This document shows positions 1 to 64,000 of a stretch of DNA of 64,000 nt, piece after piece; positions within the stretch are counted from its first letter, which is position 1, and each line of letters starts with the position of its first letter. The notes beneath the pieces were generated by a model. It saw only the letters and a program-made list of their open reading frames with translations, had not been told where the DNA came from and did no database searches. Position numbers and translations under genes: made by a program. The DNA comes from a virus (lineage: Duplodnaviria > Caudoviricetes), in the IMG/VR virus record IMGVR_UViG_3300042352_000969, positions 1 to 64,000 of that record. The stretch is one strand, 5' to 3'.

Positions 1-2
1 CA

Positions 3-347
3 TCTGGCACAAGCGGTTCTTCTGGAACGAGTGGTTCGTCTGGCACAAGTGGTTCGTCTGGAACAAGCGGTTCATCTGGTACAAGTGGTTCGTCTGGAAC
101 AAGCGGTTCATCTGGTACAAGTGGTTCTTCTGGTACAAGCGGTTCTTCTGGAACGAGTGGTTCTTCTGGCTCTTCTGGAACGAGTGGTTCGTCTGGCACA
201 AGCGGTTCGTCTGGAACAAGTGGATCTTCTGGAACAAGTGGATCTTCTGGCACAAGCGGATCTTCTGGTACAAGCGGTTCTTCTGGAACGAGTGGTTCGT
301 CTGGCACAAGCGGTTCGTCTGGAACAAGCGGCTCATCTGGAACAAGC
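3..347 (+). repeat. Coding Gly-Thr-Ser/Gly-Ser-Ser repeat (Gly every third residue), continuing off the window
   Basis: Translation gives (GTS GSS)n with mixed synonymous codons (tct/tcg/tca, ggt/ggc/gga, aca/acg). Confidence 0.95.
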
Positions 348-3300
348 GCCAACGCTTCAGGCACAACAAATACGATAGCCAAATTCACTTCTTCAACAGC
401 GATTGGAGATAGTAATACTACAGATGTTGTACATAGTTTGTCTATTAATAGTGTTATTGTTGGAAGAGGTACTGGTAATGTTGCTACTAATACTGCTGTT
501 GGAAATACTGCATTAAATGCAAATACGACAGGTGTTAATAATACTGCTGTTGGTTATTATTCATTAACAAACAATACAATAGGTACAGTAAATACCGCAG
601 TAGGAAGTGGCGCTTTATATAACAACACAACAGGCAGTTCTAATACATCAGTTGGATTTGCAGCGTTATACACAAATACAATTGGTAATAATAATAGCGT
701 ATTTGGTTATCAAGCTATGTATTATAATTCAACTGGCAACAATAACAGTGCATTTGGTTATAGAGCTTTATTTGCTAATACAACAGGTAGGGCTAATACA
801 GCCGTTGGTAGATCAGCTTTACAAAGTAATACTGTAAGCAATAACAGTGCATTTGGATATTTTTCATTATTAAATAATACAACAGGCGCAAACAATAGCG
901 CATTTGGTAAAGATTCTTTATTTAGTAATACAATTGGTACAAACAATAGCGCATTTGGTTATGGCTCTTTATATACTAATACAACTGGAAGTTCTAATTC
1001 AGCATTTGGTTTAAACGCTCTCAGATACAATACAATAGGTACATTTAACGTTGCGGTTGGTCTTGCTACTTTACAAAATAATACAACCGGCACTAACAAC
1101 GTAGGAATTGGTGTTCAAGCATTATTAAATAATACATTTGGCGGCAATAATACTGCAATCGGTAGAGACTCGCTTGTTTACAATACTACAGGAAGTAATA
1201 ATGTTGCTATTGGTTATTATTCTTTGCTGTCTAATACAATTGGCATAGAAAATAGCGCTGTTGGAAATCAATCTTTACAAAATAATACAACAGGCAGTTA
1301 TAACACTGCGATTGGAAGAGGGTCTTTATTTACAAATATTGTTGGTTCTGCTAATGTTGCTGTAGGCGTAAATGCATTATTTTATGCCGTTGGTAATAAT
1401 AATACCGCTGTAGGCACAAACGCATTATTTAATAACACAGCAAACACTAATAGTGCTTTTGGCTATACATCTTTATTCGCAAATACAACAGGCGCTAGTA
1501 ATAGTGCATTTGGTATGCAAGCGTTGCGATATAATACTATAGGTAATAGCAATTCCGCATTTGGTGTTTATAGTTTATATTATAATACTACAGGTAGTAA
1601 TAATACAGCTGTTGGTAGACAAACATTATACTCTAATACGACTGGCGTTAATAACAGTGCAATTGGTGCGTATGCTTTAAGTCAAAATACAATAGGTTCA
1701 GCTAATACTGCTGTAGGTTATCAATCTGGTAACTCAAATACAACTGGTGAAAGAAATTCTTATTTTGGTTACCAAGTATGTAATGTTGGTAACGCAAGTG
1801 ATACAGTTGGTATAGGTTGGAGATCATTGTATAGTAATACTGCAAATTATATAGTAGCCGTTGGTCGTAGTGCATTGGAAAGCAACAAAACAGGTGCTAG
1901 TAACGTAGCTGTTGGTTATCAAGCATTAATATTAAATACAAGTGGATCATCAAATGTTGCAATGGGTACGCAAGCATTGTATACAAATCTCATAGGCAAT
2001 AACAATACAGCAATGGGGCATCTAGCTTTGTACGCTAATACAACAAACAATAACAGCGCTTTCGGATATAAAGCTTTATTCGCAAATACAACAGGTACAA
2101 ACAATACTGCAATTGGTTCGTTTTCATTAAAAGAAAATACAATAAGTTTAGGAAATACTGCGGTTGGATATGCTAGTTTAAACAATAACACAATAGGTTC
2201 ATATAATGTAGCTGTTGGTGGTTGGGCATTAACTGATAATACAACGGGTGCAAATAATAGTGCGTTTGGTTATTATGCTTTAAAAAATAATACAATTGGC
2301 ATAAGAAACGTTGCGGTTGGTAGTAGATCTTTAAGATTAAATACAACTGGTAATTATAACACTGCGGTTGGATATGAATCTTTAGGAAGTAATACAACTG
2401 GTCAAAGTAATAGTGCATTTGGATATTTTTCATTATTTAATAATACTATAGGTAATTATAATAGCGCATTTGGTTATTACGCTTTAAAATTCAATACAAC
2501 AGGTACAAGCAATACAGCAGTCGGTGTAAGCGCTTTACAAAAAAATACAATAGGCACAAATAATACTGCCATTGGTTATCAATCTTTACTTAATAATACA
2601 ACTGGTATTAGTAATACTGCTGTTGGAAGAGACGCTTTACTTTATAATACAATTGGTGCTTTAAATAGTGCATTTGGATTTCAAGCATTAGGTAGTAATA
2701 CAACTGGTACTACTAATAGTGCATTTGGTTATCAATCAATGTTCTATAATACAGTTGGTAACTATAATAGCGCGTTTGGTTATAGATCTTTATATTCTAA
2801 TACAACTGGTAATTATAATACTGCTGTGGGTTATCAAGCGTTGAAGAGTAATACAATATCATTATACAATAGCGCATTTGGTGTGAATGCTTTATTGTTT
2901 AATACCACAGGCAGTTATAATAGTGGATTTGGTTATGCTGCTCTCAGGGCAAATACAATTGGTCAAAAAAATAGTGCTTTTGGTAATTATGCTTTATATA
3001 ATAACACAACAAATAATAACAGCGCATTTGGATACAAAGCGTTATATAGTAATACAACTGGTTTCCTAAACAGTGCGTTTGGTTATAAAGCATTATTTTT
3101 AAATACTACAGGCATAGGAAATACAGCCGTTGGAAACAACTCTTTATACAACAATACAACTGGCAGTTATAATATTAGCGTTGGTAATGGTACATTATAT
3201 GCTAATACAATTGGTTCTAAAAACAGTGCATTTGGTTATGGTGTTTTACAATTTAATACGACGGGTATTAAAAATAGTGGATTTGGTTATTATGCTTTAA

Positions 3301-6300
3301 GAAGTAATACAACAGGCGTTAATAATAGTGCGTTTGGTTCTGACGCTTTAAGAAACAATACAATTGGTGCAAATAATAGTGCTTTTGGTTATAGATCATT
3401 GAGATATAATACTACAGGTGGACAGAATACGGCTATAGGTCATAACGCTTTATTAAATAATACAATTGGCACTCTCAATGTTGCAGTTGGTGCAAATGCT
3501 TTATTTAGTAATACTACAGGTAGTGCTAATAGTGCATTTGGTAATTATGCTTTAATAAATAATGTAGTGGGTATTAATAATACTGCTGTTGGTTATCAAT
3601 CGTTATATAGCAATACAACGAACAATAATAGTGCATTTGGTTATGCAGCTTTAAAAAATAATACAATTGGCACAAATAATAGTGCATTTGGTTATCAATC
3701 TTTAAAATTTAATACAACAGGTACAGATAATTCTGCATTTGGTTTCAAAGTATTGCAATCAAATACTATCGGAGCGCTTAATAGTGCATTTGGTAATTAT
3801 ACTTTATTTTCTAATACTACAGGAACTAGAAATACAGCTGTAGGTAGAGTTGCTTTAGCTAGCAATACGGTTGGATCTTATAGCAATGCATTTGGTTATG
3901 GTGCATTATATAGCAATACAACCAGTGGTAACAACGCATTTGGTTATAATGCTTTGAGAAATAATACAACTGGTTATTCAAACGTTGCAATGGGTCATAC
4001 CGCATTAGCTAGTAATACTATAGGATCACTAAATACGGCTGTAGGATATAGTTCATTAACCGCTAATACAACCGGAAGTAATAATTCAGCGTTTGGTACA
4101 TACGCATTAAATTCTAATACAATTGGTATTTACAATACAGCACTTGGTCGTAGTGCATTATCAGTTAATATAATAGGTAGTGCAAATACTGCCGTTGGTT
4201 ATCAAGCTTTAGAGGCTAACACAACAAGCAATAACAGTGCATTTGGTTATAAAGCATTGGCCGTTAACACTACGGGACATAGAAATGCAGCGTTTGGTTT
4301 TAAATCGTTGATTACAAATACAAGTGGTAATTATAACGTTGCAATGGGTCATCAAACTTTGTTCAGCAATACTATAGGTCAATATAATATCGCTATTGGT
4401 GATGAAGCGCTATATAAGAATACTACAGGTAGTAGAAATACAGCGGTTGGTAGAGCTGCTTTATATAATAATACAATTGGCGCAGATAATAGTGCTTTTG
4501 GTATGTATGCTTTATTGACAAATACAACTGGTATTTATAATAGTGCTTTTGGCCGCGCCGCTTTACAAAGCAACTCATCAGGTAGTAATAATAGTGCATT
4601 TGGTCGTCAAGCATTAAATTATAATACAGTCGGAGGTAACAACACAGCGGTTGGTTTTAACTGTATGCTAACAAATGTAAGTGGTAATAATAATGCGGCA
4701 TTTGGTTATAACGCTCTTTATTTTAATACAACAAACAATAACAGTGCTTTTGGATCTAACGCATTAACTGCTAATACAACAGGTTATGGAAATAGTGCAT
4801 TTGGTAGAGACTCTTTAAAAGGTAATACCATAGGTACAAGTAACAGTGCATTTGGTAATTACGCTTTAAAGTATAATACTACAGGTAGTGGAAATACATC
4901 GGTTGGTAGAGCTGCTTTAATTAGTAATACGATTGGTACAAATAATACCGCTGTTGGTCATAACGCTTTGTATTATAATACTACAGGAGTAAATAATAGT
5001 GCCTTTGGTAGATATGCTTTAATAAATAATATTACAGGCGCATCTAATGTTGCTGTTGGTGTAAATGCTTTATTATCTAATACAGGCGGTATTAATAATA
5101 CTGCTGTAGGTCAACAAGCACTTAATTCTAATACGACTGGTGGCAAAAATACTGCTGTAGGTTTACAATCGTTATATACAAATGCAGTAGGAAGTAATAA
5201 TAGCGCATTTGGTTATTTAGCTTTATATAATAATACAACAAACAATAATAGTGCATTTGGATATAGAGCTTTAAGATACAATACAATTGGCGTAAATAAC
5301 GTTGCTGTTGGTATGCAATCTATGTTGTATAATACCACAGGTAGTAATAACACATCAGTTGGATTAAATAGCTTACTTAGTAATACTATAGGTAAAAATA
5401 ATACCGCTGTTGGTCAACAAGCGTTAGTTAGTAATATAGTGGGTAATGCTAATAGCTCTTTTGGTTATAACGCTCTTTATAGCAATACTGCAAACAATAA
5501 CAGTGCTTTTGGTTATAAAGCTTTAAGAACGAATACAACAGGCGTAAATAATGTCGCGATTGGTTTTCAAGCTTTATTAAGCAATACATCAGGCATAAGA
5601 AATAATGCATTAGGTGTTAATGCGTTACTTAGTAATACTAGTGGAAATAATAATAGTGCATTTGGTTATTATGCTTTATTAAGTAATACAACAGGCGCAA
5701 ATAATGCTGCGGTTGGATCAAACGCTCTTAACGCTAATACAATTGGTGTTAATAATACTGCTGTTGGTTACGGTTCTTTGTATTCTAATACGACTGGCAC
5801 AAGCAATACTGCGGTTGGATCAAACGCTCTTAACGCTAATACAATTGGTGTTAATAATACTGCTGTAGGTGTAAATTCTTTATCAAACAATACTACGGGC
5901 GTTTCTAATACTGCTGTTGGTATTGGATCTTTGTATAGCAATACAACGGGTTCTAATAATAGCGCGCTTGGTTTAAATGCTTTGAACGCTAATACAATTG
6001 GCATAGACAATACTGCTGTAGGTCGTAGCGCTTTACAAACAAATACAACAGGTAGTTATAATACCGCATTTGGTAATCAAGCTTTAGCTGTTAATACAAT
6101 AGGTGCAAATAATGTTGCTGTAGGTTATCAGTCTTTACTTAGTAATACTATAGGTCAAAGTAATACTGCTGTAGGAACAAGCGCATTGCAAAGCAATACT
6201 ATAGGTAACAACAATACAGCAGTTGGTCTAAGCGCTTTATTAAGTAATACAACAGGAATAAATAATTCGGCATTTGGAAAAGGCGCATTGCAAAACAATA

Positions 6301-8537
6301 CAATAGGCACAGGTAATACAGCCGTTGGTGTCGCTAGTTTATTTTATAATACTATTGGTGGAAATAATAGCGCATTTGGTTATAGTAGTTTAGTAAGTAA
6401 TACAATAGGTGTTAATAATGTAGCAGTAGGTTTTAATTCATTATATTATAATACAACTGGTAACAATAATACAGCCGTCGGCAATGGAACATTACAAGCA
6501 AATACTATAGGCGAAGGTAATAGCGCCTTTGGTACAAATGCTTTATTAAATAATACCACGGGTAATTTTAACAGTGCATTTGGATTTTACGCTTTAAAAT
6601 CAAATACGGTTGGTATAAGAAATGTTGCAGTTGGTAATAGAGCTTTAATTAATAATACAGCTGGTCGATTTAATTGTGCGATTGGATATGAAAGTTTAGC
6701 TCAAAACACAGTTGGTGATAATAACACTTCATTTGGTTATACAACTTTATATAATAATGTTTCTGGAAATAATAATACTGTCATAGGATGTAATTCATTA
6801 TTCGCTAATACTACTGGTAGTAATAATACCGTTGTTGGTTTTCAAGCTTTGCTTAATAATACTGTAAGTAACAACAGTGCATTTGGTTATAAAGCATTAA
6901 ATGCTAATACAACTGGTACATACAATGCGGCAGTTGGGTTTAGCGCTTTAGCAACAAATACAACCGGCAGTTTCAATTCAGCATTTGGTTTTAACTCTCT
7001 CAGATACAATACAATAGGAAATAATAATATTGCTGTAGGTTTAAATTCTCTGTATCAGAACACTACGGGTGGACAGAATACTGCCGTAGGTAGAAGTGCT
7101 TTACAAAATAATACAATAGGCACAGGCAACAGTGCGTTTGGTTATGGCGCTTTAGCTACTAATACAATTGCTTCTAGCAATACTGCTGTAGGATATAGAG
7201 CATTACTTTCTAATACAACAGGCGCACCTAATTGTTCGTTTGGTGTATACGCTCTAAGAAACAATACATCGGGTCAAAGAAATAACGCGGTTGGATATGA
7301 AGCTTTAAAAGCTAATACTTTTGGTAATGACAATAATGCGTTTGGTAGTGCTGCTTTATATGGTAATACAACGGGTAGTAATAATAATGCATTTGGTAAA
7401 TATAGTTTGATAGCTAATGTAGTTGGTAACAACAACAGTGCATTTGGTCATGCTGCTTTATCATCTAATACCACAAACAATAACAGTGCGTTTGGTTATG
7501 AAGCTTTAAAAGCGAATACAACTGGTACTGGTAATAGCGCGTTTGGATTACAGGCTTTAAAAAATAGTACTATTGCTGGTTATAATAGCGCATTCGGATA
7601 TGGGGCGATGTTTACTAACACAACGGGTACAGATAATACAGGGATAGGTCATAGTAGTTTATATAGCAATAATAGCGGTTACAATAATACCGCTGTTGGT
7701 AAAAATTCAGGTTATGATATTACCGCTGGTATAGCTAATACAATAATTGGACAAAATACTGGTCGTGGTATTACCACAGGCAACTACAACACAATCCTCG
7801 GCGCAAACGTCACAGGATTAAGTGCCACAATTGCCAATAACATTATAATCGCTGACGGCCAAGGTAATAGAAGAATAAATGTTGATAGTAGTGGTAATGT
7901 TGGTATAGGTACAAATAGTCCTGCTCAACTTCTTCATGTTTATACAACCACAGCAAGTGATGCTGGTGGGTTTATAAAATATGAAAATGGTAGTACTGGT
8001 ACTGGATCTGCAACAAACGCTCAATTGATTGGTAAATCTAAATACGGAACTTTACAATACATGGTTTGGGAAAGTAATGGTGCCAGAATAGGTATGCGTA
8101 GCACTGATAATAGTGGAACTGGCAATTTGTATTTTACCGCAGGTACTGATAGTGTTAAAATGTTTGTTGGTAGTTCTGGAAATGTTGGTATAAATACAAC
8201 CACTCCAAGTACCACACTAGAAGTCGTCGGCACAATTACTTGTACAACTTTAGTTGAAACATCAAGTGTTGTCGCCAAAACAAATGTCAAAAAACTAACC
8301 AGTCAAACCGCCAAAATCGCCAAACTGTCGCCTGTATCATTTAATTACAAAAAAGACAACAAACGCAGTCTAGGATTGATTGCGGAAGAAGTCGCCCAAG
8401 TATATCCAGAATTAGTAGAATATGAAAATGGTCGTCCTTTAGGTGTAAACTATTCGAAACTAACTTCTGTATTGATTAGTGCAGTAAATGAGTTGGCCGC
8501 CGAACTCGCAGAGTTAAAGAAACAATTAAATAAGTAA
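3..8537 (+). CDS. Giant tail fibre / adhesin-like protein, 5'-truncated: Gly-X-Ser repeat, ~140 copies of a 17-aa repeat, C-terminal peptidase S74-type intramolecular chaperone
   Basis: Frame 3 is open from nt 3 (SGTSGSS...) through the TTG at 438 to the stop at 8537, so the gene starts upstream of the window. Repeat consensus is NTAVGxxALxxNTTGxN. The C-terminus ETSSVVAKTNVKKL...SLGLIAEEVAQVYPELV...GVNYSKLTSVLISAVNEL matches the S74 chaperone pattern. Confidence 0.85.
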   Translation, partial: SGTSGSSGTSGSSGTSGSSGTSGSSGTSGSSGTSGSSGTSGSSGTSGSSGTSGSSGSSGTSGSSGTSGSSGTSGSSGTSGSSGTSGSSGTSGSSGTSGSSGTSGSSGTSGSSGTSANASGTTNTIAKFTSSTAIGDSNTTDVVHSLSINSVIVGRGTGNVATNTAVGNTALNANTTGVNNTAVGYYSLTNNTIGTVNTAVGSGALYNNTTGSSNTSVGFAALYTNTIGNNNSVFGYQAMYYNSTGNNNSAFGYRALFANTTGRANTAVGRSALQSNTVSNNSAFGYFSLLNNTTGANNSAFGKDSLFSNTIGTNNSAFGYGSLYTNTTGSSNSAFGLNALRYNTIGTFNVAVGLATLQNNTTGTNNVGIGVQALLNNTFGGNNTAIGRDSLVYNTTGSNNVAIGYYSLLSNTIGIENSAVGNQSLQNNTTGSYNTAIGRGSLFTNIVGSANVAVGVNALFYAVGNNNTAVGTNALFNNTANTNSAFGYTSLFANTTGASNSAFGMQALRYNTIGNSNSAFGVYSLYYNTTGSNNTAVGRQTLYSNTTGVNNSAIGAYALSQNTIGSANTAVGYQSGNSNTTGERNSYFGYQVCNVGNASDTVGIGWRSLYSNTANYIVAVGRSALESNKTGASNVAVGYQALILNTSGSSNVAMGTQALYTNLIGNNNTAMGHLALYANTTNNNSAFGYKALFANTTGTNNTAIGSFSLKENTISLGNTAVGYASLNNNTIGSYNVAVGGWALTDNTTGANNSAFGYYALKNNTIGIRNVAVGSRSLRLNTTGNYNTAVGYESLGSNTTGQSNSAFGYFSLFNNTIGNYNSAFGYYALKFNTTGTSNTAVGVSALQKNTIGTNNTAIGYQSLLNNTTGISNTAVGRDALLYNTIGALNSAFGFQALGSNTTGTTNSAFGYQSMFYNTVGNYNSAFGYRSLYSNTTGNYNTAVGYQALKSNTISLYNSAFGVNALLFNTTGSYNSGFGYAALRANTIGQKNSAFGNYALYNNTTNNNSAFGYKALYSNTTGFLNSAFGYKALFLNTTGIGNTAVGNNSLYNNTTGSYNISVGNGTLYANTIGSKNSAFGYGVLQFNTTGIKNSGFGYYALRSNTTGVNNSAFGSDALRNNTIGANNSAFGYRSLRYNTTGGQNTAIGHNALLNNTIGTLNVAVGANALFSNTTGSANSAFGNYALINNVVGINNTAVGYQSLYSNTTNNNSAFGYAALKNNTIGTNNSAFGYQSLKFNTTGTDNSAFGFKVLQSNTIGALNSAFGNYTLFSNTTGTRNTAVGRVALASNTVGSYSNAFGYGALYSNTTSGNNAFGYNALRNNTTGYSNVAMGHTALASNTIGSLNTAVGYSSLTANTTGSNNSAFGTYALNSNTIGIYNTALGRSALSVNIIGSANTAVGYQALEANTTSNNSAFGYKALAVNTTGHRNAAFGFKSLITNTSGNYNVAMGHQTLFSNTIGQYNIAIGDEALYKNTTGSRNTAVGRAALYNNTIGADNSAFGMYALLTNTTGIYNSAFGRAALQSNSSGSNNSAFGRQALNYNTVGGNNTAVGFNCMLTNVSGNNNAAFGYNALYFNTTNNNSAFGSNALTANTTGYGNSAFGRDSLKGNTIGTSNSAFGNYALKYNTTGSGNTSVGRAALISNTIGTNNTAVGHNALYYNTTGVNNSAFGRYALINNITGASNVAVGVNALLSNTGGINNTAVGQQALNSNTTGGKNTAVGLQSLYTNAVGSNNSAFGYLALYNNTTNNNSAFGYRALRYNTIGVNNVAVGMQSMLYNTTGSNNTSVGLNSLLSNTIGKNNTAVGQQALVSNIVGNANSSFGYNALYSNTANNNSAFGYKALRTNTTGVNNVAIGFQALLSNTSGIRNNALGVNALLSNTSGNNNSAFGYYALLSNTTGANNAAVGSNALNANTIGVNNTAVGYGSLYSNTTGTSNTAVGSNALNANTIGVNNTAVGVNSLSNNTTGVSNTAVGIGSLYSNTTGSNNSALGLNALNANTIGIDNTAVGRSALQTNTTGSYNTAFGNQALAVNTIGANNVAVGYQSLLSNTIGQSNTAVGTSALQSNTIGNNNTAVGLSALLSNTTGINNSAFGKGALQNNTIGTGNTAVGVASLFYNTIGGNNSAFGYSSLVSNTIGVNNVAVGFNSLYYNTTGNNNTAVGNGTLQANTIGEGNSAFGTNALLNNTTGNFNSAFGFYALKSNTVGIRNVAVGNRALINNTAGRFNCAIGYESLAQNTVGDNNTSFGYTTLYNNVSGNNNTVIGCNSLFANTTGSNNTVVGFQALLNNTVSNNSAFGYKALNANTTGTYNAAVGFSALATNTTGSFNSAFGFNSLRYNTIGNNNIAVGLNSLYQNTTGGQNTAVGRSALQNNTIGTGNSAFGYGALATNTIASSNTAVGYRALLSNTTGAPNCSFGVYALRNNTSGQRNNAVGYEALKANTFGNDNNAFGSAALYGNTTGSNNNAFGKYSLIANVVGNNNSAFGHAALSSNTTNNNSAFGYEALKANTTGTGNSAFGLQALKNSTIAGYNSAFGYGAMFTNTTGTDNTGIGHSSLYSNNSGYNNTAVGKNSGYDITAGIANTIIGQNTGRGITTGNYNTILGANVTGLSATIANNIIIADGQGNRRINVDSSGNVGIGTNSPAQLLHVYTTTASDAGGFIKYENGSTGTGSATNAQLIGKSKYGTLQYMVWESNGARIGMRSTDNSGTGNLYFTAGTDSVKMFVGSSGNVGINTTTPSTTLEVVGTITCTTLVETSSVVAKTNVKKLTSQTAKIAKLSPVSFNYKKDNKRSLGLIAEEVAQVYPELVEYENGRPLGVNYSKLTSVLISAVNELAAELAELKKQLNK
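489..7803 (+). repeat. Tandem 17-aa (51-nt) degenerate coding repeat, ~140-145 units, with interspersed 16-aa units
   Basis: Example unit AVGSNALNANTIGVNNT (17 aa). About 7.3 kb divided by 51 nt gives ~143 units. A 58-nt exact duplication lies at 5707-5764 and 5809-5866 (102-nt offset = 2 units). Confidence 0.95.
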
Positions 8538-8569
8538 CATAATATAATATAATAAATATATAAAAAAAT

Positions 8570-11500
8570 ATGGCAACACTAAAAAACGATACAGTAGTTA
8601 GAAGCGCAGATGGTCAAGCAACATCAGCGATTGTAACCGCCACAAATATAGGAACTTATGGCGTAGCCGCTAATTCTACGTATTATGTTGGTACTACACA
8701 AAATGTTTTTAATAGAGCGAGCGGCGCACAAACATTAACTGGTGTTAGTATTGATGGTAATGCTGCCAATATAACTGCATATACAATTAATCAAAACGTA
8801 GGAAGTGGTAATACTCCATCGTTTGCGGGAATCAATTCGACGGCCATGCTTGTATCTTATACAAGTTTAACTAATGGCGACGATTGGTCCAACAGTCCAA
8901 TAAGTATTAGAGAAAGAGGTTTAGTTAGTGCCGCTCAATCTATTAATGCGTATAGTCCAAATTTAAATTTCCACTGGGGTTCTAGAATATCCAATAGTTT
9001 GTGGATGGATGCTAATGGAAATTTGGCTTGGGGTTCTTATAGTGAAACTGGTGTGCCATCATCAGATGGAGCTTTTTATGCTGCTAATTTATATGCTAGT
9101 ATTTATTATGATAAAAATGATACTACTTATTATTTAGACCCCGCAAATACAGGAACATCTTTATTGGTAGCTGGAAAAGTCGGCATAGGGACTACAAGTG
9201 CTGGTGCTGCTAAATTACAAATAAATGTAAGTAGTGCTATTGGTATTACAATAAATGGTACTGGAGGATATGCAAATATTATAAGTCAAGGAGGTCATTT
9301 AGAATTTTATAAAGATGGAACTCCAACGTTTGCGGCAGCAATAGGATTAAGCACTCCAGCAACCGCTTTAAGCAACGATATACAATTCGCTACATACAAT
9401 GGTTCATCGTGGAGCGCCAGAATGACTATTGCTAATGGTGGTAACGTTGGTATAGGTACAACAAGTCCCGGTTATAAATTAGATATAACTGGAGACGCAA
9501 GAATCGCATCAGCAGCAGGGGCTGGAGCGTTGTATTTTGGAACACTTGATCCTTCAAATGTTTATTTAAAAGTTGATAATAATTATGATTTAACTTTGGC
9601 TCAAAATGCTTCATCAGGTAATGGTTTATATCTAGCAGGTGCGGGTAATGTATATGTAAGCATTGATAGTAATAATAATGCTACAGCCGATGCGTTTATT
9701 GTACAAAATAATGCAATCAAAGCTGGTACAGAATTATTTAGAGTACAAGAAAATGGAGTTGTTACTGCGTCGTCAGATTTCCGCGCACCTATTTTTTATG
9801 ATAGTAATAATACAGCGTATTATTGCGATCCAGCAAGCACAAGTGTACTAGCTGTATTACAAGCAACAAGAATAAACTTTGGCGCTACTGGCTCTACACC
9901 ATACACTTCTGCTGCTGGTGAAGGATTTGGCAATGGTATAACATTTGGTGGAGATGATAATAGCGCATATTATAGAATATTTACCGGGATGGAAAATGTT
10001 GGAGGTAATTATTCTAAACTTACATTAAACTGGCACACTGGAATAAGAATAGGAGCCTACATTAACTATGGTGGCGTAAGATTTTATAATAATTCAGTTG
10101 GGCAAGGAGGAACAGAAATTTTTTCAGTTGGCAATCTTGATAGCAATGTAAGAGTTGTAAATAACTTAATTGTAAACGGAATCACAATCAATCAAGAACG
10201 AGCTAACAATGCTCGTATGTATGGAGCGGGTACTGGTGCGTTTGGGTTACTTGGTCTTGATAGTGCAGGATCATTTCGTTGGCAGGTATATGGAGAATCT
10301 GGTAATTATGGATTCCTAGACTCTACTTGGGGCGCATGGGATATTAAAAAAGTTCCTAATGGTGAATTGGATTTACGAGTAAGTTCAGCGAATGTTAGAG
10401 TATTGAATGCGGGAAATTATAGTGGATATTCTGCATTTACGGCCTCTTTAACTTCAACAGTCGATGCTCGCGCACCTATTTTCTACGACAGTAATGATAC
10501 TGCTTATTATGTTAATCCAAATAGCTCAAGTAATCTAAATACTTTATCAATGGTTGGTACAATAACAGGAGCCTTAGATTCTACTATATCTTTCGCTGGT
10601 GGCGCTTGTACTGCTGCTTCATATAATTATATATTAAGCGGAGCAAATGATGGAGGTAATAAATTAGTAATATTTGTTAATGGTACTACTCGTAGTGCTG
10701 ATGGTGGAGTAAATGCTTTAACAATTAGAAATGATGGTGGTACATTTGTTTTGGGGTATGCTCCTTATCTTACAAGTATTCTTGGTTCATCGGTTACAAT
10801 AAATGGCAATGTCGCGCTTCACGCTGGAAATTATGGTGGTTATTCTGCGTTTAGCGGTTCAATTTCTTCTGGTGGAAATATAACTGCTACTGGTTATGTT
10901 AATGTTAATTCATATGTATATTCAGCTACATATTTACAAACAGGCGGTAATTTAATATACCCTTCTTCATATAGCTCAACTCAAAGATTAGAAGTTGGTA
11001 ATAGTGCAAATAATAATTGGATTGATGGTTTGACAATTGCTCCAGGCGGAACTGTAACTGCGCCAGATAATATGCGTTCGCCAATCTTTTATGATAGTAA
11101 TGATACAGCTTTTTATGGAGATTTTGCAAGCACATCTGTATTAAATAGATTAAACTACCAACAATTAAGAAGAAATTTTGCTTCAACAGTTTATACTGGA
11201 ACCGCCGGTTCTAGAACTGTTAAAACTTTTTCAGGAGTTTTAGTGGGTGGTTCCGCTATTGGTGGTAACAGCGCTTATACAGTAATTGAAACGACTATTC
11301 CACAAGGCGCTTATCAGATGGGTGGATTTACTATAAAATGGTTTGAAAATTATTCCAGTACCAATGCAAAAACTAGTATTGAAATAGCAGGATATTGGAA
11401 TCCAGTATCTAATGGAGGATTTATAGGATTTGAATATACAACATCAAATCCAAACGTTCAACCTACAATTCGTGTAGGCGCAAATGCATCTGGTAATACA

Positions 11501-14500
11501 GTATTTATTCTTGATCATTTTAGTTCAAGTTATACCGTGATAATTGCTAGAGATTTATGGTTAGGATATGATACCACAGATGGTGAATGGGGTACTGGTT
11601 GGACAATGGTTAATACCACTACGATTGCTGCGTATTCTAATATAGTTTCAGCGGTTTTGAGAGTCGGACCAACATTAACTGGAACTGGCGCAAGTGGTAC
11701 ATGGAGCATAAATGTAACTGGCAATGCTGGTGGAAGTTCTGCTTCTTGTACTGGCAATTCCGCCACTACAACTTTAGCCACAAAAGCAACAAGAGCAAAC
11801 GGTAATTTTTATATTGATGATAATTATGGAAATACTGTAGTTGGTGTTTATTCTGCAAGCAGATATCAAGGCGTATTTGCGATGGGTGATTCTTATAAAT
11901 TGGCCGCTGATGGATCGACTACTGGTAGTTTATATGGTATTGCTTGGTCTCATCCAAATGCTGGTGGAGCGGCAGGTAATTTAAATACTCATGGTGCGTT
12001 AATCATGGAAAATGGTACATTCTTGGCGGCATTGTCGGGAAGTATTCGTTGTCGCGATGATATGCGTTCACCATTATTTTATGATAGTAATAATACTAAT
12101 TATTATTTAGACCCCGCAAATTCAGGTACTTCTTTGTTGGTTGCAGGAAAAGTAGGTTTAGGAACCACCAGCGCTATAAGTATGTTGGATGTAAGAGGCG
12201 CACACGCAAGCGGATATGGTATTATCAATGTAGTATCGACAGACTCTGCATTAATCGCTCTTGATAGTACGGGAGCAAGAGATCATGGCATAAGATTGAA
12301 ATATAATGGAGTTGATAAATGGTTAGTTGGAATGAGAGATACCAATGAAAGTTATTCTTTTTCCAACTCTTCTGATACAAGGCTAGTCACTATCTTGCAA
12401 GGTGGTAATGTTGGTATAGGTACAGCAAGTCCTTCACAAAAATTACATATTGTCGGAACAGCTTATTCTGATACTGATTTTCGCGCTCCTATTTTCTATG
12501 ATAGTAATAATACTGCTTATTATATTGATGGCGCTTCTGGTAGTAAATTAAAATATTTACAAATCGATGGCGATTGGGGCAGTTCACCTTTTGGTTCTGG
12601 TCATGAAAGTTTTACCATTCGTAGCACATACGCTTCGATGGTTCAAAGACAAACAAATGGTGGTTTAGGTTATTGGTTGCATCATATAGCTAGTGATGCT
12701 GCATATTATTTATATGGTGGAAAAGGCGCTACTGATGGTAGCAGTTGGGATTGGTCTTACAAAGCTTATCCAAATCAAGACGGTAGTTATGTAGAATTTA
12801 GAACTAGCGCCCGCGCACCTCTTTTTTATGATAGTAATGATACTGCTTATTATGTTGATCCAAATGGCACAAGCTCTTTATACAATTTAAGTTTAGTTGG
12901 AGCTAAAAATACTTATTTAATAATTAATCCTGGAAATGGCTATGAAGCTATGGTTAGATATATTGGTGGCAGTGGAAGTGGTTGGTACGTTGGAAAAAGA
13001 ATGTCATCGCAATTAGTAGGAACAGCAGATTTTCATTTCTTTTCAGAAGCGGCGGGAGCCACAGTTGGTGGAGTAGATACTTCTGGAAATATATTTTCTA
13101 GTGGTAGCGTGAGATCACCTATATTCTATGATAGTAATAATACTGCTTATTATGTAGATCCAGCAAGTACAGGTTATTCAGCATATTTTGCTGGAGCAAT
13201 TCAAGCTACAAAAATTGGTATTGAAGATGCTGGGCTTGATTGTTATATGGAAATTACTGATGCTAATCCAACTGTTTATGGAGTAGGATATGGTGGTGAG
13301 TTTATATTCTATGGAGACAAATCTACACCCGCTTCATTTTTATATTATGGTGGAGCAACAGTAACTTACACATTACAAGCTAATTCTAGCTTAAGATCGC
13401 CTATTTTTTATGATAGTAATGATACTGGTTATTATTGCGATCCCGCCAGTAATTCTGTATTGAATGGTTTATACGTTAACGCTTATTATAATCTTTCAAA
13501 TGATTATAAAGATATAAATGTTTATGGTGATGTTAATACTTATTATGTCGTATTAATAGAAGGAAACTATCTGTATAGTTTTGGCAGGTATAGTGTTACT
13601 AGAGGTTACAACTGGACTGGACCTGATACATGGTACACCGCAAGTCATAAAGGCGGGTTAACTTTAGATTGGGAATGGTCTGGTGATACCGCTTGGGGAG
13701 GAAATGACAAAGCGATAAGAATAATTGAGTTCAATGAAAGTTATAGCACAATGGTTGCTGGATTAGGTTATCCAGTAAATGGTGGAGTTATTATATGGCT
13801 GAGAGGTGGCGGCGTTGGTGGCGCACAATATAGAATCAGAACTCCAATTGGTTCTAATGCCACAGTAACAGTGTATGATGGTGTTTCAGCAACAAATCAT
13901 TCAACATTAACTACATTTACTGCTTCCGATTCAAGTGTATTTACTACAAGAGCTAATGCAAACAACGTTTCAGCAGAAATACTCGCTAGATATCCAGTCA
14001 GAAGTGCTGCGAGTCTTTATAATGATAATAATTTAGTTGTAGATATAGGATCAGGCACTCAAACTAAATCTGGTATTTTTGCATCTGCCGCTTCAGTAAG
14101 AGCGCCAATTTTCTATGATACTGACAATACTGGATATTATTTAGATCCTGCAAGCACAAGCAACTTGAACGCTATTACCGCAGCCGGTAATATAACAGCA
14201 GCACAATATTATACTGCAAATTGGTTTAGAAGTACTACGAGTGGTAATGGTTTATATAATGAAGCAACTGGTCAGCATTTTTATTCTGATAGTGTTAATT
14301 ATTGGAATGTTGCAAGCTCTGCAAGCGCACAAGGCATAAGATTAAGAACTGGCGGTCATGCAGGAACTGTTCGTGGATATTTTTATGCAACTGATAGTAA
14401 TGATGTTGGTTTATTAAATCAAGATGGCAATTGGAGATTAAGAGTTGTCGGTGGAGATTATTCATTGGCTGATGGATCGTCCATGAGAGCGCAATTATTT

Positions 14501-16225
14501 TATGATAGTAATAATACTGCATATTATGTAGATCCCGCAGGTACAAGTGTGATGAATCAAATTAACCTTGCTGGAGTATTAAGAAGAACAGCTTCTGCGG
14601 CAGGATACCTTGAAGGTAACTATCCAACAGGGGTAGATGGTAATAGTTCATCAGCAATTTATACAATTGGCGGTGGATATCAACCAGCAGCAACAAATCT
14701 TGGAAATATGTATGGTTGTGGATATACTGTAGGTAATGGTACTGCAAATCCAGGTCTTGGTGCTACAGGATGGGGATTCTATGTTGCTGGTGGTGGAGTT
14801 TCAAGAATATTCTTGGATTCTGAAGGTGGATATGGAATTGCATCAAGTTCTTGGAGAGCGCCTATATTCTATGATAGTAATAATACAGCATATTATACAG
14901 ATCCAGCAAGCACAAGTAATTTACTTGGTCTAACTGTAACCAATACAATTACCGGAAGTATTACAGGTAATGCTGGTGGAAGTTCTGCTTCTTGTACTGG
15001 TAATGCTGCAACAGCAACTAGAACAAGTGGTCAATCTGGATATCCACATGCTGGAACAGGTATGTGGGCATTCTATAACTGGGGTGGTAATGATGGCGGA
15101 ACATCTGCGCCATCAGCAAGTACATACACAACAGGTCTTTCAGTTGGATCTAATCCCGGCGATCAAGCTTATGGATTCCAAATTGCTAATAACATGTGGA
15201 ATACAGGATTATGGACAAGAAATTATAATAGCAGTTTTGGAAGTTGGATTAGATTATTAGATAGTTCTAACTACGTTGGATATTCTGCATTCACTGGAAA
15301 TGTTGATGGTACTCAATTCAGAGATGCTAATGATACTGGTTATTATTTAGATCCCGCAGGGACTTCTAACTTAAACAAGTTCAGTACTTTAACCATGTCT
15401 TACAACGACATGAATCCGATGCATGTCAATTCACCTTATGTTAATAGATATAACGGTTCAGCACTATATCGTAATGGTACAATGGGTTATGGTACTGTTG
15501 ATTGTAACCACATGTTTTCTAATTGGGGTTCTGGTTTTATTGATAGTTGGTCTAGTCCAGCAAACGCACCGGGTGGTTCAACTCACTATGTCGGGTTTCA
15601 GGGTTTTCATTATAACCATCAAAATAATTCACAAGCGTATGGTTTTCAAATGCTATACGCAGGAGGGTCGGCTAATAGATTTTTTTGGAGAAGCGCTTGG
15701 CCAGATTTATTAAGTTGGGTGGAGATGATTCATACTGGCAACATTGCATCACAAACAGTAGCTTCTTGCACTGGCAATGCTGCTAATGTTACAGGAACCG
15801 TAGCAATTGCTAATGGCGGAACTGGAGCAACAACTGCTGCTGCTGCGAGAGCTAATTTAGGAATTACAACCGCTGAAACAAGTTCAAATCAATCATTAAG
15901 TGGCACAACTGGATGCACTATTGATGTTGCTGCTGCAAGCGTTCATATTCTAACATTATCAAGCGGTACAGTAATATCTAGCTTTACATATAATAATAGA
16001 AGTGCATCGCCATTAGTTAATACTGTATTAGTTGTTTTAAAATTTGCTGGATCTGCCACAATTACATGGTCAAATGTTGTTTGGTCCAACTCAACAACGC
16101 CAACATTAACAGGTGCAAATGGAAAAGCAGATGTTTACGCTTTGACATCTTACAAAGGAGGAGCAACTGGTCCTGCTTGGATAGGATCGGTAGTAGGCCA
16201 AAATATAGACAGTACAAATTTATAA
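8570..16225 (+). CDS. Modular long tail fibre protein (2551 aa) with 13 RAPIFYDSNNTAYYxDP-like hinge motifs
   Basis: Repeated R(A/S)P(I/L)FYDSN(N/D)TAYYxDP motifs, multiple GNVGIGTTSP fibre motifs, Gly/Ser/Thr/Asn-rich composition, followed by a tail-fibre assembly gene. Confidence 0.8.
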   Translation: MATLKNDTVVRSADGQATSAIVTATNIGTYGVAANSTYYVGTTQNVFNRASGAQTLTGVSIDGNAANITAYTINQNVGSGNTPSFAGINSTAMLVSYTSLTNGDDWSNSPISIRERGLVSAAQSINAYSPNLNFHWGSRISNSLWMDANGNLAWGSYSETGVPSSDGAFYAANLYASIYYDKNDTTYYLDPANTGTSLLVAGKVGIGTTSAGAAKLQINVSSAIGITINGTGGYANIISQGGHLEFYKDGTPTFAAAIGLSTPATALSNDIQFATYNGSSWSARMTIANGGNVGIGTTSPGYKLDITGDARIASAAGAGALYFGTLDPSNVYLKVDNNYDLTLAQNASSGNGLYLAGAGNVYVSIDSNNNATADAFIVQNNAIKAGTELFRVQENGVVTASSDFRAPIFYDSNNTAYYCDPASTSVLAVLQATRINFGATGSTPYTSAAGEGFGNGITFGGDDNSAYYRIFTGMENVGGNYSKLTLNWHTGIRIGAYINYGGVRFYNNSVGQGGTEIFSVGNLDSNVRVVNNLIVNGITINQERANNARMYGAGTGAFGLLGLDSAGSFRWQVYGESGNYGFLDSTWGAWDIKKVPNGELDLRVSSANVRVLNAGNYSGYSAFTASLTSTVDARAPIFYDSNDTAYYVNPNSSSNLNTLSMVGTITGALDSTISFAGGACTAASYNYILSGANDGGNKLVIFVNGTTRSADGGVNALTIRNDGGTFVLGYAPYLTSILGSSVTINGNVALHAGNYGGYSAFSGSISSGGNITATGYVNVNSYVYSATYLQTGGNLIYPSSYSSTQRLEVGNSANNNWIDGLTIAPGGTVTAPDNMRSPIFYDSNDTAFYGDFASTSVLNRLNYQQLRRNFASTVYTGTAGSRTVKTFSGVLVGGSAIGGNSAYTVIETTIPQGAYQMGGFTIKWFENYSSTNAKTSIEIAGYWNPVSNGGFIGFEYTTSNPNVQPTIRVGANASGNTVFILDHFSSSYTVIIARDLWLGYDTTDGEWGTGWTMVNTTTIAAYSNIVSAVLRVGPTLTGTGASGTWSINVTGNAGGSSASCTGNSATTTLATKATRANGNFYIDDNYGNTVVGVYSASRYQGVFAMGDSYKLAADGSTTGSLYGIAWSHPNAGGAAGNLNTHGALIMENGTFLAALSGSIRCRDDMRSPLFYDSNNTNYYLDPANSGTSLLVAGKVGLGTTSAISMLDVRGAHASGYGIINVVSTDSALIALDSTGARDHGIRLKYNGVDKWLVGMRDTNESYSFSNSSDTRLVTILQGGNVGIGTASPSQKLHIVGTAYSDTDFRAPIFYDSNNTAYYIDGASGSKLKYLQIDGDWGSSPFGSGHESFTIRSTYASMVQRQTNGGLGYWLHHIASDAAYYLYGGKGATDGSSWDWSYKAYPNQDGSYVEFRTSARAPLFYDSNDTAYYVDPNGTSSLYNLSLVGAKNTYLIINPGNGYEAMVRYIGGSGSGWYVGKRMSSQLVGTADFHFFSEAAGATVGGVDTSGNIFSSGSVRSPIFYDSNNTAYYVDPASTGYSAYFAGAIQATKIGIEDAGLDCYMEITDANPTVYGVGYGGEFIFYGDKSTPASFLYYGGATVTYTLQANSSLRSPIFYDSNDTGYYCDPASNSVLNGLYVNAYYNLSNDYKDINVYGDVNTYYVVLIEGNYLYSFGRYSVTRGYNWTGPDTWYTASHKGGLTLDWEWSGDTAWGGNDKAIRIIEFNESYSTMVAGLGYPVNGGVIIWLRGGGVGGAQYRIRTPIGSNATVTVYDGVSATNHSTLTTFTASDSSVFTTRANANNVSAEILARYPVRSAASLYNDNNLVVDIGSGTQTKSGIFASAASVRAPIFYDTDNTGYYLDPASTSNLNAITAAGNITAAQYYTANWFRSTTSGNGLYNEATGQHFYSDSVNYWNVASSASAQGIRLRTGGHAGTVRGYFYATDSNDVGLLNQDGNWRLRVVGGDYSLADGSSMRAQLFYDSNNTAYYVDPAGTSVMNQINLAGVLRRTASAAGYLEGNYPTGVDGNSSSAIYTIGGGYQPAATNLGNMYGCGYTVGNGTANPGLGATGWGFYVAGGGVSRIFLDSEGGYGIASSSWRAPIFYDSNNTAYYTDPASTSNLLGLTVTNTITGSITGNAGGSSASCTGNAATATRTSGQSGYPHAGTGMWAFYNWGGNDGGTSAPSASTYTTGLSVGSNPGDQAYGFQIANNMWNTGLWTRNYNSSFGSWIRLLDSSNYVGYSAFTGNVDGTQFRDANDTGYYLDPAGTSNLNKFSTLTMSYNDMNPMHVNSPYVNRYNGSALYRNGTMGYGTVDCNHMFSNWGSGFIDSWSSPANAPGGSTHYVGFQGFHYNHQNNSQAYGFQMLYAGGSANRFFWRSAWPDLLSWVEMIHTGNIASQTVASCTGNAANVTGTVAIANGGTGATTAAAARANLGITTAETSSNQSLSGTTGCTIDVAAASVHILTLSSGTVISSFTYNNRSASPLVNTVLVVLKFAGSATITWSNVVWSNSTTPTLTGANGKADVYALTSYKGGATGPAWIGSVVGQNIDSTNL

Positions 16226-16229
16226 CAAT

Positions 16230-17063
16230 ATGATATCATCAATAACAAGAGGATCTTCTCCGTTCGCTTTACCATATATAACTCCTACGCCTACAATAAG
16301 ATATGATTTTACTTTAGGTTATGGAGCAAATGGAAATCTTATAAGAGATTTAAGTGGTAATTCAAATAATGGAACCGCTAGTGGTTCTACTAGCGTTTAC
16401 GGAAGTAGCCCTATTCCTTATGTTATATCTGATAATTGGTTACCAAATCGAAACAGTGGAGTTTTAAATTTGACTAATTCTGGCGACTTTAGTGTATATT
16501 CAAATATAGTTGGCCCTGATGGATTAACAAATAGCGATACTTGGTCTTTAAATATAGCTTTTCTTGTGAAATCATTTTATTTTAACATAGGCAATGCTAA
16601 TAATGCAATAATAGGAATGTCATATCCTGATAACCAGACTAATGTGGAATATGATAGATGGAGTTTATCGTTGCATTATCCGTTTGGTGGTTATTATTAT
16701 TTAAGTTTTAATAGATCTGATAATTCGGGAAGTTCAGTAAGCGAGGGTACATATAGCGTATCTCTAAATAAATGGTATATGGTTAGTTTGACGAATAATT
16801 ATGCGGGTGCGCCAACTTATGGATCTACAATATTTAAAATATGGAAACCAAATGATACTGTAGAAAATGTAAGCGCGCTTTACAGTCGTAAAACGTCAGT
16901 TAACTCAGGTAAATTATTGATAACTAGCCAAATTTATGGTTTTGCACAACCAGCCGCAAGTATACAATTAGGACACGTACTTTGGTGGAATGGGACGGCA
17001 TTAACTGACGAGCAACACAATACAGTAGCTTCTGCATATAAAGCTAAATATGGAATTTTATGA
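16230..17063 (+). CDS. Concanavalin A-like lectin/glucanase (LamG-like) domain virion protein
   Basis: YDF...NLIRDLSGNSNNGT start motif, NKWYMVSLT strand and C-terminal LWWNGTALTDEQHNTVASAYKAKYG are typical of phage LamG-like domains. Confidence 0.6.
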   Translation: MISSITRGSSPFALPYITPTPTIRYDFTLGYGANGNLIRDLSGNSNNGTASGSTSVYGSSPIPYVISDNWLPNRNSGVLNLTNSGDFSVYSNIVGPDGLTNSDTWSLNIAFLVKSFYFNIGNANNAIIGMSYPDNQTNVEYDRWSLSLHYPFGGYYYLSFNRSDNSGSSVSEGTYSVSLNKWYMVSLTNNYAGAPTYGSTIFKIWKPNDTVENVSALYSRKTSVNSGKLLITSQIYGFAQPAASIQLGHVLWWNGTALTDEQHNTVASAYKAKYGIL

Positions 17064-17620
17064 ATAAATATTTTTTAATTAAAAAAACATTAGATAATAC
17101 ATTTACAATAATTAACGGCCCTGACTATTTGCCGCAAACATTTGGTCCAACAAGTGGCTTTAATAATTTAGAAACCAATGCGCCAGAATTGTTGCCAGAT
17201 TTATCTTGGCAAGAAAATCCTGATTTAGGTTTTTGGCTCGCTATTTTTGACGATAAGCCAATTTGTAATATTGATCAAAAGATCATAGAAAACTATGTAA
17301 TAAACTCTAATACAAAAACTTGTCGAGTGTCTTATGCTGTAGAAAGTATATCGCCAAGCGAGTCAGATATTCGCAGAGAAAACTTCAAACAGCAAATCAG
17401 ATTCACAAGAGATAAATATTTGTCTTTAACTGATTTCACGCAATTAAGCGATGCGCCAATTTCTGATGCTGTTAAAAATGATTTTAAAATTTTTAGACAA
17501 CAATTAAGAAGTATGCTTGACATAGCTGATATCACTCAAGCTGTTTGGCCCACGATTCCAACTTCTGCTCCTAACATTTCTTTACCACTATTTCCTCCAA
17601 TGCCAAGCTTTAATGCTTAA
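17060..17620 (+). CDS. Tail fibre assembly chaperone
   Basis: C-terminal IRFTRDKYLSLTDFTQLSDAP...FRQQLRSM...VWPTIP matches the Phage_tail_APC-type motif; it lies downstream of the fibre genes. Confidence 0.75.
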   Translation: MNKYFLIKKTLDNTFTIINGPDYLPQTFGPTSGFNNLETNAPELLPDLSWQENPDLGFWLAIFDDKPICNIDQKIIENYVINSNTKTCRVSYAVESISPSESDIRRENFKQQIRFTRDKYLSLTDFTQLSDAPISDAVKNDFKIFRQQLRSMLDIADITQAVWPTIPTSAPNISLPLFPPMPSFNA

Positions 17621-17640
17621 GTTTTTTATATATAATAGTC

Positions 17641-18270
17641 ATGGGTTATTCTTATGACTATTATTCTCAAATTTGTTTTTTGCTAAGAGACAAAGGATTT
17701 TATCCTAAAAATATATTAGATATCGGTGCAAGTGTCTGCCAAACGGCAGACATTATGCGCCAAATCTGGCCTGTCGCAAACATATTATTATTCGAAGGAA
17801 ACGCTGAGTGCGAAAAGTTATACCAGAAACAACTTTACGATTATCAAATAAAATTGCTTGGTAAAATCAACGGCACAACTAAATTCTATAAAACAAAATG
17901 GAGTCCAATTTGTTCTGGCAATTCTATATACAAAGAAAACTCACAAACATACAATGACGAAAATTTGATCGTTGAAGAGTTACCGATTTATAGATTAGAT
18001 GATTGTGTAAAAGATATTTACGATCTTATAAAAATAGACACTCAAGGTAGTGAATTAGATATTATAGAAGGCGGTATAAATACTTTTAAAAACGCTAAAG
18101 TTGTTATCGCCGAAGTGTCTTTTAATAATTATAATGAAGGCGGCTGCAATAAAGATCAAATATTAAACAAAATGTTTGATCTAAAATTTGATTATATTAT
18201 GCCAGTCGAAACAGTTATGAACGATAAGAACGAATTGATTGCCGAAAGTCTATTATTTATTAGACCTTAA
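17641..18270 (+). CDS. FkbM family SAM-dependent methyltransferase
   Basis: ILDIGASVCQ (motif I), LLFEGN, RLDD, DLIKIDTQGSELDIIEGG. Confidence 0.9.
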   Translation: MGYSYDYYSQICFLLRDKGFYPKNILDIGASVCQTADIMRQIWPVANILLFEGNAECEKLYQKQLYDYQIKLLGKINGTTKFYKTKWSPICSGNSIYKENSQTYNDENLIVEELPIYRLDDCVKDIYDLIKIDTQGSELDIIEGGINTFKNAKVVIAEVSFNNYNEGGCNKDQILNKMFDLKFDYIMPVETVMNDKNELIAESLLFIRP

Positions 18271-19229
18271 ATCAATACTTTCTTCCACCATTTAATAACC
18301 ATCTTTGGGCGGAAGTTTCGCGGCGTTTCATTTAAGCTTGAATAAGTTTTAAACATATTAATGTATTCTTGCATGTCGGTGGTGAGATTTTTATTATTTA
18401 TTAATTCAGATAAACTTCCTAGACCGTTTATACCATAAACAAATGGGGTCGTCTTTAATATGTCGGCTAGTACAACGCTTATGCCAAAAGTCTCAGGCAT
18501 AGTATTGACATAAAACATGCCGCGACATTTCGCCATCAGTTCTATAACTTCTTTGAACTTCAAAGTTCCAAGATAATTGATTCCATAATCTTTTTCGCTT
18601 ATGTCTTGGGTCGGATTGTCGTATCCCGGCAAACACACATTCAATACATCAGTTTTACTAAGTAGTTTTTCATTTTTTAAATATTTCCATAATGGTAATG
18701 TGGATGAATATCCTTTCATTAAACTACTGGCGTATATATAATCTTTCTTGTTCTCTGGTATAGAATACTCATATACCCAATCAGGTATCATAAAATAAAT
18801 TACATGCTTGTCCCAAGACTTTGGAAACAAATCGTTATGAAAATTACTGAGTGTAATTAAAGTTAGTTTCTTTTCTTCAAATAGCTTATAGAATTTTAGA
18901 TTATGAACGCCATTCAAATCGGTTGCCCACATGAATGCTTTTTTGTGAGCGATTTTAGGAATTTCGCTATACCTATGGATTATTAAATTCTTGCACTTGA
19001 ATTTATAACTATCAACCAACTTGTTTGGCGCATACAATACTCCATTTACAAAAGATTCTTTATTAGAATTGTTTAGGCATATAACTTTATATCCTTCTTT
19101 AGCTAACTCTTCAAGAAGTAAAATGGCTTGAAACTCGCTGCCGCCCATTCCACATTTGTGCATGGTGTTTCCATCGTATGGAGAGCCTATGCTATCAAAT
19201 AAAATAACGTCTGCGTAAATATCCGTCAT
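18267..19229 (-). CDS. Glycosyltransferase, GT-B fold (GT4-like)
   Basis: GMGGSEFQ N-terminal motif, KDYIYASSLMKG, INYLGTL, YVNTMPETFGISVVLA (E-x7 region). Confidence 0.75.
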   Translation of the reverse strand: MTDIYADVILFDSIGSPYDGNTMHKCGMGGSEFQAILLLEELAKEGYKVICLNNSNKESFVNGVLYAPNKLVDSYKFKCKNLIIHRYSEIPKIAHKKAFMWATDLNGVHNLKFYKLFEEKKLTLITLSNFHNDLFPKSWDKHVIYFMIPDWVYEYSIPENKKDYIYASSLMKGYSSTLPLWKYLKNEKLLSKTDVLNVCLPGYDNPTQDISEKDYGINYLGTLKFKEVIELMAKCRGMFYVNTMPETFGISVVLADILKTTPFVYGINGLGSLSELINNKNLTTDMQEYINMFKTYSSLNETPRNFRPKMVIKWWKKVLI

Positions 19230-19990
19230 ACAAGAACTTTAAAATCATCTTCATCATTATTCTTTACAAAATACTTAGACAGATCGGTTGCTGGTTGTGG
19301 ATTGAAGGTGTTTTGATTTTTAAAAGAGTTGATCCATTTACCAACGTCTCCTACGAACGTCTTCGCGCCTGTGTGCGAACATGTGATGTTAGTATCGAGA
19401 TAAATGCTATTACCAAGATTGCGCCACTTCTTACACATATAAATATCTTCGCTGATAAGATCGCCGTCTTCACAAACAACTTCAAACACCATTCGTGTGT
19501 CACCTTTTTCTGAGGTATACGGTTTGGAAATCTCCCATAAATCGTTCATAGCTTTGCGAGAAATTTTCATGAATCCGCAACCTAAACCCGCCACTTCAAG
19601 AATGCCGTCTTTATCAACGCTTAAATTTAATTTAGAATTATCTTTATCAAGAGCTTTCACAACGTAAAGTTCTTCGTTGTCGGTCTTCTTTCTATAAGAT
19701 CCGCCGATAATATCTTTGTCGCTTTTCACCAGCTTGTAAAAATCTTGAGGATTCCAACCTACATCACCATCAATAAAAAACAAATTATCAATATCGTTAC
19801 TATAAGCAAGTTTAAACAAATCATTTCGCGCACGTTGAATAAGAGAGTCGTAACAAATAAACAATGGATATACTTCTACATTATTCTTTTCAGCTAATGA
19901 TAAAGTGTTTAGAAGTGAGTCGATATAATAAACATCCAGTTTGCCGTCGTAAGATGGAGTTGCGATTAATACTTTCTTTTTTTTAACCAT
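19226..19990 (-). CDS. Glycosyltransferase, GT-A fold (GT2-like, phage type)
   Basis: VLIATPSYDG, SLIQRARNDL, FFIDGDVGW (DxD), GLGCGFMKISR, SEDIYMC, SHTG. Confidence 0.8.
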   Translation of the reverse strand: MVKKKKVLIATPSYDGKLDVYYIDSLLNTLSLAEKNNVEVYPLFICYDSLIQRARNDLFKLAYSNDIDNLFFIDGDVGWNPQDFYKLVKSDKDIIGGSYRKKTDNEELYVVKALDKDNSKLNLSVDKDGILEVAGLGCGFMKISRKAMNDLWEISKPYTSEKGDTRMVFEVVCEDGDLISEDIYMCKKWRNLGNSIYLDTNITCSHTGAKTFVGDVGKWINSFKNQNTFNPQPATDLSKYFVKNNDEDDFKVLV

Positions 19991-20023
19991 AAAAAAACCT
20001 CAAGAACAATATGTCCTTGAGGT
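19991..20023 (-). terminator. Intrinsic terminator-like hairpin directly before the GT2-like start codon
   Basis: Minus strand reads ACCTCAAG-GACA-TAT-TGTT-CTTGAGGT-TTTTTT-ATG: a 12-bp stem (one G.U pair) followed by a U-tract. Confidence 0.6.
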
Positions 20024-20058
20024 ATTTTATGTTTTTTTGGTATTGTTTTCTACAGTTA

Positions 20059-20340
20059 TTATCGTGTCAAAGCGGGAGGATATTCTGCCATTACTAGAGT
20101 AACGATGGCGGCAGACAATTGGGTGTCCGTCCATTGACCAGCTTGATCATATGTATCTCCAGACCATACTGTATACCAGTTATGAGCGTAAGGAGTGGTT
20201 GATATCTTTACCAAACTCTTTACAGTCTTACCGATTGGGTCGTCTGTGGTTTGAAGGATTTCGATTTGACTGGTATTAGCAGCTTGTTGAATTTCTACAG
20301 CACTTGGTAGATTGATAATTGGGAATGTTGGGTCGCTCAT
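20059..20340 (-). CDS. Hypothetical protein (93 aa), possibly fibre-associated
   Basis: Clean ORF with an upstream GTGTAA motif; WSGDTYDQAGQWTD motif; function not recognisable. Confidence 0.55.
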   Translation of the reverse strand: MSDPTFPIINLPSAVEIQQAANTSQIEILQTTDDPIGKTVKSLVKISTTPYAHNWYTVWSGDTYDQAGQWTDTQLSAAIVTLVMAEYPPALTR

Positions 20341-20354
20341 ATTTGTATTTAATT

Positions 20355-20360
20355 TTACAC
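20355..20360 (-). promoter_or_regulatory. GTGTAA motif upstream of the 93-aa gene
   Basis: TTACAC on + strand, 14 nt from the ATG at 20340. Confidence 0.4.
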
Positions 20361-20380
20361 TATTTTTTTATGTATAGAAA

Positions 20381-21205
20381 TTAATAATCGTAACTAAAAG
20401 CTTTATAGAACCAAGAAAACTTGTTGTATATATTATCGCAGTTCTGTTTTCCAAGAATATCTATATAGTCGTTAGGCACTGGTTTGATTACTTTTTGAAT
20501 AGTATGGTCACCAAAAGGAATGTGCATACGGTCATCTTCAAAAGTCTTTTGTTCTACGTTGTTAAAGTCGTGTTGATAAAATGGTAATTCAAGATACTCG
20601 TATACTCGTTCCATTTCTCTTTGAGGATTACTGGCGAAGTTTTCAAATTTAATAAATAAACATTTTTTACTTAATTTACGCATAATAGTATCATACAATA
20701 CATCAATACTTACAGCAAGTGGCGGCGCTTGCATTAAAAAGTAATCTATTCTCTTATCAACCGTAGTGTTACGAAGTTCGTTCCAGTTCTGAAGGCCAGC
20801 ATCAATGTGCTGATATTGTCGCCACTTCTTTTCCATGCTCGCCACAACTGCTCGCAGATCGCGAACCATAACAATAACCTTTGGTTCTGGATAATACCAG
20901 TTTAGAAAATCGTATGTAACGCTCCAGCCTCTGCTCTTGTCAATAACATATTTCTTATCAGTGATGGCGTTAAAATATGCAAACATGCCTTCTTTACAAA
21001 GAGCTTTGAATGCCGGTTCAACTACATTGATGTCTTGAGCCTTAAATTCAATATTTGTAGAATAAATATTTCTAGCATTAAGGAAGATTTCAATTAATCC
21101 ACTAGTTGGTGTGGCATAAAAATCAGGATTTTGCGCCAGTACATTCTGTAACAATGTCGAACCTGCTCTCGGCAAAGAACATTGAAAAAATATCTTTTCT
21201 ACCAT
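20381..21205 (-). CDS. PAPS-dependent sulfotransferase (Sulfotransfer_3-like)
   Basis: SLPRAGSTLL (5'-PSB loop), YVIDKSR, VIVMVRDLRAVVASM (3'-PB), IKFENFASNP. Start moved to ATG 21205 (MVEKIFF) to avoid overlap with the divergent kinase. Confidence 0.88.
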   Translation of the reverse strand: MVEKIFFQCSLPRAGSTLLQNVLAQNPDFYATPTSGLIEIFLNARNIYSTNIEFKAQDINVVEPAFKALCKEGMFAYFNAITDKKYVIDKSRGWSVTYDFLNWYYPEPKVIVMVRDLRAVVASMEKKWRQYQHIDAGLQNWNELRNTTVDKRIDYFLMQAPPLAVSIDVLYDTIMRKLSKKCLFIKFENFASNPQREMERVYEYLELPFYQHDFNNVEQKTFEDDRMHIPFGDHTIQKVIKPVPNDYIDILGKQNCDNIYNKFSWFYKAFSYDY

Positions 21206-21215
21206 ACCATATAAT

Positions 21216-21671
21216 ATGCCAATTGGTTCGTTTTTAAAGGTATTAATTATGGGTTTGCCGGGATCTGGTAAAACCACATTAGCGGCAGATTTATCTTATC
21301 TTTTAAGCCATCATTATAAATGTCATTGGTTAAATGCAGATAAAGTTCGTGAACAATTCAACGATTGGGACTTCAGTGAAGCTGGTCGTGAACGCCAAGG
21401 TAAAAGAATGAAAGATTTGGCCGACATGTACGGTCAATATAACGAAATAGTCATTTGCGACTTTGTATGTCCATTTCAAAAAACCAGAAATCAATTTGAT
21501 CCTGATTTTTTAATATTTATGAATACCATTAACGAATCAACATACGAAGATACTAATAAAGTATTTGAGCCGCCCAAAAAGTTTGATATCGAAGTTCAAA
21601 GTAAGAATAGCAGTTATTATTCTAAAATGATATACAACGAATTAGTTCGTAAGTTAAATAAAAAAGTGTAA
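21216..21671 (+). CDS. cysC: Adenylyl-sulfate (APS) kinase-like P-loop kinase
   Basis: IMGLPGSGKTTLA P-loop, WLNADKVRE, DWDFSEAGRERQGKRM, ICDFVCP, FEPP; this is the short phage-type CysC pattern. Confidence 0.75.
   Translation: MPIGSFLKVLIMGLPGSGKTTLAADLSYLLSHHYKCHWLNADKVREQFNDWDFSEAGRERQGKRMKDLADMYGQYNEIVICDFVCPFQKTRNQFDPDFLIFMNTINESTYEDTNKVFEPPKKFDIEVQSKNSSYYSKMIYNELVRKLNKKV
21666..21671 (+). promoter_or_regulatory. GTGTAA motif upstream of the 21681 gene
   Basis: GTGTAA-9 nt-ATG. Confidence 0.45.
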
Positions 21672-21680
21672 GATATATAT

Positions 21681-22193
21681 ATGGTAGCTTATAGTGTACA
21701 TGATTTAGCTGATGAAATATTCGCGAATGAATTTGAGTATGATAGCGGCTATGCTCAATTTTATTATATTTCAGGATGGCTTGCTAATAATGTTGGTTTG
21801 TTAAATACAAAAATATACAGCCAATATTCAGTACAAAATTCTAATTTTGAACCAACAGGGTTTTTCCAACAAGAAGAAAGATCAATATATAAGCAAATGT
21901 ACTTGTATGAGTTTTATACAAAAAAGACTCGCCAAGTTTTGCGCGGAGTAGATAGCTCTGTAGATTTCGTGACTTTGCGTGAAGGCGACACAATGATTAC
22001 GCGTACAAATAAAAACGAACTTGCAAAAACATATCGTGGATTAGCTAATGACGCTAGAGAAGAAATGGAAAGATTAGTATCTAGTTACAATATTTATCAA
22101 GCTGCGCCTGTGCAAGTGGCTGGTGAAGATGGTTCGCCGATATTTACAGGATCTGGATTTTTTTATTATCCATATGGATATGGTCATCCATAA
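21681..22193 (+). CDS. Probable virion neck / head-tail adaptor protein
   Basis: Size, predicted helical content, DFVTLREGDTMITR (resembles adaptor 'sS.s.GD.s.sy' motif) and context near tail genes. Function is inferred only. Confidence 0.4.
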   Translation: MVAYSVHDLADEIFANEFEYDSGYAQFYYISGWLANNVGLLNTKIYSQYSVQNSNFEPTGFFQQEERSIYKQMYLYEFYTKKTRQVLRGVDSSVDFVTLREGDTMITRTNKNELAKTYRGLANDAREEMERLVSSYNIYQAAPVQVAGEDGSPIFTGSGFFYYPYGYGHP

Positions 22194-22195
22194 GT

Positions 22196-22231
22196 AAAAA
22201 AAGAACCCCAGTCTTTCGACTGGGGTTTTTT
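22196..22231. terminator. Bidirectional intrinsic terminator between convergent genes
   Basis: AACCCCAGTC-TTTC-GACTGGGGTT: a 10-bp stem with a GAAA (GNRA) loop on the minus strand, an A-tract on the left and a T-tract on the right. Confidence 0.9.
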
Positions 22232-22244
22232 ATTGTTATTTATT

Positions 22245-23579
22245 TTAGATCTTGCCAGTGCCAAGTTTGAAGAAGCCTGATGTAATAGAGTCTAATTGGT
22301 TTTGATAACTTCCAGACATAAACAATCCAGCGGTTGTGTCGTTTGCACCGCCGATTTGAACTGAATATGTTAAATCTACAGTTTGATTATCACCAAGATT
22401 TTCAGAATATGTTTCAGAAGATAATAGTGCGCCTCTGATTTCATAAACAATCTTATTTGCTGATGAGCTATTTTTTAATGTGATTGAAAGAGTTTGAGTT
22501 CCACTTGTTAAAGCGTCAAAAAGATTTTGATCTTTTAGTTCAGAAACAATTGCGCTAATACTTACATCCATATTAATAGGAACATTAACAACTCTTGCGA
22601 AACCAAATGTATTTCCAAGTCTTTGTAGAATTGTTCTGCTCAATGGAAGAGTAAAACTAAATGATTGAATATGAGCGTCTGCTAGATTTGTTAAACCAAC
22701 GCTGTTTCCAAGAGAAAGAACTATATCACCAGGACGCAATGCGCTTACGGAACTTACTCCAGTGGTGAATCCTGTAAAATTAACACCAGCGGAAGCACCA
22801 ATTACTCCAGTGAAATCTCTTGAATAATCAAGTTTATATGCAGAACCAATAGAAGTAAATTTAGTAGCTGGAGTAGCAAAAAGATTAATTGCTGCGCTAT
22901 TTCCAGTTATTGAGGTTATATTTGCACCGACTACTGATCCTGCTGGCGCACCTGCGGATGTTACGGTTGTGACAGTTTCGGCTGAATCAGATTTGATGTT
23001 AAAAGCTTCAACAGTTACGCTTGCTGTTGGAATAGCTCCAACAGAAGCTTCAAAACTATATTCGCTAACGAATCCATTACCAATTCCTACTATAGTAGAA
23101 TTTGGGGTCAATGTTCCGCCAACAACGTCTTCACCTTCATCTACAGTTAAAATGTAATAATTATTACCTTGTAGATCAGATAGTAATCCAGAAATAGCTT
23201 GTGCGCCATTAACGATATTTGTATCAGTAACTCCAGTAATATTAAATCCCATTAATCTTTCATTATAGCCATTAGTTACATAATAACTGAAATCAAGCCC
23301 AACTGTTGGGGCTTCCATAACAATAGAATCGATACGAGCGAGTTTACCGAATTCATTGATATCTTGTCTATTAATTGTAAAATTAAAATTACAATTTTGA
23401 ATGCGATCCATCTTCTTTAGAAGAGAAATACCGGATGCTAGTGAACCTGTATCAGTTGGAGTAAATGGAGAGGCAGTGAATCCAGTACCTGCGCTATCTA
23501 CTCCGCTTACTTGTACTCCAGTAGAACTTGGAGCGATAAATAAAGCTTGACTTTGGTATATTACACGATTTCTTGCCAT
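22245..23579 (-). CDS. Major tail (tube) protein, putative
   Basis: Beta-rich 444-aa protein: MARNRVIYQS..., RIQNCNFNFTINRQDINEFG, PTVGLDFSYYV, LSRTILQRLG. It has a long A-rich leader, a strong terminator and sits among neck/chaperone genes. Confidence 0.65.
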   Translation of the reverse strand: MARNRVIYQSQALFIAPSSTGVQVSGVDSAGTGFTASPFTPTDTGSLASGISLLKKMDRIQNCNFNFTINRQDINEFGKLARIDSIVMEAPTVGLDFSYYVTNGYNERLMGFNITGVTDTNIVNGAQAISGLLSDLQGNNYYILTVDEGEDVVGGTLTPNSTIVGIGNGFVSEYSFEASVGAIPTASVTVEAFNIKSDSAETVTTVTSAGAPAGSVVGANITSITGNSAAINLFATPATKFTSIGSAYKLDYSRDFTGVIGASAGVNFTGFTTGVSSVSALRPGDIVLSLGNSVGLTNLADAHIQSFSFTLPLSRTILQRLGNTFGFARVVNVPINMDVSISAIVSELKDQNLFDALTSGTQTLSITLKNSSSANKIVYEIRGALLSSETYSENLGDNQTVDLTYSVQIGGANDTTAGLFMSGSYQNQLDSITSGFFKLGTGKI

Positions 23580-23649
23580 ATGTTTTTTATTTGTTTAATT
23601 GTTGTTAAATTGTTAATATTTTTTACAGTGATTGGTTGTTTTTGTGAAA

Positions 23650-24510
23650 TTATAATCGAGGGTATCGATAAGTTTTGATTTCAAAATCTAAAAATCCAAT
23701 ATGAAGAATCGGATTTAATTCTTTAATAACGCTATCGCGAATCTTTGAAGTTTCAACATGGGATATAAAAAGTGTTTGAGAATTATATGCGTTGTTTAAA
23801 TTTTTATAATCATATCCCGTAGGATACGCGCCAGTTTTCATTTCATTGAATTCTCCTAATGGATGACCTGTCATTGGTATGATGCTGAATATTTCGTTAT
23901 ATGAATCGCCAAATACACTAAGAACTCCGTCTAGCTGATATAAGTTTTCACAAAACGCTACGACTTTAATAATGCATTTTGTTTCATCTTCACCGCCAAA
24001 AGCGAATGCGGTATTATGAGATGTTTCAATAGAAGCGAATATACAAGGAGTAACAGGATTATATGGAGCAATATAATTTTCAGATACTGTGAATCTGCTA
24101 TTTGTTACGAATTTGTTTTCAATTATTAAATTATCTTCTGGCTGATCTGTTATATAACTGTTTACTTCTTTGACTGAATAAGTTCCGGTTATGTTCAGGC
24201 CCGTTGAAACTCCGCTATTAAAAATAATTCTGCCATTATCAAAATCAATTCTCATACCGCTTGTACCAGTAGATACAAATTGATTATTAATTGTGAAACC
24301 AGATGGTATTGTTGCGCCAGTTATATTTTTATCATATATCCATTGTTTATATGGAGATCCATAAACAACTTTATCTCCTCCAAGTCGAGGATCTTGATAA
24401 TTATATAATTTTGTTGTATAAGTTTTATAAGCGTCAGCTTTGGTCATTAAAAAATTATCGAACCAAAGAAAAAAACTATTAATAACATTATGAGTAAATG
24501 TTGGTTTCAT
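23650..24510 (-). CDS. Probable tail completion/terminator protein
   Basis: Position immediately upstream of the tube gene in transcription order; PCIFASIE...TKCIIKVVAFCENLYQLDGVLSVF fits an alpha/beta terminator pattern. Confidence 0.4.
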   Translation of the reverse strand: MKPTFTHNVINSFFLWFDNFLMTKADAYKTYTTKLYNYQDPRLGGDKVVYGSPYKQWIYDKNITGATIPSGFTINNQFVSTGTSGMRIDFDNGRIIFNSGVSTGLNITGTYSVKEVNSYITDQPEDNLIIENKFVTNSRFTVSENYIAPYNPVTPCIFASIETSHNTAFAFGGEDETKCIIKVVAFCENLYQLDGVLSVFGDSYNEIFSIIPMTGHPLGEFNEMKTGAYPTGYDYKNLNNAYNSQTLFISHVETSKIRDSVIKELNPILHIGFLDFEIKTYRYPRL

Positions 24511-25097
24511 GCTGTAATTTTATTTAAACTTTTTAAATCTTTAGAGAATTTGTTTATTAAATCAGATATGTATTTTGTATTTTTAAAAACAGTTCCCGGT
24601 CTAACTTGATTGGTTGATGATTGAATGCCGAATCCAGATCGACTGTTTTTTATTTTTTTTAAATAATATCCAAGACCCGATATTCCAGTTTCGATTCCTC
24701 TCGCCCAACTTCTGCCAACTGCCCAAGGCATAGGCGTTATTTCAAATATTTGCACAGCGGTAGGTATATCAAAAATAATTGTACTATCTAAAGCTTTGTT
24801 ATTAAAAACAATTCTGTAATTAGATTTTTCTAATAAATCTTCAATGGGTTTTATGGGGTCAGATCCTTCATCGAACCCAATAAAAGAATATAAATTAGTT
24901 ATACCGGCAAGAGTTCCTGATGTATTTGTTGCGTCTATACCTCCTTTTATTTCTTGAGTGATAGGATGATTAAGGAATTCTTGTAAATATTGATTTTTTA
25001 TTTTATTGAATTCTTTTTCAACTATTCTATGAACTTCTTTTTGATACTCTTTGTCGGCTTGCAAATCTTGCATTATTTTTATGTAATCTGGGTCCAT
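24507..25097 (-). CDS. Probable neck/tail-completion protein (HK97 gp10-like position)
   Basis: Gene order between the head-closure and terminator candidates; PWAVGRSWARGIETG motif. Confidence 0.35.
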   Translation of the reverse strand: MDPDYIKIMQDLQADKEYQKEVHRIVEKEFNKIKNQYLQEFLNHPITQEIKGGIDATNTSGTLAGITNLYSFIGFDEGSDPIKPIEDLLEKSNYRIVFNNKALDSTIIFDIPTAVQIFEITPMPWAVGRSWARGIETGISGLGYYLKKIKNSRSGFGIQSSTNQVRPGTVFKNTKYISDLINKFSKDLKSLNKITA

Positions 25098-25100
25098 ATT

Positions 25101-25556
25101 TTATGCGTCAGGTTTGAGATAAAGAGTATAATATTGATTATCAAATAATCCATGAGGTCTAAATGAAGAATTCAAAACAAATCGTTTTCCATCAACATCA
25201 AAACGGCGACCATCTTTGATATAATCATAATCGTCTGCTCGCATCTTTATTCTCACAGATCCAACAACGGCTTCTAATTTAATTTGAGAAGCTAGTCCTG
25301 ATTCGCTCCAGTATTTTTTACTAATGTCGTCGTTATAAAATATTCTTACTTTAAATGTCTTATAAACTGGTGTATTTACATATGAAGTGGTTTGACCAGC
25401 AGTATTATATAATGGATTAAAGTTAGGGTCAGTAATAATTACAATCTGTGAGGCTTCTTTAAAAACAGTGATTTCGCGAGCAAAAGTCTCATGAACATCA
25501 TCAATAACCGCATTAAGCGCGGTTCTTTCTGAAGCAGATATAAGATTCGTAGCCAT
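25101..25556 (-). CDS. Probable head-closure / head-tail joining protein
   Basis: 151 aa, beta-rich C-terminus (VRIKMRADDYDYIKDGRRFDVDGKRFVLNS...YYTLYL), resembling SPP1 gp16-type stoppers. Confidence 0.45.
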   Translation of the reverse strand: MATNLISASERTALNAVIDDVHETFAREITVFKEASQIVIITDPNFNPLYNTAGQTTSYVNTPVYKTFKVRIFYNDDISKKYWSESGLASQIKLEAVVGSVRIKMRADDYDYIKDGRRFDVDGKRFVLNSSFRPHGLFDNQYYTLYLKPDA

Positions 25557-25564
25557 ATATACCT

Positions 25565-25570
25565 TTACAC
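25565..25570 (-). promoter_or_regulatory. GTGTAA motif upstream of the head-closure gene
   Basis: TTACAC on + strand; GTGTAA-8 nt-ATG on minus. Confidence 0.45.
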
Positions 25571-25611
25571 TGGTTGAAAAACTATAGAATATATATTAAT
25601 ATAAATAAATT

Positions 25612-26391
25612 ATGTCAAAGTCACTGTATAGTTTCAATATTTTTAAAACAGCAGAAGTCGAAGAGGACAAGACTGAAACGGTTACAAATGAACAAGGCGA
25701 ACAGGTCGTTCGTACTTACAAGGAAAAAGTTAAGAAACAAATTCCAATAGAAATTCACATTCTTCAGCCAAATAGAAAACAAATGCAAGAAGCTGACATG
25801 GAATTCAGTATTGAAATGAGCCGATGCATCCGAAATGGAATTTTAACAAAGGCGATGTTGCTAAATAAGTATAGTGATACTGGTGGTTTGATCAGCGACA
25901 ATGACGCGAAGATAATGGTTTCTGCCGCTGGAGAAATTGGAGATCTACAAAGTAGACTAACTATTCTTAATCTAAAACCAGAATCGGAACGTGACGAAGA
26001 TTACAAGCTAAAGATTGAAAAAGTAACTTCTGAAATTCTTCAACGTCGTAAGACTCTTATTGAAAAAGAAACGAGTTATATGACTTTGTTTAATCATACT
26101 GCCGACATTAAAGCTCAAAATAGAGCTATTCTTTGGTATGTACTAAGTCTAACTCAATTCAAGGATAATAGTAAAAAGAGTCCTGAATATGAATGGCTAT
26201 TTCCTGGTAAGACATTTGATATTAAAGAATCTGTCATGTTTGATTATGAAGAAAACAAGAATGAAATTTATGAAAAATGCTATAGTAAACTAGCTAGTGT
26301 TATTAGTTATTGGTTCTTTACCAGCAATACAGAAAAGGAAGAATTCGATAGAATCATTGGAGAAATAGATGGAACAGTCCCAACAGAGTAA
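25612..26391 (+). CDS. Probable tail assembly chaperone
   Basis: Acidic helical protein two genes upstream of the tape measure gene, which is the canonical chaperone position. Confidence 0.45.
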   Translation: MSKSLYSFNIFKTAEVEEDKTETVTNEQGEQVVRTYKEKVKKQIPIEIHILQPNRKQMQEADMEFSIEMSRCIRNGILTKAMLLNKYSDTGGLISDNDAKIMVSAAGEIGDLQSRLTILNLKPESERDEDYKLKIEKVTSEILQRRKTLIEKETSYMTLFNHTADIKAQNRAILWYVLSLTQFKDNSKKSPEYEWLFPGKTFDIKESVMFDYEENKNEIYEKCYSKLASVISYWFFTSNTEKEEFDRIIGEIDGTVPTE

Positions 26392-27364
26392 ATATAAAAA
26401 AGCTTTTAGGGATATAAAAAATGGATTCTCTGAGATTAAGGTTTTAGAGAATCTTTTTTATTTAAAGCATTTGTCTTTGGAAGATCAAGTCGATATTGAT
26501 CAAATTTATGATGTCTATTTTGATCAAGCTAAAAAACGCGGCGTTCCTACGAATAGCGAAACTTTAGAGCGGTTGGTTGACGAAAAACAATGGTCAAAGA
26601 AACAAGAATCTTTAATAACACAAGAACAAGATTTAATAGAAAACTTCAATAAACAGAAAAAAGCTCTTTATTTAAAATCAGAAATAATGAGAGTAAATGC
26701 GGACATCGAGTCGGCGCAAAAACGTTTAAACGATTTAAAAAATACAAGATCATCGTTCTTTCAAAGAACCGCCGAAAGTTATGCCGAAGAAAGAGTTAAT
26801 GATTATTACATATTAAAATGTTTATATAAAGATAAAAAGTTAAGTGAAGAAGCTTTTGAAGAAGATGAGTTCGATAATATTGATTCGGAAACTCTCACTT
26901 GTATTATAAAACAATACTCAGAGGTCTATAAAAACATAAACGACAACACGATTCAACATTTAATTTTGCAAGATTTTTTTAATTTGTATATGCCGTTTGC
27001 TGAAAATCCTACTGAATTCTTCGGTAAATGTGTGTGCGAGCTTACTTATAATCAAGTAAAATTACTTATTTATGCTCGATTTTTTAAGAACGTTTTTCAG
27101 CAAAATGATAAAATGCCTCAAGATATTAAAGACGATCCCGATAAAATCATTGATTATGTGAACGCCAATGAAAACGCCAAGAAAACAATTGAAAAAAAGA
27201 ACAACAAAGAAAATCAAGCTAGTTCAATAGTTGGTGCAACATCAGAAGACCTTGAATATATAGGATTAAAGGCCAAAGGTCAAAAGACTTTATCTTTAGC
27301 AGATGAAGCTAAAAAGAAAGGCGGCTCATTGAGTATGGACGATATGATGAAAATATTCGGTTAA
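26369..27364 (+). CDS. Probable tail assembly chaperone (second)
   Basis: Coiled-coil, charged protein immediately upstream of the tape measure gene; overlaps the previous ORF by 23 nt. Confidence 0.45.
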   Translation: MEQSQQSKYKKAFRDIKNGFSEIKVLENLFYLKHLSLEDQVDIDQIYDVYFDQAKKRGVPTNSETLERLVDEKQWSKKQESLITQEQDLIENFNKQKKALYLKSEIMRVNADIESAQKRLNDLKNTRSSFFQRTAESYAEERVNDYYILKCLYKDKKLSEEAFEEDEFDNIDSETLTCIIKQYSEVYKNINDNTIQHLILQDFFNLYMPFAENPTEFFGKCVCELTYNQVKLLIYARFFKNVFQQNDKMPQDIKDDPDKIIDYVNANENAKKTIEKKNNKENQASSIVGATSEDLEYIGLKAKGQKTLSLADEAKKKGGSLSMDDMMKIFG

Positions 27365-27377
27365 TAGTAATTTTAAC

Positions 27378-27383
27378 GTGTAA
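27378..27383 (+). promoter_or_regulatory. GTGTAA motif upstream of the tape measure gene
   Basis: GTGTAA-9 nt-ATG. Confidence 0.45.
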
Positions 27384-27392
27384 ATAAAGCAT

Positions 27393-30300
27393 ATGGCCGT
27401 TCAAATCAATGTCGCCGCCAATCAAGCAGCATTAACAGCTTCTATTCAAGCTGGTGTTCAAGCGTACAATCAAAGATTCGCTCAGAACAATCCGATTAAT
27501 TTAAGTATTAATCAACGAGCTTTCTCTCAGCCGCTTGGAAGAATGACTGGTGACGTTAAGGATTTTGAAGCGGCCCTTGCTGCTTCTAATGCTCGCGTTA
27601 TTGCGTTCGGAGCTTCGACTGCCGTTCTTGGCGGTGTTATTCGTAGTTTTAAAGAATTAGCTAATGTTACTATCGATGTTGAAAAGAATCTTGCTGATAT
27701 TAATCGTGTATTCGGATTAACTACTAGTCAATTACAAAAATTTAGTACAGATTTATTTAGTGTTGGTAAACAAACGGCTTCTTCATTTGATGATGCATCT
27801 AAAGCTGCTCTTGAATTCTCTCGTCAAGGTTTAAAAGCTGAAGAAGTTTTGATAAGAACAAAAGACGCATTAACTTTAGCAAGAGTCGCTGGAATTAGTA
27901 CTGCAAATTCTGTTGATGCTTTAACTTCTACTATAAACGGTTTTGCTGCAACTGGAGTAACAACGACTCAAATATTAAACAAGCTTGTAGCTGTCGAACA
28001 AGATTTCGCAGTTGGCGCAGGAGACTTGGCTGAAGCGTTATCTCGTACAGGTCAAGCGGCGCAAGAAGCGGGAGTTAGCTTGGATCAATTAAATGCATTG
28101 GTAACAGCCGCTCAACAAAGTACAGCAAGAGGCGGCGCAGTTATTGGTAACGCATTAAAAACAATTTTTACTCGTTTACAACGTACAGAAACTCTTGACC
28201 AATTAGAAGCTTTCAATATAGCTGTAAGAGATGTACAGGGAAATACTTTACCAGCAGTCTCTATTCTACAAAATTTTGCAGGTGCTTATAAAGGTTTAGC
28301 TGACGCTCAAAGAGCGCAGTTATCTGAACAAGTCGCTGGTGTTTATCAGGTTAACATTCTTAAAGCTATTGTAGGTGATTTGAATAAATCTCAAGGCGTG
28401 TATGCTGGAGCTTTACAAAGAGGCGCATCAGCAACAAATGAAGCTGAAGTCGCTACTGCAAAACTAAATCAAACTCTCGACGCTTTATTAAAGCAAACCG
28501 CCACTTCTACACAACAACTAGCAAATAATATTGGTAAAGTAACATTTGAACCATTGGCTAGATATGGTACAGAACAATTGAAATCACTTGTCGAAAGTAT
28601 GAACGAAATTCTTGAAGGAGAAGGAGTTGGTTCTACTTTTGCTAATGGTTTATTAAAAGGAATTAGAAACGTAATAGCTGGTCCCGGCGCTATTGCCGCT
28701 TTCTTTACGCTTTTCAAGTTAATACAAAACTCTTTCACTTATCTTGCTCAGGCTTTGCCTCAGATCGCTGGTATCACGACAGAAACTCAAAATAGAAAAA
28801 ACATTGAACAATCTATTTTGCAAATCATGCAGCAACAAGGGCCGGTATCGCAAGCTCTTGCTGGCTCTATGGGCAATCAAGCTGCACAAGCTCAGTTGCT
28901 GCTTCAATTAGCAAGACAGCAAACAGCAGAATATCAAATACAGTCAACTCTTGCAAAACAATTAGCCACTCAATTAGCCGGTCAAGGTGTGCGAGTAAAA
29001 GGATCTGGCGGTTTGCAGGTCACTCGCGCAGGAGGTTATATTCCTGCTGCAACAAGAATGGCTGAAACAGTTGGCGCACAAGCTGGTGGTTATGCTCCCG
29101 GTAAAGTGGTGAAATCTCCTGTTGGTGGAGTAATGAATACTGCGGAAGATGTTAAATACGTTCCCGGTTTCGCTCAACCTTTTATTAATCCTCCTGCTGG
29201 ATCAAAAGCTGGCCGCACACATAGACAAAATGCTATAAGTAGAACGGGTGTTGATCCGTATACGGCTGGTGGATTTATACCTAATTTTGCAAAATTAGAT
29301 AAAAGAGATTATAGTTTTCAGAGGCCAAATGGAGGCGGTGTTGACAAAAAACAAAGAGCTTACAGTAATCATGCTATACAGATAAGAGAAATGAGTTCAT
29401 CGGATCTTGGTGCTGAAAAAAATTTAGATTTAGTAGGAAAAAATTTAGATTCTGGTTTTGACAATAAAACTAAAAAACCAAATGCTGTCTATGATTGGAT
29501 TTCTGGAAAAATAGATGTTATAAAATATTTGCAAAAAAAAGATGTTGATTCAGCCGTGTCTGCTATGTGGTTTGGTTCGATTCAAGGGGACCAAAATTTA
29601 ATTAAAACAGGTCAAAGTATTGGTTTAACAGATGCTGATTTAGAGGCAGTTTTTAAGACAACTACATCTAAAGTTGGATTTACGTTAAAAGACTTACAAA
29701 AGAAATATGAACTATCACAAAATGAAGAAGCCGCTAAAAACAATAAGCTTTTTAAATATAAAAGTGGCTCTAAAAAGGGTGAATTAATTACAACTTCGGA
29801 AGGTTTTAAAAGCTCTTTAAATGGAGATTATCAAAATTTTGTCGGAGACGCTTATGAAAAATTAATTTCAAAACTTCCAGGAATATCTGGAGCGTATACA
29901 ATAAGTGACAAATCAACGTCAGCCGCAGACTTAATACCAACGGGGCCGAATGCTATTCAAGGTATTGAAGTTAAAGCAGGTGAGGCGTATTTAAGTCAGT
30001 TGATTAAAAAAGCAGTTAGAATAAATATTAATGGCAGAGCGGAAGATGTGGCGCAAAAAGATTTAGACTTTGGAACTCTTCCTGTTTATCAACCATTTGG
30101 AAGCGAAATCGGAGCTTCTGCTAATGGTTTTATTCCTAATTTTGCTACACCAATGAGTACCGCAAGTATTCCTTGGTTCAAAAAATATTCCAGTAAATAT
30201 AAAAACACTACTGGTGATACAGACCTTTTCAAGATGGGAGATTTTCCTACTTATGGAAGAGGTTTAGATCACGAATATGCAAAAAAAGGAAATTCCGCTA

Positions 30301-33300
30301 TGCTTTCTTACTTACATGAAGATTTTGTAAGATCTGCATTGAATATAGCTTTAGCTTCAAAAAAAGTAATAAGACCCGCAGATGTTGGGTTTAAAGATAA
30401 ACCTGTAAGTGATATATCAAATGAGAATGATTTTGATTTATTATATAGAATAGCTGATGGTTCATACGATCTGATTGAGTTGAAACAAGATTTCAAAAAT
30501 ATTTCTGGATCTGTTACTGGATTCATGAATAAAAAACTTGAGAACGCTAAAAAAGAAAATCCAGAATTAGTTAAAAAAGTCCGTTCGATGATTGCTGTTT
30601 CAAACAGACCAAAATTTACTGATCCTACTGGTAGAAATGCTGGTGCAAATTTCAGTGAATTTGAAATGGCCGCCGCATCAATTGTTAAAGATAAGTATTC
30701 GAATGTTGATCCATCAACAAGCGCAAAACTCACAAAAGTTACAGATGGTTTATTAAGAAGATACGAAGCCAAGAAAAATACTACATCTGATGGTTTTATT
30801 CCTAATTTTGCTTCAATGATATCTTCTTCTATAAAAGGAAAAGGAAATATATCAGCCATAAAAACTGGCAAAAATAATTATGAAATCGAAGGCGTTGAAG
30901 TTGGTAAAAAGTTTAGAGGTCAAGGATTAGGTTCTCAATTATATGGAAGCATTGCTCAAAAAATTGGTTCCGGCAGTACTATTAAATCTGTATTATTACC
31001 ACAAGAACAAGCTTTAGCAGATTACGCGAGCGGCAAATCTATTCCTGCAAAAGCTATTTTTCCTCAATTATCTTGGGCAAAAATGGCTAAGAGTTCTAAG
31101 CTTTTAATCAATGGTAAGGAGATTGCAATGTCTGATTTTGAAAACGGAATAGCTGGTCACAAATACAATGCCGCAAAATTAGATATGGCATTGATTGAAT
31201 TAGTTAATTCTCATGCTTCAGGGTTTATTCCTAACTTTGCGTATAAACAAGCAGTAATGGGATTAGAAGAAAGCATGAGCGGAGAAAAAGCCGTATTCGA
31301 TAGTAAACCTTTCCCACACATTAGAAACAAGAGTCAGCCAACATTCAGTTCCGCAATATCTGATCATGGTGGTTTAAGTAATGCTTTGAGTGATTCAATG
31401 AGAGGGCAGAAGTCTGCTGGATTGATGAATAAAGGATATATTCCAAATTTTGCTAAAGGAAATAAAGGTAAAAAAAATCAACCTCGAAATACTCAATCAA
31501 GCTCCAATGCTGTTGAAGTAGAAAGTTATATTGAAAATTACGCTAAAGAAGCTCTAAGAGATATTAAAGGCACTTATAAATCGACAATTGATAAAATAAA
31601 ATTAATGTTTTCTAAGGTTGATTCATCAGTATCAAGTGTTGGAATAGATGCAGTAAAAAGTTTAAGAGAACAAACTTTTAAGCAAAGCAGAAATGCACCT
31701 GAAAAAAATACACCAAAATCGACATTTTCAGAAAATTTGTCGAAAGCTAGTACAGCTATAGCTATTGCTGGACCAACGTTGGCTGGATTTGCGGAGCAAG
31801 CTATGTATGGTAATAGAAAACGTACAGAGATGACTTCTGGAGAAAGAATGGGTCAGTCAGCTTTAAGCACTGGTTTAAGTTCTTTATCTACAGGCGCTGG
31901 TATTGGAGCTTCATTTGGTTTGCCTGGAGCAATTATTGGAGGAGCTATAGGAGGTTTAGTTGGTTTAACTTCAGCTCTGAATGCAACAATTTTAACTGCT
32001 GAAGAACTTGCGCAATTAAATGATGAGCAAGCACAAAAGTCGCAAGCTAGTATATCTGCTGCATCATCTTATATTGAAGCTCAAAAATCTTTATCAGAGA
32101 TGATTGTGAATGGTGCATCTTCAAATGATATCGAAAATGCTACTAAAAAATTATCTTCAGGATTTAATGAGATTGCTGATGTTAAATTACAAGAAATATT
32201 TAACTCGACAGGAGGAAATATTGCAGAAATGACAAAACAATTACAAGAATATACAAATGAAGCGACCTCTCGACAAGCATTTAAAAAAGCCATAACATCA
32301 AAAGGAACTGCTGAAGATTTAGCAAAAAATTTATCAATAGGATTAAATACAAAAGAAAAAAAACAAACATTTAGTTCTTTTTTAGCAGAAATTTCTATAC
32401 AAAAAGAGTTAGAAAAAGCTTCTTTAGAGGGTTACCAATACGATGAACAAACTTTATCGGCTCGTTTAAAGAATAATAAAGAAATTAAAAAAGCTCTTGA
32501 TGCCGTTTTGTTGTCTCAAGGAGTAACAAAAGAAAGTGAAAATTATGCTTCAGAATTTTCTGCGGCTATAGAATCATTTTTATCTAAAACTTTTGAAAAA
32601 GCTGAGTCTTTAATCAATAAATCTGATGTAGGCTCTAATGTGCAGAAAAATATAAATGATTTTAGACAAGCAGCTACTAAATCTTTTGGAGAAATTTTTA
32701 GAAAAATAGAAAGAGATTTAAATAAAAATCTTTTTGACATAGCTTTGTCTTTTGAGAAAGATTCAAGCACTAGAAGAATACAATCTTCTATTCTTGATTT
32801 TTCAACAAACTTTCAAGATAGTATAAATTCTTTTGTATCTAGTAACCTTCCAGACATTAGAAAATTTGATTTTGCCGCCGTAACCGCTGGTCAAAAAGCT
32901 CAAATGTTATTGCAAAAATCTCAACAAGATTATGACAAAGCTGTTGCAGAACAAGACAATGAAAAATCAAATTTTTCAACAAAAACCGCACAAGAACTTA
33001 GTGGATCTTTTAAATCTACTCTTTCAAATTCACAAGTAAACGCTGAATTTTATAAAAATAAAGTTTTGCCTCAAATTCAAAGCGGAAATTATAGTGGAGA
33101 TGTAAGTGGCATTATTAGCGGTTTAAAAGAAGCTCAATTGGCTAAAGTTAAAGAAACAAGATCTTCTGCTGAAGAAGCTTTAGGTAAACAAGGTTTTAAT
33201 TTTGGAAGCTCTGAAGAAATAAAAAAGACGTTAGGGGATTTAGCGAAGATTTTAGAAAATCCTGCTCTTTCAGAAGAAAAAAAATCAAAAATTATTGCAT

Positions 33301-35552
33301 ATCAACAAGAATTAATAAATCTTCAAGAAACCACTTTAAAATTCGCCAATCAAGCTGAAAAAGATAAGTTATCCGCTATTTTAACAGAAAAAGCTGAAGC
33401 TCAAACTTTATTTGAACAAAAACAAACCAACGCTAAAAAAGAATTAGAAATAAACAAACAATTAAACGAAGCAAGAATAGCTGTAGATAAAGATATAGCT
33501 ATTGAAAAAGCTAAGGTTGACAAGCAAATATTAATGCGCATGGAAAGTATGAAAGACGTTTCAGCGCAAATTGGTAACACTCTTGAAATAAGCAAAGCAA
33601 ATATAAATGCTTCCATCGCTGCTCTACAATCGAATCTTGAAGATTCAAGACAAAATTATGGAAAAGGTTCTTCACAAATTTTAGAAAGAAAGATTGATAT
33701 ACAGGATAGTATTCTTAAACAACAAAGAGAATTAGAAGATCAAACAATAAAATCAGAAATTCAACAAAGAATATTGCAAATAGCCGTAGAACAAGAAAAT
33801 ACTGCCGCGACTTTGGAATTGAATAAAACAATAATGACGTTGGTTGAATCTCAATTAAGAGGAGCGTTAGGCGGTTCACAAAAAATAGAAGAAATAAATG
33901 CTACTGCTAAAAGAATGGGATCTTTTGCTTCAGCTAATATTGATAAAAAATATGGCCCTGGAACATACGCTCAATATCAAGCTCTTCAACGCATACAAGA
34001 ATCCCGAACTGCATCTGCTTCAATTAATAGTAATTATAATACTAGCAATTTTGCGGCAAATATGGAAACCGCAGGTTTTAACAAAACCGATGAAAACGGT
34101 AACTTAATGATGTCTACACAAGAGCAAATTAATTTCTTATCAAAAGAAGAATTAAAAGCTAAAAAAGCTAATAATATAGTTCTAGAAGGAACCATTAAAC
34201 GCTATAAAGAAGAAATAAGAGTAAAAGAAAGATCTTTATCAATCACAAGAGATCAACTTGATAAATCAATTGCCTTAAAAAATGAAGAAAGTAGAGCGAT
34301 GGTTACTTTTGGTGGAAGATTATCTGCTGGTTTTGGTAAACTAAGCGATCAAGCCGATAATATAATTCATAACTTGGCGGAAGAGTTGCCTATGAAGTTT
34401 GCTGATAATATGTCTAGCGCACTAATGGAAGTAGCGAAAGGAACAAAGTCTATTGGTGACGCTTTCCAAGACATGGCTATAAACTTTGGTCAAATGATTA
34501 TGCAAGAAGTTATGAGAGCGGCTATAGCTAAAACATTAGGTAATATAGGAATTGGATCTTTATTCGGTCAAGCTGGAGGAAACGTTTCTGCAAGAGGAAT
34601 TGGTTATCAGCATGGAGGAGTAATCAGAGCTAATAACGGTCAATATGTAAGCGGAATGGGTTCTGGAGATAGATATCCAGCAATGCTTGAAAATGGTGAA
34701 TATGTTTTAAATAGAAAAGCAGTAAAAGAATTAGGTGGTAAAAAATCTTTAGATGCATTTAATTTTCAACAAGCTCCTCGTTTCGCTTCTGGTGGCAATG
34801 TTAATATGGAAGCTGAAATGGCTTTGAACAAAGATCAAGAAATGGATTATACAAAAAATCTATTATACAATAATTCTAACGTTGGAGCTATAAATGAAAA
34901 CGATTATACTGCTTATGCATATTCTGAAAATGATTATTTCAAGAAAATGAGAGAAAAGGCAATAGCAAATGAGCAAAAACGTGTTCAAGAAGCTTTCGCT
35001 AAAAAACAAAAAAATGCTCAGTTGATTAGTAGCATAGTTGGAGCAGCGGGATCTATGTTTTTAGCTGCTGGAATGAGTGGAATGGCAAAAGCAGCAGGAC
35101 CAACCAAACCTCCGGTTCCAATTTCAAAATTTCAAACCGCAGGATTTGCTCAAAGAGGTGGAATGATAGGATTTAATTCAGGTGGATTTGTTCCTCATGG
35201 ATCTAGATTATCAGATACTATTCCAGCTTTATTAACTGGCGGCGAATATGTAATGAATAATGCGGCAGTTAGAAAATATGGATTGGGCGAAATGAATGCC
35301 ATGAATGCTGGCGCAGTATCTAATAATAGCAATTCGAACGCTACAAATACAAATAATAACACTAACAATAACGCTACAAATATTTCTATCAACATTGATA
35401 GATCTGGTAAAGCTACTTATGGTTCTGATACAAGTAGTTATGAAAAGAATGACATTGCATTCTCTAAACAAATGGCAAAGCGTGTTGCTGATATAGCTAA
35501 AGGCGTAATTTCAGACGAAACAAGATACGGTGGTAAAATAAATCAAAGATAA
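27393..35552 (+). CDS. Tail tape measure protein (2719 aa) with an internal cassette array
   Basis: TP901-like N-terminal core (LADINRVFGLTTSQLQKFSTDLFSVGKQTASSFDDASKAALEFSRQGL...GAVIGNALKTIFTRL), long Ala/Gln helical regions, a Gly-rich hydrophobic segment (GAGIGASFGLPGAIIGGAIGG) and two C-terminal GG...D..PA.L..GEYV motifs. Confidence 0.92.
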   Translation: MAVQINVAANQAALTASIQAGVQAYNQRFAQNNPINLSINQRAFSQPLGRMTGDVKDFEAALAASNARVIAFGASTAVLGGVIRSFKELANVTIDVEKNLADINRVFGLTTSQLQKFSTDLFSVGKQTASSFDDASKAALEFSRQGLKAEEVLIRTKDALTLARVAGISTANSVDALTSTINGFAATGVTTTQILNKLVAVEQDFAVGAGDLAEALSRTGQAAQEAGVSLDQLNALVTAAQQSTARGGAVIGNALKTIFTRLQRTETLDQLEAFNIAVRDVQGNTLPAVSILQNFAGAYKGLADAQRAQLSEQVAGVYQVNILKAIVGDLNKSQGVYAGALQRGASATNEAEVATAKLNQTLDALLKQTATSTQQLANNIGKVTFEPLARYGTEQLKSLVESMNEILEGEGVGSTFANGLLKGIRNVIAGPGAIAAFFTLFKLIQNSFTYLAQALPQIAGITTETQNRKNIEQSILQIMQQQGPVSQALAGSMGNQAAQAQLLLQLARQQTAEYQIQSTLAKQLATQLAGQGVRVKGSGGLQVTRAGGYIPAATRMAETVGAQAGGYAPGKVVKSPVGGVMNTAEDVKYVPGFAQPFINPPAGSKAGRTHRQNAISRTGVDPYTAGGFIPNFAKLDKRDYSFQRPNGGGVDKKQRAYSNHAIQIREMSSSDLGAEKNLDLVGKNLDSGFDNKTKKPNAVYDWISGKIDVIKYLQKKDVDSAVSAMWFGSIQGDQNLIKTGQSIGLTDADLEAVFKTTTSKVGFTLKDLQKKYELSQNEEAAKNNKLFKYKSGSKKGELITTSEGFKSSLNGDYQNFVGDAYEKLISKLPGISGAYTISDKSTSAADLIPTGPNAIQGIEVKAGEAYLSQLIKKAVRININGRAEDVAQKDLDFGTLPVYQPFGSEIGASANGFIPNFATPMSTASIPWFKKYSSKYKNTTGDTDLFKMGDFPTYGRGLDHEYAKKGNSAMLSYLHEDFVRSALNIALASKKVIRPADVGFKDKPVSDISNENDFDLLYRIADGSYDLIELKQDFKNISGSVTGFMNKKLENAKKENPELVKKVRSMIAVSNRPKFTDPTGRNAGANFSEFEMAAASIVKDKYSNVDPSTSAKLTKVTDGLLRRYEAKKNTTSDGFIPNFASMISSSIKGKGNISAIKTGKNNYEIEGVEVGKKFRGQGLGSQLYGSIAQKIGSGSTIKSVLLPQEQALADYASGKSIPAKAIFPQLSWAKMAKSSKLLINGKEIAMSDFENGIAGHKYNAAKLDMALIELVNSHASGFIPNFAYKQAVMGLEESMSGEKAVFDSKPFPHIRNKSQPTFSSAISDHGGLSNALSDSMRGQKSAGLMNKGYIPNFAKGNKGKKNQPRNTQSSSNAVEVESYIENYAKEALRDIKGTYKSTIDKIKLMFSKVDSSVSSVGIDAVKSLREQTFKQSRNAPEKNTPKSTFSENLSKASTAIAIAGPTLAGFAEQAMYGNRKRTEMTSGERMGQSALSTGLSSLSTGAGIGASFGLPGAIIGGAIGGLVGLTSALNATILTAEELAQLNDEQAQKSQASISAASSYIEAQKSLSEMIVNGASSNDIENATKKLSSGFNEIADVKLQEIFNSTGGNIAEMTKQLQEYTNEATSRQAFKKAITSKGTAEDLAKNLSIGLNTKEKKQTFSSFLAEISIQKELEKASLEGYQYDEQTLSARLKNNKEIKKALDAVLLSQGVTKESENYASEFSAAIESFLSKTFEKAESLINKSDVGSNVQKNINDFRQAATKSFGEIFRKIERDLNKNLFDIALSFEKDSSTRRIQSSILDFSTNFQDSINSFVSSNLPDIRKFDFAAVTAGQKAQMLLQKSQQDYDKAVAEQDNEKSNFSTKTAQELSGSFKSTLSNSQVNAEFYKNKVLPQIQSGNYSGDVSGIISGLKEAQLAKVKETRSSAEEALGKQGFNFGSSEEIKKTLGDLAKILENPALSEEKKSKIIAYQQELINLQETTLKFANQAEKDKLSAILTEKAEAQTLFEQKQTNAKKELEINKQLNEARIAVDKDIAIEKAKVDKQILMRMESMKDVSAQIGNTLEISKANINASIAALQSNLEDSRQNYGKGSSQILERKIDIQDSILKQQRELEDQTIKSEIQQRILQIAVEQENTAATLELNKTIMTLVESQLRGALGGSQKIEEINATAKRMGSFASANIDKKYGPGTYAQYQALQRIQESRTASASINSNYNTSNFAANMETAGFNKTDENGNLMMSTQEQINFLSKEELKAKKANNIVLEGTIKRYKEEIRVKERSLSITRDQLDKSIALKNEESRAMVTFGGRLSAGFGKLSDQADNIIHNLAEELPMKFADNMSSALMEVAKGTKSIGDAFQDMAINFGQMIMQEVMRAAIAKTLGNIGIGSLFGQAGGNVSARGIGYQHGGVIRANNGQYVSGMGSGDRYPAMLENGEYVLNRKAVKELGGKKSLDAFNFQQAPRFASGGNVNMEAEMALNKDQEMDYTKNLLYNNSNVGAINENDYTAYAYSENDYFKKMREKAIANEQKRVQEAFAKKQKNAQLISSIVGAAGSMFLAAGMSGMAKAAGPTKPPVPISKFQTAGFAQRGGMIGFNSGGFVPHGSRLSDTIPALLTGGEYVMNNAAVRKYGLGEMNAMNAGAVSNNSNSNATNTNNNTNNNATNISINIDRSGKATYGSDTSSYEKNDIAFSKQMAKRVADIAKGVISDETRYGGKINQR

Positions 35553-35559
35553 TTAAAAC

Positions 35560-36471
35560 ATGAAAGGCGCGATTACAAATTATGAAAACACACTATTCAT
35601 GGATGGTGTTGCTTTATCTGGGGTTATATCTTTTGATGGATCTTATAATGTAGAAACTGTACCTATTAATGTTATAGGAAAAGGATTTTGCAAACAAGTG
35701 GTTTCGCAAGTTCCATCAGCTTCGGTTTCTATAACAAGATATCTTGTTAATAATGATCCTGTATTTGGTTTAACTGGAGATAGCGATAATTATACAGCTT
35801 CATTTATAAATGGAGGTTTAACATATCAAGGTAAAAATTTTGGTTTTACAAATGGTTATTTATCTTCTTTTGGAATATCATGTAGTGTTGGAGAAGTGCC
35901 TCAAATACAATCTTCTTTTCAAATATTTGGAAACATGGGTCCATCTATTGATCCATCTGGAAATAATATATCTTCAGCAGCATTTGTGCCGCAAGTTAAA
36001 AATATATCAGTAACATGTAATAATTCTAGTACTAATAGAGTAAAAGATTTTAGTATTGATTTTACTTGTAAGAAAAACGCTATTTATGGATTAAGCGCTT
36101 CAAACGCTCAATTTCCTATTGAAGTTCAAAATATTTTTCCAATAGAAGTTGGCGGATCTTTTACATTAGAAGTGGACGATTATCAAACTAAAAATATATT
36201 TGATATTCTAAGTTCTGAAAGTTTAAATAGTTTTATTATAGATGTTAGAGGCACTGTATTGATTGATCAATTTTTAGTTACTTTTGATGATTTAGAATTG
36301 GTAACTAGCGATACGAATGAATCTTTTGATGTATATAGAAAATTAGAAGATTCTATACCAATCTTTAATTTTAACACTTCTAATGCTATAATAATAGCCG
36401 AGCAAATTAATTCGACAGCAGATGACTTATTGAGTGTAAAACTATCGTATAGAACATATTTAAATAACTAA
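35560..36471 (+). CDS. Tail-tube-fold / baseplate-proximal protein, putative
   Basis: NGYLSSFGISCSVGEVPQIQSSF aligns by eye with NGFVSEYSFEASVGAIPTASVT of 22245..23579; it lies directly after the tape measure gene. Confidence 0.5.
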   Translation: MKGAITNYENTLFMDGVALSGVISFDGSYNVETVPINVIGKGFCKQVVSQVPSASVSITRYLVNNDPVFGLTGDSDNYTASFINGGLTYQGKNFGFTNGYLSSFGISCSVGEVPQIQSSFQIFGNMGPSIDPSGNNISSAAFVPQVKNISVTCNNSSTNRVKDFSIDFTCKKNAIYGLSASNAQFPIEVQNIFPIEVGGSFTLEVDDYQTKNIFDILSSESLNSFIIDVRGTVLIDQFLVTFDDLELVTSDTNESFDVYRKLEDSIPIFNFNTSNAIIIAEQINSTADDLLSVKLSYRTYLNN

Positions 36472-36472
36472 T

Positions 36473-38230
36473 ATGGGAACAAAATTTACAGACTTATCAG
36501 CAATAACAAGTTCGACAATAACAGATAATTTTGTTTTTGCTGTCGCTACGACAACAGAAACGGATCAATTGTCATTAAATGAGCTTCAAAAGTCATTTAC
36601 TGGATTAACCGCTAGAACGACAAATGGTATAAAAATAGTAGGAAAAACTAAACCAAGTGGTATTTTTGTTAGTGATAATGGATTAGTGGGAGTAGATAAT
36701 AACTCTCCAGACGTAGCATTAGAAGTAGGCGATTCTTTTCTTTCTACAAATGTGGCTCAAGTAAGAGTAACCGCTGGTTCATCTTCAAGACAAGCGTCTT
36801 ATTCTTTAAAAGACACTAGCGTTTTATGGAAGTTTACTAAAAAAGCTAGTGATACAGATTTTTATATTGAAGTTTCTCAAGATGGCGGGGCTACGCCTTC
36901 GACTACTGGAGTTTTTAATATAGATGTAAGCGGTAATGTTGGTATCTTTAATGGTTCAACAGCTTTATCTAATAAGTTTTATGTTTCTGGAGGAACTATA
37001 AAATTCGAAAGCGGAGTTTCTGGTTTTCTTTTTGATCCTTCAACAGCAGAAATAAAGACTTCTTCTGCTAATGATATTTTTTATATAAATAAAACAAATA
37101 ATGATGATGTTGTTTTAGGTAATAATGTTTTATACGTGGATAATAATACATCGGTTCCTTTTATAGGAATTAATAATATTACTCCAGCTTATCCTTTAGA
37201 TATAAAAGGTTCGGGTCAATTAGGAAGATATGGAAATAATACAACGGCAACTACTAGTTTATCTTTTGAAAATACCGCAAGAACTGGATACATAGGAGTA
37301 TATAATTCAAATTTTCAAATAGGTCCAACAAATTCTTTGTCTACAAACAATTTAGTTTATGATTTAGCTAATAGAAAATTAGGATTAGGAACTACAACAC
37401 CAACTGCAAAAATACATGTAGTTACTGACACTGCCGAAAATAGCGTTTTTGAATGTTATAATACTGAAACTTGTAAAAGCACTATTTTAAACAGTTATGC
37501 AAGTGGTCCAGCTAAAACTGCATTTCAATCATTTGCTACTGGAACAGCTAGTAGTCAAATAACAAAATGGTCAATTGGTTTATTAAACAGTATTAGTCCA
37601 GCATTTGATAGTGTTTTTGCTTTTTCATTAGGCGGTAGTTTAAGTGCGTCTGCTATAAAAGCTTATTTAAATGTTGATGGAGATTTGGATATAAAAGGAG
37701 GAATAACCACAAGCGGAAATTATACTAAAGGAAAATTTGTTCAAGTTTTTAAGACTAGATTGACAGGAAACAATATTTATTTCGATCCATTTTCTGAATC
37801 TTCAAGTTCAAGCCCTAGTGGTCATAATTCAGTTTTATGCCCATTTGGAATAACTCCTTACGCTGGCAGAATAGAAAAAATTCAAATAATAAGTTCAGAT
37901 AACATTAGCTCATATGCTGATGCTAGATTTGAAATAGCGGCGGTAACTCCAACGGCTAATACTCCTATAGGAGTTATAGATCAAACTACATTTTTACCAT
38001 GTTCTACTAGCGCTACAATAAGTGGTGCAATAGGATATTTAGAGATAGCATCTATAACTAGAAATCAACTATTAACTTTAAGTAGAACTCAATTTACAAA
38101 TACAACAGCTTTTGCTTCTGGACAATTATTGCAATATAGAGTATGTCAAGATGCTAATGCTTCTAGTCCAGGTCAAACCACAGCTAAGAATTTTACAATT
38201 ATGTCAACAGTTTCTTTTACAGTGACATGA
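36473..38230 (+). CDS. Tail fibre-like structural protein
   Basis: MGTKFTDLSAITS N-terminal anchor motif and repeated VG(I)xxxxPxxxL(E/D/H)V fibre motifs. Confidence 0.55.
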   Translation: MGTKFTDLSAITSSTITDNFVFAVATTTETDQLSLNELQKSFTGLTARTTNGIKIVGKTKPSGIFVSDNGLVGVDNNSPDVALEVGDSFLSTNVAQVRVTAGSSSRQASYSLKDTSVLWKFTKKASDTDFYIEVSQDGGATPSTTGVFNIDVSGNVGIFNGSTALSNKFYVSGGTIKFESGVSGFLFDPSTAEIKTSSANDIFYINKTNNDDVVLGNNVLYVDNNTSVPFIGINNITPAYPLDIKGSGQLGRYGNNTTATTSLSFENTARTGYIGVYNSNFQIGPTNSLSTNNLVYDLANRKLGLGTTTPTAKIHVVTDTAENSVFECYNTETCKSTILNSYASGPAKTAFQSFATGTASSQITKWSIGLLNSISPAFDSVFAFSLGGSLSASAIKAYLNVDGDLDIKGGITTSGNYTKGKFVQVFKTRLTGNNIYFDPFSESSSSSPSGHNSVLCPFGITPYAGRIEKIQIISSDNISSYADARFEIAAVTPTANTPIGVIDQTTFLPCSTSATISGAIGYLEIASITRNQLLTLSRTQFTNTTAFASGQLLQYRVCQDANASSPGQTTAKNFTIMSTVSFTVT

Positions 38231-38231
38231 T

Positions 38232-39026
38232 ATGGCTAAATTCATAAACTATCAAAATCTTGATTTTAAATTAAATTCTCAGAATTTTTATGCTAATAAA
38301 ATAAGTTTATCAATTAACGCTTCTGTTGATCCTGTATTGGTAAGTGATGGCAGTTTACTCGACTACGCTCCGCAGGGATCGTTAGTAGGGTCTTTATCTG
38401 CTGATTTTTATCTGACTGGTGCTTTACCAAATTTTTTAGATATTACAGGAACAAATTCTACTCAAATAACAGGTTTATTTGGCGGCGTTCAAATAGATAA
38501 TTTATACGCCAAATCTTTAAGTTTTTCAGTAGAACCGTTTCAACCAACTATATTATCAGTTGAATTTGATTGGTATGGTCGCTTATCAATACAAAATATA
38601 GAAGAACAAAAGGTTTCAGAAAGACAAAGCAAGCAAGTTCCGCAGTATGTTGCTAATGCTTATAGATCATCTATGACGAATACTGATTTAGATGGTGTTG
38701 AAAGTATAGTAAATTTTTCTTATAATTCTAGCTGTGATAGGCCAGCATTTTTTAAAGTTGATGAAGTTGTTCCTTTTAGAGTAGCTAAATTAAATAAAAA
38801 AGCTGAAATAAGTTTATCTTCTAATAGTTTGGGCGATTCTATAGATATAGATGGAAAAATGGTAACAACAACTTTAACTTTAAAAGATTTATACAATACT
38901 ACTTTGCAGACTTTTTATGTTAGCGGCGTGATGAATAATCAAAAATATGAAATAAGTGAAGGCAATTATTTGTTGACTTCTGCTAATATTTATCAACAAG
39001 TTACTGAAGTAAAGACTTTAATATAA
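38232..39026 (+). CDS. Tail structural protein, possibly tube-fold
   Basis: Beta-rich; NLYAKSLSFSVEPFQPTILSVEF resembles the shared motif in the other tube-like paralogues. Confidence 0.4.
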   Translation: MAKFINYQNLDFKLNSQNFYANKISLSINASVDPVLVSDGSLLDYAPQGSLVGSLSADFYLTGALPNFLDITGTNSTQITGLFGGVQIDNLYAKSLSFSVEPFQPTILSVEFDWYGRLSIQNIEEQKVSERQSKQVPQYVANAYRSSMTNTDLDGVESIVNFSYNSSCDRPAFFKVDEVVPFRVAKLNKKAEISLSSNSLGDSIDIDGKMVTTTLTLKDLYNTTLQTFYVSGVMNNQKYEISEGNYLLTSANIYQQVTEVKTLI

Positions 39027-39027
39027 T

Positions 39028-40878
39028 ATGAGTTATTTAATATCAGGTTTAAATATAAAAAATATATCTGAGTATAATAGTTCGTCTTTATATTCTAAAT
39101 TTGATATAATCGATTATCAGTTAAATACAGGTATTTCTGTAATGCCTAATTATACAGGTTTTGGAATAACTGGTTTGACTACTTGGTTCAACAATGATAG
39201 TTTAAATAATTTTTTAACTGATACTAGTTTTAGAGTTACAGGTTGGTTGAATAATGTGTCTGGAAGTGGAAATTTATTTACTACAACTTCTGATGTTAAT
39301 AATCGTGGAAGAGTCGATTTTAACGAATCTTATATTACATTATCTGACTCACAAGTTTTAAGCGGTTCTGGTTTTAATTCAGATTCTAGAGTTTTATTAT
39401 TAGCTTTTGAAGTTTTGACTCCATCGAATATCACTGAACAAACAATTTGCAAATTTGGAACGGGGGATAATTATGGATTATTAAAAGTAAATGGTAAGGA
39501 CGAATTATTTTCAGCGAAATTTATATTAGATAATCAACAGTTCGATGCTATTTCTAGCATTTACGATGACAAGAATATTGTAACTTTGATTCAAAACTCT
39601 TCAGCTAACACTATAAAAATTAGACAAAATGGATATGAATTAGGAACATATTCGTCTTTTAATGATTATTGGAAATCCGGTGAATTAACTTTAGGATTAA
39701 ATCCTAACAATGTTGGCGTAAGATATCATGAAATAATTCATTTCACTGGCTCTTTAAATACTTCTCAAATAGATCAATATGAAAAATATTTATTTGAAAA
39801 GTATTTTAAAAACGAAGGTTTGTATTTTGCAAAAAATAATGTTCCAACTGGGTCTGATTATTCACCAATAACATATACTGGAAATAGTTATTGGACAAGA
39901 GATATAAATGATTTATTTTTTCTTTCTTATGGAAGTTCGGCTTCTTTTTCAGCAAAATTGTCTCCTTTAACATTTGGCGATGGATACAAGACAAATGTAA
40001 CTAATGGGATAAATACATTAAGCTCTAAATTTAATATTGTTTATGATGGCTTAACAGATTTACAAGCAAAAACTTTAATAACTTATTTTGAAAACACCCC
40101 ACAATCACAAAATAAGAGTGATTATGAAGGTTTTAAAGGAGTTGATTTAAATTTATTCACTCCTTACAAACAAGATTGCGAAACTTACTTTTTAAATATA
40201 AATCATTCTACTCCTTACAATGATATTAATAAAATTAATATAGAAGCGGAATCGTTTTATGAAAGTTGTTTAAATTATAAAGGAATGTATGTTTTGTTGG
40301 ACGAGAAGAGTATAAAAACATATACCGATACTACATTCGAATTTGCTTATAATGATGTGTTTTATTATCCATCAACAAATTTTTCTCAAAGAGGGTATTA
40401 TTTTTATACTGGACAGGCTAAAGGTGTGGCTCAAGGTTCGACTGGTCCTTTATTACCTCAAAACAGCCCAACAGGAGTAAACACTTATTTTACTAGAGAC
40501 TTTTATTTTAAACAAGATATTGAATATGATATTCAAGAAAATATAAGAATTAAATCAGTAGATTTTAAAAACTCTACAAAAGAGTATAGAAAAGATGGTG
40601 AGTATCCTAATATTTTTGAATTTGAAGTTAAATTAACAAAAAGATCAAATAAAGAAGCTTTAGCGATTTTAAAATTTTTAGATGATAAAGCGGGATTTAA
40701 AATTTTTAATTATACTTTGCCTCAACCGTATAATAAAACGATTCAAGTTTACTGTCCTGAATGGAATCATACTTATCAATTTTATGACAACAATAGTATA
40801 AATGCAAAATTTATTCAGTTTAATAATAAATTCTCAGCATCAACAGTTTTCAATTCATTAATAACTTTTACTTCATGA
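39028..40878 (+). CDS. Distal tail protein, lambda gpM-like (two gpM-like halves) with a lectin-like insertion
   Basis: FGDGYKTNVTNGINTLSSKFNIVYDGLTDLQAKTLITYFE and FEVKLTKRSNKEALAILKFLDDKAGFKIFNYTLPQPYNKTIQVYCPEWNHTY...INAKFIQ are gpM-like. Confidence 0.7.
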   Translation: MSYLISGLNIKNISEYNSSSLYSKFDIIDYQLNTGISVMPNYTGFGITGLTTWFNNDSLNNFLTDTSFRVTGWLNNVSGSGNLFTTTSDVNNRGRVDFNESYITLSDSQVLSGSGFNSDSRVLLLAFEVLTPSNITEQTICKFGTGDNYGLLKVNGKDELFSAKFILDNQQFDAISSIYDDKNIVTLIQNSSANTIKIRQNGYELGTYSSFNDYWKSGELTLGLNPNNVGVRYHEIIHFTGSLNTSQIDQYEKYLFEKYFKNEGLYFAKNNVPTGSDYSPITYTGNSYWTRDINDLFFLSYGSSASFSAKLSPLTFGDGYKTNVTNGINTLSSKFNIVYDGLTDLQAKTLITYFENTPQSQNKSDYEGFKGVDLNLFTPYKQDCETYFLNINHSTPYNDINKINIEAESFYESCLNYKGMYVLLDEKSIKTYTDTTFEFAYNDVFYYPSTNFSQRGYYFYTGQAKGVAQGSTGPLLPQNSPTGVNTYFTRDFYFKQDIEYDIQENIRIKSVDFKNSTKEYRKDGEYPNIFEFEVKLTKRSNKEALAILKFLDDKAGFKIFNYTLPQPYNKTIQVYCPEWNHTYQFYDNNSINAKFIQFNNKFSASTVFNSLITFTS

Positions 40879-42308
40879 GTACATATTTAACAGGTGTAAG
40901 CTTAGGACAAGTACCAACTGGATTTGGTGGTTATACTGGAGTAGTTATTCAAAATAGTGGTAATTTTCCAGTTCAGTATAAAATAAATATATCTAATACT
41001 ACTTTTGATGCTTCTGTAACTCCTACGACAGCCGCAGGTGGTTTGTTATATGACACTATATTTATATCTGATTCTTTAGATTATTTAGATCCAGATCAAA
41101 AACAAATAACAAAAATAATAAATTGTAATGAATCGGGATCTTTTTATATATTACACAGTCCATTTAGAACTTTTAATTTATCTACAGATAGATCACAAGG
41201 ACAAGAATACGCTACTGTAACAATTGATTCGCAATCGAATATTGGCGACTCAGATAGTAATTTAACTATTAATGTTACTGGAAATAGAATAACAGGATTT
41301 CCTATTCCTAAAAAATTGGGCAAATTTTATGCTGTAAAAAACTATTCAAAAATAGATGCAAGTCCAAGTTTAGCTTTTTATTGGTCTTGTATTAATAATT
41401 TAGATTATTATACAGGATTTAAGTTAGAATTGTCTACTGATTCGTCTTTCACTTCGCCTATTATTAACTATGAATATGTACAAGAAAATACAGATGGTGT
41501 GTTTCCTTTGTATGGAGGTTATGATGGTTTTAACAATGAAAACCATTCAGTTACAAAAACAAACTTATCTTTTAATCAAAATTATTACGCTAGAATTCAA
41601 GCAGTTAATGTGACTGGCGGTACTGGAGAATATACTTATGCTACTGGTTATGATTATGATTATCCTATATTAGATGATGCTACATATAGTGGAAATCATG
41701 CAAGCCCCGGTGAAAATTTAATAATAACTCCAACTATATTATATTTAAATTACTTATCTAATACTGAAAGTGATTTCGATTTATTTGAATCTCTTTACAA
41801 GCTAAATGGAGATTCAGCAGATTTTAGAAAATACTCTGGAATAAATGTAAAATTTTCTCCAAGTGATAACTCAATTGGTAATGCAATATATAAATCTTCC
41901 GACGTTTCTAAAGGAGCTATTAATTTTATACCCAGAAGTAATATACAAATGGCTTTTAATACAGGAGTTGGTGGTATATTTAGATTAGAATTAGAATTTG
42001 AAAATGTTAATTTATATGGTTATGGCGGTCAAGGGGTTCAGGTAAGGGGTGATGGAGATTTTTCAGCAGCAACAAATGGTGGTCCAATATTTAAATTTGA
42101 TGATGTAAAATACAATGATACATCTGATAGTTTAAACACAAGAACTATACAGTATTATGTATATAAAGATTTAGATAGCCTTTTTTATGCGGGTATTGGT
42201 GGTGGACAAGGTTTGTTATTAACCGACGAAACTAATAAAGGTTTTTCAATACCAATAAATGGATCAGAAATAAAAACAATAAACCACATTAACTTAAAAA
42301 ATCCATAA
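40875..42308 (+). CDS. Tail-associated protein with Ig/fibronectin type III-like domain
   Basis: LAFYWS...GFKLELSTDSSF...LSFNQNYYARIQAVNVTGGTGEY is an FN3-like signature. Confidence 0.5.
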   Translation: MSTYLTGVSLGQVPTGFGGYTGVVIQNSGNFPVQYKINISNTTFDASVTPTTAAGGLLYDTIFISDSLDYLDPDQKQITKIINCNESGSFYILHSPFRTFNLSTDRSQGQEYATVTIDSQSNIGDSDSNLTINVTGNRITGFPIPKKLGKFYAVKNYSKIDASPSLAFYWSCINNLDYYTGFKLELSTDSSFTSPIINYEYVQENTDGVFPLYGGYDGFNNENHSVTKTNLSFNQNYYARIQAVNVTGGTGEYTYATGYDYDYPILDDATYSGNHASPGENLIITPTILYLNYLSNTESDFDLFESLYKLNGDSADFRKYSGINVKFSPSDNSIGNAIYKSSDVSKGAINFIPRSNIQMAFNTGVGGIFRLELEFENVNLYGYGGQGVQVRGDGDFSAATNGGPIFKFDDVKYNDTSDSLNTRTIQYYVYKDLDSLFYAGIGGGQGLLLTDETNKGFSIPINGSEIKTINHINLKNP

Positions 42309-42309
42309 T

Positions 42310-43746
42310 ATGGGACAATATAAAATAGGAACTATTAATTACCTGTCTGAAGATAAGGCTGTTATATATGATGATAATATAACTACTGCTATAAATATAT
42401 ATAAAGTTGATCCTGATTCCAAACCAGTCAACGATTCTGTATCTAGTTCACAGACCGCTACTCTAGTACCACCAGTAAATTCAACGACTATAAATGCAAA
42501 TGGACAAACCGTAACTCCTTTTTCTCAAGGGGTAAGCGTTAATGGTGTTGGGTCAAATGCAGACTCTGGAAAATTAACATCTATAGCGTCAAGTACATTA
42601 CCAAATATATACTTTAATATAAGAAAAAATTCATTTGATAGCAAAAGTTTATATTTTAGATTTAAAACAAGCGATATATCTGGTTCAGCGGGCGCACAAA
42701 CAAATACTTGGGCATCAGATACTAATATATTATCTGGTTTGTCGTTAACTGGAGATGCTAATTGTTTAAGAGTTACACAAGCTTATGGTCAAAAATTTTA
42801 CGAATTAGCTTCAACAAAAAGTATTGGCATATCTAATTTTTCTTTTAATGTGCCAAAAAATCCAAGTTATGCTTTTTTAGTTTATGCTTTAGCTAACGAA
42901 AGCACAACAAGCGCTTTATTTTCACATTCTAATCAAATTCATAAATTTCAAGCGGCTTCAGATAGTGGTGCAACAATATATAATAATAGTCATAAGGCTG
43001 CAAAAAGCGGTCAGCCACAAAGAAATTATAACGTTTTTTCTTTATCTCCATTGTTATCTTCACAGTTCGTCTCTGAATATCAACAAAGAAACGGTTTAGA
43101 TACAGTAAATATAAAAAATACTTATTTTTCTAGTGACTTTGACGTTTTTCAAAATACCACTGGTGTTATAACAGATTCTGGAGTAAACAATGTTAATCCG
43201 CCGCCTAAATTTATTTCTAATAAATTTTTTAATTTATGCAATACGCCTAATTCTTTAGCGTCTCCAACAGCAACAAATACTCCATTTATAATTAATCAAG
43301 GAGCTTCGGATATACCTTTAAATACTTTTTCTTTATTTTTTGTCGAAATGTATAGTTATTTAGAATTGCCGTCTTCAAATCAACAAAATGCTGCTTATAA
43401 TATTTTGAATGTAATTACTAAAGTAAATGGTTTAATATCTTATACGGCAAAAATATTAATAAAACCAGATATAAATTATTCTAATAATATAAATTGCAAC
43501 ATTTCAATTGGAAATAATCCAGGTTCTGGTGGAGTAAAAATGTTTTTGTTTGATTATTTATATGGAACTTCAAGAGATGTTTCTTCAATGACTCAAGATA
43601 GAAATCTTATTTTAGAATCGTTAGGTTATGATAATAGAAAAGTTTTATTAAAAAGTTCAAGCGATTTACAAATGACTAACTCAACTTCATCTTTAAGATT
43701 TCCAGCGAATCTATCGCATCCTTTTTTGAACATGTATTTTAGTTAA
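42310..43746 (+). CDS. Hypothetical virion structural protein
   Basis: Ser/Thr/Asn-rich ORF within the tail-tip operon; LYFRFKTSDI...NTWASDT start and FLFDYLYG...LILESLGYD end loosely resemble a LamG-like fold. Confidence 0.35.
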   Translation: MGQYKIGTINYLSEDKAVIYDDNITTAINIYKVDPDSKPVNDSVSSSQTATLVPPVNSTTINANGQTVTPFSQGVSVNGVGSNADSGKLTSIASSTLPNIYFNIRKNSFDSKSLYFRFKTSDISGSAGAQTNTWASDTNILSGLSLTGDANCLRVTQAYGQKFYELASTKSIGISNFSFNVPKNPSYAFLVYALANESTTSALFSHSNQIHKFQAASDSGATIYNNSHKAAKSGQPQRNYNVFSLSPLLSSQFVSEYQQRNGLDTVNIKNTYFSSDFDVFQNTTGVITDSGVNNVNPPPKFISNKFFNLCNTPNSLASPTATNTPFIINQGASDIPLNTFSLFFVEMYSYLELPSSNQQNAAYNILNVITKVNGLISYTAKILIKPDINYSNNINCNISIGNNPGSGGVKMFLFDYLYGTSRDVSSMTQDRNLILESLGYDNRKVLLKSSSDLQMTNSTSSLRFPANLSHPFLNMYFS

Positions 43747-43748
43747 TA

Positions 43749-43754
43749 GTGTAA
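43749..43754 (+). promoter_or_regulatory. GTGTAA motif upstream of the gpL-like gene
   Basis: GTGTAA 29 nt before ATG 43784. Confidence 0.35.
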
Positions 43755-43783
43755 ATTTATTTTTAATTCTTTATTATATTAAA

Positions 43784-45658
43784 ATGTCAAATTTATTTTT
43801 ATTGGATAATACGAGTGTTTTAGATCTTTTTGAAATAAAGCTAAATGATTTTGATGGATATTTTAGGTTTCATGGATCTAAAAACTTAAAATCAAACATT
43901 ATTTTTAAAGAAAAAGAGTATATTTTTATTCCTTGCGAGATATCTAATTTGGAATATTCTTCAGAAGCGAAGCAAAATAGACCTACTTTATCTATAGCAA
44001 ATGTAAATAATTATATCAGTAATTTGATAAAAGACAGAAAAGATCTTATAGGTAAGCGTTTTTATAGAAAAAAAATACTAACAAAAGATTTAGATGATGT
44101 TAATTTTGGTGGATCTAATAAAAACACTTTAGGAGTTTCTTCTTTTTCATCTTTTATATCTGTTGATACGTTTGTTATTCAGAAAAAGAATTCTGAAAAT
44201 AAAGATAAAGTAGAATTTCAATTGGCTAATATTTTGGATTTGGATGGTCAAACGGTTCCGTCAAGAAAGGTTTATAATGATATTTGCCAGTGGCAATATA
44301 GAGGATATGGATGTAATTATGGAAAATTATCTGATTACGATGGCCCAACAATACCAGTCAAAATAACAAATTTTACCACTCTCGCTTCTGTAATAAGCGC
44401 ATCTTCTAATGATTTACTTACTACAAATTTATCGTTATGGTTAAATAATACTACTGGAAAAACGTATGGTTCTACTACTACTGAGGTAGCAGCATCTTCT
44501 GGGAAAAAATATTTATTTCAAAAATTAACGGCTTGGGCAGACAGTTCGACTACTATAAATACTAGCGGAACTGCTAAAACTATAACTCTGACGGGTAATT
44601 TAAAAAAATTTACAAATTCAGGAAGATTAAATAATCAAGAAGGAGCATTCTTATTAGCCGAAGATTCATTATTAATTGATTTTGAATTTTTTGGAGCTAG
44701 TAATGACTTGACTATTTTTTATGTTTCTGAGGCCACTAATAAAAGATTCGATACAGCTAGAAAAAACGCGCCGAATGGTGGGTATATAGCTAGAGGATTA
44801 ACTTCAAGTACTGGAGATTCAAATAAAAATTTTTTACTTGGTTATCATGGAGGTTTTTCGGATGTTGTTTTTCCTTCAAATAGTTTTAAGAATGATAAAA
44901 AAATTTGGGCTTATTATGATTTATCTCCCAAAATATACGCTTATTCAAATAAAGATGGTGGAAACAAGATATTATATAAAAATGGTTCAACTTTATTTTC
45001 AAGAACTGGGAGTTTAGATTTGAACGCTTTAAAGTTAGGTTTTAATAAAATTAATGATGAAGTTAGTGATATTGTCATTTATGAAGTGATTATTTTTAAT
45101 AAAGTATTAAACGACGCTGCAATAAAATCTGTTTTTTCATATCTATCTATTAAGTATAATATACAAATATCTAATTATTACCAAAATCTTGAAACTATTA
45201 AAGGGTCAACAATTTTTAGTCAATCAGCTTTTACTCAAGAAGGAAATTTAGGGGTTACAGTTGCAGATGAAAATAATAAACTATTTTTAAAATATCCAGA
45301 TAATATTTATTCTAATTTTGAATCTTATGGTTTAACCAGTTTAAGTTATAAAGGCGATTACAATAGCAATACAGTTTATTCACAGGGAGATTTTGTAAAA
45401 ATAGATGAAGAAATTGATTTTGATTTTAATGAAACAGTAATTCAAAAAAATTCTATTTTGCCTTCTCGTTTTTTTGTTTGTTTAAGCAATGAGGGAGTAT
45501 CAGCTAAACATCCTATGGATTATACTAATATATGGAAAGAGGATAAATGTTCTAGAAATTTAAATGGTTGTTCTTTGAGATTTAATGATATTAAAAATAT
45601 TCCTTTTGGTTCGTTTCCTGGAACTTTAAGTTATGATTATAAATTACCAGGATCTTAA
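43784..45658 (+). CDS. Minor tail tip protein, lambda gpL-like, with a large insertion
   Basis: LDLFEI...YIFIPCEISNLEYSSEAKQNRPTLSIANV...DLIGKRFYRKK, VEFQLANILD, CQWQYRGYGC and CSRNLNGCSLRF...PFGSFPG (four Cys, as in Fe-S-binding gpL). Confidence 0.85.
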   Translation: MSNLFLLDNTSVLDLFEIKLNDFDGYFRFHGSKNLKSNIIFKEKEYIFIPCEISNLEYSSEAKQNRPTLSIANVNNYISNLIKDRKDLIGKRFYRKKILTKDLDDVNFGGSNKNTLGVSSFSSFISVDTFVIQKKNSENKDKVEFQLANILDLDGQTVPSRKVYNDICQWQYRGYGCNYGKLSDYDGPTIPVKITNFTTLASVISASSNDLLTTNLSLWLNNTTGKTYGSTTTEVAASSGKKYLFQKLTAWADSSTTINTSGTAKTITLTGNLKKFTNSGRLNNQEGAFLLAEDSLLIDFEFFGASNDLTIFYVSEATNKRFDTARKNAPNGGYIARGLTSSTGDSNKNFLLGYHGGFSDVVFPSNSFKNDKKIWAYYDLSPKIYAYSNKDGGNKILYKNGSTLFSRTGSLDLNALKLGFNKINDEVSDIVIYEVIIFNKVLNDAAIKSVFSYLSIKYNIQISNYYQNLETIKGSTIFSQSAFTQEGNLGVTVADENNKLFLKYPDNIYSNFESYGLTSLSYKGDYNSNTVYSQGDFVKIDEEIDFDFNETVIQKNSILPSRFFVCLSNEGVSAKHPMDYTNIWKEDKCSRNLNGCSLRFNDIKNIPFGSFPGTLSYDYKLPGS

Positions 45659-45971
45659 TAAAAATCTTTTAGAAGAACTAAGAAAAGAAAGTTTATCTTC
45701 AGATGATGAAATCTGCGGTTTTTTATTAAAAAAAAATAATGATTATTATTTTAAAAAAATGGTAAACGTTCATCCAAATCCTAAAAGTTTTTTTCTTATA
45801 TCTCCAAAAGAAAGCGATTATTCTGATGAATGTATCGTTTTTCATAGTCATCCAGAACATGTAAAAGAAAAAGGATTTTCTAAATGGGACTTAGAAAATC
45901 AAAAATATTTTTATTTGCCTATGCTTTTATACAGTGTAAATAATGATGAGTTTTATTACAAAAACATATGA
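45633..45971 (+). CDS. Tail assembly protein gpK-like, JAB/MPN domain only
   Basis: EICGFLL...VFHSHP...FSKWD (E, HxH, S, D of MPN+); no NlpC/P60 domain. Confidence 0.8.
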   Translation: MIINYQDLNKNLLEELRKESLSSDDEICGFLLKKNNDYYFKKMVNVHPNPKSFFLISPKESDYSDECIVFHSHPEHVKEKGFSKWDLENQKYFYLPMLLYSVNNDEFYYKNI

Positions 45972-46540
45972 TAAACATAATTTTAGAAGGCGTATTGGGA
46001 AAAACTCTAGGAAATTCATGGAGTTTAAATGTAAATTCTGTTTTAGAAGTTTTTGAAGCTATAGAGGCTAACACAAATAGAATAACAAAATTTTATAAAG
46101 ATTTAGAAAAGACAATGACGCATTTTGTTGTTTATATAGATGATAAAATCATGCCTCACCATTTATTAAATAGTAAAATTTTAAATTCTGGATCTACAGT
46201 AAAAATACTTCCTATTATACAAGGATCCGAGCCAACTACTATGGTAATAATTGGATTAACTTTAATAGCTTTATCAATAGTTTTGTCAATCGTACTAAGC
46301 CCAAAACAACCTAAAGACGTAAAAACAAACTCAACAATCATTGGTGGAATAAGAAATGTTTTGAATAGAAATATAGCTGTACCTATTGGTTATGGAAGGT
46401 TGAGAATAGGAAGTGCAGTTATTTCTAATGATATTGGAATTTCTGCTGCCGAAGGAACGGTTTATTCCGTTGCTGGCGGAAGTTCTTTTGCTGGTTATGG
46501 TGGAGGCGGTAATGTTCAAATAGTTAAAAAATTGAATTAA
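45968..46540 (+). CDS. Tail assembly protein gpI-like (ubiquitin-like fold)
   Basis: MINIILEGVLGK...SVLEVFEAIEAN, VKILPIIQGS, a hydrophobic segment, VPIGYGRLRIGSAVIS. Confidence 0.85.
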   Translation: MINIILEGVLGKTLGNSWSLNVNSVLEVFEAIEANTNRITKFYKDLEKTMTHFVVYIDDKIMPHHLLNSKILNSGSTVKILPIIQGSEPTTMVIIGLTLIALSIVLSIVLSPKQPKDVKTNSTIIGGIRNVLNRNIAVPIGYGRLRIGSAVISNDIGISAAEGTVYSVAGGSSFAGYGGGGNVQIVKKLN

Positions 46541-46549
46541 CAAAACATT

Positions 46550-49500
46550 ATGTTTATAAACAACACCATTCCGTCAAATGTAACTCTAAGTGAAATAAAA
46601 GACAATAAGTTAGAAACAGATGAGAGGCTGATAACTACAGATTTAATTTGCGAAGGAACAATTGAAGGCTTAGTTGATAAAGATGGTAATCTTTTGAAAT
46701 ACGTATCTGTAAATAATTCTTCCGTTGATTCAGATTTATGTTTGGGAAAAGGCGTTTATTATAATGATGTTCCTTTGATTGATAGCAAATTAAATAAATT
46801 AAACTTTGTAAATCTTGGCTTTAATATATCTTATGGAGAAGAGGTAAGTCGTCCTTTTAATGAATTTCCTTCAACGATATATAGGTATAATCAAAAAATA
46901 TATTTAAATGAATCTGATTATACAATAGATAATCCGTTAATATCTACCGATAAGTCTAATGTTTTTTCTTTTCAAGATGTAGATGGCGTATCTGTTTTAA
47001 AATACAATTCAAAATCAACCGCGACAGCCACACCTGTTGTCGGCGATTTATCTTCGTTAAAAAAACGTTTAGATGAAGCTAAAAATAATTGTCAAGAGTT
47101 TACTCATAAAATACAAAATAAATATGCTGATTTAATTTCTGTTCAAGTCAAAATAGATCAATTGTTTAATACTGATAAAAAAGGAAGTACTCAGCCTTCA
47201 TCATTAGTTTATGTTATTGAATTTAGCGAAGATAATTCTGCTGATAGATATTTTACAATTTGTTCAGTAGTAGGAGTGTCTAAATCTGGTTATGTTAATG
47301 AAGTGTTTTTTGAATTAAATCTCAACAATCAAAAACAAAATTCTTATTATATAAAAGTTTATGCGTTAAGTAGAAAAATACAGCCAGACGATCCTAAGAC
47401 ATTTAAAGAGCTTTCTGTTTCATCGATAATAGAGAAAGTTACAACTAGAGGATCTTTTAATTATCCTTTTTCGGCTTTAGTAAAATCTTCGGTTAGTTCA
47501 AGACATTTTCAGTCTGATCCTAATAGAACATTTGATATGAAGATGTTGAAGATAAAAGTTCCACAAAACTACGATCCAGAAGCTAGGGAATATGTTGATA
47601 ATTGGAATGGAAATTACGATGGTTTTTTAAGATGGACTGATAATCCTGCATGGATATATTATGATTTATGTACTAATTCTAGATACGGAATTGGCAATGG
47701 TAAGATTTTTGAAAAAGATCTTAATAAGTGGGAGCTTTATAAAATATCTAAATATTGCGATGAATTAATTAAGTCTAATGAGCCTACAACATGTCCTGAA
47801 TTTTCTTTTTATAGAAAGGATGCCGATGATAAAAATTGTATATTTATTGCAAAAACAGATGAAATGTCGTTGTCAGATTTTATAAAAAAATTCCCACCAG
47901 TAATAGTGATATCTAGTACGGTTGTCAGTAATCCAGCTTACAATGGCGGATTTTGTAACTCTATTATATTTTTATATGATTTGCTTGATTCAAATAATAA
48001 TAAATTAACCGTAGGGCTTAAAAAAATTATATGGTCTATAGAAGATTTAGGAACATCATTTAAAATAAAATTAATAAATGATTTTGGCCCAAGAAGAGCT
48101 TTTGAAAATGAACCTACTGGTGATTTGTTGGCTTCTTTTATTAAATATTGTGATTTTGCGTCTACAACTGGAGATTTAACTTCAAGAATACAAAGATCTT
48201 TAAAAAATTCAGAATCTGAAGCAAAAAGTCAAATATTGAATTGGTTTGCGTCGAACGTTAACAATCCAAAATACTCTAATTATATAAATTCTATAATAAA
48301 TAAATCTTGTTTTAACAATGATTTATCAGATGGATCTATTGTAAATGGAAAATGCTTGCCTAAAGTTAAAAATTTTAGAGATCCATTGGAAGCAAGATTT
48401 TCAGCAAACGTCTTAATAGATAATGAAACAGATTGTTTAAAAGTTTTAAATGATTTGGCATCAATTTTTAGAGGTTTAACTTATTATAAAAATAACTTTA
48501 TAACAGCAACAATTGATGTCGATAAAAAAACTTCTTATATTTTTAACAACACTAATGTAAAAGATGGATTGTTTACTTATTCAAGTGGAAGTTTAGAAGC
48601 TTTATATACTGTGGCGAAAGTAATGTATAAAGATAAATTCAGTAATTTTAATGAACAAGTTGAAATAATTGAAGATACTAAAATGATGCGTGATTATGGA
48701 ATCATAATAAAAGAAATTTTAGGTTTTGGTATTTCTTCTAGAGGTCAAGCTAGAAGAATAGGAACATGGATGTTGGCTACAAACAGATTTGAAAACCAAA
48801 CAATAACTTTTTCAACAGATTTGCAAGGTTTAAATTTAAAACCAAGTGATGTAATTCAAGTGCAAGATCAATATAAAAATGATTCTTTTTTACAAGGAAG
48901 AGTTACTTCTGTTGATTATACATCAAAATTTATAACAGTTGATAGAAAATTAAATTTAAATTTAGCTGGATGCACGATAAAGTTTATTTTTGATAACATT
49001 TCTAAATCAATAGAGGATTTAAATGCTTTATCTTCAGTTTCTTTATCTGATGTAGACTCTTTAAATGCATCTGATGTGGTAGAGTTAAAAATAGATAGAA
49101 TAGAAAATAATACTAATAAAATTTATTTTGACGAAACTTATAATTACAATTTAATAACAAGAATTTTACCATCAGTGCCTTTTGTAATTATAGATCAAAC
49201 GACGAATTATAGTAAGAATTTATATAAAGTTATAACTATTTCAGAAGTTGATAATAATGAATATTCATTTTTTTGTATAAAACATGATCCTTCAAAATAT
49301 GAAGCTCTAGATCAAAATGCTTTTGAAAATCCAAATTCAAACAGTATAAATAATACTATTGTATTTTCTTCTTATGATAATTTACAAGAGATAGATTTAA
49401 CGTCATGTGCAAATTATTATACGTTAAATCAAAAATTAACTTACAATACTATTAGGCACTCTAAAATAGACTATTATTTAAATGATGCTTCTTCGATATC

Positions 49501-49777
49501 TGCTGATCCTAATTTTGCTACTTTAACTATTAATTTTACAACAATATACGCTTATTTAGCATCAAACTCTAAAATAACTGAAATTTTAAATGCTTCTGGA
49601 GGTATTATTTGTAAAGTCACATTTAAAAATCAATCCATCAAGTTCTTGTCTCCAGCTTCATCTTATTCTAATAAAATTATTTTTCTTGGAAACTACTCAT
49701 TTAGTGGGCAAATATCAGCTTTATCTTCGATAAAATTTTATTTATACAACAAAAATTTCCAAATAATAGAAGTGTAA
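46550..49777 (+). CDS. Central tail tip / host specificity protein, gpJ-like
   Basis: DLICEGTIEGLV, YNDVPL, MLKIKVPQNYDP...WTDNPAWIYYDLCTNSRYGIG, LYKISKYCDE, FGISSRGQARRIG, PSDVIQVQD. Confidence 0.9.
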   Translation: MFINNTIPSNVTLSEIKDNKLETDERLITTDLICEGTIEGLVDKDGNLLKYVSVNNSSVDSDLCLGKGVYYNDVPLIDSKLNKLNFVNLGFNISYGEEVSRPFNEFPSTIYRYNQKIYLNESDYTIDNPLISTDKSNVFSFQDVDGVSVLKYNSKSTATATPVVGDLSSLKKRLDEAKNNCQEFTHKIQNKYADLISVQVKIDQLFNTDKKGSTQPSSLVYVIEFSEDNSADRYFTICSVVGVSKSGYVNEVFFELNLNNQKQNSYYIKVYALSRKIQPDDPKTFKELSVSSIIEKVTTRGSFNYPFSALVKSSVSSRHFQSDPNRTFDMKMLKIKVPQNYDPEAREYVDNWNGNYDGFLRWTDNPAWIYYDLCTNSRYGIGNGKIFEKDLNKWELYKISKYCDELIKSNEPTTCPEFSFYRKDADDKNCIFIAKTDEMSLSDFIKKFPPVIVISSTVVSNPAYNGGFCNSIIFLYDLLDSNNNKLTVGLKKIIWSIEDLGTSFKIKLINDFGPRRAFENEPTGDLLASFIKYCDFASTTGDLTSRIQRSLKNSESEAKSQILNWFASNVNNPKYSNYINSIINKSCFNNDLSDGSIVNGKCLPKVKNFRDPLEARFSANVLIDNETDCLKVLNDLASIFRGLTYYKNNFITATIDVDKKTSYIFNNTNVKDGLFTYSSGSLEALYTVAKVMYKDKFSNFNEQVEIIEDTKMMRDYGIIIKEILGFGISSRGQARRIGTWMLATNRFENQTITFSTDLQGLNLKPSDVIQVQDQYKNDSFLQGRVTSVDYTSKFITVDRKLNLNLAGCTIKFIFDNISKSIEDLNALSSVSLSDVDSLNASDVVELKIDRIENNTNKIYFDETYNYNLITRILPSVPFVIIDQTTNYSKNLYKVITISEVDNNEYSFFCIKHDPSKYEALDQNAFENPNSNSINNTIVFSSYDNLQEIDLTSCANYYTLNQKLTYNTIRHSKIDYYLNDASSISADPNFATLTINFTTIYAYLASNSKITEILNASGGIICKVTFKNQSIKFLSPASSYSNKIIFLGNYSFSGQISALSSIKFYLYNKNFQIIEV
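49772..49777 (+). promoter_or_regulatory. GTGTAA motif upstream of the collagen-like fibre gene
   Basis: GTGTAA-8 nt-ATG (the motif includes the stop codon of gpJ). Confidence 0.4.
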
Positions 49778-49785
49778 TATAATAT

Positions 49786-52700
49786 ATGCCTGTAATTACT
49801 GGTCAAAATTTAACGGATGATGCGCCTTTTTTAATATCTAATTTGATATTAAGTAACAAAAGCGATTTTACTTCTTTAAATTATTCGTTGTCTCCAGAAA
49901 GTTTTGGTTTACCTTTCGATTCAAAGTTTGTTTCTGGAAACATTGCTCAAAGCTCTTTAAATTTTTCTTTATCTATTGTTGATCCGTATAATAATAAAAC
50001 GATAACTAATTCTATAGTTTTATCGGATGTTTTTTCTGGTATTAAAGTTGATTTGTATACTCAAAATAGAGATTACGTAGGTAATCTAGTACAAAATACT
50101 AATAACACTCAAATACAAATAGATTCAAAATCTTTTTCTGATCTTATAGGCGGTTACACTGGTTTTGATAATCTTAATAATTTAAGAACGTTTTTCATTG
50201 ACTTTTCTACTTATGATTTAAATGGTAGTTCTGATGTTTATTATTTTTTAGCTAATTATCCTAAAGTAAATATAACGGGTTTTGATATAAAAAATTTAAA
50301 CCCCATTTCAGTAACTCCTTTAGTAGATGATTTCAAATTTTTAAAATCTGTTGATATTTACGCCGTTCCAAACCCAAGTGTAGTTCCTTTGTCTGGAACT
50401 TATGATTTTGCAAATAGTGGTATTTTTACTTCTGCTTTCAATTATGAATCGAATAGATATCAACAAACTTTTTCTATATCTCCACCTTCTTATATTGATA
50501 CTGATTTAAACATAACTTTGCCTTTTAATATTGTTGCGATTCCTAATGATTATTTATATACTGGAGCTTATTTTTTATCTTCAGGAATCAAGTCTTCTTA
50601 TTATAACACAGATTCTGTACCAGTATCAATTAATAACATTACTGGTTATATAAATTGTTCGCAGAATGTTTTTGATAAAAATTTAGACATACAAGCGATT
50701 GTTAAGTGGGACGCTATAAAAACAGATAATTCATTATCTTTTGAAACATATGTTTATGAAAATGGAGTGGATAATGCAAGTTATGTATTTGCTTCTAATA
50801 ATACTAACGTAGAAGCAATAAGTAAGATAAATTATGGTACTGGGCAGAATTTAATTCGCAATAAAGATCAATCAACTTACTATTCTGGAACTGAGCCTAT
50901 TTTTAAAACATATGGCGCTTCAGGAATTAGTTGGTCGGATCATACATTGTTTATAGATAATTACTTTTCTTTGCCATTGGGTTTGTACAATACTGGTAAA
51001 AAATTAAACTATGTAACAGAAGTAAGAATAGCGTCTGGGATTTCTAATTCCTCAGAGTTGTATTTTGTATATGGATATAATACCGGAAACGATGAATTTT
51101 TCATATTGCCAAGCGGCGGGTTGTATACAGGAAGTATTTATACAGGAACTTATTCAGGCTATCGTAAGTTTTCTAATTTAATTCCTGATTTAGAGTTTAC
51201 TTATTTAGGGGTATCTTATCCTGCTGTTGATCCAGGTGTTGGTAATTTAACGTCTGATATTTCTTTATCTTCTGATAATATTACTCAAATTTATCTTGAC
51301 GCTACAGACGACAATGGATTTAGTGTTGCAACTTGGTTGTCAAGTCTTTCAAGTTTCATTAAAATTTCAAAGAAAAATGATATTAGTGTTTATCAAATAT
51401 TAAACGTTGGTACTGACACAAATGAAGGCGGTTGGTTTACTTTAGATGTAACAAGTTTTAGAGATAATAATGCTGTGGGTTTTCAAGTTAATGATCAATT
51501 AATAATTTCTCATGTTAGACCCAGTATTGAACAAGTTGTAAATGAAACTGGTATTTTATTAGCATCGAGAATAACAGGCTCTTCTGATTTTGTATTTTCT
51601 CAATTTGAACCGTCAATTCAATTTCCAGTAAAACCAGATAAAAATTACGATGTAAAAGTTAGGGCTTCTTATCAAGACGGAAGCTACTCTGATTTTTCTG
51701 ATATTTTAAGATTTACAAAAAATCAAATACAAACAGAAGTATATAGAGTTTTTCCAAATAAATATGTTATTGATGGTCTAGGTGTTAGTGGATATATACC
51801 AAAATTCTCTGATTCAGATAGTTTAACAACAGGTACATTATATTATAGCGGTAGTAATAATTTAGTATTTACTGAATTGCCAACAACAACAACTTCAGAA
51901 AATTTATATAAATTAGTAGTTGAAGATAACATTGTAAAAAAACAATTAGATACAGGGAGCGGCACTTCTTTAATTGAAGAGTTTACTGTTGCTGCTCATG
52001 GTTTTATTGCCGGTGATGTTATTAGATTCGATGGAACAAATTATTTTAAAGCGCAAGCAGACAGCGCCGCACATGCAGAAGTATTGGGTGTTGTTAAGTC
52101 GGTAACTACAAATACTTTTAAAGTGGTGATAGATGGATTGATAACTGGTTTGTCGGGTTTGATTGCTGGAACTGTTTACTTTTTAAATACGACTACTTCT
52201 GGAACGTGGCAATCAGTTGAGCCGACAGCTTATGGTGAGATATCTAAGCCGATATTATTCGCGTTATCAGCTACAACTGCAAATGTGTTAACTTTTCGTG
52301 GTATTGAAATTTCTCCTGTAAGCGGAACTTCTGGTTCATCAGGAACAAGCGGATCAAGCGGATCAAGCGGATCAAGTGGAACAAGCGGATCATCAGGTAC
52401 AAGTGGATCATCGGGAACTAGTGGAACAGCAACACAGGCAAGCTCTTTAGCTAAATATAGTAATACCGCTCAAACCATACCTCCGAGTACAGATACTAAA
52501 GTAGATTGGAATACTGCTGATACTGCAAATAGCCAAGGATCTACTGGTTTAACTTTTACTTCATCAAATAAATTTACAAATAGTTCTGGAGCGTCTTGTA
52601 TTGTAAATGTTGATGGTTATATAAGTTGGGAACTCGGAGGAGCTTCTAATACTACAAGGTCAGTATTTATAGTTAAAAATGGAAACACAGCTTCTCTTCA

Positions 52701-54810
52701 AGGTAGATATTCTTATAATAGCGTATCGACTAATAATGAGTATACGGTAATAAATTTTAGTTCTACATTAACATTAGCGAACAATGATTATTTTGAAATA
52801 TATGTTTTTCATAACGATTCTTCTTCACAAGATATAAATGTAAGAAATGATTTTCCTGCTAGTAGAATTTTAATTACTAAAGTAGAAGGCGTAGAAGGTC
52901 CGTCTGGAACAAGTGGTTCTTCTGGAACAAGCGGTTCTTCTGGAACAAGCGGTTCTTCTGGAACAAGCGGTTCTTCTGGAACAAGTGGATCATCTGGATC
53001 AAGTGGTACTTCTGGATCAAGTGGCACTTCTGGATCAAGTGGTACTTCTGGATCAAGCGGTACTTCTGGATCAAGCGGTACGAGTGGATCATCTGGATCA
53101 AGTGGTACTTCTGGATCAAGTGGCACTTCTGGATCAAGCGGTACGAGTGGATCATCTGGATCAAGTGGTACTTCTGGATCAAGCGGTACGAGTGGATCAT
53201 CTGGATCAAGTGGTACTTCTGGATCAAGTGGTACTTCTGGATCAAGTGGCACTTCTGGATCAAGTGGCACTTCTGGATCAAGTGGTACTTCTGGATCAAG
53301 TGGTACTTCTGGATCAAGTGGTACGAGTGGATCATCTGGATCAAGTGGTACTTCTGGATCAAGTGGTACTTCTGGATCAAGTGGTACTTCTGGATCAAGT
53401 GGTACTTCTGGATCAAGTGGTACGAGTGGATCATCTGGATCAAGTGGTACTTCTGGATCAAGTGGTACTTCTGGATCAAGTGGCACTTCTGGATCAAGCG
53501 GTACGAGTGGATCATCTGGATCAAGTGGTACTTCTGGATCAAGTGGTACTTCTGGATCAAGTGGCACTTCTGGATCAAGTGGCACTTCTGGATCAAGTGG
53601 TACTTCTGGATCAAGTGGTACTTCTGGATCAAGTGGTACTTCTGGATCAAGTGGTACTTCTGGATCAAGTGGTACGAGTGGATCATCTGGATCAAGTGGC
53701 ACTTCTGGATCAAGTGGCACTTCTGGATCAAGTGGTACTTCTGGATCAAGTGGCACTTCTGGATCAAGTGGCACTTCTGGATCAAGTGGTACTTCTGGAT
53801 CAAGTGGTACTTCTGGATCAAGTGGTACTTCTGGATCAAGTGGTACTTCTGGATCAAGTGGTACTTCTGGATCAAGTGGTACGAGTGGATCAGACGGTAC
53901 TTCTGGATCAAGTGGTACTTCTGGATCAAGTGGTACTTCTGGATCAAGTGGTACTTCTGGATCAGGATCAAGTGGTACTTCTGGATCAAGTGGTACTTCT
54001 GGATCAAGTGGTACTTCTGGATCAAGTGGTACTTCTGGATCAAGTGGTACGAGTGGATCAAACGGTACTTCTGGATCAAGTGGAACAAGTGGATCTGGAC
54101 TTGGTAGTTCTGGCAGCATTGATTACATTTCTAAATACGATAGTTCTTCAAGCTTAACTAACTCTTCTATTTTTAACTCCTCTTCAGGAAATGTCGGAAT
54201 TGGCACTAACACTCCAACAAATACTCTTGAAATTTACTCTGGTGGAACAAAAAATTACGGTAGTAATGATATTGCTTATATTAACGCTAACGGAGAAACA
54301 TATTTTAAAAATACTGCAAGTGAGTCTTACATGTTTAGTAATCGGGCTATTTCATTTTATGCCCAATCAACACCGATGGTGTACATAAATAGCACAAAAG
54401 TTGGTATTGGAACTAGTACTCCAGGTTACATGTTAGATGTTGCTGGTCAATGCCATGCTAGTTGTTTTCCAACTTCATCTGATCTTCGTTTTAAAAAGAA
54501 CATAGTTCCATTACAAAACGCTTTAGAAAAGGTCTTAGCATTAAGAGGTGTTACATATGAATGGAATGAATTTATTCATTCTATACGTAGTGGATATGAT
54601 TTAAATGTTCCGGTTATAGGAATGATTGCTCAAGAAGTAGAAGAAATTATTCCTCAAATTGTTGGAACATGGAAATTGAATGATGAATTGACAGACGCAA
54701 GATCATTAGAATATCAAAGATTAGTTCCATATTTAATTGAAGCTATTAAAGAACAGCAAAAACAAATTGATCAATTAAAATTAGATGTAAAAACATTAAT
54801 GAACATATAA
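49786..54810 (+). CDS. Tail fibre with FN3-like region, Gly-X-Ser collagen-like stalk, C1q-like domain and C-terminal S74 chaperone
   Basis: KPDKNYDVKVRASY (FN3-like); HGFIAGDVIRFDG...EVLGVV; C1q-like block VNVDGYISW...IVKNG...LTLANNDYFEIYVFH; about 133 G-X-S triplets; FPTSSDLRFKKNI...GMIAQEVEEIIP...LEYQRLVPYLIEAIKEQQ. Confidence 0.85.
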   Translation: MPVITGQNLTDDAPFLISNLILSNKSDFTSLNYSLSPESFGLPFDSKFVSGNIAQSSLNFSLSIVDPYNNKTITNSIVLSDVFSGIKVDLYTQNRDYVGNLVQNTNNTQIQIDSKSFSDLIGGYTGFDNLNNLRTFFIDFSTYDLNGSSDVYYFLANYPKVNITGFDIKNLNPISVTPLVDDFKFLKSVDIYAVPNPSVVPLSGTYDFANSGIFTSAFNYESNRYQQTFSISPPSYIDTDLNITLPFNIVAIPNDYLYTGAYFLSSGIKSSYYNTDSVPVSINNITGYINCSQNVFDKNLDIQAIVKWDAIKTDNSLSFETYVYENGVDNASYVFASNNTNVEAISKINYGTGQNLIRNKDQSTYYSGTEPIFKTYGASGISWSDHTLFIDNYFSLPLGLYNTGKKLNYVTEVRIASGISNSSELYFVYGYNTGNDEFFILPSGGLYTGSIYTGTYSGYRKFSNLIPDLEFTYLGVSYPAVDPGVGNLTSDISLSSDNITQIYLDATDDNGFSVATWLSSLSSFIKISKKNDISVYQILNVGTDTNEGGWFTLDVTSFRDNNAVGFQVNDQLIISHVRPSIEQVVNETGILLASRITGSSDFVFSQFEPSIQFPVKPDKNYDVKVRASYQDGSYSDFSDILRFTKNQIQTEVYRVFPNKYVIDGLGVSGYIPKFSDSDSLTTGTLYYSGSNNLVFTELPTTTTSENLYKLVVEDNIVKKQLDTGSGTSLIEEFTVAAHGFIAGDVIRFDGTNYFKAQADSAAHAEVLGVVKSVTTNTFKVVIDGLITGLSGLIAGTVYFLNTTTSGTWQSVEPTAYGEISKPILFALSATTANVLTFRGIEISPVSGTSGSSGTSGSSGSSGSSGTSGSSGTSGSSGTSGTATQASSLAKYSNTAQTIPPSTDTKVDWNTADTANSQGSTGLTFTSSNKFTNSSGASCIVNVDGYISWELGGASNTTRSVFIVKNGNTASLQGRYSYNSVSTNNEYTVINFSSTLTLANNDYFEIYVFHNDSSSQDINVRNDFPASRILITKVEGVEGPSGTSGSSGTSGSSGTSGSSGTSGSSGTSGSSGSSGTSGSSGTSGSSGTSGSSGTSGSSGTSGSSGSSGTSGSSGTSGSSGTSGSSGSSGTSGSSGTSGSSGSSGTSGSSGTSGSSGTSGSSGTSGSSGTSGSSGTSGSSGTSGSSGSSGTSGSSGTSGSSGTSGSSGTSGSSGTSGSSGSSGTSGSSGTSGSSGTSGSSGTSGSSGSSGTSGSSGTSGSSGTSGSSGTSGSSGTSGSSGTSGSSGTSGSSGTSGSSGTSGSSGSSGTSGSSGTSGSSGTSGSSGTSGSSGTSGSSGTSGSSGTSGSSGTSGSSGTSGSSGTSGSSGTSGSDGTSGSSGTSGSSGTSGSSGTSGSGSSGTSGSSGTSGSSGTSGSSGTSGSSGTSGSNGTSGSSGTSGSGLGSSGSIDYISKYDSSSSLTNSSIFNSSSGNVGIGTNTPTNTLEIYSGGTKNYGSNDIAYINANGETYFKNTASESYMFSNRAISFYAQSTPMVYINSTKVGIGTSTPGYMLDVAGQCHASCFPTSSDLRFKKNIVPLQNALEKVLALRGVTYEWNEFIHSIRSGYDLNVPVIGMIAQEVEEIIPQIVGTWKLNDELTDARSLEYQRLVPYLIEAIKEQQKQIDQLKLDVKTLMNI
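52324..52431 (+). repeat. Short Gly-X-Y repeat (12 triplets)
   Basis: GTS GSS GTS GSS GSS GSS GTS GSS GTS GSS GTS GTA. Confidence 0.9.
52888..54090 (+). repeat. Long, highly homogenised 18-nt coding repeat (TCTGGATCAAGTGGTACT) encoding ~133 Gly-X-Y triplets
   Basis: Direct reading: 1203 nt, with one 2-aa interruption (GS) at about 53959-53964. Confidence 0.95.
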
Positions 54811-54817
54811 TATATTT

Positions 54818-55504
54818 GTGGCCGATATCTTTAATTCTTTTGATAAAATATACTGTATAAATCTGCCAACTAGAAAAGATAGATGGCAGAATTGCTTGCT
54901 TCAGTTTACAAAATATAATTTATTAAATAATGTAGAAAAATTTCATGGAATCATTTATAATTGTTTTTCTTTCAATAGGAAGCAAAATGCTCATTTAGGG
55001 TGTTGGTTTTCTCATTATAGTATTTTAAAACACGCTCAAGCTATGCGTTATAATAAAATATTAATATTAGAAGACGATTTTGTTTTTAATTTTGAGCCTG
55101 AAGATTTAAATTTAAAACTAACTTGTTGTATAAATGAATTGCCGCAAAATTGGGACTTGTTTTATTTGGGCGCTTATTTTGTTAAAGGTTATGATTATGA
55201 AGCCAAAACAAACTATTGTAAAAATTTATACAAAGCTAATACCGCTTTTTGTACTCATTCTATTTGTTACTCAAAATCAGGAATTGATAAAATGATACAG
55301 TGTATGGAAAAAGTTTTTTTAAATTCATCTTTTATGGTTTTGAATTACGAAAGTATTGGATGGTTTTATGTTAAAGAATTCTTGTACGAAAATAATTGTT
55401 ATGCTAGCAAAGACTTTTTATGCGGACAGATGAAAGACTTTTCAGATATAGAAGGTAGAGTGGTTGATTATAATGATTATTTTTTAAAAGGATACGCTTC
55501 GTAA
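54818..55504 (+). CDS. Glycosyltransferase family 25-like
   Basis: FDKIYCINLPTRKDRW, AHLGCWFSHYSIL, ILILEDDFVF, WDLFYLG, THSICYS; GTG start. Confidence 0.85.
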   Translation: MADIFNSFDKIYCINLPTRKDRWQNCLLQFTKYNLLNNVEKFHGIIYNCFSFNRKQNAHLGCWFSHYSILKHAQAMRYNKILILEDDFVFNFEPEDLNLKLTCCINELPQNWDLFYLGAYFVKGYDYEAKTNYCKNLYKANTAFCTHSICYSKSGIDKMIQCMEKVFLNSSFMVLNYESIGWFYVKEFLYENNCYASKDFLCGQMKDFSDIEGRVVDYNDYFLKGYAS

Positions 55505-55507
55505 CAA

Positions 55508-55513
55508 GTGTAA
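55508..55513 (+). promoter_or_regulatory. GTGTAA motif upstream of the second tube-like gene
   Basis: GTGTAA-8 nt-ATG. Confidence 0.45.
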
Positions 55514-55521
55514 TATTTTAT

Positions 55522-56625
55522 ATGCCGATTACTAGAAACAGAGTTATATATGCTGGAACTGATGTTTTAGTTTCTGATTCGCCGTCATGGACTGGGCAAA
55601 CAGGCGTTGCATCTTTAAAGTTGTTAAAAAGAATTCAATCAAGTAGCATATCTGTATCTAATCCAATCACTCGTCCAAAACAAATTGGTAGTTCTGATTT
55701 TGCATTTGAAAAATATATAACTATTCCAGAAATTGCTGTTGATTTAAAATATTTTGTTTCTGACAACTCTAATGAATTACTTTTAGGATTAAACGCTACT
55801 GGTAACGAATCATTCTTGAAAAACATGGCTGTTTCTGGTCAGGATAAAAATTTATTCTTTTTACTATCGGATACAAATTCTCAAGATGCCGACAGTTTAA
55901 CAGATATGGTTGGAAATGATGTTTTTGCGGTTGGCAATACTTTTTTAACTAATTATTCTTTATCTGCTCAAGTTGGATCTATTCCAACTGTTTCTGTTTC
56001 TTTTTCTTGTTTGAATGTGACTTTTCAAACTTATAATGGAACTGGAGCAAATGGAAGCGATGTTCCGGCAATTAATTTAACAAATGGAATAAAATCAACA
56101 GGAAAATATTTGCTTACTGGAGCGAACATGTCTCCATCAAATTATTTATCAAATCAAAATTCTAGACCATATGCTATTAGGCCAGGAGATGTAGTTCTTC
56201 AATTGCCCCAAACGTTTATGGGTGGTATTAGATATTCTGGGGATGTGCCAGCCACAATATCTTCTTTAGAAATCAACGTTCCAATAGAAAGAAAAGATTT
56301 ATTAGGTTTTGGTAGCAATTATCCATACGACAAAAGAATAATGTATCCATTAATTGGTACAGTAAGTTTTAATGGAATTTTTGATGAACCAGTAACAGGT
56401 GATTTTAGCAGCATCTTCAACAACGATACTGCTTATGATTTAACTTTTAATTTAAAAAATTATAATGGCGCAACTGGTTTAAGGGTAGAAATTTTAAACG
56501 CTAGAATAGATAGTCAGTCTTTTGATTTATCAATAGGAGATAATATGAATTTTCAATCTAGTTTTTCATTTAAGATTTTTGAAACAGATGGAATGAGAAT
56601 AAGTGGTGCGGCAAGGTTAATTTAA
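55522..56625 (+). CDS. Second tail tube-like protein (paralogue of 22245..23579)
   Basis: Shared motifs: RNRVIY, LLK(R/K)xxRIQ, P(E/T)(I/V)xxDxxY(F/Y)V, VG(S/A)IPT(V/A)SV, (I/L)RPGD(V/I)VL. Confidence 0.6.
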   Translation: MPITRNRVIYAGTDVLVSDSPSWTGQTGVASLKLLKRIQSSSISVSNPITRPKQIGSSDFAFEKYITIPEIAVDLKYFVSDNSNELLLGLNATGNESFLKNMAVSGQDKNLFFLLSDTNSQDADSLTDMVGNDVFAVGNTFLTNYSLSAQVGSIPTVSVSFSCLNVTFQTYNGTGANGSDVPAINLTNGIKSTGKYLLTGANMSPSNYLSNQNSRPYAIRPGDVVLQLPQTFMGGIRYSGDVPATISSLEINVPIERKDLLGFGSNYPYDKRIMYPLIGTVSFNGIFDEPVTGDFSSIFNNDTAYDLTFNLKNYNGATGLRVEILNARIDSQSFDLSIGDNMNFQSSFSFKIFETDGMRISGAARLI

Positions 56626-57014
56626 AATTCAATTGTTGCGCCTTTAGTTTCTATCTTTTTAGGCATATCTTTTAAATGCTTTTTACCATTTGTTTTCTTT
56701 TTGTAATCGTTAAAATATTTGCGCTTCAATGGATCTTCGCCACCAGCCAAAGCTGCTCTTCTATCAGAAAGTTCTGAAGAGTAGTCAAGAAGATCGCCGT
56801 ATTTTCCTGACATATTTCCTGTTTTATTTACAAATGCTTTATTATCGAACGGATCAACGACTTTAGCGTCTCCTAAATTTACTTGAGGTACGTCGTAAAT
56901 GCGTTCCCAGAAATTGTCATTACCGCTTTCTCCGCGATATGGCTTATAATCTTTCATAGACATAACTATATCTACGATTTTGCCAGTCTTTTTATTCTTA
57001 AATTGATAAACCAT
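56622..57014 (-). CDS. FmdB-like small protein lacking zinc-ribbon cysteines
   Basis: MVYQFKNKKTGKIVDIVMSMKD...WERIYDVP parallels the FmdB-family MPxYxYxCxxCG pattern without the Cys residues. Confidence 0.45.
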   Translation of the reverse strand: MVYQFKNKKTGKIVDIVMSMKDYKPYRGESGNDNFWERIYDVPQVNLGDAKVVDPFDNKAFVNKTGNMSGKYGDLLDYSSELSDRRAALAGGEDPLKRKYFNDYKKKTNGKKHLKDMPKKIETKGATIEF

Positions 57015-57034
57015 ATCTATTATATGATATGTAG

Positions 57035-57066
57035 AAAAAATTAAAGCGCGACTTTCATCGCGCTTT
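57035..57066 (-). terminator. Intrinsic terminator downstream of hsp20
   Basis: Minus strand reads AAAGCGCGA-TGAAAG-TCGCGCTTT-AA-TTTTTT. Confidence 0.75.
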
Positions 57067-57071
57067 GTTTG

Positions 57072-57350
57072 TTATTCTATTTCTATTTGTTTTTCCACTT
57101 TTTTAATTTGTGGAACTGTAATGGTTAATAGGCCGTTTTTCATCTTAGCTTTCGGATTATCAAAATCATATTTTGATCTTAGAAGATAATCTTCATAGCT
57201 AATTCTATACTTGTTATCATTAACGTTGATTGCTATGGAATAATCTTCCTTAAAGATTTTTACATCTTCTTTAGATTTTCCAGCGAGTTCGACGTTGAAT
57301 GTTAAACCGTCTTCTGTTACTTGATATTTATATGTTAATTTATTATACAT
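57072..57350 (-). CDS. Small heat shock protein (Hsp20/alpha-crystallin family)
   Basis: VELAGKSKEDVKI...IAIN, PKAKMKNGLLTITVPQ (AxxxNGLLxIxxP signature). Confidence 0.88.
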   Translation of the reverse strand: MYNKLTYKYQVTEDGLTFNVELAGKSKEDVKIFKEDYSIAINVNDNKYRISYEDYLLRSKYDFDNPKAKMKNGLLTITVPQIKKVEKQIEIE

Positions 57351-57365
57351 AGTTGTTTGTACTGT

Positions 57366-57381
57366 AGCAAGAATCGTGCCA
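57366..57381 (-). promoter_or_regulatory. Sigma-54 (RpoN) -24/-12 promoter of hsp20
   Basis: Minus strand TGGCACGATTCTTGCT is an exact match to the TGGCACG-N4-TTGCW consensus, 15 nt from the ATG. Confidence 0.8.
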
Positions 57382-57443
57382 ACTTTTTGCGGCGTTTAAA
57401 GCGCCATTAAAGACGCTTTAGAACGTTTATGACACATAACGCG

Positions 57444-58532
57444 TCACATCTGGCTACTTATGGCACACAGTATTGTCTCAACTGTTTTTTCATAAGTGAA
57501 TTGTTTTTGAAGTTTTAGTCCTTCTGGATTTGGTTTCTTAGCGTAAGAAACAGACTTTAGAATAGCGTTTTCCATTTCTTCATCAGTGATATCAAAGAAC
57601 TGGCCTTGATTAAAAGGCTGTCCTTTATTAAAAAATACTCCATCATAGCATTCCTTGAGGCTAGAAGGTTCTATAAGTATGCTGTTACTGCTGGTTGCCC
57701 AATCCTTGTGGGCTGTTGCATTAATAACGACACTCCATTTACCAAGCGCAGTAGCGTTGAATGATGGCAGATTCCAACCTTCCGCTCCACTCAATCCGCC
57801 AAGATCGATATCTATACTGTTTAGATAGTCATTGACTTCGCTGTTCGTTTGCATGTATGGGACAAAGTTTAAATTATTGTACTGTTTTCCTTCTAAAACT
57901 TTTAATAGTTCATTTTGGAATCTGGCTTTATCGAGGAAAGGATTGGTGATCGCGCAGCTAAGTTGATATTCTGGCTTGTTGCCGAAAAGCTTAAGCCAAG
58001 ACTTAATGATGCGAGCGGTATTTTTTCTGCTTTCAAACTTACCAAGAACTCCAAAATGGATTTTATCTTGAAGATAATTTTTATTGGTGATATGAAAATC
58101 ATTATCAAAACCCAATGGAACATAAGTTACGTTTTTAACCCCGTTTAATTCAAAAATATTTTTAGTATAATTTGAGCTTACAAATATTGAATCTTGCAAA
58201 CTTAAAAGGTTCTTTTCTATATTTGTAACTTCAGAAACTTCATGAAAAGTGAACAAAGACTGATTCTTTACATATCTAGTCTCGCTTCCAAAAACATGCC
58301 ATAACTTTAAAGAAGGCGTATTTCTGTCAATTTTTTCATATCTGCTATTAGTAGCTGATTGTAGATATTTAATGAATTCAGAATCAATCTTATCATAAGC
58401 TTCTAATTCAGCTTTGTCTCCGATAGGAAAAAAAACTAAATCTATGCTTTTTTTGTGCAATTCTCTAAGAATGTTTACAGATACATTACCGAAAGATAAT
58501 GCATTAATTGGAGCGTTGACTAATAATTTCAT
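57444..58532 (-). CDS. Glycosyltransferase family 4-like (GT-B)
   Basis: SFGNVSVNIL, VPLGFD, FGVLGKFESRKN, LSGAEGWNLPSFNATALGKWSVVINATAHKDW. Confidence 0.85.
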   Translation of the reverse strand: MKLLVNAPINALSFGNVSVNILRELHKKSIDLVFFPIGDKAELEAYDKIDSEFIKYLQSATNSRYEKIDRNTPSLKLWHVFGSETRYVKNQSLFTFHEVSEVTNIEKNLLSLQDSIFVSSNYTKNIFELNGVKNVTYVPLGFDNDFHITNKNYLQDKIHFGVLGKFESRKNTARIIKSWLKLFGNKPEYQLSCAITNPFLDKARFQNELLKVLEGKQYNNLNFVPYMQTNSEVNDYLNSIDIDLGGLSGAEGWNLPSFNATALGKWSVVINATAHKDWATSSNSILIEPSSLKECYDGVFFNKGQPFNQGQFFDITDEEMENAILKSVSYAKKPNPEGLKLQKQFTYEKTVETILCAISSQM

Positions 58533-59109
58533 ATTTGGATCTTATATTTTTAGAAATGGAATTTAAAGCTGCGTTATGTATATTTATGCATCCTTGAATG
58601 CTTAAATTCATTGTTTTACTTATTTTCCTCCAAGGAATAAGCTTTTTATTACCAGAATAACGCATTGAAAATATCTTTTGTATTCGCTTGTCTGGGTGTT
58701 TAGATATGTGTTCGTTGAAATCTTTTAGTATCTGATCTTGAAGATTTATAGAAGTTTGTTCGTATTCGTCTTTTATACATTCAAAATCATAAGTGTTGTC
58801 GTTTAATTCTACATATTTTTTATTCTTGTTAGAAGCGTTTAGACATATCCATTTAGCTTCATTACCTAGAAATGTAGAAAACTTAGTGCCGCGATTCTCG
58901 TCGTACTTAAGAACGGAATTATAAATTGCGTATTCTTTGTCGTTTATTATTTCATGCCTCAATGAATCGTTGTTGCAGTTCTTGAGAAAAGAATTTACTA
59001 TGTCCAAGTAAATTCCCGAATGCCTGTCTATAAGTTCTTGTAGACATTCATTTATTTTATTCTTGTTTTTAATGTTGTTGATTAAATCTAAATCACTTAA
59101 AGTCTCCAT
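58504..59109 (-). CDS. Phage-encoded sigma-70-family RNA polymerase sigma factor
   Basis: LQELIDRHSGIYLDIV (region 2.1), KYDENRGTKFSTFL (region 2.3, cf. FDPxRGxKFSTYA), IFSMRY...PWRKISKTMNLSIQGCINIH (region 4 HTH). Confidence 0.85.
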   Translation of the reverse strand: METLSDLDLINNIKNKNKINECLQELIDRHSGIYLDIVNSFLKNCNNDSLRHEIINDKEYAIYNSVLKYDENRGTKFSTFLGNEAKWICLNASNKNKKYVELNDNTYDFECIKDEYEQTSINLQDQILKDFNEHISKHPDKRIQKIFSMRYSGNKKLIPWRKISKTMNLSIQGCINIHNAALNSISKNIRSKYEIISQRSN

Positions 59110-59680
59110 ATGTTGACCATCCTTTCTGATAGAATAACTTGCTTAGATGATAATTGCAAGTTTCTTTTTCATCGGTAAACGTTTTCCACTTGATTGTATA
59201 GTCTGAATTTCGTTTTACAATCGGATCGTTTAATCTTTCTTGAAAATTAGAAGGTTTTTGACCCATTCTACTAAGATGAATAATAAATCCGCCGTTCTCT
59301 TTTATCCATTTAGACTCATTTTCATAACGGACATCTGTGATAACGACTATGATTTTATTGTTTATAGAAGATTTTATCTGCTTTTCAACTTTCTTTATCC
59401 AATAATCAGGATCAATTTTTCTGCAAACGTCAGTTCCCCAGCAAACAAGAATTGGTCGAATAAGATCTTTTTCGGAATTGATTTCTGTAAAAGCTGAAAC
59501 ATTGAGTTTCTCTTTTAAGAATGGATCTAAGTCTCTTTTCAGTTCCATAGCGAAAGATATATTCATCGCTGGGAATCCAGATTTATTAAGTTTACTTATG
59601 AGATGTTTTCCAAGTGTGTCTTTGCCGCATCTTGCTACGCCAGCAATACCGAATATTAAAGGTAATTCTTTTGAAATCAT
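59093..59680 (-). CDS. Deoxynucleoside monophosphate kinase
   Basis: IFGIAGVARCGKDT P-loop, SFAMELK, RPILVCWGTDVCRKIDPDYWIKKV, VVITDVRYENE. Start placed at ATG 59680 (MISKELP). Confidence 0.88.
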   Translation of the reverse strand: MISKELPLIFGIAGVARCGKDTLGKHLISKLNKSGFPAMNISFAMELKRDLDPFLKEKLNVSAFTEINSEKDLIRPILVCWGTDVCRKIDPDYWIKKVEKQIKSSINNKIIVVITDVRYENESKWIKENGGFIIHLSRMGQKPSNFQERLNDPIVKRNSDYTIKWKTFTDEKETCNYHLSKLFYQKGWSTYGDFK

Positions 59681-59723
59681 TTTTTTTCTTCTTCGTATTA
59701 TAAATTTATGAGTTTTGTTCATT

Positions 59724-59853
59724 TCTCTTAGGTTTCGCTCTTTAGGTTTCGCTCTTTAGGTTAACCTAATTTTTTATTAAGATATTATTTAAGATTTTGT
59801 GTAAGATCTTCTTAAGATTAATTAAACTCTTTCGCTTCGCTTCAGAGTTTAAT
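59724..59853. repeat. Intergenic cluster of direct and inverted repeats (origin-like or regulatory)
   Basis: 2.5 copies of TTAGGTTTCGCTCT (59728-59762), palindrome TAGGTTAACCTA (59757-59768), four TAAGAT repeats, hairpin ATTAAACTCT-TTCGCTTCGCTTC-AGAGTTTAAT (59821-59853). Confidence 0.75.
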
Positions 59854-60154
59854 GAGGATTTTCTCCTTTGTCAAGGAAAAAATCCCTCAAAGATTCCAAA
59901 TCTTTTGCCAATTTAAAATAGCCAAGGTCATTTAAAATAGACGAAGTTTGAAAAATGGAAGTTTCTATTTCATGATTATTTATTAAATCGACACTTATCA
60001 AGAAAGAAAGATTGGTTTTTAACCCAAGTTTATTTAAGATTTTTTTTAAACCGTTTGTGGCGGCTTCTTCGAACGAGTTTGCCAGAATCATGCATTCTAT
60101 ATCGGCGCATATTACCAAGTAAAAATTGTCTTGAAATCCTAAAGTCCTAATCAT
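59849..60154 (-). CDS. Hypothetical protein (101 aa)
   Basis: ORF fills the intergenic gap; no recognisable motif. Confidence 0.5.
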   Translation of the reverse strand: MIRTLGFQDNFYLVICADIECMILANSFEEAATNGLKKILNKLGLKTNLSFLISVDLINNHEIETSIFQTSSILNDLGYFKLAKDLESLRDFFLDKGENPH

Positions 60155-60181
60155 AAGATTACTATACTAATTTAATAAAAC

Positions 60182-60922
60182 ATGTCAACAAAAAATTACA
60201 AAATTAGTTGTTTTTCTATCATATACGAAGCGGAAATTTTTATGCAAGGCTTGATAGATAATATTTTAGAACAAGAAGATTTTGAAAATATAGAGTTTAT
60301 TTTTATAAACCCAAAATCGCCAGACAAATCAAAAAACATATTGCTTCCATATTTAGAAAAATATATTAACTTTAAATTAATAGATCTAGATTTAGATCCT
60401 GGGCTTTACGAATGTTGGAATATAGGAGTGAAAGAAAGCTCTTCTGATATTATAACTAACTGGAATCCAGACGATAGAAGAACCGCAGATTCTATAAAAA
60501 GCCTAGCAAATACTTTAATTCTTTTGAATGATTACGATCTCGTTTACGGTTTGACGTTAATCACAAAAAATAAAAATGAAAAAACTCAAAATTGTGAATC
60601 TCAATCTATTTTTTCAGCAGAACCTTTTTCTATTAAAAATTTATTTTTTAACAACTCTCCTCATTGTATGCCCGTCTGGAGAAAAAAGATTCATGAAAAA
60701 TTTGGGTATTTTGATAATTCTTATGTTTCTGCTGGTGATGGAGACATGTGGTTAAGGGCGGCAATTAACGGTTCAAAGTTTTTCTTTTTAAAAAAGATAA
60801 TAGGAAGTTACTATGAATCAGACTCAACAGTTTCTAGGAATAAAGATAAATTACACTTTTTAGTAAATGAAGTGTATGAGATGAGATGCAAAAATTTAAA
60901 ACGCTTAATGAGACTAACATGA
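60182..60922 (+). CDS. Glycosyltransferase family 2-like
   Basis: ISCFSIIY, DPGLYECWNIGVK, ITNWNPDDRR, PHCMPVWRKKIHEKFGYFD, AGDGDMWLR. Confidence 0.85.
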   Translation: MSTKNYKISCFSIIYEAEIFMQGLIDNILEQEDFENIEFIFINPKSPDKSKNILLPYLEKYINFKLIDLDLDPGLYECWNIGVKESSSDIITNWNPDDRRTADSIKSLANTLILLNDYDLVYGLTLITKNKNEKTQNCESQSIFSAEPFSIKNLFFNNSPHCMPVWRKKIHEKFGYFDNSYVSAGDGDMWLRAAINGSKFFFLKKIIGSYYESDSTVSRNKDKLHFLVNEVYEMRCKNLKRLMRLT

Positions 60923-61581
60923 AAAAAATAATATCTTTCTGTGTATGGGGTAATAATCCAAAATATTGCATTGGTGCAATTAAAAATGCTATTTTAGCAA
61001 AACAAATATATCCTGATTGGATATGTAGATATCACTGTGACAAAAGCGTTCCAAAAGATATTATTGAAAAACTTAAAAATTTAGACAATGTAGAGATTTT
61101 AATGTTTGAAAATTGTAATAATTGGAAATTTACTACATCAAGATTATTTTCTTTAGACGATCCTAATATAGAATATATAATTTTTAGAGACACAGACTCT
61201 CGCCTTTCTTATAGAGAAAAGGCCGCAGTCGATGAATGGATACTTTCTGGTAAAAGCGCACACATTATGAAAGATCATCCGTGGCATGGAAGTTTTCCAA
61301 TACTTGCTGGAATGTTTGGCCTTAAATGCGGAATCGTAAAGAATATTGCGGATAAATTAAATAATTTTCAAATTAATGAACAGTATCATTACGATCAAAT
61401 ATTTATTAATAATGAAATTTATCCATTTATAAAAAACGACTGCGTGATTCATGATGAAATTTTTGAAAAAAAACCTTTTCCTACAAAAAGAGTGAATTAT
61501 GAATTTGTGGGAGAAGTCTTTGATGAAAACGAAAACACTGTTCATGAACACACTGAAGTTTTAAAAAAATATTATCAATGA
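60919..61581 (+). CDS. Conserved glycan-related protein, putative GT-A glycosyltransferase
   Basis: KKIISFCVWG..PKY..GAI, IFRDTDSR (DxD), HIMKDHPWH...ILAGMFG, YDQIF. Start set at ATG 60919 (ATGA overlap). Confidence 0.55.
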   Translation: MKKIISFCVWGNNPKYCIGAIKNAILAKQIYPDWICRYHCDKSVPKDIIEKLKNLDNVEILMFENCNNWKFTTSRLFSLDDPNIEYIIFRDTDSRLSYREKAAVDEWILSGKSAHIMKDHPWHGSFPILAGMFGLKCGIVKNIADKLNNFQINEQYHYDQIFINNEIYPFIKNDCVIHDEIFEKKPFPTKRVNYEFVGEVFDENENTVHEHTEVLKKYYQ

Positions 61582-61658
61582 AATACAATATTTTATTAAC
61601 CGGCTCTCAAGGAACCCTCGGAAAAAAAATTGCCAATAAAATAGTTACAACAATATAA
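61578..61658 (+). pseudogene. 5' remnant of an NAD-dependent epimerase/dehydratase
   Basis: MKYNILLTGSQGTLGKKIANKIVTTI* contains the Rossmann TGxxGxxG motif and has an ATGA overlap with the upstream stop; it is absent from the ORF track. Confidence 0.6.
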
Positions 61659-61663
61659 AATAT

Positions 61664-62311
61664 ATGCTACTAATTCATCATCATCTTGGTCTTGGAGATT
61701 ATTTTGTTTGCAATGGGTTAGTTAGATATATATATTTCAATATTAAAAAAGATATAACATTAGTTGTAAAAGAATGTAATCATGAAACAGTGAAGGCTCT
61801 ATATTCCGATATAGATTTAAAATACATGATTGTTAATACAGATTTTGATGTTAAACATGAAGGCTATTTTTATATTAGAATTGGTTTTGAAAATTGTAAC
61901 ATACAAGAATGGGAGAAATCGTTTTATAAACAAATAAAACTAGATTATTTAAATCGATATAAATATTCATTTTTTCCAAGAGACTATAAACGCGAAAAAG
62001 AATTAATTAATAAATTAAATATTAATGAGGATTATTGTTTTTGCAATACATCTTGCAGTGTCGGTGAATATGATATCAAGATAAACACAAACTATAAAAA
62101 AATATATTTACAAAAAATAACAAACAATCTATTAGACTGGATTGGAGTTATAGAAAACGCTAAAGAAATACATACTATAGATACTTCTGTATTTCAGATG
62201 ATAAAAAATTTAAATATCAAATGTAATAAATATTTTTATCCAATTCGTCAAAAAAATAACGATGGAACCCCTTTTACATTTGATGATCAAGACTGGAAAA
62301 TTTATGATTAA
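61664..62311 (+). CDS. Putative glycosyltransferase (HxGLGD-type)
   Basis: HHHLGLGDYFVCNGLVR start; WIGVIENAKEIHTIDTSV resembles the GT-B C-terminal motif. Confidence 0.45.
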   Translation: MLLIHHHLGLGDYFVCNGLVRYIYFNIKKDITLVVKECNHETVKALYSDIDLKYMIVNTDFDVKHEGYFYIRIGFENCNIQEWEKSFYKQIKLDYLNRYKYSFFPRDYKREKELINKLNINEDYCFCNTSCSVGEYDIKINTNYKKIYLQKITNNLLDWIGVIENAKEIHTIDTSVFQMIKNLNIKCNKYFYPIRQKNNDGTPFTFDDQDWKIYD

Positions 62312-63677
62312 AAAAAATATAATTTTTGATTTAGACGGTGTTTTAATTGATACTAAAATTATACATTACCATTCTTTGAATAAGGCTTTGTGTAAAATTT
62401 CACCTGAATATTATATATCTGAACAAGAGCATGTTTTAATTTATGACGGTCTTAGCACACATGCCAAACTTAAACTATTATCAAAAAATAAAGGATTGCC
62501 AGAAAAATATTTTAATGAAATTTGGCAAAATAAACAACAATTTACACTTGAAAGTATTGATCAGTTAAAAGAAGATCATGAACTAGAAAAGATTTTTCAA
62601 TATTTAAAAGATAACGAATTTTCAATCATTTGCTGCTCTAATAGTATTAAAAAAACAATTTATACTATCTTGTGTAAATTAGATATTTTAAAGTATTTTG
62701 ATTTAATATTATCCAACGAAGATGTCACAAATCCAAAACCCCATCCAGAAATATATTGGAAAGCAGCTTCGCAATTATCAGCAGATCCAAGCGAATGTCT
62801 AATTATAGAAGATTCACCAAAAGGTTTAACGGCAGCTCAAAAAAGCGGTTTTGATGTTCTAAGAGTAAAAAATAGAAACGATTTAACTCTAAATAAAATT
62901 ATGGAATTCGCTCATAAAAATATAAAAACATTTAACACTACTTGGCAGGATAAAAACTTGAATATTCTTATTCCAATGGCAGGAGCTGGAAGCAGATTTG
63001 AAAAAGCTGGATATACATTTCCTAAACCATTAATAGATGTCAATGGAAAACCTATGATTCAGGTAGTGATAAATAATCTAGGTTTTGAAAGCCCACATAT
63101 CTTTATTGTTCAGAAATCGCATAGAGAAAAATATAATTTAGATTCAATGTTATCAATTATTTCTAATAATTGTGACATTATTGAAGTTGACGGAATAACC
63201 GATGGCGCTGCATCTACAACTTTATTAGCAAAACATTTAATTAATAATGACAATCCATTAATTATAGCTAATTCTGATCAATATATAGAATGGAACACTA
63301 GTGAATTTATGTATAAAATGCAAGAGCAAGATTTAGATGCTGGCATTTTAACTTTTAAATCTACTCATCCAAAATGGTCTTTCGTCAAAATAGATGAAAA
63401 TCACTTTGTCACAGAAGTTGCAGAAAAAAACCCTATTTCAGACATTGCAACAGTTGGTATTTATTTTTGGAAAAAAGGATCTGATTATGTTAAATATGCA
63501 GAACAAATGATTAAAAATAACACTAAATATAATAATGAATTTTATGTATGTCCAGTATTTAATGAAGCAATTAAAGATGGAAAGAAAATTAAAACTTTTG
63601 ACATAGAAAAAATGTGGGGTTTAGGCACACCTGAAGATTTGTCAATTTTTCTAAATAATAATAAAAATAAATCATGA
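62304..63677 (+). CDS. HAD-family phosphatase fused to a sugar-phosphate nucleotidyltransferase-like domain
   Basis: IIFDLDGVLIDT, KPHPEIY, IIEDSPKG (HAD motifs); NILIPMAGAGSRF...PKPLIDVNGKPMI, LIIANSDQ, MWGLGTPEDL. Start set at ATG 62304. Confidence 0.85.
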   Translation: MIKKNIIFDLDGVLIDTKIIHYHSLNKALCKISPEYYISEQEHVLIYDGLSTHAKLKLLSKNKGLPEKYFNEIWQNKQQFTLESIDQLKEDHELEKIFQYLKDNEFSIICCSNSIKKTIYTILCKLDILKYFDLILSNEDVTNPKPHPEIYWKAASQLSADPSECLIIEDSPKGLTAAQKSGFDVLRVKNRNDLTLNKIMEFAHKNIKTFNTTWQDKNLNILIPMAGAGSRFEKAGYTFPKPLIDVNGKPMIQVVINNLGFESPHIFIVQKSHREKYNLDSMLSIISNNCDIIEVDGITDGAASTTLLAKHLINNDNPLIIANSDQYIEWNTSEFMYKMQEQDLDAGILTFKSTHPKWSFVKIDENHFVTEVAEKNPISDIATVGIYFWKKGSDYVKYAEQMIKNNTKYNNEFYVCPVFNEAIKDGKKIKTFDIEKMWGLGTPEDLSIFLNNNKNKS

Positions 63678-64000
63678 ATATCGTTATACCAATGGCTGGA
63701 CTCGGAACCAGATTTTCACAAGAGGGTTTCGTATTGCCAAAACCATTAATTGAAATTAATGGAAAAACTCTCATAGAACATTCAATTGAAAGTTTAAATA
63801 TAAAAGGTAAATATATTTTTATAACAAGAAATTATGAAAATAAAGATCATAATTTACTTTTGTCAAATAAATTAAAATCTCTAGTTCCAGATTGCGAAGA
63901 AATAAAAATAGATCATGTTACAAGCGGCGCTTCAGAAACTTGTCTTTTCGCTAAAAAATTTATAAATAATAATGAACCATTAATTATTACAAATTGCGAT
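63674..64000 (+). CDS. Second nucleotidyltransferase-like protein, 3'-truncated
   Basis: MNIVIPMAGLGTRFSQEGFVLPKPLIEINGKTLIEHS...PLIITNCD; ATGA overlap with the upstream stop; absent from the ORF track. Confidence 0.85.
   Translation, partial: MNIVIPMAGLGTRFSQEGFVLPKPLIEINGKTLIEHSIESLNIKGKYIFITRNYENKDHNLLLSNKLKSLVPDCEEIKIDHVTSGASETCLFAKKFINNNEPLIITNCD

Follow-up and report, generated by a model that had tools for sequence, protein, structure and literature searches.

Exchangeable, partly enzyme-like cassettes predicted between GFIPNFA heptapeptides in a tape measure protein from an uncultured freshwater siphovirus

The window, that is, the whole 64,000-nt stretch of viral DNA analysed here, comes from a freshwater siphovirus that is uncultured and whose tail tip is lambda-like; Flavobacterium is possibly the host. 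The features on which the analysis bears are the following.

27393..35552, plus strand: tape measure protein ORF P0001, a single ORF of 2719 aa
27393..29030, plus strand: conserved N-terminal core (N-core), aa 1-546, kept whatever cassettes follow
29031..29270, plus strand: degenerate motif GGYIPAA and a 73-aa G/P-rich pre-unit, aa 547-626
29271..29291, plus strand: motif copy 1, GFIPNFA, aa 627-633, position fixed within the family
29292..30125, plus strand: cassette 1 (cluster K8, 278 aa), a helical N-part and a PD-(D/E)xK-like core
30126..30146, plus strand: motif copy 2, GFIPNFA, aa 912
30147..30791, plus strand: cassette 2 (cluster K0, 215 aa), a near-universal PD-(D/E)xK-like domain
30792..30812, plus strand: motif copy 3, GFIPNFA, aa 1134
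30813..31220, plus strand: cassette 3 (cluster K2, 136 aa), mini-GNAT acetyltransferase-like
31221..31241, plus strand: motif copy 4, GFIPNFA, aa 1277
31242..31433, plus strand: cassette 4 (cluster K1, 64 aa), a universal, highly conserved terminal unit
31434..31454, plus strand: motif copy 5, GYIPNFA, aa 1348
31455..35552, plus strand: post-array region, helix-rich, with hydrophobic Gly-rich segments at aa 1501-1536 and 2542-2562
39028..49777, plus strand: lambda-like tail-tip module downstream of the tape measure gene, genes in lambda order
39028-40878, plus strand: gpM-like gene (Pfam Phage_min_tail, E 7e-15)
43784-45658, plus strand: gpL-like gene (Pfam Phage_tail_L, E 2e-34)
45633-45971, plus strand: JAB gpK-like gene (Prok-JAB, E 1e-4, just under the Pfam cut-off)
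45968-46540, plus strand: ubiquitin-fold gpI-like gene (ThiS, E 5e-4, just under the Pfam cut-off)
46550-49777, plus strand: gpJ-like gene (Phage-tail_3, E 7e-13; FNIII-A_GpJ)

As an earlier note on this DNA had proposed, P0001 is, judged from a PF10145 domain (PhageMin_Tail, aa 123-316; E 1.9e-27; 96.9 bits against a Pfam cut-off of 33.2) and from its position upstream of the lambda-like M/L/K/I/J tail-tip genes, a true tape measure protein (TMP). Seven PHROG TMP families also match it (best E 6e-47), and residues ~56-467 share 25-28% identity with proteins annotated as TMPs in Lactococcus phage 949 and in Bacillus phages. The N-core is 77-96% identical at the nucleotide level across IMG/VR loci, independently of cassette content, with a dN/dS of 0.07; the post-array region is mosaic between loci too, but without a delimiter motif. 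A further hydrophobic segment lies at aa 426-445, and GG-x-[IV] units occur near the C-terminus (GGVIRA at aa 2408, GGFVPH at aa 2597). Two ORFs directly upstream of the TMP gene, 25612-26391 and 26369-27364, overlap by 23 nt; neither has a family match, and no canonical slippery heptamer was seen by eye in the overlap. The next ORF (303 aa), whose position is conserved, begins 8 nt past the TMP stop codon. The 8.2-kb TMP gene is identical, with zero differences, in contigs of independent lake-water runs of 2020 and 2024, one of which may be the window's own source; the gene is therefore not an assembly chimera, and the array is unchanged in the lake metagenomes of both years.

A six-frame regex scan of the window detected five in-frame G[FY]IPNFA copies and one degenerate copy in the TMP; outside it, the sole loosely similar word is GYIPKF, at nt 51790. 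The six copies listed in the earlier note (29031, 29271, 30126, 30792, 31221 and 31434) all lie in the TMP frame, as established by translation and regex, and separate segments of exactly 73, 278, 215, 136 and 64 aa. By our rough estimate, based on the residue frequencies of this protein and made without any tool, the exact heptapeptide would be expected ~3e-6 times, against four exact copies and one F-to-Y copy observed. Between 3 and 9 copies are present in all 120 database homologues listed and in 43 of 44 IMG/VR loci; the homologues hold 396 exact copies and 239 with one mismatch, junctions that escape the regex read GFMPNFA, GSIPNFA, GFTPNFA or GNIPNFA, and GYIP[AN]AT is kept at aa 548. 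The G..PNF residues are essentially invariant, with G, P, N and F retained in ~600 copies while the N-cores have diverged to <=77% nucleotide identity, and conservation falls away beyond the seven residues. At the DNA level, 34 synonymous words encode the one heptapeptide, differing at third codon positions; the commonest makes up 26% of copies vs 3.4% expected from codon usage, and copies 2 and 3 share an identical 23-nt word. The motif peptide itself is under purifying selection, not the DNA alone, and the heptapeptide delimits every module throughout this TMP family. The motifs have pLDDT values below 50 in both AlphaFold2 models, while the cassette cores fold.

Both models (cassettes 1 and 2) show globular domains with a mixed alpha/beta structure. 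E196, D220 and E233-x-K235 are invariant in K8 (12 sequences), and E65, D104 and E/D118-x-K120 are invariant or conservatively replaced in K0 (27 sequences); both constellations match the PD-(D/E)xK pattern of an E in helix 1, a D in strand 2 and (D/E)-x-K in strand 3. The alpha/beta cores and E...D...ExK signatures are consistent with putative PD-(D/E)xK nucleases, but the fold matches are weak. No PD-(D/E)xK family profile matched either cassette significantly (the only Pfam hit was SduA_C, E 0.12), the A2 profile found no nuclease in the PDB, and the K0 profile search retrieved TMPs only. Two Atlas leads for the nuclease cassettes, R.HinP1I and SmaI, were discarded, their scores of 0.80-0.83 being at chance level. 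K0 and K8 had no relatives outside these TMPs, a confinement that, as a counterpoint to a role as cargo, would fit long-resident machinery as well as captured effectors. The dN/dS of K8 is ~0.6, which may reflect either relaxed or diversifying selection.

Cassette 3 is probably a mini-GNAT, acetyltransferase-like domain. Its GNAT motif A, VEVGKKFRGQGLG, aligned to positions 55-89 of Acetyltransf_1; the score was 22.8 bits when the cassette was searched alone and 17.9 bits within the whole protein (Pfam cut-off, 20.7). In the PDB, YjdJ ranked first (E 0.039, aligned over motif A). About 17 residues lie ahead of motif A; cassette 3 would therefore be at best a minimal GNAT of the YjdJ/Acetyltransf_CG type. 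K2 accounts for 34 of the pooled cassettes, is always preceded by K0 and has a dN/dS of 0.04-0.06. This TMP holds several modules with intact catalytic signatures, namely two PD-(D/E)xK-like domains and the mini-GNAT. Cassette 4 and the pre-unit (aa 554-626) are of another kind, conserved G/P-rich units and not enzymes. K1 is the final cassette in nearly all homologues, with 60-88% identity family-wide (A7) and a dN/dS of 0.08-0.11, and has no relative in the PDB, Pfam or the Atlas. The pre-unit (G+P, 0.26) is 30% identical to cassette 4, and its word VMN..A..V.KY recurs at the TMP C-terminus (repeat D6). Because the pre-unit and cassette 4 are weakly alike and a word is shared with the C-terminus, GFIPNFA may derive from the generic GG-x-[IV] repeat element of the TMP. 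The segments had been described as discrete globular cassettes with enzyme-like features, which the models of cassettes 1 and 2 and the signatures bear out; that the motif brackets effector domains fits the enzyme-like cassettes, but not the pre-unit or cassette 4. The cassettes had also been called Lys-rich relative to their flanks: their K+R fraction (0.12-0.16) exceeds that of the N-core (0.08), but not clearly that of the post-array region (0.13).

In the 120 homologue proteins listed, the inter-motif segments form ~40 clusters and 71 architectures, and profile-profile comparison of 472 of the 820 cluster pairs revealed links among only a few clusters. The architectures follow a slot rule, in which a variable slot 1 is followed by K0, by 0-5 variable cassettes in variable order and by K1; the near-universality of K0 and K1 would suggest a core infection role over arms-race cargo. 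Slot 1 is never empty and holds at least seven mutually unrelated families; a nuclease-like character is seen in at least three unrelated clusters of this slot, K4 being SNase and K5 and K8 PD-(D/E)xK-like. K4, which is absent from this window, is a clear staphylococcal-nuclease homologue: the A4 profile matched thermonuclease with E 4e-8 over 116 positions, and a single K4 sequence scored 19.6 bits against Pfam SNase (cut-off, 21). The invariant residues of A4 are D14/D16/T17, R31, D36, E39, Y74 and R76 (DGDT, R..(V)DAPE, Y.R), of which DGDT and R..(V)DAPE match the staphylococcal-nuclease active-site residues. Relatives also carry a P-loop-like module and about 30 clusters without assigned function; for most cassette clusters, no family was detectable.

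The earlier note had proposed a comparison of homologues; the segments were found to vary, and the models of cassettes 1 and 2 are not plain helical. N-cores that are 95-96% identical between IMG/VR loci carry unrelated cassettes at position 1, so the array is, as had been suggested, swappable, and the nearest relatives differ by cassette (K8 in L035; K0 in L012, L017 and L020; K2 in L001 and L003). In DNA alignments of near-identical backbones, as many as 56 of 59 alignment ends lie <=6 nt from a motif word, vs ~6% by chance. The N-core megablast alignments stop at TMP nt 1896-1901, within motif copy 1; other alignments end at nt 2733/2734 (copy 2), at 3394, 3419 and 3420 (copy 3), at 3828, 3846 and 3848 (copy 4) and at 4060-4065 (copy 5). 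Since the homology breakpoints lie in motif-coding words, the proposal that the motif serves as a recombination handle is supported, and co-circulating phages exchange, insert and delete modules by crossovers in these 21-nt words.

TMPs with embedded enzymatic domains have reportedly been described before (the Rpf-like motif of mycobacteriophage TM4, and Pb2 of T5), and staphylococcal and lactococcal TMPs carry a lysozyme or M23 peptidase insert; each insert known so far is a single motif of the peptidoglycan hydrolase type. The TMP analysed here resembles these in having non-ruler domains that would act on TMP ejection, and its PF10145 N-core is common to TMPs of cultured phages, but its family differs in carrying 2-8 combinatorial cassettes per protein, nuclease-like, acetyltransferase-like or other, each bracketed by the invariant heptapeptide. 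No match to the array was found in 50,697 phage records, and in the literature we found no description of a TMP with swappable, motif-delimited cassettes. In CdiA (VENN), Rhs (PxxxxDPxGL) and MafB, a short, invariant demarcation motif separates the constant part from the variable one and is the recombination point for toxin swaps, and in Rhs it is also cleaved; here too, by analogy of mechanism only, an invariant motif at the constant/variable junction is the apparent recombination point. Those polymorphic toxins are bacterial, with one C-terminal toxin, a cognate immunity gene and delivery by T5SS, T6SS or T7SS, whereas in this family 3-9 motif copies delimit several internal cassettes of a phage structural protein, and no immunity gene adjoins the TMP gene, which is followed by the 303-aa ORF. 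In MARTX toxins, a mosaic effector array in a large translocating carrier is reshuffled by recombination and freed by cleavage of the inter-domain linkers, for which the toxin has its own cysteine protease domain, cutting after Leu. The linear array of mosaic domains inside a large carrier is alike; the carrier here is a tail tape measure, however, and it yielded no dedicated protease domain.

It is established for lambda gpH and for T5 Pb2 that the ejected protein mediates the passage of DNA through the inner membrane, a point also made in the SNIPE preprint (10.1101/2025.11.03.685801). Polyvalent proteins, known from phages and conjugative elements, combine several unrelated enzymatic domains, GNAT and nuclease domains among them, with architectural mosaicism and predicted delivery with the DNA; they are thought to be head-packaged and are built on MuF, MPTase or ParB-type modules, with no delimiter motif described (Iyer et al. 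2017, PMC5512222, where the word 'tape' does not occur). The TMP resembles them in having at least two unrelated enzyme-like domains per polypeptide and variable architectures, but its carrier is a tail protein, not head-packaged, and Pfam and PHROGs searches of the TMP and 26 representative cassettes found no MuF, MPTase/Zn-peptidase, DdrB-ParB or ArdC-N signature. In Sle1-type effectors, a TMP-derived scaffold loaded in a tail-like tube bears a functional domain that varies from one species to another (Nagakubo et al. 2026, PMC13277306). An exchangeable domain on such a scaffold is common to both, but the Sle1-type domain is single and C-terminal, in bacterial actinobacterial contractile injection systems (CIS), and no repeated delimiter is reported.

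The reading of the array as a swappable effector rack is partly supported. We consider it somewhat probable that the TMP is a polymorphic, polyvalent cargo carrier, whose head-proximal cassettes are injected ahead of the genome and whose linker is both a processing or hand-off site and a recombination handle. Autonomous globular domains flanked by disordered GFIPNFA would lie between the N-core and a long C-terminal part that is helical and membrane-active. The TMP would exit the tail before the DNA does and reach the host envelope or cytoplasm; because it precedes the DNA and the cassettes are in its head-proximal half, these would arrive just before the genome and might target nucleic acids and proteins of the host or of competitors, in takeover, anti-defence or exclusion of rivals. 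Such an invariant linker would serve a conserved partner, most likely at a processing or hand-off site that frees each domain or lets it refold independently, and would also supply the microhomology that keeps the rack evolvable. That the cassettes are injected and that the motif is cleaved is what we infer. If injected, the cassettes may be an exchangeable enzyme kit that a lake-water phage sends in before its DNA. Three copies of folded 215-278-aa domains would barely fit the lumen of a siphovirus tube, a counterpoint to carriage as cargo.

The cassettes could instead be infection machinery and not host effectors, for example nuclease folds that hold or process the phage DNA end inside the tail and guide it through the channel, or domains that work in the envelope, with GFIPNFA as joints for the single-file packing of three chains or as binding sites for the tail chaperone or tube lumen; we regard both parts of this explanation as rather unlikely. 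K0 and K1 are near-universal and restricted to this TMP family, and an always-filled slot 1 with at least three unrelated nuclease-like clusters resembles non-homologous replacement of one required activity. In lambda-type tails the DNA end sits near the head-proximal part of the TMP, so that the array would adjoin it, and the motifs are modelled as disordered linkers. Very fast turnover on near-identical backbones and 0-5 optional cassettes in variable order are, however, unusual for essential machinery but typical of conflict systems. Nor is it obvious what GNAT and P-loop modules would do in DNA piloting, and the remainder of the TMP does not compensate for array length, since array and post-array lengths correlate positively (Spearman +0.42, n=26).

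That GFIPNFA acts as DNA only, as a 21-nt microhomology handle with the peptide a tolerated linker, is improbable. It would explain why breakpoints coincide with the motif word, why the commonest word is 7-8 times over the codon-usage expectation and why copies 2 and 3 share 23 nt, but selection on DNA alone would accept non-synonymous changes equally, whereas 34 words with third-position variation spell one heptapeptide and its G, P, N and F persist despite N-core divergence. Least probable is that the cassettes lack activity, either as inert spacer or ruler sequence or as insertions that have decayed. The many clusters without a detectable family and the weak fold matches of K0 and K8 would suit this explanation, but against it stand the purifying selection on K2, K1 and K0 (dN/dS 0.04-0.2), the invariant catalytic constellations, the globular folds of the models and the retention in K4 of all the staphylococcal-nuclease active-site residues.

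The array lies in a single long reading frame, the N-terminal part of which matches PhageMin_Tail in Pfam (PF10145; 96.9 bits, aa 123-316). The protein also matches seven PHROG tape-measure families and, over aa ~56-467, shows 25-28% identity to the annotated tape measure proteins (TMPs) of Lactococcus phage 949 and of Bacillus megaterium phages. On its 3' side, genes for gpM-like, gpL-like, JAB (gpK-like), ubiquitin-fold (gpI-like) and gpJ-like proteins follow in the lambda order. Because of these matches and this gene order, the ORF is, as judged from sequence, the gene for the tape measure of a siphovirus whose tail tip is of the lambda type. The features referred to below are:

25612-26391 and 26369-27364: P0154 and P0155, acidic ORFs of 259 aa and 331 aa, directly upstream of the TMP gene
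27393-35552, + strand: TMP gene (P0001), a single 8160-nt ORF, 2719 aa
within 45633-46540: gpK-like JAB metallopeptidase ORF, 112 aa (Prok-JAB, E 1e-4, below the Pfam cut-off)
within 45633-46540: gpI-like ORF with a ThiS/ubiquitin fold, 190 aa, its start overlapped by the gpK-like JAB ORF

P0154 and P0155 overlap by 23 nt and occupy the position of the gpG/gpGT tail assembly chaperones, yet are much larger; no family match was found for either, and no slippery heptamer is obvious in the overlap. Most neighbours of the TMP gene were likewise without a match in PHROGs.

A six-frame scan located GGYIPAA at aa 547, GFIPNFA at aa 627, 912, 1134 and 1277, and GYIPNFA at aa 1348, all in the TMP frame and none elsewhere in the window; the copies are spaced by 73, 278, 215, 136 and 64 aa, so that both the six in-frame copies and the segment lengths described in the earlier note are borne out. 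Four identical heptapeptides in 2719 residues cannot be due to chance. A search with TMP aa 540-1360 as the query returned 259 matches; the 120 listed are all giant TMPs (1500-3300 aa), with a query coverage of 11-100% and patchy identity, and in each of them G[FY][IVL]PNF[A/x] occurs 3-9 times, with the first copy fixed at aa 627, behind a conserved core. The motif layout is also kept in 43 of 44 IMG/VR loci with related TMPs, and the junctions that fall outside this expression read GFMPNFA, GSIPNFA, GFTPNFA or GNIPNFA. The G, P, N and F residues are in effect invariant, and directly beyond the seven positions information content falls to the background level. In both AlphaFold2 models obtained (for the cassettes K0 and K8, see below), the flanking motifs have a pLDDT below 50, and hence act as linkers, not as parts of the cassette folds. 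GFIPNFA is a universal, disordered delimiter under peptide-level constraint. The strings GFIPNFA, GFIPNF and FIPNFA are absent from the searchable literature, and a literature search found no paper on motif-delimited TMP arrays.

The segments between motifs, hereafter cassettes, were compared among homologues as the earlier note had proposed. All-against-all BLAST of about 470 database cassettes together with those of the loci gave about 41 clusters (K-numbers), a few of them compound owing to a missed degenerate motif; the content between motif copies thus varies and is not invariant. Profile-profile comparison with hhalign, covering 472 of the 820 cluster pairs, linked only K5 with K8, K15 with K19, K18 with K39 and K2 with K22, plus a few others. 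The 120 listed proteins display 71 architectures that obey one common rule: a variable first position after the N-terminal core (slot 1; at least seven unrelated families), an optional K14, K0 (in 106 of the 120), zero to five variable cassettes in variable order and, last, K1. The window carries K8-K0-K2-K1 (29292-30125, 30147-30791, 30813-31220 and 31242-31433). In one subclade (L028, L029, L037, L039 and L042; 77% identity in the N-terminal core) the place of K0 is taken by K12, which is unrelated to it (hhalign probability 0.7%); the same subclade also carries the additional unknown cassettes K27, K13 and K40. Array length ranges from 395 to 1077 aa, and the rest of the TMP does not compensate. 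Among GenBank phages, the array had no match at the DNA or protein level.

Cassette content is uncoupled from the backbone. In eight loci (L001, L004-L009 and L036) the N-terminal core (aa 1-546) is 95-96% identical to that of the window, yet cassette 1 is unrelated and K0 is too diverged from the window K0 to be aligned; the window K0 shows 90-93% identity to the K0 of loci whose core is merely 83-86% identical. Window K8 is 98% identical to that of L035, and K2 is 99% identical to those of L001 and L003. The ends of megablast alignments lie at TMP nt 1896-1901, 2733/2734, 3394, 3419/3420, 3828, 3846/3848 and 4060-4065; 56 of 59 ends fall inside, or at most 6 nt from, the 21-nt motif words (6% expected), and of the three exceptions two are at contig ends or close to them. 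Relatives that co-occur in the same lake runs also part from the window at motifs, leaving loose ends at 30126, 30155 and 31220. Since both the alignment ends and the loose ends of co-occurring relatives sit at motifs, we conclude that co-circulating phages swap cassettes by recombination, with crossovers in the motif. The two readings offered in the earlier note, of a swappable rack and of the motif as a recombination handle, are therefore well supported, the former by unrelated cassettes on near-identical cores, the latter by the position of the homology ends. A 'joint' from 29288 to 30126 was considered as a cassette-1 deletion variant and rejected; it was found in one run (side 30, depth 7), and its simplest explanation is that a relative's short contig aligns to two motif copies. 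The helical part behind the array and the C-terminus (31455-35552) are likewise mosaic among loci, L043 being 95-99% identical to the window there and L005 not alignable; here no delimiter motif can be seen.

At the DNA level, copies 2 and 3 have an identical 23-nt word in common, and 26% of copies carry the commonest 21-mer, for which codon usage predicts 3.4% (39 distinct TMP genes, uncorrected for shared ancestry). The identical heptapeptide is also encoded by 34 different DNA words that vary at third codon positions; the peptide itself is therefore under purifying selection. Thus, the motif serves both as a DNA handle and as a peptide. A frameshift or slippery site was rejected as a role for the motif DNA: the X XXY YYZ pattern is lacking, and all relatives keep a single intact ORF.

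K0, the second cassette, has invariant E65, D104 and K120, with E or D at position 118 (27 aligned sequences, down to 30% identity). In its AlphaFold2 model (pLDDT 64.5, pTM 0.71), E65 lies on a long helix, a strand starts at D104, and the next strand, which bears the E-x-K, is followed by a helix and a strand; the modelled order of elements is that of PD-(D/E)xK proteins. The K0 profile, run against 1.84 billion representatives, retrieved just 29 proteins, all TMPs or TMP fragments, and against the PDB its sole match was FliG (E 0.4). K8, the first cassette, has invariant E196, D220, E233-x-K235 and K247, and in its model (pLDDT 73.8) a helical insert precedes a core with the element order of K0; its fold matches are weak and mixed, and no free-standing homologue was found. 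Foldseek returned nothing at E<=0.001 for the K0 and K8 models against the PDB, or for the cassette-1 model against BFVD, and for cassette 1 the ESM Atlas gave no more than sub-threshold leads. The third cassette, K2, matches GNAT motif A (Acetyltransf_1, 22.8 bits; cut-off 20.7), with the minimal GNAT YjdJ as its best PDB match. In relatives, the slot-1 alternative K4 matches thermonuclease as a profile (E 4e-8) and keeps DGDT and R..(V)DAPE invariant; on this sequence evidence it is clearly a staphylococcal-nuclease homologue. Among the assignments to enzyme families, that of K2 to GNAT is good, as is the nuclease assignment of K4, whereas the PD-(D/E)xK assignments of K0 and K8, with no significant Foldseek match, are probable; overall, the enzyme assignments are moderately supported. 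K26, also found in relatives, has a Walker-A-like start. Most other clusters had no match: the K3 and K6 profiles found nothing in the PDB, PADLOC on 10 cassettes nothing meaningful, and PHROGs nothing for the cassettes.

The fourth cassette, K1 (64 aa; 60-88% identity across the family, with the conserved words LEESMSG, PFPHIRN and ADHGG), ranks among the best-conserved stretches of all TMPs in the family. No relative was found in the PDB (profile search), in Pfam or in the Atlas; K1 shares 30% identity with the unit at aa 554-626 (29052-29270). That unit has one short word in common with the GG-x-V units of the TMP C-terminus. A complex prediction for three copies of motif-K1-motif scored 0.00 ('no answer') and is neutral on linker-mediated trimerisation. 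Ratios of dN/dS were 0.04-0.06 (K2), about 0.1 (K1), about 0.2 (K0) and about 0.6 (K8); several cassettes keep their catalytic constellations and are under purifying selection.

Lambda gpH and T5 Pb2 are the first proteins out of the tail and mediate DNA passage through the envelope. By analogy with this established TMP biology, the cassette array would enter the cell just ahead of the DNA, where nucleic acids and proteins of the host or of rivals may be the targets of the cassettes. Optional cassettes turn over fast on backbones that are nearly identical, the signature of a conflict system. The invariance of the motif peptide implies a conserved partner, and we favour the motif as a putative processing or hand-off site. 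Processing, a speculative step, might be due to a virion peptidase, the gpK-like JAB protein being a virion-associated candidate for cutting the GFIPNFA linkers, or to Asn-based self-cleavage at P-N-F. In its fullest form, dedicated processing by either route would make the TMP a MARTX-like polyprotein that frees exchangeable nucleases, acetyltransferases and about 30 unknown enzymes seconds before the genome arrives, with the heptapeptide as both release signal and recombination standard across the phage community; we regard this as rather unlikely. In the main rival reading, K0, K1 and the slot-1 nuclease would belong to the infection machinery proper and handle the DNA end, with the linkers as packing joints. 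That K0 and K1 are near-universal and confined to TMPs speaks for it. A mixed case, with slot 1, K0 and K1 as core machinery and the optional cassettes as effectors, is plausible.

TMPs with single peptidoglycan-hydrolase inserts are known, but none is known to have a delimited multi-enzyme array like that of the window, and no cultured phage matches the array. Pre-packaged, injected effectors of phage heads include the polyvalent proteins, T4 Alt and N4 vRNAP. The window TMP has its logic in common with the polyvalent proteins, but not the carrier, the signature modules or the delimiter (PMC5512222). As in polymorphic toxins (VENN, DPxGL), a demarcation motif doubles as a recombination point and, as in MARTX toxins, several effectors form an array, although linker cleavage is a feature of MARTX and only proposed here; both likenesses are functional analogy, not membership. 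A 2026 paper describes CIS effectors that derive from TMPs and have one exchangeable domain (PMC13277306). In a systematic survey, TMPs gave a mosaic signal, yet no genuine recent case could be confirmed (PMC10684548); the window TMP family is such a case. The window TMP is a variation on polyvalent and polymorphic effector carriers and on TMPs with embedded enzymes. If our interpretation is correct, the concept of injected effectors reaches from phage heads to the tail lumen, recent domain-level mosaicism in tape measure proteins is documented, and the TMP is a natural plug-and-play scaffold whose standard linker lets any one of dozens of domains be inserted and ride into the bacterium with the genome. 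The approximately 30 uncharacterised clusters would then be strong candidates for new anti-defence or takeover activities, and the 7-aa/21-nt delimiter a handle for metagenome mining and for engineering cargo-carrying phages.

At least 14 metagenome runs of lake water or freshwater, dating from 2020 and 2024, contain the exact sequence, and single contigs in them span the whole TMP gene with zero differences; the window may itself stem from some of them. Contigs from RNA libraries cover only the N-terminal core and K1, at 90-99% identity; they therefore derive from relatives and are uninformative on expression of the cassettes of this gene. A 7-kb contig with a 98% identical core sits in an uncultured Flavobacterium MAG bin, a weak hint that the host is Flavobacterium.

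Elsewhere in the window, two giant ORFs lie upstream of the tail genes, at 438-8537 (2699 aa) and 8570-16225 (2551 aa). The former ends in a Peptidase_S74 intramolecular chaperone domain (E 4.6e-10), and is therefore predicted to be a very long self-cleaving tail fibre; the latter had no Pfam match. A 151-aa ORF at 21216-21671 (and 20381-21277, minus strand) matches a PHROG kinase family (E 2.9e-22). Finally, G+C content peaks at 52001-54000 (0.42, against ~0.30 around it) within a 1674-aa ORF (49786-54810), and the other frames and the opposite strand hold open frames of more than 400 aa there, a pattern suggestive of an insert, repetitive or of odd composition, in a tail-tip or fibre protein.
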